The notes: generated from the letters alone by a model not told the origin. A DNA stretch of 32,000 nucleotides from Halalkalibacterium halodurans (GCF_004376175.1 NZ_SNUY01000036.1:1-32000); one strand, 5' to 3'. Positions 1-32,000 are shown, counted from the first letter of the stretch. A program made the numbers and translations.

Positions 1-305
1 ACTTGCATTTCATGCATTTGTTGGAAATATGAATGCCATCCTGGTAGAGATCATGCTTTCTCGCTTTAAAAATATGATCGCACCAGTGGATCTCCACATT
101 TCTCTGGGGGTTACCCTCCCATTTCTCTCAGGGTCTTTGCCCGCACATTCCTTCGTCCAACCTAACCAGAGGTGGAGGCCTGTAAAAGCTCCTTTGCAGG
201 GTCTATGCCCGAATGGTGAAATTAATCAACAGGCTTCTCCGTGCTTCGCTTTTCAAGGATCTGCACACCTAGATATTTAAAGATATTTGTGTTTCTTCAA
301 CATGA
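1..305 (-). ncRNA. Candidate IS110/IS1111-type bridge (seek) RNA region in the 3' non-coding flank of the transposase
   Basis: There are >300 nt downstream of the transposase stop with no credible same-strand ORF. Internal direct repeats are present: CAGGGTCT(T/A)TGCCCG at 130-145 and 197-212, and C(T/C)CC(A)CATTTCTCT at about 91-106 and 116-131. Family knowledge says such flanks encode a guide RNA. No fold was computed. Confidence 0.25.
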
Positions 306-1589
306 CTAAGCAGCATTCTGTATTTGTTGCAAGCGGATGTGTCCGAGACATTTTTCTCCATTGTAAGACACACGCTTGTGTCCTAAGCTAAATAACACGC
401 GAATCAACTTACAGCACAACGCGATCATGGATTGTTGTTTTTTCAACGGATTCTCGGAGCGTGTCGTTAAGTACTCATGCATTTGCTTGAACTCCCGATT
501 CTTCGCCACCATGGGGCGTATCGCTGCATACAACAGGGATCTCAGTTTGGGGCGTCCCCGCTTGGTAATGCGGGTTTGACCTCTGAACTTGCCTGAGGTA
601 TTTTCTCGCAGATTGAATCCTGCCAGTTTTTGAACCTGTCGTGGGTGCGTGTAGTTGGACAGATCGCCAACCTCAGCCAGGAAGCCAGCCACTGTCACTA
701 GTCCCACGCCTGGAATACTCATCATGTAGGGCACAGCTGGAATCTGCTCTAGTAATGCTTCTACATCTTGCATGAGCTGTTCCATTTGTCCACACAAACA
801 CTGGTATTGTTCCATCAAGCTTTGGAGTTCTTGCCTAGCCATTGACAGACCTTCCGTAAGACCAACAGAACGCTTGGCGGCCGCCACAAGCGCATTGGCT
901 CGCTTGATCCCTATGGCTCGTTTCACTTCTTGCTTCCAGTGTCTTAGGATCTTTTCCGCACCCAGATTGATGATTTCTTGCGGGAGAGGAAACGCCTCTA
1001 GCGTCATCAGTGCAGCCTTTCCTTCCCAAATCTTAAACACCTCATGAAATTCAGGGAAAAAGCGATCCAGCCAGTTGAGAATACGCCCCCGAACGCGTTG
1101 TAAGTCTTCTTGTAGACGGTCTCGCAGGTTCATCCCATTACGTAATTCAGCATATATGCCAGTGGGGACTTGGGGTTCAGAGTACCGTCCGTCTTTGACC
1201 AATTGAGCGATGACTCGGGCATCCTTTACATCATTTTTGGTGGGCGAATTGTCATCTAATTCCTTGCTCTTCTTCACATGCATCGGATTGACGACAACAT
1301 ACTTAATCCCTTCATGGCGCAGAAACTGGGCAAATGCCATCCAGTAATGCCCTGTGGGCTCAAAACCTACAATGACATCCGGTTTGGCATGTTCTCGCAT
1401 GAGGCTCTTCATCCACAAACGAAATCGTTGAAATCCGGCTCTGCTGTTTTCAATGTTCATTGGCTTGCCAAATTCAATTCCTCTGGCATCTTGAGCTCTA
1501 GCCACATGGTTCTCCTTGGCGATATCCACGCCAATAACGAGTGTTGATTCGGTGATTTGCTTGATTTTGTGATTTTGGTTATACTTCAT
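306..1589 (-). CDS. IS110-family DEDD transposase/recombinase
   Basis: 427-aa ORF. The N-terminal RuvC-like DEDD motifs are VIGVDIAK, FEPTGHYW and TKNDVKDA. The C-terminal Transposase_20-type region is IPGVGLVTVAGFLAEVGD...NTSGKFRGQTRITKRGRPKLR. A GAAGGAGG Shine-Dalgarno lies 7 nt upstream of the ATG. Confidence 0.93.
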   Translation of the reverse strand: MKYNQNHKIKQITESTLVIGVDIAKENHVARAQDARGIEFGKPMNIENSRAGFQRFRLWMKSLMREHAKPDVIVGFEPTGHYWMAFAQFLRHEGIKYVVVNPMHVKKSKELDDNSPTKNDVKDARVIAQLVKDGRYSEPQVPTGIYAELRNGMNLRDRLQEDLQRVRGRILNWLDRFFPEFHEVFKIWEGKAALMTLEAFPLPQEIINLGAEKILRHWKQEVKRAIGIKRANALVAAAKRSVGLTEGLSMARQELQSLMEQYQCLCGQMEQLMQDVEALLEQIPAVPYMMSIPGVGLVTVAGFLAEVGDLSNYTHPRQVQKLAGFNLRENTSGKFRGQTRITKRGRPKLRSLLYAAIRPMVAKNREFKQMHEYLTTRSENPLKKQQSMIALCCKLIRVLFSLGHKRVSYNGEKCLGHIRLQQIQNAA

Positions 1590-1592
1590 CTT

Positions 1593-1657
1593 GAGTCCTC
1601 CTTCGTACTAATTAAGGATCAGTAGCTACTGATACCTCGTATCGTACAGGAGGGCTC
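1593..1657 (-). promoter_or_regulatory. 5'-UTR hairpin that sequesters the transposase Shine-Dalgarno, capped by a perfect 16-bp palindrome
   Basis: In mRNA sense, GAGCCCTCCTGTAC (1657-1644) pairs with GTACGAAGGAGGACTC (1608-1593), which contains the SD. The pairing is 13 bp with one mismatch and a 2-nt bulge. The apical palindrome ATCAGTAGCTACTGAT lies at 1618-1633. Confidence 0.5.
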
Positions 1658-1770
1658 TTTCTGTTTCAAACCTCAAATTCTTTCATTACAGGAATGCTCC
1701 TTATTCCTTACTTTTATCTCATTATGAATTTTAAGGATTACTGATTATTATCTTAATCGATAAAAATATT

Positions 1771-2649
1771 TTAATAATTTGGTAACTTAATTTTCTTTCC
1801 AAATATATCATCCGCTTTTGGAAGTATGTTTGAATATAATGCTGCGCCAGGAGTAAAGGTAAGTTCTCCGAATATTACTTTTCCACTATTTAAATAAAAG
1901 TCTACTCTTACAAATGGAAAAGGTTTTGATAATATTTCTGCGTATTCAAACATCTTGTCTATACCCTCGGGCTTTTCTACCAAATAATCATTTGGACTTT
2001 CAATGCTATCAGAAGTATAGTCCAGTAGCTTCCAATCCCTATTAAAAAAGAAAAGTCTCGGCTTTCCTTTTTCGCGATCTAAGCAGACCATCACACAATC
2101 GGGTTTACCATTAAAACAATACAGTTTATAATCAGCAGGCAATTTGCCATCATGAGTTTCAATAAATTTTTCACAAATAATTTTCTTATCGATAAATTTA
2201 TAATTGAGCTCCGCTCTCTTTTTCCAATAATCTTCTTTTAACCAATTATTTAATTTCCTTTTTGCTTCATCAATATTAAAATTCTTTTTGTCTTGACATA
2301 TGAGGTTATACCCTGCACCATGATTACACTTTAAAACAAATTTATCAGGTAATTTATCCCATTCTATTTCTTCCGTATTATCCCAACACCCGATTAACTC
2401 ATTTAATATTTCCTCGTAACCTAATTCTTTAATATAATTTCTAACTTTATATTTATCTGCACAAGTAGTGATTAATGGGTTATTATAATAACTATTAAGT
2501 TTTAACCACATTAATTTTTCATTCAAAGTTTTAGGATTTTTCAAATCTAACTTTTTCCCAAAAGCGGAACGATATAAGATTTTACTTGTGACCTTTGGCG
2601 AAATTGTGCTTAATATTTCCCTAATCATAGGCTTAATCTTAACTGACAT
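1771..2649 (-). CDS. TupA-like ATP-grasp fold amidoligase (teichuronopeptide TupA family)
   Basis: 292-aa ORF with the family's typical N-terminus (LDLKNPKTLNEKLMWLKL...) and core (KFVLKCNHGAGYN, DYKLYCFNGKP, VRVDFY, FGELTFTPG). It is the last gene of the AT-rich cassette. Confidence 0.75.
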   Translation of the reverse strand: MSVKIKPMIREILSTISPKVTSKILYRSAFGKKLDLKNPKTLNEKLMWLKLNSYYNNPLITTCADKYKVRNYIKELGYEEILNELIGCWDNTEEIEWDKLPDKFVLKCNHGAGYNLICQDKKNFNIDEAKRKLNNWLKEDYWKKRAELNYKFIDKKIICEKFIETHDGKLPADYKLYCFNGKPDCVMVCLDREKGKPRLFFFNRDWKLLDYTSDSIESPNDYLVEKPEGIDKMFEYAEILSKPFPFVRVDFYLNSGKVIFGELTFTPGAALYSNILPKADDIFGKKIKLPNY

Positions 2650-2757
2650 TTTTATTCATCTCCAAGAATTTATCTTTGAATAATACAACATAAAGTTTAA
2701 ACAACTTACTTAACTTACTTTCATTTTAACTGGTAATTAATCACCAGTTATCTTAGT

Positions 2758-4053
2758 TTATATTCCTTTATTAAAACCCTTACTAATATTTAAAGTATAT
2801 AAAATTAAAACTAAGTTTAATAAGGCACTCATGATACCAAAAAAAGCAACTGCAACTAGGTCACTAGAAAATACAAAATAACCAGTAGCTAAAGCGCCTA
2901 ATCGAAGCAGAATTGATATTACTGAATATTTAAGAAAAAATAATTGTGCGGATAATACAGGTATTGCAGCAACACTAGGCCTATTCATAAAACCAATATA
3001 GGACCATATTGCTAACCAACGAGTGTATTCCCCCGCAACTTCCCAGCCAGCACCAAATATTAACCCGAATATATACGGAGAAAAGACTACTATTATTCCA
3101 AACGGGATTAACCCAATAACACCTAGTGCCAATGTAGACTTTTTTATTAGAGCATAAAGATTCTCTCCATTTTTAGAGGCCTCAGAAATTCTGGGATAAA
3201 AAACATCTGTTACTGATTTACCTAATAATTGCGATGGTGCTGAAAGGACTGTCTTTCCTAATGAATAAAATCCAGCAGAAGCTGGACCAAAAAAACTTGT
3301 TAACATAAGTATAGGAAGACCTTGTGAAATTGCATTTAATAAAACCTCAGGGGCTCTAAATAAAGGAAAATCTTTGTGTTCCTTTGCTAATTTTTTTATA
3401 CTAACTTCTGGATCCTCATCTTGAACAACATGAGTTGTAGACTGGGGAGAGCGTTTCACGAAAATTATCATCATTACTGGTTTTAATATTTGACCAATTA
3501 CAGTAATTATTATTAAAACTGCAGCTATTGGGTTTATAAGTCCTATCCCTACCTTGCTTCCTTGTATAAAAATAGCCTGTAGAAAAGTTACCTTTGCTGT
3601 CACCTTAAATTGTTTTTTTCGAATCAACCATTGTTCTGTAACTTGTAGTACCCCAGAGAAAACAATAACTATTGGAATAAGAAATAAAAAAGAAGAAATA
3701 GCTTCTAAATTAAATAACTGTACAATGGATTGATGGAATGTTAATAAAAATAATGCTGTGATTATTGCAATAATTAAAGAAATGTAAATTGAAAGTCTCA
3801 CTATGCCTTTGGCTTCATTATCACTCCTTGGTAGTACAATAGCTATTGGATAGGTGAGTGTAGCTATCGGAACAATTATCGCTATTACCGCTGTAAATAC
3901 CCCTAGTAATCCAAAAGCTTCAGGGCCATACAGTCGAGTTATTATTGGAGATAAAATTATTGTTACAAATTGTGCAGCTGCAGTCCCGGTCGCAACAATA
4001 ATTACATTGCGAACGAATGTTTTCTTTATTAATTTTGCCACTAAACTTTTCAT
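2758..4053 (-). CDS. Wzx-type polysaccharide flippase (MOP/polysaccharide biosynthesis protein family)
   Basis: Polytopic membrane ORF. I place the start at the second Met (MKSLVAKLIKK), which is preceded by AAGGAGAACCGG. The ORF-track start at 4083 has no RBS. Confidence 0.8.
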   Translation of the reverse strand: MKSLVAKLIKKTFVRNVIIVATGTAAAQFVTIILSPIITRLYGPEAFGLLGVFTAVIAIIVPIATLTYPIAIVLPRSDNEAKGIVRLSIYISLIIAIITALFLLTFHQSIVQLFNLEAISSFLFLIPIVIVFSGVLQVTEQWLIRKKQFKVTAKVTFLQAIFIQGSKVGIGLINPIAAVLIIITVIGQILKPVMMIIFVKRSPQSTTHVVQDEDPEVSIKKLAKEHKDFPLFRAPEVLLNAISQGLPILMLTSFFGPASAGFYSLGKTVLSAPSQLLGKSVTDVFYPRISEASKNGENLYALIKKSTLALGVIGLIPFGIIVVFSPYIFGLIFGAGWEVAGEYTRWLAIWSYIGFMNRPSVAAIPVLSAQLFFLKYSVISILLRLGALATGYFVFSSDLVAVAFFGIMSALLNLVLILYTLNISKGFNKGI

Positions 4054-4113
4054 CCGGTTCTCCTTCAAAAAATAAAACAACACATTAGATTACTTTGAAA
4101 TGAAACGTTTTTT

Positions 4114-5289
4114 TTATACAATCCCACTTAAGATTTCTCTGTATAATTTCTTGTACTTTTGAATATTTATTCTATATCCAAACAAACTATGATAACGATT
4201 GTAAAAATACTCTTTTGATTCTATTAACTTTTCTCTACTATTCATTATTGAGTCAACTATATTCACAGCTTCCTCAGCTGTATTAAAAATATATTGTTTA
4301 TTGCCTATAACTTCCGATAGCCCATCTACTCCCGTTCCAATTACAGCATTTTTTCTGGCCATTGCTTCCACAGCTGTTCTACCAAAAGATTCCCACTTCG
4401 AAGTTAATATAAAGCAATCCATTGCATAATATAATTCAGCCATCTCTTTGTTAGTAATATCAATAAAGCTTAAAATTTTATTGCTTCCCACTTTACCTTT
4501 TAAGCTATCTATATATTCAGTAGCATCTTTATAATTTTGTTGAGTCCCATCGGATCCTAATACAATTATAAATTTTATATTTGTATCTTTAGCATATGTT
4601 TCTATTATTTCCTTAGTCAAAGGCCAATTTTTTTGTTCATTGTATCTGCCACAAAAACCCACAACAAATTGCTTCTCTTTTATATGATATTTCGCTCTAA
4701 TTTCTTTACTCTTTTCATCAACATAACTATCAAATATTTTACCAGCTGTATTATAAATTACTTCAAACTTCCTTGAGTGCTTTTCATAATCTTTGTATAA
4801 TTCTGTATAATTATTTTTATTAACGTAGGTAGTTGTCACAATCTTATTTGCCTTTTTAATGATACTGTTAACTGATAGTGTTGTTATTTTTCCATATTTC
4901 CCATAAACACCCCTATCTGTATAGACTATTTCCACATTTTTACTTAAAAGTCCAATTGAAAATAATAAGTTTAGTAATACTAGCGTAGAAGGCATTTGAA
5001 CGTGAATAATATCAGGGTTTACTTTCTTTATTTCATTTGATAAATCCTTTGTTAAATTCATTAACTCTAATGGCCCTTTCCCCCTAACGATAAAATCTTT
5101 ATAAACATTTAACACTCTATGTCGTTTATTAATTTGTTTTCCGCTAGGTCCTATCAAATAAAACTCAAAAGATTCACCTAATTCCTCCATTAGTATTTTC
5201 ATTGACTCCTGAGCTCCACCTGGAGTTGAGATATCTACATCACTTAAAAACAATATTTTAGGGATAGTCACATGTATTTTTCCTTTCAC
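4114..5289 (-). CDS. GT4-family (GT-B) glycosyltransferase
   Basis: 391 aa. The C-terminal EX7E-type motif region is LTSKWESFGRTAVEAMARKNAVIGT. The N-terminus KILFLSDVDISTPGGAQ is typical of GT4. The start is GTG and the RBS is weak. Confidence 0.8.
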   Translation of the reverse strand: MKGKIHVTIPKILFLSDVDISTPGGAQESMKILMEELGESFEFYLIGPSGKQINKRHRVLNVYKDFIVRGKGPLELMNLTKDLSNEIKKVNPDIIHVQMPSTLVLLNLLFSIGLLSKNVEIVYTDRGVYGKYGKITTLSVNSIIKKANKIVTTTYVNKNNYTELYKDYEKHSRKFEVIYNTAGKIFDSYVDEKSKEIRAKYHIKEKQFVVGFCGRYNEQKNWPLTKEIIETYAKDTNIKFIIVLGSDGTQQNYKDATEYIDSLKGKVGSNKILSFIDITNKEMAELYYAMDCFILTSKWESFGRTAVEAMARKNAVIGTGVDGLSEVIGNKQYIFNTAEEAVNIVDSIMNSREKLIESKEYFYNRYHSLFGYRINIQKYKKLYREILSGIV

Positions 5290-5337
5290 TTTAAGATTAC
5301 CTTGTTTTCAACCTATATTTAAACGTTAAACAACTTA

Positions 5338-6534
5338 CTAACCTGATGCATTTGGCATCCTTAATTTATATTGATTTATTTTGTTATGACATGAATATAA
5401 AATTATAAGGGTAACAAAAATCCAATACCCTGCGCCTAAATATCCACCCCTTTGGAAATTTAGTGCAATAAATACCAGTGCTAATTTAGGATTAAGGTAA
5501 ATTAACCAACCATTAAATAATAGAAATAAAAGAAAACTCACTAATCCTAAATCGGATAAAATATACGCATACACATTAAATAAGGTTGGCGTATTCCCGA
5601 TTCCATTACCTAAAAATAAGTTATCCCAATTGACATAAGACCAACTTCCTTGAAGTCTTGCAGTACCAGAACCATCAGTACCAGATAATATTTCTTGCGT
5701 TCGTATAATTACCGTTTTCTCTACTGTATCCCAAAACAAACCTATAAGAATTATAGCTAGCATAAAGGAAATAACACTTCTCTTTTTCTTAATAAAAGAA
5801 ATGAAATTCGACCAGCCGAAATAGTGTAATAATTTAATTCCAGCCATTATTAGTATAGAACTGTATGAGAAAGTAAGAAGTACAGTTAGTGTTATAATAA
5901 AATCATGAGATTTTTTAATTTTATAATTTGACCTAGTGAAATAAAGAATTGCTAGAATTGTGTTTAAGTAAAAACCTAAATAAGCCGGTTCTCCAAATAC
6001 ACTTCTTGTTCGAATTATACTTCTATCCCACCCTCTATACGTGTAACTTTCTAGGTCTTGACGATTAAATTGCCAAAAAAATTCATATGGAAAAATTCCA
6101 TTTAGATATAATGATATGGTAATGTAAATTCCAATAAAGGAAACAATTACAGCAGTTACAGATAGTGTATCCAAAAGGTTTTCTTCCAATTTTTTTTTCC
6201 TAACAAAATTAAATATTAGTATCATAGTCATCAAATAAAAAGCAATTTTGAAAAATCCTTGAGCACTTTCATAAAAGAGAAAATTACTATTAAAAAATAA
6301 ATTCATTAATATATTTGTTAATAATAAAAGGGGCAGCAGGACCAAAAATAATAATTGACTTTTTTGAAAAAACATATTTTTATTTGTAATGTAGTATAAT
6401 AATAAAAGCAAAAATATTGCGATTAGAAATAAATCAGAAAATCTCATTATTCCTAAACGCCAATCAACTAATATAAAAGCTATGCTAAATAGTACTAATA
6501 TAACTTGTTCAAAACTAACTTTTTTTATCTTCAT
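5338..6534 (-). CDS. Wzy-like repeat-unit polymerase / O-antigen ligase family membrane protein
   Basis: 398 aa, about 10 or more hydrophobic segments, very AT-rich. It sits between glycosyltransferases in a Wzx-containing cluster. Confidence 0.65.
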   Translation of the reverse strand: MKIKKVSFEQVILVLFSIAFILVDWRLGIMRFSDLFLIAIFLLLLLYYITNKNMFFQKSQLLFLVLLPLLLLTNILMNLFFNSNFLFYESAQGFFKIAFYLMTMILIFNFVRKKKLEENLLDTLSVTAVIVSFIGIYITISLYLNGIFPYEFFWQFNRQDLESYTYRGWDRSIIRTRSVFGEPAYLGFYLNTILAILYFTRSNYKIKKSHDFIITLTVLLTFSYSSILIMAGIKLLHYFGWSNFISFIKKKRSVISFMLAIILIGLFWDTVEKTVIIRTQEILSGTDGSGTARLQGSWSYVNWDNLFLGNGIGNTPTLFNVYAYILSDLGLVSFLLFLLFNGWLIYLNPKLALVFIALNFQRGGYLGAGYWIFVTLIILYSCHNKINQYKLRMPNASG

Positions 6535-6559
6535 AAAGAGTACCTACTTATATTTTAAT

Positions 6560-7354
6560 CTAATTTCTTCGAAGAAAATCCTTCCTACCTTTAATCATTT
6601 GTTTTAAAGCACTAACTGTATCTATTTGTTGAGAGTATAACGGCCTTTTTCGCAACAAAAACTGAATTATTAGTAAGAAGGATAATAAGTTACCACCAAT
6701 AGCTTGAAAAAGAGCCCCTCTATCATAAAAATACTTTTCGCTATAACCTGAGAACCAACTTGAGGTACCTTCTTCAATTTCTGCAATTACAGCCGTATTA
6801 GAATAGATTTTTATTCCCTTTTTTAAGCTGTTTGTGATAAATAAGCTGTCTTCACCACTTCCATATCGAGTACCACCACCAAATAAAAGAGAGAAAAACA
6901 AATTTGCTTTTAGAATTGCCTCTCTCCTAAACGCTATATTTACAGTACCGTACTTTAAACTGTTATAAAAACGTACTTTTCCATTTTTTTTTACTTTGAC
7001 TATTTTTTTGCCATCTTTTCGGTTAATTGGGACATTAAACATAATCATTTCTGCGTTAGGGTTTTCTTCAAATGCCTTAGCTACAATCTCTTGATAATTA
7101 TCTACATAAACCATATCATCATCTGCCATTAGGCATATATCAGCATTAGATCTCATCAATGCGCTATTTCGGCTTTTGCCTACTCCTCGCTCATTAAATG
7201 AAAACATACGTATCAAACTGCCATTTAACTTAGATTCAATGTAGTCATGTCTATTAGACTGATTAATAATAATTGCATCACTTGTTATATTCATCTTATC
7301 AACTATACTGAGATCATTTTGATCCATAGTTGATACAAGCACTTCTATTTTCAT
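6560..7354 (-). CDS. GT2-like (GT-A fold) glycosyltransferase
   Basis: 264 aa. A DXD-type motif occurs in CLMADDDMVYVD. The N-terminal beta-alpha pattern (MKIEVLVSTMDQ) is as in small capsule glycosyltransferases. Confidence 0.7.
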   Translation of the reverse strand: MKIEVLVSTMDQNDLSIVDKMNITSDAIIINQSNRHDYIESKLNGSLIRMFSFNERGVGKSRNSALMRSNADICLMADDDMVYVDNYQEIVAKAFEENPNAEMIMFNVPINRKDGKKIVKVKKNGKVRFYNSLKYGTVNIAFRREAILKANLFFSLLFGGGTRYGSGEDSLFITNSLKKGIKIYSNTAVIAEIEEGTSSWFSGYSEKYFYDRGALFQAIGGNLLSFLLIIQFLLRKRPLYSQQIDTVSALKQMIKGRKDFLRRN

Positions 7355-7390
7355 TTTATAACAGCATCCCCATAATTAAGTTTTTATTTT

Positions 7391-8557
7391 TCACCTCGTA
7401 CTCTCAGCCTTCTCCCAAAATGGCTTCGCCTTGCCAGTTAAAATGTTATAAACGCCAACCCATTGTGCAATTATTGTAATACAGTAATAATATATTAGAT
7501 TTAAATACTTATTATCTGTTTTAGTTACCGCTCTCGTAAGAGCCAATAGATAAAAGAAAAGCTGACCAATAAATGTCACCGTATAAAACAATGACTCTCC
7601 TAATAAGAATGCATTTGAAATTAATACTAATAGATGCGCGATCCATAATAAATACCTACACGTTCTATGACCAAAATAAAAGTATGAAAACCATTTATAC
7701 TTGAAAACATTTAGTAATCGCATATCTGGAAAAATCGCCTTTAATATAGTACGATTCATTCGCACTTTCCTTCCGAACTCATCCTCAATAACCTCTCCGG
7801 CTTTTTCATAAGCAATTGCATCATGATTACATATCGCACGTTTTCCCTCAAGTGAGTAATACAAAGGCATAGAAGCATCATGGCAGTTAATTGGATTAAA
7901 ATCGTAATAATTTTTGGTTCTACACGCATAAAGAGCTCCGTTCCCTGCTGTAATTGAATGTAACCTACCTTCAATTTCACGTATTGCCAGGTCACTGTCC
8001 CAATAACTTGCTTCAGAATTACTCACATCACTTACATCTTTATTAGTAATTAATAACCTACCTGAAACATAAGCTATATCATCTGAAGTAAACGTAGCTA
8101 CTAGTTCTTTTACCGAATTCTTATCCATCATTGAATTAGCATCAGTCATTACAAGATACTCACTAGTTACAGTTTTATGTGCTTCATTCTGGGCATTCGT
8201 CTTTCCTTTTCTTGATTTTACCTCATACAGTCTTATACTATATTCTTTATACTCAGAAATAAACTTCCTTACAATTTCATTAGTCTTATCCGTACTGTTA
8301 TCTGATGCGATTAAAAACTCAATTTTGTCTTTAGGATAGTCAAGCTCTATTATATTATGAAGCTTTTTCGCAATTACTTTTTCTTCATTATGGGCAACTA
8401 CCATAACAGTAACTGTTGGTTGTAGGGAGAAGTCTTTTTTTAGTTTATCTACCTTATGGAATTTTCCAATTATCTTTATAGATAATGGATAACCAACCAT
8501 CGCCCAAAATATAATAAACCCACTTATATAAAATAGTATTTTAAATAGTAATTCCAT
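7391..8557 (-). CDS. Membrane-embedded GT2 glycosyltransferase (N-terminal TM, GT-A domain, C-terminal TM bundle)
   Basis: 388 aa. Recognisable segments are VTVMVVAHNEEKVIAKKLHNI, ASDNSTDKT and VMTDANSMMD. The C-terminus has 3-4 hydrophobic helices. The position of the QxxRW motif reads RKVRM. Confidence 0.75.
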   Translation of the reverse strand: MELLFKILFYISGFIIFWAMVGYPLSIKIIGKFHKVDKLKKDFSLQPTVTVMVVAHNEEKVIAKKLHNIIELDYPKDKIEFLIASDNSTDKTNEIVRKFISEYKEYSIRLYEVKSRKGKTNAQNEAHKTVTSEYLVMTDANSMMDKNSVKELVATFTSDDIAYVSGRLLITNKDVSDVSNSEASYWDSDLAIREIEGRLHSITAGNGALYACRTKNYYDFNPINCHDASMPLYYSLEGKRAICNHDAIAYEKAGEVIEDEFGRKVRMNRTILKAIFPDMRLLNVFKYKWFSYFYFGHRTCRYLLWIAHLLVLISNAFLLGESLFYTVTFIGQLFFYLLALTRAVTKTDNKYLNLIYYYCITIIAQWVGVYNILTGKAKPFWEKAESTR

Positions 8558-8596
8558 ATTTTCTCCTTTAATCCATCTAATTTAAAAGTAAATTAT

Positions 8597-9655
8597 TTAA
8601 GCTCTGTAGATAGGAAAAAATAAAGAACTATTATCAAATAAATCTTCCTTACTTCGAATTTGAACTAGCTCCTCATACCTTTTTTCATTAAAAATTTTCC
8701 TACCTACTGCAAAAGTACTATTTGAGTTTCTATTAAATGCTTTCTTAAATTTATAAAGACTGTCTTCTTTGCTACCTAGTCCGCCACCTAAATGAAAATA
8801 CTTATACCCATTCTCGCATCCCCAACACGCTGCCTCATATAATAATAAATTTGTCGCTGCTAAGTGGTTATATTCTTTATCTGATGCCGACAAATGATAA
8901 TGGATTTGTTCGTTACAAAATAAAATCATTGACATTGCTATAATTCTTTCCTCATACACTGCATAAAAAATCATTGAGTTATACTTTAAGTCATTTAGGA
9001 CACTATTATAAAATTCCATGTCAAAATAGTAATACTCATTGGCCTTGTCTTTTGCCATTGTGAGGTTATACATATCGATAAAACGTTCAATTAGCACCCT
9101 ATCTCTTCCCCAGTAAATCGAAACACCTAATTTTTTTGCCTTCCTAATTACATTTCTATTTTTACTGGTAATGTCATTCCATATTTGTTGTTTAGAGCAT
9201 AAATTCATTGTAATGGTTTTTCCAAGCAATGAAATATCATAAACATTTTCCAAATACTCACTATTATTAAGAACAGGGTGAAAGCGAACAAACTCACTAA
9301 CTATTCCTCTTTGATTACAAATTAAAGCATATTCATCATTTAACTTGATTAAGTCGTCATTATCTACATTTCCTTCTATTAAAAACCCCCCATAACCATA
9401 TGGAGTTGAAATATCATAATAGGTGCCCACAGACAATTCACCAGTAAACTTTATGTCATTAGCTACATCTCTTACCATAACAACATTAATAGCTTTAAAA
9501 TCTTTACCTTCATAATAAAAAAGCGTTGGTTCTCCATCACCATGGATTGCAAATGCCTTTGTATAGCTAGAAAGGTAATAAACATCATACTCTTTAAAAC
9601 CCTTAACTATCTCATCCCATTTTTCTTCTTCACTGAGAGTAATTACTGATAGCAT
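8597..9655 (-). CDS. FemAB-fold / GNAT-like (Acetyltransf_6-type) aminoacyl or acyl transferase
   Basis: 352 aa. The TPYGYGGF motif and tandem GNAT-like halves resemble proteins annotated as peptidoglycan bridge formation FemA/FemB family in polysaccharide loci. Confidence 0.6.
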   Translation of the reverse strand: MLSVITLSEEEKWDEIVKGFKEYDVYYLSSYTKAFAIHGDGEPTLFYYEGKDFKAINVVMVRDVANDIKFTGELSVGTYYDISTPYGYGGFLIEGNVDNDDLIKLNDEYALICNQRGIVSEFVRFHPVLNNSEYLENVYDISLLGKTITMNLCSKQQIWNDITSKNRNVIRKAKKLGVSIYWGRDRVLIERFIDMYNLTMAKDKANEYYYFDMEFYNSVLNDLKYNSMIFYAVYEERIIAMSMILFCNEQIHYHLSASDKEYNHLAATNLLLYEAACWGCENGYKYFHLGGGLGSKEDSLYKFKKAFNRNSNSTFAVGRKIFNEKRYEELVQIRSKEDLFDNSSLFFPIYRA

Positions 9656-9664
9656 TTAATCCTC

Positions 9665-10132
9665 CTAGAATACTTTTTTCATATAACGTCTTTCTGTAAT
9701 AAAGCCCATAGAATTATACATTCTAACAGCTTCTTTATTAACTTCAGACACATTTAAGTCAATAGTACTAATTTTATGTTTTTTCGCAACCTGTTCAGCT
9801 TGTTTCATTAATCTTCTTCCGATCCCTTTACCCCTAAATTTATTGGAAACAATAATTTGATTAATGTGAAGACGAGATTCCCCAAAAAATTCATGTTTGT
9901 ATAACCATAAGAATCCTACTAATCTTTCATCTTCATAAGTACCTATCAAAATTGCTGTTTTTTGATTAATATAATTTGGTATCAAGTTTAGCTTTTCTTT
10001 ACACAAGCTAATACTTTGTTCTTTTGAAATGCCGAAGTTTTCAATATATGTTTCTGTTAATAAGTCTAAGATAGCATCCTTACATTTTAAGAATTCTTCA
10101 TTATCCAATTCTTTAACTATCAAAGCGTTCAC
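9665..10132 (-). CDS. GNAT-family N-acetyltransferase
   Basis: 155 aa. The acetyl-CoA binding motif is IIVSNKFRGKGIGRRLM. Its start overlaps the end of the upstream sugar transferase gene by 20 nt. Confidence 0.85.
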   Translation of the reverse strand: MNALIVKELDNEEFLKCKDAILDLLTETYIENFGISKEQSISLCKEKLNLIPNYINQKTAILIGTYEDERLVGFLWLYKHEFFGESRLHINQIIVSNKFRGKGIGRRLMKQAEQVAKKHKISTIDLNVSEVNKEAVRMYNSMGFITERRYMKKVF

Positions 10133-10757
10133 CTCTATCTACATCTAAATCCTTTAAAGGACCCCTATCAACAACAGTTACGCCTTCTCTTATAAAAGCT
10201 TTAATTACTGTTTTAAAAATAATTTCTAAGTCTAATAGAAAAGTAATATTATTCACGTACTCTACATCAGCTGCTAATCTATTATCCCAATTCAGATTAT
10301 TCCTACCATTTATCTGCGCAAGTCCAGAAAGACCTGGTCGAACAGTATGCCTTATCCTTTCAGTCTCAGTATAATAAGGCAAATACCTGACTAATAGAGG
10401 TCTAGGCCCAATAATAGACATATCGCCTTTTAGAATATTGAATAGTCCCGGTAACTCATCAAGAGATGTAGAACGAAGGAACTTACCAAACTTCGTTAAT
10501 CTAACACTATCAGGTAATAACTCCCCATTTTCATCTCTCTCATCGGACATTGTTCTAAATTTATACATTGTGAAGATTTTTTCATTAAGACCAGGCCTAT
10601 CTTGTTTAAATAATACTGGACTTCCCAACTTTGTTTTTACAAGTAATGCAACTACTAACAGAATAGGACTCAAAAATATAATAGCTAATAAAGCCAAAGT
10701 AAAGTCCATCGGCCTCTTTATAAACCTTCTATATATACCACTTTTAGAATGCTCCAT
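10113..10757 (-). CDS. Small monotopic phosphoglycosyl transferase (bacterial sugar transferase; PglC/EpsL-like)
   Basis: 214 aa. It has one N-terminal re-entrant helix, the motifs KFRTM and LDELPGLFNILKGDMSIIGPRP, and the conserved C-terminal region. Confidence 0.88.
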   Translation of the reverse strand: MEHSKSGIYRRFIKRPMDFTLALLAIIFLSPILLVVALLVKTKLGSPVLFKQDRPGLNEKIFTMYKFRTMSDERDENGELLPDSVRLTKFGKFLRSTSLDELPGLFNILKGDMSIIGPRPLLVRYLPYYTETERIRHTVRPGLSGLAQINGRNNLNWDNRLAADVEYVNNITFLLDLEIIFKTVIKAFIREGVTVVDRGPLKDLDVDRGERFDS

Positions 10758-10761
10758 AAAC

Positions 10762-11886
10762 TCACCACAATCCTTTTATAATTTCTACAATTTTCGCCAA
10801 GTCAGCATCTGTCATCTTAGTATCCGACGGCAAACAAACACCATTCTCAAACAACTTTTCTGATACATCAGTTCCAACAAATTCATACTTCTCAAAGAAA
10901 GGCTGCATATGCATTGGCTTCCAAACCGGTCTTGACTCGATATTTTCAGCTTCCAATGCTTCAAATATATCAATTGGTCTCACTTTACCAGTCAACGTCA
11001 TTGAGCTTAACCAGTAATTCGGTGCATCCCATTCATTGCTAGGCATAAACTGGACTCCTTCAAGCTCACCAAGTTCTCTCTTATAAAATTCATAGATATA
11101 ATTCTTCTTTTCTACACGTTGATCTAAAACTTTTAACTGCCCTCTACCAATACCAGCAACCACATTGCTCATACGGTAATTAAACCCTAATTCACTATGT
11201 TGATAGTGCCTTGCCTGATCTCTTGATTGAGTTGCCCAAAATTTTGCCTTGGCAATTCTTTCTTCATTATCAGAAACAAGCATTCCACCACCAGAAGTAG
11301 TGATGATTTTGTTCCCATTAAAAGAGAAGATGCCATAATCGCCAAATGTTCCAGTATGCTTACCTTTATAGTAAGTACCTAAACTTTCAGCAGCATCTTC
11401 TATTAAAACAACATTATGTTTCTTACAAAGGTCTACTATTCTATCCATATCTGCTGATAATCCATAAAGGTGAACTACGATGACTGCCTTTACCTCAGGA
11501 TACTTTTGAAGAGCTTCTTCTAAAGCTTCCGGGCACATATTCCATGTTTCATAATTACTATCTATAAATACTGGAACAGCATTTTGATAGATAATTGGAT
11601 TAGCTGTTGCTGAGAATGTAAGTGTTGGGCAGAATACGATATCCCCTTCACCAACTCCCGCAGCTCGCAAAGCTAAGTGAATAGCTGCCGTCCCAGAAGT
11701 AAGTGCTGCTGCTGCTTTAGAGCCAACCTTTTCTGATAACTCTCTTTCAAATCCATTTACGTTTTCTCCAAGAGGAGCGATCCAGTTTGTATCGAATGCT
11801 TCCTTTACATATTCCATTTCATAACCTTCATCACTCATATGGGGTGATGAAAGAAAAATTCTTTCGTTCACTTTTGTTATCTCCAT
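10762..11886 (-). CDS. DegT/DnrJ/EryC1/StrS-family PLP-dependent sugar aminotransferase (EpsN/PglE-like)
   Basis: 374 aa. Motifs are SSGTAAIHLAL-type and FSFNGNKIITTSGGGML (PLP lysine region). This is the intact copy. Confidence 0.9.
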   Translation of the reverse strand: MEITKVNERIFLSSPHMSDEGYEMEYVKEAFDTNWIAPLGENVNGFERELSEKVGSKAAAALTSGTAAIHLALRAAGVGEGDIVFCPTLTFSATANPIIYQNAVPVFIDSNYETWNMCPEALEEALQKYPEVKAVIVVHLYGLSADMDRIVDLCKKHNVVLIEDAAESLGTYYKGKHTGTFGDYGIFSFNGNKIITTSGGGMLVSDNEERIAKAKFWATQSRDQARHYQHSELGFNYRMSNVVAGIGRGQLKVLDQRVEKKNYIYEFYKRELGELEGVQFMPSNEWDAPNYWLSSMTLTGKVRPIDIFEALEAENIESRPVWKPMHMQPFFEKYEFVGTDVSEKLFENGVCLPSDTKMTDADLAKIVEIIKGLW

Positions 11887-12084
11887 CCTATAGACTTCCT
11901 TCCATCGTTAAGTTAATATTTTAGTAGATTAGGACTTACTTGGAATCTTCAAAACTAATTACTCCAACCAACTTCTAAACCACTAAATTGGTTATCTACT
12001 TCTGATACCCACCTCGCATTTAATATTCAATATGCGATATACATGAAAAGATCAATATATTATGTTTATGTGTTACAAAACACT

Positions 12085-12110
12085 AACAACCACTATATAC
12101 CGTGGTTGTT
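12085..12110. terminator. Perfect 9-bp hairpin inside the junction between the two aminotransferase copies
   Basis: AACAACCAC (12085-12093) pairs with GTGGTTGTT (12102-12110) around an 8-nt loop. T-rich sequence follows on the minus strand (AGTGTTTTGT). Confidence 0.35.
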
Positions 12111-12127
12111 ATTTGATTCAAATACCC

Positions 12128-13054
12128 ACCTCGTTCTAATGCTTCAATCACATCAATCGGTCTAACTTACCCTGTCAATGTGATTGCACTTAGCCAATAA
12201 TTAGGTTTGTCCCATTCATTTTCAGGCATAAATTCAATACTGTCTAGCTCACTTAATGCTTTTTTGTAATACTTATAAATGTACCTTTTTTTCTCTACCC
12301 TTTCATCTAATATCTTCAATTGTCCTCTACCGATTCCAGCAACAACGTTACTCATACGGTAATTAAATCCGAGTTCGCTATGTTCATAATGTCTTGCTTG
12401 ATCTCTACTTTGTGTAGCCCAAAATCTTGCCTTTTCAATTCTTCCTTCTTGATCGGAAACCAACATACCACCACCAGAGGTAGTGATAATTTTATTTCCA
12501 TTAAATGAAAAAATCCCGTAGTCTCCGAATGTCCCTGTATGTTTTCCTTTATAATAAGTGCCCAACGATTCTGCTGCATCCTCAATCAGAGCAACATTAT
12601 GTTTTTTACATAATTCTACAATTGAATCTATATCTGCTGATAATCCATAGAGATGAACCACAATAACTGCCTTAACTTCGGGATACTTTTCAAATGCCTC
12701 TTCTAATGCTTTCGGGCACATATTCCATGTTTTATAGTCACTATCTATAAAGACCGGAATTGCATTTTGATAGATAATCGGGTTTGCTGTAGCTGAGAAG
12801 GTTAATGTAGAACAAAAGACAACATCTCCATCACTTACACCTGCTGCCTTTAAAGCTAAATGGATCGCTGCTGTACCTGAGGATAATGCGGCGCCAGCTT
12901 TTGCTCCGACTTTTTCAGCCAATTCTTTTTCGAACATATTGACATTGTTACCGAGTGGTGCAATCCAGTTTGTATCAAAAGCTTCTTTTACATACGCCAT
13001 TTCATAACCTTCATCACTCATATGTGGTGATGATAGGAATATTCTCTCTCCCAT
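12128..13054 (-). pseudogene. Truncated paralogue of the DegT-type aminotransferase (N-terminal ~295 codons, then a frameshift, then loss of homology)
   Basis: By hand count there are 44 differences in about 291 aligned residues versus 10762-11886, roughly 85% identity. A 1-nt loss creates the stop at 12167. The shifted frame still reads VRPIDVIEALE (intact copy: VRPIDIFEALE). Similarity ends near 12128. The last ~70 codons are absent. Confidence 0.85.
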
Positions 13055-13151
13055 TGATTAGACTTCCTCCTAGTAGATGATCAGCGATTAATCTAATGTT
13101 GTCTCTCAATAAAGCCGTTTGTATTATAAAGTAAACCAGTAAGAACGACAA

Positions 13152-13181
13152 ATGCAGCCTATACGTTTGTACAAGCTGCAT
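13152..13181 (-). terminator. Hairpin downstream of galU
   Basis: ATGCAGC (13152-13158) pairs with GCTGCAT (13175-13181). On the minus strand it is followed by TTGTCGTTCTT. The U-tract is moderate. Confidence 0.4.
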
Positions 13182-13219
13182 GATTCATTTGTCTTTCCTC
13201 TACCCGTTCATTCCCTCTG

Positions 13220-14101
13220 TTAAAAGTTAACCTTCTTCTGTTCGAGGATTGCTTCTAGAAAGCGGGCAAACTCGTCCTTGATCGCCTCATCGTGTAAGGC
13301 GAATTCGACGGTTGTTTTCACAAATCCAATCTTCTCACCAACGTCGTAGCGTTTGCCTTCGAAGTCATAGGCGTACACATGTTGGATTTCGTTAAGGCGC
13401 TCGATGGCATCGGTTAATTGAATTTCTCCGCCTGCCCCTGTTTCATGGCGCTCCAAAAACGTGAAGATTTCTGGCGTTAACACGTAGCGTCCCATGATTG
13501 CTAAGTTGGATGGGGCAGTTCCCGGCTTTGGCTTCTCGACAAACTGCTTGACTGTATACGTTCGTCCCTTTTGGTCGATCGGGTCGACAATGCCGTAGCG
13601 ATGGGTTTTATGGTCGGGGACGGTCTGTACACCGATGACCGATGACTCTGTTTGTTCGTATTGATCGATCAGTTGTTTTAAGCACGGGGTTTCCGCTTGA
13701 ACGATATCGTCCCCTAATAAGACGGCAAACGGCTCGTCGCCGATAAATTTCCGTGCACACCAGACGGCATGTCCGAGTCCTTTTGGCTCTTTTTGCCGAA
13801 TGTAATGGATATCGACCTTTGTCGACTCGTTCACTTTTTCTAGTAAATCGTATTTTTCCTTTTCTGCGAGCGTTTGTTCAAGCTCAAAGGAATGATCGAA
13901 ATGATCTTCAATCGCTCGCTTGCCTTTTCCGGTGACGATAATAATGTCTTCAATGCCTGATGAGATCGCTTCTTCGACAATGTATTGAATCGTCGGCTTG
14001 TCTACGATTGGGAGCATTTCTTTTGGCATCGCTTTGGTGGCAGGGAGAAATCGCGTCCCTAGCCCGGCTGCTGGAATAATCGCTTTTCTGATTTTCTTCA
14101 C
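13220..14101 (-). CDS. galU: UTP-glucose-1-phosphate uridylyltransferase
   Basis: 293 aa. The N-terminus [40 protein letters not shown] is diagnostic of GalU/GtaB. Confidence 0.95.
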
Positions 14102-14116
14102 GTTTCCACTCCTCTA

Positions 14117-15943
14117 TTATGCTGAACCGACGGTTGGGTTGCTTAGACCTAATGCCTCCACTCTGAAGTTGGCAATGTCGAGCAACTCTTCCCGTAATGC
14201 ATCTTTCTCTTTCTTTGCAAATTCGTCGGTCAATTGATAGATGACGTTAATTTCAATTGGTGGTGTCTTCCCGCGGTAAATCTTCGGATAGACTTGCTCG
14301 CTGTGGACTTCATTTTCCCCGAGCAATTCTTCAAATAGTTTTTCTCCTGGTCTCATGCCGGTAAAGACAATCGGAATCTCGTCCTCCGTATAGCCTGACA
14401 GACGAATGAGATTGCGAGCCAGGTCGACAATTTTCACAGGCTCCCCCATATCGAGGACAAACACCTCGCCTCCGTCAGCAAGCGCTCCCGCTTGGAGAAC
14501 GAGACGGGAAGCTTCTGGAATGGTCATGAAATAGCGGACCATTTCTGGATCCGTGACGGTCACAGGGCCACCTTTTTGGATCTGCTTCTTAAATAAAGGG
14601 ATGACGCTGCCGCGACTACCGAGGACGTTTCCGAAACGTACAGCGACGAAGCGGGTGTCACTAATCATGTCCATATGTTGAATGATCATTTCCGCGATTC
14701 GTTTCGTAGCTCCCATTACGCTTGTCGGGTTGACTGCTTTATCGGTCGAGATCATCACAAAGGTGTTGACGTTCGCCGCACTTGCCGCCTCCGCAGTGTT
14801 CTTCGTGCCGAGCACATTGTTTTTCACTGCCTCCTCAGGATTTCGTTCCATGAGCGGAACATGCTTGTGTGCTGCTGCATGGAAGACAACGTGGGGCTTC
14901 CGATCGTCCATGATTGAAAACATTTTCTCACGATCCTGAATATCTGCGATCTCGGTGACGATATTGATGTTAGGGAGCTTGTCCCGTAATTCCATTTCAA
15001 TGGAGTATATGCTGTTTTCGCCATGACCGAGAAGGACGAGTGTCTCCGGTTGGAAACAAGCGATTTGCCGACAAATTTCTGACCCGATGGAACCGCCCGC
15101 CCCAGTGACGAGCACCGTTCGATTTGTAATGTATTGAGCAATCCCATTGATATCGAGCTCGACAGGATCTCTACCTAGTAAATCCTCTACTTCTACATCC
15201 CGGAACTGAGCAACCTCCACTCTTCCCATCATGATATCTTCAATTTTCGGGAGAATTTGCGTTTTTACTTTTGTTTTCGAGCAGACGTGAAAAATATCAT
15301 TCAGCTCTACCCGGCTCAACGATGGGATGGCAATTATAATATGTTCAATGCTATGTTCTGCAACAATCCCTTCCATGTCCTTAACGGCGCCTAAAACAGG
15401 AATGCCCATGATCTCTAGATTGTGCTTACTAATATCATCATCCACGAAAGCCACTGGGCGCAGCTCCGCTTCTTGGTTTTGTAACAACTGACGAGCAACC
15501 ATCGACCCAGCCGAACCTGCTCCGATGATCAGTGTCTTCGTTTTATTAAGCTTTGGCTTCATATATGTATCTCTGTAAAGTCGCCAAGAAAAGCGCGATC
15601 CCCCGATCAGTAGCATGTGCATCATCCACGTCGTAAAGAGCGTCCGGACATATACCGTTTGGAAAAATAATAGTTGAACGACGGCCACCGTAAGGATCGA
15701 AAATGTAACAGCCATGATGATTGCTTTTAATTCGTTCATGCTTGCATACTGCCATACTCGCTTGTACAGCTTTAGTTTTTGCGCAAAGAAATGATGGCTG
15801 GCTAGCAGCGTAACAGAGCTAACAAACAATATACTCGAGAATGTGCCACTTGAAAACATAAGAAAATTGCAGACATAAATCGAAAACATCACAATCACCG
15901 AGTCATTTGTCGCGAGCAAAGCAATCCTTTTTTTATATGACAT
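14117..15943 (-). CDS. Membrane-anchored CapD/EpsC/PglF-type nucleotide-sugar 4,6-dehydratase (polysaccharide biosynthesis protein CapD family)
   Basis: N-terminal TM helices are followed by two Rossmann-like regions (IIGAGSAGSMV, VTGAGGSIGSE) and then STDKAVNPTSVMGATKR. I place the start at MSYKKR (ATG 15943), which has AGGAGGTG 5 nt upstream. The ORF-track start at 16153 runs through hairpins and has no RBS. Confidence 0.9.
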   Translation of the reverse strand: MSYKKRIALLATNDSVIVMFSIYVCNFLMFSSGTFSSILFVSSVTLLASHHFFAQKLKLYKRVWQYASMNELKAIIMAVTFSILTVAVVQLLFFQTVYVRTLFTTWMMHMLLIGGSRFSWRLYRDTYMKPKLNKTKTLIIGAGSAGSMVARQLLQNQEAELRPVAFVDDDISKHNLEIMGIPVLGAVKDMEGIVAEHSIEHIIIAIPSLSRVELNDIFHVCSKTKVKTQILPKIEDIMMGRVEVAQFRDVEVEDLLGRDPVELDINGIAQYITNRTVLVTGAGGSIGSEICRQIACFQPETLVLLGHGENSIYSIEMELRDKLPNINIVTEIADIQDREKMFSIMDDRKPHVVFHAAAHKHVPLMERNPEEAVKNNVLGTKNTAEAASAANVNTFVMISTDKAVNPTSVMGATKRIAEMIIQHMDMISDTRFVAVRFGNVLGSRGSVIPLFKKQIQKGGPVTVTDPEMVRYFMTIPEASRLVLQAGALADGGEVFVLDMGEPVKIVDLARNLIRLSGYTEDEIPIVFTGMRPGEKLFEELLGENEVHSEQVYPKIYRGKTPPIEINVIYQLTDEFAKKEKDALREELLDIANFRVEALGLSNPTVGSA

Positions 15944-15956
15944 GAACGCACCTCCT

Positions 15957-16102
15957 ATCCTTTTGTTCAGAAAAACTTGGCCTATGGCCAGGTCCAATAG
16001 CAAAAGCCAAGTTTTTCTTACCCTCAATCTTTTTTTATAGAAGTTAAACTTTCTAAGAGTGTAAAAAGCACTAAGCAACTCCTTAATCGCATTAAGGAGT
16101 TG
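15957..16102 (-). promoter_or_regulatory. Structured leader of the epsC-like gene with two terminator-like hairpins; candidate epsC/EAR-type antitermination RNA
   Basis: Hairpin 1 is a perfect 12-bp stem, CAACTCCTTAAT/ATTAAGGAGTTG, at 16076-16102. Hairpin 2 pairs AAAAACTTGGC (15971-15981) with GCCAAGTTTTT (16006-16016), with an inner 6-bp helix. On the minus strand it ends in a U-run only 14 nt before the SD. Confidence 0.4.
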
Positions 16103-16981
16103 ATTAATGCTTTTTTTCTTTCTCTCTATGAAAATAAAATAAACATGAGGCATTGAACCTCACCTCACGCCACATCAATGACAACGGACGCGTCTAAGGT
16201 CATCGCTGATTGACGACCCACAACATGGCCGAGTGCCTCCGTCGATAAAGGTAAGGAGACATTACCTTCGTACACTTAGAACCTATAATAATAGATTAAT
16301 CGGCTAATTTGGGAGAAAAGTGAAGGGAACTTGCAGACAGATAGAAATTTCTCTTAAAAAAAGACCCTTTCTACTTCACTGCGTTAAATTGTCGATGGTT
16401 ATATGTAAATTCTGAAGATTTTCCCAACCTCTGTCGTACATTGCAATAATAACAATTTTCAATAGGGGAGTAAAGATGAAAAATATAGATTATTCATAAC
16501 CGTCCCATTTTTTTGGAACGGTATTTATCATCTTCTCCTAATGACGCTGTTTTTGTCAAATATACAAACGTTTATAAAAAGAAACATTACTAATATCTTA
16601 TACGAATTGTACAGCTTTTGTACAGAATTGATCGGAAATTCCTATTCTTTGCCAATTTGCAAGCTTTTTCATATAGTAGAATGACCAATGGCTGAAGGAA
16701 GATAGACACTTTCATATCGGTTTAATCTTTTTTTAAAAAAGGCGCACATACTGGGCACATCATGAAAATACTCAGAGTAGACGTTACTTAATCTTTTCGA
16801 TTATCACACGTTTCTTACGATTAAAATGAGGATAATCAAATGAAGAGGAATGCGTACCATAAAAAAGACCGTGGTGTTCCAGCAACAGCGACCTAGGAAT
16901 AAAAGGTTCCTAAGCAATAAATAGGGTATGCCAAAAACGATATATCCTTTTAAATTTCTTAGTATCATTTCCTCCTACAGT

Positions 16982-17024
16982 GTATATACTATGTATATAC
17001 AATAATAAAATGAGGGGTTATAAT
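16982..17024 (+). promoter_or_regulatory. mazEF promoter with overlapping double-palindrome operator
   Basis: The palindrome GTATATAC occurs twice (16982-16989 and 16993-17000), 3 nt apart. The -35-like TATACA lies at 16996-17001, followed by a 17-nt spacer and a perfect TATAAT at 17019-17024. Confidence 0.5.
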
Positions 17025-17055
17025 GAATGTAGATGAAAATAAAGGAGTGACACTC

Positions 17056-17292
17056 ATGACTACTATACAAAAGTGGGGAAATAGTTTAGCTGTTCGTATT
17101 CCGAACCATTATGCTAAACATATTAACGTTACGCAAGGATCTGAAATTGAACTAAGTTTAGGGAGTGATCAAACGATTATTTTAAAGCCTAAAAAAAGAA
17201 AGCCAACATTAGAGGAATTAGTGGCAAAAATCACTCCTGAAAATAGACATAACGAAATTGATTTCGGGAGAACAGGAAAGGAATTGTTGTAA
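17056..17292 (+). CDS. mazE: MazE-type antitoxin (AbrB/SpoVT-fold)
   Basis: MTTIQKWGNSLAVRIPNHYAK...LEELVAKITPENRHNEIDFG parallels E. coli MazE (KRWGNSPAVRIP...[20 protein letters not shown], recalled from memory). I place the start at the second Met, behind AAAGGAGTG. The ORF-track ATG at 17023 falls inside the -10 box. Confidence 0.88.
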   Translation: MTTIQKWGNSLAVRIPNHYAKHINVTQGSEIELSLGSDQTIILKPKKRKPTLEELVAKITPENRHNEIDFGRTGKELL

Positions 17293-17622
17293 ATGCCAGT
17301 ACCGGATAGAGGGAATCTTGTTTATGTAGACTTTAACCCACAATCGGGTCATGACCAAGCCGGGACACGACCGGCTATTGTTTTGTCCCCTAAATTATTT
17401 AATAAAAACACAGGTTTTGCCGTGGTTTGTCCAATTACCAGACAACAAAAAGGTTATCCTTTTGAAATAGAAATACCACCGGGGTTACCTATTGAAGGGG
17501 TTATTCTTACTGACCAAGTAAAAAGTCTGGATTGGAGAGCAAGAAACTTTCACATTAAAGGACAAGCACCAGAGGAAACTGTTACTGATTGTTTACAACT
17601 TATTCATACATTTTTATCTTAA
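17293..17622 (+). CDS. mazF: MazF/PemK-type endoribonuclease toxin
   Basis: PDRGNLVYVDFNPQSGHDQAGTRPAIVLSP...QQKGYPFEI...LTDQVKSLDWRAR matches E. coli MazF (PDMGDLIWVDFDPTKGSEQAGHRPAVVLSP...QSKGYPFEV...ADQVKSIAWRAR, from memory). The start abuts the mazE stop (TAAATG). Confidence 0.92.
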   Translation: MPVPDRGNLVYVDFNPQSGHDQAGTRPAIVLSPKLFNKNTGFAVVCPITRQQKGYPFEIEIPPGLPIEGVILTDQVKSLDWRARNFHIKGQAPEETVTDCLQLIHTFLS

Positions 17623-18330
17623 ACACTCAACCAGGAGAGACTCTTCCCTTTGCGGACCATTTATTTTGTCGTAGTACAATGTAAAAAAAGTAAGCAAAAT
17701 CATACAGCAGCCCCCCTCTCATAAAAAATGGGAGCATATCACCTTCCTTTGCGACCCCTAATCTATTGCCTATCTATTAAAAATAGGCTTGATTTAGTAA
17801 AATGATTCATTTTGTTTTTAAATTGATGAACTTTATATTGAATATGAACTCCCTCGTATTTCTGAGCCTATGGTGGTCATGATTGACTGGACTGCTCACA
17901 ACAATAAGCTCGTTTCACCAGCCACCGATTCTTTCTCCGGTGGTCGATTTGCTCGTAGAATCCCCTTACACAATGCAAAAGGCGTGTTCGACCTGATTTG
18001 ACATTGGCTTTCCCCCATGATCGGACAATGGTTGATAAAATTCGCGTTTATAAAATTCGAGATTTTTCGTTCTACCTTGACTTTTTTGATCATACATTGC
18101 TTAAGACAGCGGACAACGTCAACATTGGCAAAGATAAATATATTAATGCGTCATGTAGATTTTGCTCGAATTTCTTCGATTTATCTGCTTAAAGTCTTCC
18201 ATTCCTTTGCAAATCGCATATGTCGAAAGACCTAAAGGGCGCTTATAATAAAAGAGTGTCGCAAAATGATTGGTTTAGTAATGCTTTAGGATATGTTTAG
18301 TCATATGAAAAGGAGATGATATCCGTGGCA

Positions 18331-18465
18331 ATGGAACTGCATCAAATTCAGGACGAGCTACAATCATTTTTTGTCGAACGTTTAAATCGTGATCTTACGG
18401 AAAAAGAAATCAAGTTTATTCAATGGATGGCATGCAAAGTTGAAGAGGAAGAAAAGATCAAATGA
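18331..18465 (+). CDS. Hypothetical 44-aa protein (speculative small ORF)
   Basis: AAAGGAGATGA RBS lies upstream. The product reads MELHQIQDELQSFFVERLNRDLTEKEIKFIQWMACKVEEEEKIK. The stop overlaps the next small ORF as ATGA. No family was recognised. Confidence 0.2.
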   Translation: MELHQIQDELQSFFVERLNRDLTEKEIKFIQWMACKVEEEEKIK

Positions 18466-18599
18466 GCGACGATGATCTCGAGACATTCCCTTGTCCCTTT
18501 TTCCGGTTGTCTCATCATAGGAACGATCATCAGTGGGAGATTGATGTTTTACTAGGACCAACAGGGCGCTACACAGATCGATTTCTTTCTATAATTTAA
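18462..18599 (+). CDS. Hypothetical 45-aa protein (speculative small ORF, translationally coupled to the previous one)
   Basis: ATGA overlap with the previous ORF. The product reads MSDDDLETFPCPFFRLSHHRNDHQWEIDVLLGPTGRYTDRFLSII. No family was recognised. Confidence 0.15.
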   Translation: MSDDDLETFPCPFFRLSHHRNDHQWEIDVLLGPTGRYTDRFLSII

Positions 18600-18673
18600 T
18601 ACATTCCGTTTTATTTGTCGTAAGATTTTCTGATCATGCGTCCTGTCCTTTCCCTAAAACGATTCAACACATT

Positions 18674-18706
18674 AAAAAAGTGCTGCCTCCCGTAACTGGA
18701 AACAGC
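18674..18706 (-). terminator. Rho-independent terminator of the kdg operon
   Basis: In minus-strand RNA, GCUGUUUCC pairs with GGAGGCAGC (9 bp including two G-U pairs) around a 7-nt loop, followed by ACUUUUUU. Confidence 0.7.
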
Positions 18707-18718
18707 ATCTTTCTTCTC

Positions 18719-19363
18719 CTATTTCATTCTTCCTTTCTCCACCTCTTTTACGTATGTTTCTGCTAGTGCCGTTAGCTCTTCCCACTGTTCGTTTTCAATG
18801 AACGACTGTTTGAGTAGAGATCCGCCCACTCCGCACGCCACTGCACCTGCTTTGACAAACGCAGCGATGTTCGTCTCATCGATTCCACCTGTTGGCAAGA
18901 TCGAGACGTGGGAAAGTGGACCTGCCACATTTTTAATATAGCCTGGACCAACAACATTCGCGGGGAACACTTTGACAACATCCGCCCCCCATTCATAGGC
19001 CGTCTGAATTTCGGTCGGGGTGAAGGTGCCAGGAATGACCAACTTCCCGTAACGACGTGCTGTTTCAATCATCTCCCGCTTTAAGGTCGGAGTAAAAATG
19101 AAATCAGCGTCTGCCGCGATGGCTTGATACGCCGCATGCCCGTCTAGCACGGTGCCTGCACCAATGGCCGCTCGCTCGCCGAACTCTTGTTTCGCTTCTT
19201 TTATAAGTTCATATGCCCCGTCCGATTCTACTGTGATTTCAATTCCTGTTACGCCACCTCTTACAAGAGCCTCAATCGCCGGCATTGCTTTCTCTTTTGG
19301 CAGCTTACGCACGACCGCCACTACACCTGATTCGAGTAATTTGTTAAACACCTTCTGTTTCAT
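18719..19363 (-). CDS. kdgA: 2-dehydro-3-deoxyphosphogluconate (KDPG) / KHG aldolase
   Basis: About 214 aa starting at MKQKVFNKLLESGVVAVVR with an AAGGGGGA RBS. Motifs include GIEITVES, GAGTVL, KVFPA and PTGGI. The longer ORF-track version (to 19651) overlaps kdgK and is rejected. Confidence 0.92.
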   Translation of the reverse strand: MKQKVFNKLLESGVVAVVRKLPKEKAMPAIEALVRGGVTGIEITVESDGAYELIKEAKQEFGERAAIGAGTVLDGHAAYQAIAADADFIFTPTLKREMIETARRYGKLVIPGTFTPTEIQTAYEWGADVVKVFPANVVGPGYIKNVAGPLSHVSILPTGGIDETNIAAFVKAGAVACGVGGSLLKQSFIENEQWEELTALAETYVKEVEKGRMK

Positions 19364-19373
19364 GACATCCCCC

Positions 19374-20327
19374 TTATCGTAAAACGTCGGAACGGGCTTG
19401 CGAAAATGCTTCCAGCTGCTCTCGCTCCGGTAGTCCTTCCATGTCACCTTTTGCCATGACGACGAGCGCACCAATTTGTGTTCCGACCGAGACGGCTTCT
19501 TCCATTGACTTCCCTTCGAGTAAGCTGGCAAGGACACCAGCAGCAAATCCGTCACCAGCCCCAACGGGATCAACGACCTTATCCACTGGGCAGCTCGGTA
19601 CAAATTGTGGCTCTTTACCTTCTTCCATGAAGTGAGCCCCTTTGGCCCCATCTTTAATCACGACCCTTGTCGTCCGACCGGTCAAGAGCCTTGAAAACAT
19701 TTGCGCTAGCTCATCGGTATCAAATAGAAACGCTGCTTCATCACGGCCTGGCATGACCAGATCTGCCTTACTTGCTAACGCCAGCAGCCTCTCCTTCCCA
19801 TCTGGAACATTTGCGAGCAGCTTCATTCGCAGGTTCGGATCGAATGAAGCGAAAATCCCATTCTCTTTGGCAAAGTCTAGCACAGCATGACACAGTTCAT
19901 AGCAAGAATCACTCAATAATGGCGTGATTCCAGTGATATGGATGATTTTTGCCTGCTTCATGTACGCCCAGTTAATGTCCTCTACGCCTAAACGACTCGC
20001 GGCCGATCCTGCCCGATAATAATAAACTCGATTGAAATCGTCACGAAGCTTTTCTTTTAAGTAGAGGCCAGTTGGTGCCCCGTCATCCAACACGACTTGA
20101 GATGTATCGACCCCTTCCCCGCGAATCGCGGAAATCACATATTTACCAAGCTCATCGTTCCCGACTTTGCTAACCCAGCCAACCGAATGGCCTAGCTTGG
20201 CGACACCAATGGCAACATTGGATTCCGCACCACCGACCCCTTTTTTAAAGCGGTCCACATAGCGTAAGGCGCCCATCTCCATCGGTTCGAATACGACCAT
20301 TGTTTCCCCAAACGTGACAACATCCAT
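19374..20327 (-). CDS. kdgK: 2-dehydro-3-deoxygluconokinase (PfkB family)
   Basis: 317 aa. Motifs are FGETMVVF, GGAESNVAIGVAKLG and the C-terminal DPVGAGDGFAAG. Confidence 0.9.
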   Translation of the reverse strand: MDVVTFGETMVVFEPMEMGALRYVDRFKKGVGGAESNVAIGVAKLGHSVGWVSKVGNDELGKYVISAIRGEGVDTSQVVLDDGAPTGLYLKEKLRDDFNRVYYYRAGSAASRLGVEDINWAYMKQAKIIHITGITPLLSDSCYELCHAVLDFAKENGIFASFDPNLRMKLLANVPDGKERLLALASKADLVMPGRDEAAFLFDTDELAQMFSRLLTGRTTRVVIKDGAKGAHFMEEGKEPQFVPSCPVDKVVDPVGAGDGFAAGVLASLLEGKSMEEAVSVGTQIGALVVMAKGDMEGLPEREQLEAFSQARSDVLR

Positions 20328-20352
20328 TTTGTTCGCCTCCCCATTGTTCCGT

Positions 20353-20370
20353 AATAAAGAACGGCGTTCC
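20353..20370 (+). promoter_or_regulatory. Candidate IclR-regulator operator upstream of kdgK (AATAAAGAAC-N3-GTTCC)
   Basis: AATAAAGAACGGCGTTCC lies in the 67-nt gap between the regulator stop and the kdgK start. It matches the second copy at 21174-21191 (opposite strand) at 15 of 18 positions, differing only in the central 3 nt. The core is GAAC-N3-GTTC. Confidence 0.4.
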
Positions 20371-20394
20371 TGTTACTATTTTAAATAAAAAGGG

Positions 20395-21150
20395 CTACTT
20401 ACGGTAGCCAATGTTTTGCGAAATGGCAGCAGCCGCCTGCTTTAGCCTTGGAATCAACGTTTGTAGTCGGGCATCTGTCATGCGAGCAAGTGGCCCTGTA
20501 ATCGAAATCGCATAGGGTACTTGGCCCAGGTGGTTAAAAATGGGCGCCCCGATGCAGCGAATGCCTTCCTCGTGCTCTTCATTGTCCTCGGCATAACCGT
20601 CGGTGAGAACCTTTTGTAACGCTGCTTTAAAAGCTTCTGGTTCACTTATCGTATGACGCGTCAATGGCTGAAACGCCGCTTGCTCCACGTACTCTTGCAG
20701 CAAGGGCTCATCAAAATGAGCTGCAATCACCTTCCCGACCGCCGTGCAATAAATCGGGGCACGCTTTCCGGTTCGTGAGTAAATGCGAATCGTTGACACG
20801 GCACTCTCCACTTTGTCAATATAGACGACATCAAAGTGGTCGCGCATGACGAGATGACTAATTTCGCCACATTCTTCGGTGAGCGCTTCAAGAATCGGAT
20901 GAGCTACAGCAACAATGTCCATGTTCTCCATGACCACTTGCTGCATTTCAAGAAACTTTAACCCTAGCGAGTAGCGGCTTGTTTCCCTGTCTTGTGTAAC
21001 GTAGTCATACGTCTCCAATGTAGAAACGAGCCGATGGGCGGTGCTTTTCGCTACATTCAGCTCAAGAGCCAATTCCGTGATCCCCAGCCCCTTCGGATGT
21101 TGTTTCAGGATGTCAAGAATCATTAATGCACGGTCTACAGATTGTACCAT
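20395..21150 (-). CDS. IclR-family transcriptional regulator (KdgR-like by context)
   Basis: MVQSVDRALMILDIL...GITELALELNVAKSTAHRLVSTL forms the HTH, followed by an IclR effector domain. I prefer the start at the second Met (21150). The first ATG (21180) lies about 12 nt from the predicted transcription start and has no RBS. Confidence 0.88.
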   Translation of the reverse strand: MVQSVDRALMILDILKQHPKGLGITELALELNVAKSTAHRLVSTLETYDYVTQDRETSRYSLGLKFLEMQQVVMENMDIVAVAHPILEALTEECGEISHLVMRDHFDVVYIDKVESAVSTIRIYSRTGKRAPIYCTAVGKVIAAHFDEPLLQEYVEQAAFQPLTRHTISEPEAFKAALQKVLTDGYAEDNEEHEEGIRCIGAPIFNHLGQVPYAISITGPLARMTDARLQTLIPRLKQAAAAISQNIGYRK

Positions 21151-21173
21151 CGTTTCACTCTTTTCCACTATAC

Positions 21174-21191
21174 GGAACATTGTTCTTTATT
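21174..21191 (-). promoter_or_regulatory. Second copy of the candidate operator, just downstream of the regulator's own -10 box
   Basis: The minus strand reads AATAAAGAACAATGTTCC, immediately downstream of TATAAT (21200-21205). Confidence 0.4.
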
Positions 21192-21199
21192 ATGATTTA

Positions 21200-21229
21200 A
21201 TTATAGGTGTCAATTGAAAGCGATGTCAA
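21200..21229 (-). promoter_or_regulatory. SigA-type promoter of the IclR-kdgK-kdgA unit
   Basis: On the minus strand, TTGACA (21229-21224) is followed by an 18-nt spacer and TATAAT (21205-21200). Confidence 0.6.
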
Positions 21230-21239
21230 TAAAAACGTG

Positions 21240-21390
21240 CAAAGGGCACGCTCAAAACGTAGCAACGAGACCGAGACACCGGAGATAAAGAAAGCACGGT
21301 GGGCTTACAGCCGTTGATAACTGGCCGTTGTGCCGCTCCGTGTTTGGCGCCCTGCGCTAGTACATCCGGATATACTTTCTTCTACCTACT
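21240..21390. other. GC-rich non-coding island (possible partial copy of a recurrent Bacillaceae intergenic element)
   Basis: Local G+C is clearly above that of its neighbours. There is no credible ORF. The reverse strand contains GCGCC...GGAGCGG...ATCAACGG. Confidence 0.25.
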
Positions 21391-21421
21391 AAAGAACCGT
21401 CCCGTTTGAAGACGGTTCTTT
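21391..21421 (-). terminator. Hairpin at the true 3' end of the Nudix gene
   Basis: A perfect 11-bp stem, AAAGAACCGTC/GACGGTTCTTT, encloses a 9-nt loop. It overlaps the stop codon of the frame-corrected gene. Confidence 0.5.
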
Positions 21422-21877
21422 ACTCAGGTTGGTTGTTAACGATGTGCTCGATTTGCTGCGGTAAGCCATGTTGACACGCCTTTAATCGGGAGGGCAAACA
21501 TTCGGGCAAAATCGTGATTTCCTCTAGCTGCTCTAGGGTTGCCAGATAAACAATAGTGGTTCATCCCCTTCATGCTCATAGCCTTGGATCTCTGATTGTT
21601 TATAGATCTCGGCATGCTGAGGGAAAGACAGCTCGTAATAAAATTCAATACTTTGCTCCAGCTCCCCTTCGTAGTCGAAAAAATTCTCAACGATCCAAAG
21701 AAGTCGTCCCACACGCGCAGGTAATCCGAGTTCTTCGCTACATTCTCTCACTAATGCATCGGCTGATGATTCCCGTTCAACTTCTCCGCCTGGCAAAACC
21801 CAAAAATCTAGGCAGCGGTGTAGCAAAATACAATCGTTATGAATGGCCACCCCTGCCGCTCGAATTCGCGTCCGCAT
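21420..21877 (-). pseudogene. Nudix hydrolase interrupted by a 1-nt deletion (or a homopolymer sequencing error)
   Basis: The Nudix box is GGEVERESSADALVRECSEELGL. The reading frame stops at 21533 after LLFIWQP. A different frame continues TLEQLEEITILPECLPSRLKACQHGLPQQIEHIVNNQPE to a stop at 21420. The span is 458 nt, so one extra base (TGG-GCA instead of TGGCA at about 21541-21544) would give 153 codons. Confidence 0.7.
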
Positions 21878-22280
21878 GGTGCCTACCTCCTTCCTTCTCT
21901 TGAACCAGTATGCTCGTTTTTGTCGCTATCTACAAGGAGAACCGTAGAGATGGGGACAATGTTTTTATCTGCCAGCCAAATCAAACCGAAGATATGATTG
22001 TTACTAGCTTCAAATTGAAGAGTAATCTTTGTAAATTTCATTCCTTCAAATGCTTCTTTTATTTACGGCCCTGGAGGAAACCACTCTATTGGCGCCTTCC
22101 ACGAATTCTTCAAGCGATCATCACTTTTGAGATCATATGGTCAAGGGAGAAGTGGGCTCATGGCGAACAATGAATTAGAAATGCTTTCATTCGTTTTCCT
22201 CTCTCATGGCATGTTTCTTTTGATTAATCTGCACAAATATCACACTCTTCTTCCATTTCACTTCCTATTAAAAACAACTA

Positions 22281-22309
22281 TTGACAAAGACTCGGTTTCA
22301 TTTTATGAT
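22281..22309 (+). promoter_or_regulatory. SigA-type promoter of the rbs operon
   Basis: TTGACA (22281-22286) is followed by a 17-nt spacer and TATGAT (22304-22309). Confidence 0.7.
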
Positions 22310-22312
22310 ATC

Positions 22313-22326
22313 TGTAACCGGTTACA
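22313..22326 (+). promoter_or_regulatory. cre / RbsR (LacI-family) operator palindrome
   Basis: TGTAACCGGTTACA is a perfect 14-bp palindrome that fits the cre consensus TGWAANCGNTNWCA. It lies 4 nt downstream of the -10 box. Confidence 0.75.
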
Positions 22327-22344
22327 CATATAGGCGGGATGAAC

Positions 22345-23358
22345 ATGACAACCATACGAGATGTAGCAAAGCATGCAAAGGTTTCAGTCGCCACTGTTTC
22401 CAGAGTCCTTAATAAAAAAGGCTATGTGAGCAAGGAAGCAGAAGAAGCCGTTTTACAGGCGATAAAAGAATTGAACTATCAACCGAGTTCCGTTGCACGG
22501 TCGCTCTACCATAAGACGTCTGGAATGATCGGACTGCTGATTCCGGACATTTCCAACCCGTTTTTCCCTGAGCTAGCTCGTGCAGTGGAGGATGTAGCCT
22601 CGACTTATGGCTATACGGTCGTTCTTTGCAATACAGATGAAGAAATCGAAAAAGAGCGCAAGTACTTGCAAGCCCTCAAGCAAAAATATGTGGATGGGGT
22701 CATTTTGACGACGAGCTTTCTCCCGTATAAGGAATATGAACAGCTCAACATCCCAATGGTCGCCCTTGACCGGTATGTAAACGAAAACATCCCCCTCGTC
22801 GCATCGCAAAATAAGGCGGGCGCGAGATTGGCGACAGAACATTTACTTGAACAAGGCTGCCAATTTATCGCTCATATTCGCGGGCCAAAAGGGGTTACTC
22901 CTGCGGAGGATCGCTATGAAGGCTTTAAAGAAGTCGTTGAGGAACAAGAAGTAGCCAATATTGTCATAAGCGCTGACTTTCATATCGATGAAGCTCAGAA
23001 GGTAACGAAGGCTCTGCTTGAAACACACCCGACCATTGATGGTATTTTTGCTAGTAGTGACGTTGTGGCTGCAGGCGCTATGAAGGCTGCTCATATGATG
23101 GGCAAGCGAATTCCTGATGATTTACAAATTGTTGGCTTTGACGGCATTCCGTTAGGGAACATGCTCGTGCCATCATTAACAACGGTTGAACAGCCGATTT
23201 ATGATCTAGGCGCTGTCTCGACGCGTTTGCTCATTAAACAAATCGAAAAGAAACCACTTGATACGTATCGATACGAAATTCCAACAAAATTAGTCGTCCG
23301 CGAAACGACAAAAGGGGGCGAAAATAGTGAAAACGCCGAACATTACCGTTGTCGGTAG
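22345..23358 (+). CDS. rbsR: LacI-family ribose operon repressor
   Basis: [23 protein letters not shown] forms the HTH, followed by a periplasmic-binding-like sugar domain. It is the first gene of an rbsRKDACB arrangement. The ORF-track start at 22339 is also possible. Confidence 0.9.
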
Positions 23359-24211
23359 CATCAATATGGATATGGTCACCATAACGGATGTTGTACCGGT
23401 TCAAGGAGAAACGGTCCTCGGTAAAGATTTCCGCACCGTTCCAGGCGGAAAGGGGGCCAACCAGGCGGTAGCAGCCGCACGACTTGGCGCCAATGTGCGT
23501 ATGATCGGGCGTGTGGGGGACGATCCGTTTGGCCATGTCCTCACAGAGAACTTGGCCAAGGAAGGGATTATCACCGACAGTGTGAAACCGGTTACAGATT
23601 GCACCTCTGGTGTTGCCACCATCCTATTATCGGACCGGGATAACCGAATCATTGTCACAAAAGGGGCAAACGAGCATGTCACCCCGGATTATGTGGCAGC
23701 CTTTGAGCAGGAGTTAGCCGCTAGTGATGTCGTTCTTTTGCAGCTTGAAATACCACTCGAGACCGTCGCCTATGTGCTTGAATTTTGTGCGAAACATCAC
23801 GTGACGACGGTTCTTAATCCAGCGCCCGCTCAGAAGCTACCGGATGCGACTTGGACGGATGCAACGTATATAACGCCGAATGAAAATGAGTGCTTGCAGC
23901 TGTTTGGCGATGAGCCAGACGCTAACCTTCGTCAAAAATTGATCATGACCAAAGGGGCAGATGGCGTTCAGTTTTATGAAAACGATGAACAGGTTCAGGT
24001 GGAGAGCTTTCGCGTAGAACCTGTCGATACGACAGGTGCGGGAGATACATTTAATGGCGCCTTCGCCGTTGCGCTAGGTGGGGGCACGGTAAAAGAAGCT
24101 GTTCGATTCGCCAATGCAGCGGCGGCACTGTCCGTGCAGTCGTTCGGTGCACAAGGCGGCATGCCAACAAAGGCGCAAGTCCAATCGTTTTTGCAACAGC
24201 AAGGAGGATAA
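23327..24211 (+). CDS. rbsK: Ribokinase
   Basis: 294 aa. Motifs are [23 protein letters not shown] and [18 protein letters not shown] start follows AAAGGGGG. It overlaps the rbsR end by 32 nt. Confidence 0.93.
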
Positions 24212-24212
24212 T

Positions 24213-24602
24213 ATGAAAAAGCATGGTGTTTTAAATCGAGATATTGCTAGGGTTCTAGCTTCGTTAGGACATACAGATCAAATTGTTATCGCCGACTGCG
24301 GCTTACCGATTCCCGAGGATGTGGAATGTATTGACGTTTCGTTAAAGCAAGGTGTTCCGAGCTTTGTGGAAGTGCTTGCAGAGATTTTAGCCGATATGGA
24401 AGTGGAAGGGTTGATTGCGGCAGAAGAAGTAAAGGAGCAAAACCCCGCCGTACATCGCGCCTTAACCGGAACGAACATTCCGATCCATTACCTACCTCAT
24501 GAACAGTTTAAAGGTACGACATGCAAGGCGAAAGCGGTGATCCGCACAGGAGAGGTTACACCGTATGCGAATGTGATCCTACGATCTGGCGTGATTTTTT
24601 AA
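24213..24602 (+). CDS. rbsD: D-ribose pyranase
   Basis: [34 protein letters not shown] is typical of RbsD. An AAGGAGGA RBS is present. The longer ORF-track version (24114) overlaps rbsK and is rejected. Confidence 0.93.
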
Positions 24603-24615
24603 GGGGGTGACACCT

Positions 24616-26115
24616 TTGATCGTTGAAATGACTGGCATCCATAAATCATTTAGTGGCAACCCAGTGTTAAAGGATGTCTCATTCACCCTAGAAAAAGGGG
24701 AAATCCACGCCCTTATGGGTGAAAATGGCGCTGGAAAGTCCACGTTAATGAAGATCTTAACCGGCATTTATGAACGAGACAGCGGAACGGTAAAAATTAA
24801 AGGACGTGAGGTCCATTACAAGCACCCGAAAGAAGCGGAAGCGGACGGGCTTGCGGTTATCCACCAAGAGCTAAACATTCTTCCCGAGCTAACGGTTGCT
24901 GAAAATCTGTTTGTCGGCAAAGAACGTACCTACGGAAAAACGGGCTGGATTAAGTCGAAAGAAATGAATCGGCTCGCAGAAGAGAAATTGGCTGAGCTCG
25001 GATTAAAGGTGAAAGGCACTGAGCGCGCAGGGAATCTGTCGGTCGGAAAGCAACAACTCATTGAAATTGCAAAAGCATTGATGACGAATGCCGATATTAT
25101 TATCATGGATGAACCGACTGCGGCGCTTACCGATCGGGAAATTGACACCCTTTTTGCCACCGTTCGCGAGTTGCAAAAAAAAGGTGTAACGTTCGTCTAC
25201 ATTTCCCACCGGATGGAGGAAATCTTCTCCCTCTGTCAACGGATTACGGTGCTTCGTGATGGTGAATATGTTGGGACAAAAGTCATTGCCGAGACGAGCT
25301 TCGATGAAATCGTGAAAATGATGGTCGGCCGCGCATTAGGTAACCGTTTCCCTGAACATACACTCACGCCAGGTGACGTCAAGCTCGAAATTAAACATTT
25401 GACTCGTGCTGGCGAATTTGAAAACGTTTCCCTTTCCGTCAGAGCCGGTGAAATTCTCGGCATTTCCGGGCTCATGGGGGCTGGACGCTCCGAGCTTGTG
25501 GAAACGATTTTCGGCTATCGGAAGGCTGACAGCGGGGAAGTGTGGATTGATGGAAAGCAAGCTGCGATTAAAGGACCGGATCAAGCGATCGCCCAAGGCA
25601 TCGGCTTTGTTTCGGAAGATCGCAAGTCAAAAGGGTTAATCGTTGATTTTTCCATTCGAGACAACATTAGCTTAACGAATCTATCACGCATTTCGACCTC
25701 AAGCTGGATCTCCAGTGAAAAGGAACGTTCACTCTACGAAGAGCTCGCGAAAAAGCTCCACGTGAAGGCGTCTGGCCCTTCGCAACAAGCAAAGTCACTA
25801 AGTGGTGGCAATCAGCAAAAGATCGTCATTGCCAAGTGGCTTGGGATCGAGCCGAAAATTTTAATTTTGGATGAGCCTACTCGCGGAGTGGATGTTGGTG
25901 CGAAAAAAGAAATTTACACGATTATGAATGAACTCGCTAAGCAAGGAGTGGCCATTATCATGGTCTCTTCCGAATTGCCAGAAGTCATTGGCCTAAGTAC
26001 ACGAGTGGCTGTCATGTTTGAAGGAAAGCTGATGCACATCCTTGAGCGGGACGAGCTCTCAGAGGAGACGATCATGCATTACGCCACAGGAGGGGATAAA
26101 CATGTCCGACAATAA
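24616..26115 (+). CDS. rbsA: Ribose ABC transporter ATP-binding protein (two ABC domains)
   Basis: Contains Walker [10 protein letters not shown] and two [14 protein letters not shown] signature motifs. The likely TTG start at 24616 lies 8 nt after AAGGGGG, giving (M)[11 protein letters not shown]. The in-frame GTG at 24607 is used by the ORF track. Confidence 0.93.
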
Positions 26116-27046
26116 ACAAATAAAGTCGCTGCTTACTACTATTGGACCGTTTATAGGATTGTTTTTTATCGTTTTGATCATTAGTTTCTTAAACCCTGAT
26201 TTCCTCTCATTATCAAATATTATGAACGTCTTACGGCAAGTGTCGATCAACGCCTTAATTGCCTTCGGGATGACCTTTGTTATTTTAACAGGCGGGATTG
26301 ATTTATCCGTTGGGGCCATTCTCGCTCTGTCCAGTGCTGTCACAGCATGGTTAATGGTCAACAGCGTCGATCCGATCTTAGCCGTTCTGATCGGTCTATT
26401 GGCCGGTACTCTCTTTGGTGCGATTAACGGATTGGTGATTTCCAAAGGGAAGGTAGCCCCTTTTATTGCCACATTGGCGACGATGACGATTTATCGAGGA
26501 CTCACACTCGTGTTTACCGATGGTCGTCCGATTTCAGGATTTGAGTCGTCGACGATGTTTGAAATGCTCGGCAGAGGATATTTCTTCGGAATTCCGGTTC
26601 CTGCCGTGACAATGATCATTAGCTTCATCATTCTTTACCTCATTTTAAAGAAAACGACGTTCGGTCGTCGCGTGTATGCTGTTGGTGGTAACCAAGAAGC
26701 GGCGATCTTATCAGGGATTAAAGTAGACCGAATCAAAATTTATGTCTACTCATTAACCGGTTTTTTATCGGCCCTTGCCGGTATGATTTTAACCTCCCGT
26801 TTATATTCGGCTCAGCCTACTGCTGGAAGCATGTATGAGCTTGATGCGATTGCTGCCGTTGTCCTTGGTGGGACGAGCTTAACGGGAGGCCGAGGTTGGA
26901 TCGTCGGTACCTTAATCGGTGCCTTGATCATAGGAGTCCTAAACAATGGACTGAACTTGTTGGGCGTAAGCTCATTTTTCCAGCAAGTTGTCAAAGGGAG
27001 TGTCATTTTACTCGCGGTCTTATTGGATCGTAGAAAATCAGCGTAA
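26102..27046 (+). CDS. rbsC: Ribose ABC transporter permease
   Basis: About 314 aa starting at MSDNKQIK. It is polytopic and overlaps the rbsA end by 14 nt. Segments such as [11 protein letters not shown] are typical of the family. Confidence 0.92.
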
Positions 27047-27059
27047 AGGAGAGGTTGAA

Positions 27060-27995
27060 ATGAAAAAAGGATTACTTTGGATGATGCTAGTAGCACTTGC
27101 GGCATTCATGGTCGCGTGCTCGACCGAGTCCCCAGTGGATGAAGGAAATGCTGAAGGAGGTACAAGTGAAGGAGGGGACGGCGACTTCACGGTTGGTCTT
27201 TCCATCTCTACACTTAATAATCCATTCTTCGTAACCCTTCAAGAGGGAGCAGAAGCGAAAGCTGAGGAACTTGGAGTTGATCTAATTACAGTTGATGCAC
27301 AAGATGACGATGCAAAGCAAATTAGTGACGTGGAAGACTTAATCCAACGCGGGGTTGACCTAATTTTAATCAACCCTACCGATTCTACTTCCGTTACGTC
27401 TGCCATCGCGGCTGCGAATGCGGCGGGAATTCCTGTTATTACCGTTGACCGTGGCGCAGAAGGCGGAGAAGTCGCATCCCATATTGCCTCTGACAACGTC
27501 GCTGGTGGTGAAATGGCTGGAGAGCTTCTAAAAGAGCTTGTAGGCGAAGGTGCCGAAGTAGCTGAGCTTGAAGGAATTCCTGGCTCCTCTGCTGCTCGTG
27601 AGCGCGGAGAAGGCTTCCACAACGTTGCAGAAGGTAGCCTTGAAGTGGCAGCAAAACAAACAGCCAACTTTAACCGTGCCGAAGGACTAACCGTCATGGA
27701 AAACATTTTGCAAAGCAACCCTGAGATTACAGGTGTATTTGCTCACAATGACGAAATGGCACTAGGTGCCCTTGAAGCGATCGATGCTGCTGGTCGTGAT
27801 GACATTGTCATTGTCGGCTTTGATGCAACAGACGACGCAGTAGCTGCTGTGGAAGCTGGTCGTTTAGCGGGTACGGTCGCTCAACAACCAACGCTTATTG
27901 GTGAGACTGCGGTTGCAACAGCATTCTCTGTTCTTAGCGGAGACGATGTTGAAGAGTTTATCCCCGTTGATCTTGAGCTTGTAACAAACGAATAA
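27060..27995 (+). CDS. rbsB: Ribose-binding lipoprotein
   Basis: Lipoprotein signal MKKGLLWMMLVALAAFMVAC, with an AAAGGAGAGG RBS. The periplasmic-binding fold sequence includes LNNPFFVTLQEGA and VITVDR. Confidence 0.92.
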   Translation: MKKGLLWMMLVALAAFMVACSTESPVDEGNAEGGTSEGGDGDFTVGLSISTLNNPFFVTLQEGAEAKAEELGVDLITVDAQDDDAKQISDVEDLIQRGVDLILINPTDSTSVTSAIAAANAAGIPVITVDRGAEGGEVASHIASDNVAGGEMAGELLKELVGEGAEVAELEGIPGSSAARERGEGFHNVAEGSLEVAAKQTANFNRAEGLTVMENILQSNPEITGVFAHNDEMALGALEAIDAAGRDDIVIVGFDATDDAVAAVEAGRLAGTVAQQPTLIGETAVATAFSVLSGDDVEEFIPVDLELVTNE

Positions 27996-28009
27996 AAAGA
28001 AAAATCGTG

Positions 28010-28046
28010 GCTGTCTCAAAAGTCTATCTTTTGAGGCAGCTTTTCT
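28010..28046 (+). terminator. Rho-independent terminator of the rbs operon
   Basis: GCTGTCTCAAAAG pairs with CTTTTGAGGCAGC (13 bp, one G-U) around a 5-nt loop, followed by TTTTCTG. Confidence 0.8.
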
Positions 28047-28068
28047 GATTCGTTTTAGAAATCGCAAC

Positions 28069-28300
28069 TTGGCTAAAGTTCACACCACAGGCACAAGTGC
28101 AACATCGACTCACGCACCCTTTGTTTGCATTCGTCGTGTTTTCTTTGCGGCAGGCAACGCTCCAGCTTCCTCGAGGCCCCCCCACTCTCGACGATCTTCC
28201 GCTTTTGCTTTTCACGCAGGAGTCGCCGCCTGTCGCTCCCCCTGCTCATCAAGTGGAGTAGAAGATTTTTCCTCTATATTTAATGCGCGGAGACGATGAA
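28069..28300. other. GC-rich non-coding island resembling a recurrent Bacillaceae intergenic element
   Basis: There is no RBS and no family-like ORF. The reverse strand reads GGCGACTCCTGCGTGAAAAGC...CTCGAGGAAGCTGGAGCG. I recall this pattern from GC-rich intergenic sequences in Bacillus/Geobacillus that are often mis-called as Arg/Pro/Gly-rich hypothetical proteins. This rests on memory only. Confidence 0.3.
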
Positions 28301-28307
28301 TGACTTG

Positions 28308-28910
28308 TCATGACTGTATTGCCCCTTTCAAGAAAACATGGACGGTCTGCTCGACAATCGGCAGAACTCGCCTTTCGATCGAACGAATCGATTCATCTGA
28401 ATCTTTATACGTCATGATCATCCCGTGTAATGCGTAGTACAGCATCCTGCTTAGTGAAACGACCCGCTCCTCATTCCATGGTTGATGATTTAATGCAACC
28501 GCCTTCTTTAGCATGTCAAACAACTGCATGCGAATGTCGTTAAGCTCCCAAAGTGTTGTCGGAATATCAACACGTGTCGCTTCTGCATGAAGAAAGGCTT
28601 CATATAAATTGCGGTGAACCAAACCGAAATGAACAAACCGTTTGGCAAGGCCAACAAGCCGATCCGATGGTGTCACCGATGACTTGGTGAGAATTTGCCT
28701 CACATCCTCTCGTAACTCGTTGAGCGGCTTTTTTGCCAACAACTCAAGCAGTTTACGCTTCTCTCCATAATAAACATAAATGCTCGTATGGGAACACCCA
28801 GCTTTACGAGCAATTTCACGAACAGTTACTTGATGGTACCCCTTCACTTGAAATAGTTCTTCTGCTGCTTTTAAGATCCTTTCTTTGGCTTGCCCATCCT
28901 TTGTACTCAT
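28308..28910 (-). CDS. TetR/AcrR-family transcriptional regulator
   Basis: 200 aa. The N-terminal HTH is ILKAAEELFQVKGYHQVTVREIARKAGCSHTSIYVYY. Confidence 0.9.
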   Translation of the reverse strand: MSTKDGQAKERILKAAEELFQVKGYHQVTVREIARKAGCSHTSIYVYYGEKRKLLELLAKKPLNELREDVRQILTKSSVTPSDRLVGLAKRFVHFGLVHRNLYEAFLHAEATRVDIPTTLWELNDIRMQLFDMLKKAVALNHQPWNEERVVSLSRMLYYALHGMIMTYKDSDESIRSIERRVLPIVEQTVHVFLKGAIQS

Positions 28911-28928
28911 CTCTTTCTCCCTTTCTTA

Positions 28929-28941
28929 TAACCATTGGTTA
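28929..28941. promoter_or_regulatory. Candidate TetR operator palindrome in its own upstream region
   Basis: TAACCA-T-TGGTTA (6-1-6) begins 19 nt upstream of the TetR start codon. Confidence 0.35.
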
Positions 28942-29006
28942 CTAATATGCTACATTCTATTTCGTTTCAAGGCTCTCCTAAGAAGATAGCATATTTTTAA
29001 CATAAG

Positions 29007-29041
29007 AAAAAGGAGACAGTCCGATTTAACGGTCCATCTCC
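29007..29041 (-). terminator. Terminator of the acidic lipoprotein gene
   Basis: In minus-strand RNA, GGAGAUGGACC pairs with GGACUGUCUCC (8 Watson-Crick pairs, 2 G-U pairs, 1 mismatch) around an 8-nt loop, followed by UUUUUCUU. Confidence 0.55.
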
Positions 29042-29081
29042 CTTTCCAAAAAGGTGCATGTTAGGTGCTGCGTTTTTTTAA

Positions 29082-29339
29082 TTATTGGCCAGCTTCTTCG
29101 TCTTCGTCAGCTTCTTCTTCAAGCTCAAGCTCTTCGTCAAGATCATCTGCTGGTTCTTCTTCAAGGTCAGCTGCTGGATCTTCTTCAAGATCGGCTGCTG
29201 GATCCTCTACACCTGCTGGATCTTCTACACCTGCTGGATCTTCTTGCATATCGCCTTCTTCAACTGGTTCTCCACACGCAGCAAGTACGCCTAATGCTAA
29301 TACTGCAGAAGCAGTAGTCATCAATACTTTCTTTTTCAT
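29082..29339 (-). CDS. Small hyper-acidic repeat lipoprotein
   Basis: The signal peptide and lipobox are MKKKVLMTTASAVLALGVLAAC, and the RBS is AGGGGG. By hand count the mature part is 63 aa, with 32 Asp/Glu and no Lys/Arg/His. Peptide repeats are EDPAGV x2 and EDPAADLE x2. Confidence 0.75.
   Translation of the reverse strand: MKKKVLMTTASAVLALGVLAACGEPVEEGDMQEDPAGVEDPAGVEDPAADLEEDPAADLEEEPADDLDEELELEEEADEDEEAGQ
29156..29239. repeat. In-frame tandem DNA repeats inside the lipoprotein gene (2 x 24 bp, then 2 x 18 bp)
   Basis: 29156-29179 and 29180-29203 differ at 3 of 24 positions. 29204-29221 and 29222-29239 differ at 1 of 18 positions. Confidence 0.85.
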
Positions 29340-29506
29340 TTTAAAAAACCCCCTGATACAGTAATTGACTAACTTGATGTTGCTTTGCTGTTAGTCTGTG
29401 TGTATCTTAGCAAGGATATTCGTCTACGTCTATGAAATGCGTGGTTTTTCGGAATTCTCTTCCTAACTTTTCACTGTCTCTCACAGTTTCCCATAAATCC
29501 GTACTC

Positions 29507-29553
29507 AAAAAAACACAGCTAGTCCTTGTTATCACAAGGGTTGCCGTGTTTTT
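29507..29553. terminator. Bidirectional-looking terminator downstream of fabZ
   Basis: An A-run (29507-29513) is followed by an imperfect long hairpin, CACAGCTAGTCCTTGT...ACAAGGGTTGCCGTG, and then a T-run (29549-29553). Confidence 0.6.
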
Positions 29554-29649
29554 AGCATGTTATTGATATGTATGGCGACGAAGTGCCCTAACCTCATTGA
29601 GCGTGGCCATAATGTCTCAATTTCACTAAAATAAAAGACCAGAAGGGGA

Positions 29650-30072
29650 TTATTTAATGGCGAACATTAAATCCGTTTCCGCCACTGTTTTCCCATTTAC
29701 AGACGCAACGCCACGTCCTTTACCGACCGGACCTTTCATACGTACAATCTCCACTTCCAAACGAAGCTGATCACCTGGCTTCACTTGTTCCTTGAAGCGG
29801 CAATTATCGATTCCGGCAAAAAAGGCAAGCTTGCCTTTATTTTCTTCTACGTTTAAGATCGCGCATGCTCCTACTTGTGCCAACGCTTCCACAATTAAAA
29901 CCCCAGGCATCACAGGATAATCTGGAAAATGACCGTTAAAAAAGTCTTCGTTTACCGTTACATTTTTAATCCCTACCGCTCGCTTTCCGTCTTCTAATTC
30001 CTCTAAACGGTCAATGAGTAAAAACGGGTAGCGATGTGGAATAATTTTTTTAATGTCTTCAATGGTAAGCAT
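29650..30072 (-). CDS. fabZ: 3-hydroxyacyl-ACP dehydratase
   Basis: [22 protein letters not shown]...[23 protein letters not shown] is diagnostic. The start is at the second Met with an AAAGGTGG RBS. Confidence 0.95.
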
Positions 30073-30182
30073 AGAGAACCACCTTTCGAATCGATTTATT
30101 TCGTTATTATACCACGACCACGTTATCAAGTCCTACTTGCGACGTGTCGTTACCGTGTATACGGGCAAACGAAAAAGGGAGT

Positions 30183-30485
30183 TTATTCTACTCCCTCAAT
30201 AATATCAAGAATATGACGCCATGTATCAGGACTCAGTGCATCTAATGGGGCGCCTCCACCTATGACTCCGTACCCAAATATTAGACCGAGAACTGCACTT
30301 GCGGCGATGAGGAATAGAACGACAATCAGGCGGAGCCAAATCGGAAATGCACGAATGCGAGCTTTGCGGTTCCCGACTTTTCGTTTTGATGTTTTCTCTT
30401 GCCGTTTGGCCTTACGCTTTTCAATCCGACTCGCTTTTTTCCCATTTTTAGTTGGCGCGGCTTTCGTTTCAGTTTGATCAATCAT
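30183..30485 (-). CDS. Small membrane protein with a Lys/Arg-rich N-terminal tail and one TM helix (function unknown)
   Basis: 100 aa. KKASRIEKRKAKRQEKTSKRKVGNRKARIR is followed by FPIWLRLIVVLFLIAASAVLGLIFGYGVIG. An AAGGGAG RBS is present. I recall similar proteins carrying a misleading RNA polymerase subunit name in databases; this is unverified. Confidence 0.6.
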   Translation of the reverse strand: MIDQTETKAAPTKNGKKASRIEKRKAKRQEKTSKRKVGNRKARIRAFPIWLRLIVVLFLIAASAVLGLIFGYGVIGGGAPLDALSPDTWRHILDIIEGVE

Positions 30486-30510
30486 GACGTGAATCTCCCT
30501 TAATTATTAG

Positions 30511-30554
30511 AAAAGACAAAAGCGCAAGGCACCTATTTTTTAGGTGACAAGCGC
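30511..30554 (-). terminator. Terminator downstream of flhP
   Basis: In minus-strand RNA, GCGCUUGUCACCUA pairs with UAGGUGCCUUGCGC (with an internal loop), followed by UUUUGUCUUUUCU. Confidence 0.55.
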
Positions 30555-30632
30555 TGTCCAGCTCTTAAACATGTTGTGCCTAATCCTACCCGCTGACCCA
30601 GAAGGAACAGCTTTCGATGAGTCGCTCTGTGA

Positions 30633-31475
30633 TTAACGACGTAGTCCGTTCACAAGCCCCATCATTTGATCGGCCATGCTCACAGAGCGGGCATTAAACT
30701 GATAATTCCGTTGTGTCTCAATCAAATCTGTCATCTCTCGGCCAATATCAACGTTTGAACCTTCAAGTGTGCCCTGCACCACTGCACCGCCACCTGCACC
30801 GACCGCTGCGTAGACCTCATTCTCTGCAAAGCCTAACGCCGCTAAGTCAGGAAGTTGAAACATATTTCCGCCGACAGCCTCAAGAAGTTGTGGCTTCATC
30901 ACTTGAATGAGCTGCAACTGTGCCGCTTGAACGTTCGCACCATTCGGCATGGTCACTTGGAGCGTCCCTTGATCGGTTAACGTAATCTCTTCAAATGTAG
31001 CCGGAATGTTAATGCGATTCCCGGCACTATCTAACAAATAATCGCCGTTTTGCGTAACAAGCTGAAGCAAGTTGTCATTGTTAGGGTTAGCCGTTAAGTA
31101 AAAAGCTCCATCTCGAGTCAGACGTGTAACGGGATTTCCGTCCACAACCGTCTCAATTTCAAAAAAAGAGGACGGATTGGCAATGGCAAAGTCAAGAGCA
31201 CGGTCGGTTGTCGTGAGTGTCCCTTGCTCCATGCGTAGAGCTGTCTGGCTTACTTTCGCTCCTGAACCGACACGAATACCGTTTGGGGTCAATCGACCCG
31301 TTTCATATTGGGTTGCTTTATTCGTATTCACCTGTTGGAATAACAAGTCAGAAAATGATGCTTCTCGCCGTTTATAGCCTGTCGTATTCGAGTTTGCGAT
31401 ATTATGTGATAGTGTATCAAGCTTTTTTTGAAGCTCTCCCATTGTGACAGATGCTGAAATCATCGATAAATTCAT
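30633..31475 (-). CDS. flhP: Flagellar hook-basal body rod protein (FlgG/FlgF family)
   Basis: 280 aa. The N-terminus is LSHNIANSNTTGYK and the C-terminus is LEGSNVDIGREMTDLIETQRNYQFNARSV. It lies next to flhO and fabZ, as in B. subtilis. Confidence 0.88.
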   Translation of the reverse strand: MNLSMISASVTMGELQKKLDTLSHNIANSNTTGYKRREASFSDLLFQQVNTNKATQYETGRLTPNGIRVGSGAKVSQTALRMEQGTLTTTDRALDFAIANPSSFFEIETVVDGNPVTRLTRDGAFYLTANPNNDNLLQLVTQNGDYLLDSAGNRINIPATFEEITLTDQGTLQVTMPNGANVQAAQLQLIQVMKPQLLEAVGGNMFQLPDLAALGFAENEVYAAVGAGGGAVVQGTLEGSNVDIGREMTDLIETQRNYQFNARSVSMADQMMGLVNGLRR

Positions 31476-31514
31476 GTTTGTGAACTCCTTATTTCAAGCA
31501 AGTAATTGCCTTTT

Positions 31515-32000
31515 CTACCCAATACGTCCCACTTCATTTACGGCTTTTCCGAGGCTCTCATCGTACGCACGAAGGACCTGTTGATTTGCTTCGAATGTGC
31601 GATAGGCTTGCATCATTTCCGTCATCGTTTGAGCCGCATCTACATTTGAACGTTCAATAAAGCCTTGTTGCAATTGGTAATTAACAGCCGCGTTACCGAC
31701 CCCTGTTGGCAACTCTCCGTCTCCTTCAAAGCGAAGAAGGCCATTTCCTTCTTTTACGAGTTGCATCGGATCTTCAGCCACGACGACGTTAATCTGTCCG
31801 ATGGCGGCACCTGCCTCATCGGTAATCATCCCATCGCCATCTACATTGAACCATTCATTGTTTACTTGCAATGGGTTTCCATCTGTTCCGAGAACATAAA
31901 AGCCATCGCCCGTTGTTAAAAAGCCGTCCCCGTCCACAGTGAAGTTTCCATTACGAGTGTAGCGAACCTCGCCGTTCTCATTCTGCACAGTGTAGAAGAG
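31515..32000 (-). CDS. flhO: Flagellar basal-body rod protein, 5'-truncated by the window end
   Basis: The C-terminus reads ERSNVDAAQTMTEMMQAYRTFEANQQVL. The reading frame stays open to position 32000. Confidence 0.85.
   Translation of the reverse strand, partial: LFYTVQNENGEVRYTRNGNFTVDGDGFLTTGDGFYVLGTDGNPLQVNNEWFNVDGDGMITDEAGAAIGQINVVVAEDPMQLVKEGNGLLRFEGDGELPTGVGNAAVNYQLQQGFIERSNVDAAQTMTEMMQAYRTFEANQQVLRAYDESLGKAVNEVGRIG

Follow-up and report, generated by a model that had tools for sequence, protein, structure and literature searches.

The window analysed is a 32-kb stretch of DNA from one Halalkalibacterium halodurans strain. Positions 1771–11886 hold ten ORFs, all on the minus strand and reading from 11886 down to 1771. 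All ten are intact (0/10 have internal stops), and the intergenic spacing ranges from a 20-nt overlap to 108 nt. These ORFs and the features that frame them are as follows.

16147–16267, minus: epsC/EAR RNA (Rfam RF01735, full length, E 1.2e-17; 105.9 bits where the gathering score is 42)
14117–15943, minus: capD, backbone, EpsC/PglF-type membrane UDP-GlcNAc 4,6-dehydratase (Polysacc_synt_2, E 7e-126, and CoA_binding_3)
13220–14101, minus: galU, backbone, UTP-glucose-1-phosphate uridylyltransferase (NTP_transferase, E 1e-38; G+C 0.474)
12167–13054, minus: truncated aminotransferase pseudogene (DegT profile positions 7–279 of 360; GC3 0.27)
11887–12166, no strand: non-coding junction with the last ~45 nt of the truncated-gene homology, a bidirectional hairpin and a 12-nt direct repeat
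10762–11886, minus: DegT-family sugar 4-aminotransferase (EpsN/PglE/LegC-like), with which the incoming cassette begins (DegT_DnrJ_EryC1, E 2.9e-100)
10113–10757, minus: small (PglC/EpsL-type) phosphoglycosyl transferase (PGT), 214 aa (Bac_transf, E 1.1e-61)
9665–10132, minus: small GNAT N-acetyltransferase (Acetyltransf_1, E 9.5e-20; 20-nt overlap with the PGT gene)
8597–9655, minus: FemAB-fold (double-GNAT) transferase, TES53598.1 / WP_134229702.1 (PF13480 and PF02388 above cut-offs)
7391–8557, minus: membrane-anchored GT2 glycosyltransferase, often 3′ of the Fem-like gene (Glycos_transf_2, E 2.4e-19; three hydrophobic segments)
6560–7354, minus: small GT2-like glycosyltransferase (weak Glycos_transf_2, 24.7 bits with the cut-off at 23.3)
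5338–6534, minus: putative Wzy polymerase (9–10 hydrophobic segments; a homologue 59% identical at the same position in locus L038)
4114–5289, minus: GT4 glycosyltransferase (Glycos_transf_1, E 5.1e-19, and Glyco_transf_4)
2758–4083, minus: Wzx-type flippase (Polysacc_synt_3, E 9.4e-23; about 11 hydrophobic segments)
1771–2649, minus: TupA-like ATP-grasp amidoligase, TES53593.1 / WP_134229697.1, 292 aa, last cassette gene (ATPgrasp_TupA PF14305, full length, 169 bits, E 1.6e-49)
306–1589, minus: intact IS110-family transposase gene on the 3′ side of the cassette (DEDD_Tnp_IS110, E 2.3e-33; Transposase_20, E 3.7e-22)

A preliminary description had reported ten co-directional, tightly packed genes with far lower G+C than the backbone, and both points hold. 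The G+C content is 0.314 for the cassette and 0.468 for backbone genes (31% versus 47%). Cassette GC3 is 0.21–0.29, against 0.45–0.52 for galU, capD, the kdg genes and a lacI-family regulator gene (22339–23358). The same description had put capD at about 55% G+C; it measures 45%, with a maximum of 49% in any 1-kb window. The AT-rich block extends past the cassette to 13054 because it includes the truncated second aminotransferase gene. Variable glycan cassettes are typically low in G+C, and low G+C alone is not proof of recent transfer. Both marker proteins are singleton 90% clusters known from one 40.8-kb H. halodurans contig, and a scan of one genome per species gave no close copy (best match 65% identity). 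A foreign origin of the cassette, as judged by sequence comparison, is independently supported by these singleton clusters and this lack of close copies.

A recombination scar, namely the truncated aminotransferase, borders one end of the cassette, and an IS110 element borders the other. The pseudogene shares about 80% DNA identity with 10762–11886. Its codon 296 is changed from AAA to the nonsense codon TAA, its homology is lost near 12120, and it is the scar of an earlier cassette. In the junction, the hairpin lies at 12084–12111 and the exact 12-nt repeat at 12005–12016 and 12122–12133 (two copies in 0/100 shuffles). The IS110 transposase gene has a backbone-like G+C of 0.478. The element abuts the last cassette gene, which we count against our main reading below. 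Upstream, the order capD-galU-aminotransferase is also found in loci L001, L007, L014, L019 and L038. The true start of capD is most likely 15943 rather than 16153, as a AGGAGGTG ribosome-binding site precedes the ATG at 15943 and the longer ORF would overlap the EAR RNA. This RNA is the processive-antitermination leader of eps operons; here it lies upstream of capD.

Profile searches support the gene families assigned earlier, except for Wzy. The 5338–6534 product had no Pfam match even at E ≤ 10, so we infer the Wzy label from its hydrophobic segments. The aminotransferase scored 390.9 bits in the LegC-family model, below the cut-off of 420. For the GNAT, the nearest named families, all under cut-off, were RimI, PaiA and streptothricin acetyltransferase; similarity to PseH and WecD was weak (E about 5e-7). 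Homologues of the small GT2-like protein (61–63% identity) come after the large GT2 in L001 and L038. The Wzx is 58% identical to the Wzx preceding TupA in the Virgibacillus locus L005.

In Bacillus subtilis, UDP-diNAcBac is the product of EpsC/N/M, EpsL acts as the PGT and EAR precedes epsC (PMC10653937). The present locus resembles B. subtilis epsA-O in its EAR leader, membrane CapD/EpsC dehydratase, DegT aminotransferase and small PglC-type PGT, and in carrying Wzx, Wzy and several glycosyltransferases in one long co-directional operon. Unlike epsA-O, the cassette has no EpsM/PglD-type LbH acetyltransferase; a GNAT and a FemAB-fold protein stand in its place, and a TupA-like ligase is added. 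Here capD follows the leader immediately and no eps gene comes before it; neither epsA/epsB (Wzz, kinase) nor a pyruvyl transferase gene is present within the window.

The FemAB-fold and TupA-type assignments made earlier were upheld by HMMs, by fold searches and by a profile that matched the sequences of FemX crystal structures. The 8597–9655 product matched Acetyltransf_6 best (E 4.7e-14), followed by FemAB (E 2.6e-11), and its family profile matched Weissella viridescens FemX (FemX_Wv) over domain 2 at E 7e-10 to about 1e-9. Like FemX/FemABX, it has about 350 aa, no coiled-coil insert, double-GNAT fold matches and a basic helix opening domain 2. Tyr254 and Phe304-Lys305 of FemX_Wv, of which Lys305 is the catalytic residue (PMC12945691), correspond to invariant Y253 and F303-K304 in the family alignment. 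The top Foldseek matches were all aminoacyl-tRNA-dependent transferases: FemX_Wv (8e-12), Sbb17/Sba18, S. aureus FemX, FemA, MprF and ATE1. By eye, no R/Q-x-x-G-x-G/A acyl-CoA pyrophosphate motif follows the HYHLSAS strand, nor is there one in the aligned FemX stretch.

The protein also differs from FemX_Wv. The residues that bind UDP-MurNAc-pentapeptide, R211 and Y215, are replaced by F211 and F215, and it scored 44.9 bits in the FemX equivalog model (cut-off 500). FemABX proteins are peptidoglycan branch transferases of cell-wall synthesis, whereas this gene sits in a glycan cassette. Counting against our main reading, domain 1 gave no detectable sequence match to FemX, the AF2 model is poor (pLDDT 65, TM about 0.42), NCBI names the protein a GNAT N-acetyltransferase and its best Pfam match is generic.

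A precedent on an amino sugar is the Gly-tRNA-dependent glycylation of streptothrisamine by Orf11. Similarity to Orf11/Sbb17/Sba18, which aminoacylate streptothrisamine with aminoacyl-tRNA, was marginal (E 0.32 with a single sequence, 4e-4 with a profile). The likeness lies in a Fem-fold enzyme and a predicted amide on an amino sugar, and there is a weak resemblance between the cassette GNAT and streptothricin acetyltransferases, enzymes that place an acetyl group on the attached amino acid. Orf11/Sbb17/Sba18 and these acetyltransferases belong to Streptomyces natural-product pathways, whereas the cassette is predicted to yield the repeat unit of a polymer. The FemAB-like protein is probably an aminoacyl-tRNA-dependent N-aminoacyl transferase predicted to act on the first sugar of the polymer.

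We surveyed 83 FemAB-like loci from different species. The gene was accompanied by a small PGT in 75/83, a DegT aminotransferase in 69/83 and capD in 45/83, and adjoined a large GT2 in 18/83. A second DegT-like gene ("X") was present in 51/83 loci, a PIG-L deacetylase in 9/83 and L-amino-acid-ligase-like ATP-grasp genes (ATP-grasp_4/LAL, a family other than TupA) in 22/83. Neither a GNAT nor a PglD-like gene was detectable in 58/83, in a census that used few query sequences and may miss divergent enzymes. The conserved unit is aminotransferase, small PGT, (GNAT) and FemAB-like protein. In other loci, the position of the FemAB-like gene is held by PglD/EpsM acetyltransferases. After aminotransferase-PGT, this slot is filled by a PglD-like acetyltransferase in the Fem-less locus L006, and by an ATP-grasp protein and a HAD hydrolase in a Fem-less Priestia plasmid locus. 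Natural fusions were also found. P0242 joins GNAT and Fem in the gene order of the cassette (its N-terminal domain is homologous to the cassette GNAT, 32% identity, E 2e-24), P0245 joins Fem and GT2, and Fem-Fem tandems occur. In P0247, P0320 and P0334, Fem is fused to non-homologous PglD-like LbH domains with the UDP-sugar-binding PglD_N.

The AF2 model of the TupA-like protein is a confident ATP-grasp (pLDDT 90.4), with Foldseek matches to Ddl, PsnB, LysX/ArgX and RizA. Its ATP-grasp Lys/Glu/Asp columns are invariant among 20 homologues. Glycan loci with TupA-like amidoligases have been described before, and the TupA-like domain of Cj1438 amidates glucuronate (PMC11800379). As in the C-terminal domain of Campylobacter jejuni Cj1438 and in Proteus WemR (a predicted amidoligase), PF14305 is found here in a surface-polysaccharide locus, and the expected chemistry is an ATP-dependent amide on a sugar carboxylate. 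Unlike Cj1438, the protein stands alone rather than as a domain of a glycosyltransferase fusion. It shares its species and Pfam family with tupA of strain C-125, after which the family is named. Among the best 120 matches, the only H. halodurans-named protein was the query itself, with identities down to 51% and most matches carrying no name; the protein is thus probably not the tupA orthologue, and its gene lies in a strain-specific Wzx/Wzy cassette. Close homologues adjoin UDP-sugar dehydrogenase genes. The closest (59–60% identical) lie in Fem-less cassettes beside Wzx, an AlaDH-like gene and ugd, and the closest Wzx-TupA pair is in such a Virgibacillus cassette. In contrast to these AlaDH-TupA-ugd triads, the present gene has no uronic-acid gene or amine-forming partner nearby.

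The preliminary description had treated the FemAB-like and TupA-like proteins as a pair. A TupA-like gene was present in 4/83 FemAB-like loci, and a FemAB-like gene in 0/80 loci holding close TupA-like homologues; because of this rare co-occurrence they are not a functional pair. On the best reading, the TupA-like ligase would be a known kind of amidoligase working independently of the FemAB-like protein.

Gene content, families, conserved catalytic residues, synteny statistics, fusions, scar and IS were observed directly, and every substrate and product in the following scheme is predicted. The native leader (EAR antitermination RNA, capD, galU) would drive transcription of the cassette. CapD and the DegT aminotransferase, as homologues of EpsC/EpsN and PglF/PglE, would make a UDP-2-acetamido-4-amino-2,4,6-trideoxyhexose. 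The FemAB-fold protein, replacing the usual PglD/EpsM acetyltransferase, would transfer an amino acid from aminoacyl-tRNA to the free amine of the UDP-sugar or undecaprenyl-PP-sugar. The small GNAT may then acetylate the new alpha-amine to give an N-acetyl-aminoacyl amido sugar, although the order of steps may differ. The small PGT would load the modified sugar onto undecaprenyl phosphate, and the two GT2 and the GT4 enzymes would add three further sugars. The TupA-like ligase would use ATP to amidate a carboxyl of the repeat unit with an amine or amino acid, most likely on a uronic acid made by a dehydrogenase whose gene lies elsewhere. After flipping by Wzx, the repeat unit would be polymerised by the multi-pass membrane protein (Wzy). 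O-antigens contain N-acetyl-alanyl and N-acetylglycyl amido sugars (PMC3210612). In the reading we favour, the initiating 4-amino sugar would be aminoacylated from charged tRNA, with N-acetylation as the next step.

The GNAT could instead be the 4-N-acetyltransferase itself, with UDP-diNAcBac as the product, the situation known from B. subtilis and Campylobacter. In that case the decoration made by the Fem-like protein would fall on a different amine, on a hydroxyl through an ester bond or on a later sugar of the lipid-linked unit, or the protein would use acyl-CoA rather than aminoacyl-tRNA. We consider this unlikely, though worth weighing. The generic Acetyltransf_6 match and the weak similarity of the GNAT to PseH and WecD are in its favour, gene X or the PIG-L deacetylase could expose other amines, and the Fem/PglD-like fusions also fit an acetylated 4-amine with Fem acting on another group. 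Yet the 58 loci in which no GNAT and no PglD-like gene was detected would be left with an unmodified 4-amine. In sequence and in fold, the closest relatives of solved structure all depend on aminoacyl-tRNA, Phe-Lys is invariant, the acyl-CoA motif is missing, and the better GNAT matches are amino-acid or amine acetyltransferases.

The earlier prediction of a repeat unit bearing amino acids or peptides survives in part: amino-acid or amide decoration is the most reasonable expectation, whereas the rare co-occurrence of Fem and TupA counts against their coupled action. In such coupling, a single sugar would acquire a short peptide through the joint work of Fem, GNAT and TupA. Fem might, for instance, add an acidic amino acid and TupA extend its free carboxyl, and the resulting glycopeptide-like polymer would be akin to the teichuronopeptide that C-125 makes (PMC8153356). 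One operon does hold three amide-forming enzymes, a side-chain carboxyl would serve TupA where the window offers no uronic-acid source, and the Fem family occurs in peptide-building contexts (the LAL-like genes and Fem-Fem tandems). Even so, the ATP-grasp genes accompanying Fem belong to a different family, the closest TupA homologues lie in Fem-less cassettes and tupA orthology is doubtful, and we regard the coupling as improbable.

The 32-kb window holds no gene for a uronic-acid-forming enzyme, ugd, pyruvyl transferase, LCP ligase, LytR, Wzz/chain-length regulator or tyrosine kinase/CpsD, so the pathway is incomplete within it. With no genes for uronic-acid formation, for an LCP ligase or for chain-length control, the window gives no support either way to the earlier proposals of a uronic-acid amide, and of a secondary cell-wall polymer rather than an exopolysaccharide. 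There is little chance that we are looking at a silent or decaying remnant, in which IS110 insertion and recombination removed ugd, LCP ligase and chain-length regulator to leave a truncated polymer or none: IS110 lies directly 3′ of the TupA-like gene, the scar and terminator-like hairpins lie 5′ of the cassette, and ugd and lytR follow the cassette in related Virgibacillus loci, but the ten intact ORFs are tightly spaced or overlapping, the EAR leader is built for read-through of internal terminators (PMC10653937), and the missing genes may lie beyond the window.

No paper characterising this gene set was found in the literature, in agreement with the earlier statement that no characterised pathway with exactly these genes is known. 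With slightly better than even confidence, we read the region, jointly with the chemistry of aminoacylation and N-acetylation proposed above, as the strain-specific, mosaic and swappable variable part of a Wzx/Wzy-dependent eps-type operon. The FemAB-like enzymes form a widespread and apparently unstudied family.

The cassette consists of ten open reading frames, all on the minus strand and running from 11886 to 1771. None has an internal stop, and neighbours overlap by up to 20 nt or lie up to 108 nt apart.

10762-11886, minus strand, DegT aminotransferase
10113-10757, minus strand, phosphoglycosyl transferase (PGT)
9665-10132, minus strand, GNAT acetyltransferase
8597-9655, minus strand, FemAB-fold transferase (Fem-like)
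7391-8557, minus strand, GT2 glycosyltransferase
6560-7354, minus strand, GT2 glycosyltransferase
5338-6534, minus strand, putative Wzy polymerase
4114-5289, minus strand, GT4 glycosyltransferase
2758-4083, minus strand, Wzx flippase
1771-2649, minus strand, ATP-grasp ligase (TupA-like)

The cassette has a G+C content of 0.314 and a GC3 of 0.21-0.29; the backbone values are 0.468 and about 0.45-0.52. These values bear out the ten co-directional AT-rich genes of the preliminary description. The same description put capD at about 55% G+C, whereas we measured 45%. It also confined the low-G+C block to 1771-11886; the block is indeed AT-rich, but it reaches 13054 and includes a truncated aminotransferase gene. 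Pfam identified the Wzx/Wzy-type components as a Bac_transf PGT, a Polysacc_synt_3 flippase, two GT2 enzymes (one weak) and one GT4. The remaining Pfam and NCBIfam assignments are the DegT aminotransferase, the GNAT, a protein with both Acetyltransf_6 and FemAB matches, and a full-length ATPgrasp_TupA protein. All gene functions proposed earlier are backed by these matches, with the exception of Wzy. The 5338-6534 product, with its 9-10 hydrophobic segments, gave neither a Wzy_C match nor any Pfam match at E≤10; from the segments and its position we infer a Wzy. The label "Wzx/Wzy cassette" is thus supported by Pfam for Wzx, the PGT and the glycosyltransferases, and is putative for Wzy.

The Fem-like protein is identical to TES53598.1/WP_134229702.1. 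It scored 53.2 bits against PF13480 (cut-off 22) and 43.4 bits against PF02388 (cut-off 24), both above cut-off, so its earlier assignment to the FemAB family holds. The family is large and highly conserved. A word-indexed search gave 4339 matches at E≤1e-5, and 651 representatives of 50%-identity clusters matched at E≤1e-30. Homologues 50-74% identical occur in Bacillaceae, Planococcus, Clostridia and Bacteroidales. A scan of one genome per species found relatives in 450 genomes, from Bacillota, Bacteroidota and others. The best of these was only 65% identical, which indicates that the species representative does not have the Fem-like gene of the window.

Single-sequence searches of the PDB were uninformative, and a family profile was needed to match FemX of Weissella viridescens (FemX_Wv). 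The profile of 24 homologues matched the FemX_Wv crystal-structure sequences with an E value of 7e-10 (about 1e-9) over residues 163-333; with this profile, domain 1 of the Fem-like protein had no sequence similarity to FemX. Tyr254 and Phe304-Lys305 of FemX align with Y253 and F303-K304, which are invariant in the 24 homologues, and Lys305 is the catalytic residue of FemX_Wv (PMC12945691). R211 and Y215, which bind UDP-MurNAc-pentapeptide in FemX, align with invariant Phe residues of the Fem-like family. An AF2 model built from the 24 close homologues was poor (pLDDT 65, TM about 0.42) and was used for fold-level search only. The top 11 Foldseek matches of this weak model were Fem-fold aminoacyl-tRNA-dependent transferases (E 8e-12 to 1e-6, about 290-420 columns): FemX_Wv, Sbb17/Sba18, and FemX and FemA of S. 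aureus. MprF and ATE1, which also depend on aminoacyl-tRNA, were among its best matches too. Given the kept catalytic residues, the replaced acceptor residues and the matches of the weak model, the donor side appears to be FemX-like and the acceptor side does not. We predict from these alignments that the acyl donor is aminoacyl-tRNA.

A genuine peptidoglycan FemX was rejected on the glycan-locus context, on the loss of acceptor residues R211/Y215 and on the score against the FemX equivalog NF047883, which was 44.9 bits with a cut-off of 500. The window has no dedicated tRNA gene of the kind found with staphylococcal Fem enzymes. Sbb17/Sba18 acylate streptothrisamine. Fem-fold acylation of an amino-sugar scaffold is known in streptothricin-type pathways. 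One review mentions a "Lea3 alanyltransferase" in E. coli O161. No characterised Fem-like enzyme in polysaccharide loci was found in the literature, and the module is, as far as we found, uncharacterised.

We surveyed the surroundings of the Fem-like gene in 83 loci from different species.

Genes accompanying the Fem-like gene in 83 loci
Small PGT adjoining Fem: 75/83
DegT aminotransferase near Fem: 69/83
capD within 10 kb of Fem: 45/83
Neither GNAT nor PglD-like acetyltransferase detected: 58/83
Partner "X", a divergent DegT-like protein of about 355 aa: 51/83
Partner L-amino-acid-ligase-like ATP-grasp (ATP-grasp_4, LAL_C2), e.g. 11090-12310 of locus L026: 22/83
Partner small GNAT, the window's type included: 15/83
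Partner PIG-L deacetylase: 9/83
Partner sulfotransferase: 5/83

The L-amino-acid-ligase-like (LAL-like) ATP-grasp gene beside Fem suggests that some relatives lengthen the attached amino acid to a dipeptide. Partner "X" lies just upstream of Fem in loci L007, L010, L045, L060 and 47 others. Only its C-terminus matches DegT aminotransferases, and weakly (E 2e-5 to 4e-3); the nearest PDB relative is PseC, with an E value of 0.002. "X" might supply a further amine or alter the amino acid once it is attached. Identity to the window's Fem is 61-73% in GNAT-type loci and 63-65% in "X"-type loci. The two types are equally close, so at present resolution the partner type defines no Fem subfamilies.

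The position after the PGT is occupied by other genes elsewhere. In a Neobacillus locus that has no Fem, the slot holds a PglD-type acetyltransferase. On a mobilizable plasmid of Priestia filamentosa (CP136438.1; locus L168, 35036-38448) it holds an ATP-grasp gene and a HAD hydrolase gene, and the aminotransferase-PGT pair of this locus is 77.6% identical in DNA to that of the window. Different N-acylating enzymes seem to be exchanged at this slot. Natural fusions also occur. P0242 joins Fem to a GNAT domain that is homologous to the window's GNAT over the full length (E 2e-24). P0245 joins Fem to a GT2, and P0247, P0320 and P0334 join Fem to PglD-like LbH acetyltransferase domains. In P0255, P0306, P0322 and P0344, which reach up to 1060 aa, Fem is fused in tandem to another Fem. 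These fusions support a functional coupling of Fem with its partners.

The TupA-like gene is an already-known kind of enzyme. Its product, identical to TES53593.1/WP_134229697.1, matched PF14305 over profile positions 1-241 of 241 with 169.1 bits (cut-off 25), which confirms the TupA-family assignment made earlier. The AF2 model has a pLDDT of 90.4, and its Foldseek matches are D-Ala-D-Ala ligases (Ddl), PsnB, LysX/ArgX and RizA, with E values of 3e-7 to 1e-5. The nucleotide- and Mg-binding residues K107, E160, D250 and E262 do not vary among 20 homologues. In C. jejuni, capsule glucuronate is amidated by the TupA-like domain of Cj1438 (PMC11800379), and PF14305 members are viewed as enzymes predicted to add amino acids to surface polysaccharides (PMC13419641). 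The tupA gene and teichuronopeptide of strain C-125 have been described (PMC8153356). Among the best 120 homologues, with identities down to 51%, the sole protein named as H. halodurans was the query itself, and most carried no source name. The cassette's protein is probably not an orthologue of C-125 tupA.

The closest TupA-like homologues lie in cassettes that have no Fem, directly after Wzx and adjoining an AlaDH-like gene and ugd. We examined 80 metagenomic loci with homologues 46-59% identical. An AlaDH-like neighbour was present in 16 of the 80 and ugd in 13; ugd is also present in the relatives L005 and L006. The triad of AlaDH_PNT-like dehydrogenase, TupA-like ligase and UDP-sugar dehydrogenase recurs in Fem-less glycan loci (L005 10001-13236; L091, L092, L095, L103, L113, L115, L125 and L130). 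This triad may mark loci that make uronic-acid amides of the opine or amino-acid type. As a source of a carboxylate sugar for the ligase, neither ugd nor a pyruvyl transferase was found anywhere in the window by tblastn in six frames; AlaDH, an LCP ligase and a kinase were likewise not found there.

The preliminary description had presented the Fem and TupA genes as a pair. A TupA-like gene was present in only 4 of the 83 Fem loci, at 38-41% identity, and a Fem-like gene in 0 of the 80 metagenomic TupA-like loci. A conserved pair was rejected on these counts. Such rare co-occurrence indicates that the two genes are independent accessories joined by cassette shuffling. Of the earlier interpretation, both family assignments stand and the pairing falls.

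Judged by the closest relatives of its segments, the cassette is a mosaic.

Closest relatives of the cassette segments, with protein identity
Aminotransferase, PGT, GNAT and Fem: Bacillus tuaregi, 89, 82, 63 and 73%
Two GT2 genes: Virgibacillus pantothenticus, 76 and 63%
Wzy: Bacillus sp. Marseille-Q3570 (locus L038), 59%
Wzx and TupA: another V. pantothenticus cassette, 58 and 60%

The Fem-like and TupA-like proteins each form a singleton 90%-identity cluster, on one 40,827-bp H. halodurans contig. Compared with plasmids by megablast, the cassette gave a sole match of 1.46 kb, covering aminotransferase-PGT at 77.6% identity. As a whole, the cassette is an ordinary strain-variable eps serotype block.

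Upstream of the cassette is an epsC/EAR RNA (Rfam RF01735; 16147-16267, minus strand), which is full length and scored 105.9 bits (gathering score 42). The long capD call (start 16153) overlaps this RNA. We therefore place the capD start most probably at 15943, a position with a good ribosome-binding site about 200 nt downstream of the RNA. In B. subtilis, EAR RNA precedes epsC and permits processive antitermination (PMC10653937). The leader before capD and this parallel point to a native eps-type operon, made of the leader, capD, galU and then the variable region. Unlike in B. subtilis, the RNA here is without preceding epsA/epsB-like genes. Wzz, CpsD, CpsB and LytR were not found in the window by six-frame tblastn with queries from related loci, and may lie outside it.

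The truncated aminotransferase gene (12167-13054) is a 5' remnant between galU and the cassette. It has about 80% DNA identity to the intact gene and an AAA to TAA nonsense codon, and the homology ends abruptly near 12120. Recent tandem duplication was rejected because the copies are only about 80% identical and the homology ends abruptly. The remnant is the scar of an earlier cassette, likewise AT-rich. Exactly where the homology stops, an exact 12-nt direct repeat, ATACCCACCTCG (12005-12016 and 12122-12133), flanks a 28-nt bidirectional hairpin (12084-12111). Two copies of the 12-mer were seen in 0 of 100 shuffles. The repeat around the hairpin may be a recombination or insertion footprint.

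At the other end, the last cassette gene abuts an intact transposase gene of the IS110 family (306-1589, minus strand), whose G+C resembles that of the backbone, and positions 1-305 contain no recognisable coding remnant. Between the eps leader and the kdg operon is a second AT-rich islet (16268-18718, G+C 0.361), with a mazE/mazF toxin-antitoxin pair (17023-17622, plus strand) and then about 1.1 kb that has no ORF of at least 80 aa. In its right half the window carries ordinary chromosomal genes, namely kdgRKA, an rbs operon, tetR, fabZ and genes for the flagellar rod.

We consider the following seven-step pathway most likely. CapD and the aminotransferase would make UDP-4-amino-4,6-dideoxy-HexNAc, and the Fem-like enzyme would aminoacylate the free amine of this UDP-4-amino sugar from aminoacyl-tRNA. 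The GNAT would cap the new alpha-amine, and the PGT would put the modified sugar onto the lipid carrier. The three glycosyltransferases would lengthen the repeat unit, and the TupA-like ligase would amidate a carboxyl, probably that of a uronic acid made by a dehydrogenase encoded elsewhere. Wzx would then flip the unit and Wzy polymerise it. O-antigens are known to contain amido sugars of the N-acetyl-alanyl and N-acetylglycyl kinds (PMC3210612).

More broadly, our tentative reading is that the Fem-like proteins form a large aminoacyl-tRNA-dependent family that replaces acetylation by PglD/EpsM. They would place an amino acid on the initiating bacillosamine-type sugar, which interchangeable partners would cap or extend: a GNAT, an LbH acetyltransferase, a LAL-type ATP-grasp, a second Fem domain or a divergent PLP enzyme. 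We predict that the module is a widespread substitute for N-acetylation of bacillosamine-type sugars, with a tRNA-dependent mechanism.

Alternatively, the product of the GNAT would be ordinary diNAcBac, and Fem would act at another site or with acyl-CoA. In B. subtilis, UDP-diNAcBac is made by EpsC, EpsN and EpsM and is loaded onto undecaprenyl phosphate by EpsL (PMC10653937). An EpsM/PglD-type LbH N-acetyltransferase gave no significant match in the window (tblastn with a PglD-like query, best E 6.2), and the GNAT is present; in most Fem loci elsewhere neither acetyltransferase was detected, and the residues kept in Fem are those of a tRNA-dependent enzyme. We regard this alternative as unlikely. 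Were the module an ordinary acyl-CoA transferase, the locus would be merely another eps serotype variant. That Fem and TupA jointly build a peptide is improbable, as the two genes seldom share a locus. A silent remnant, for which the truncated gene and the transposase gene at the borders would speak, is equally improbable given the ten intact frames between them.

Many surface antigens contain amino sugars acylated with an amino acid, for example N-acetyl-alanyl or N-acetylglycyl quinovosamines. In the searchable literature, no proven enzyme is named that adds the amino acid to such antigen sugars. If the Fem-like enzyme uses charged tRNA, hundreds of "GNAT/FemX" annotations in glycan loci would gain a function, and structures could be better predicted from capsule and EPS clusters, including those of gut Clostridia and Bacteroidales. 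If the tentative reading is true, the N-aminoacyl and N-peptidyl amido sugars of glycans would have a general route of synthesis that depends on tRNA. Substrates of translation would then serve the synthesis of capsules and EPS, beyond peptidoglycan, and the tRNA pool would gain a new connection to cell-surface chemistry. For the organism, the cassette shows that H. halodurans strains vary in charged surface polymers, which are thought to aid pH homeostasis in this alkaliphile.
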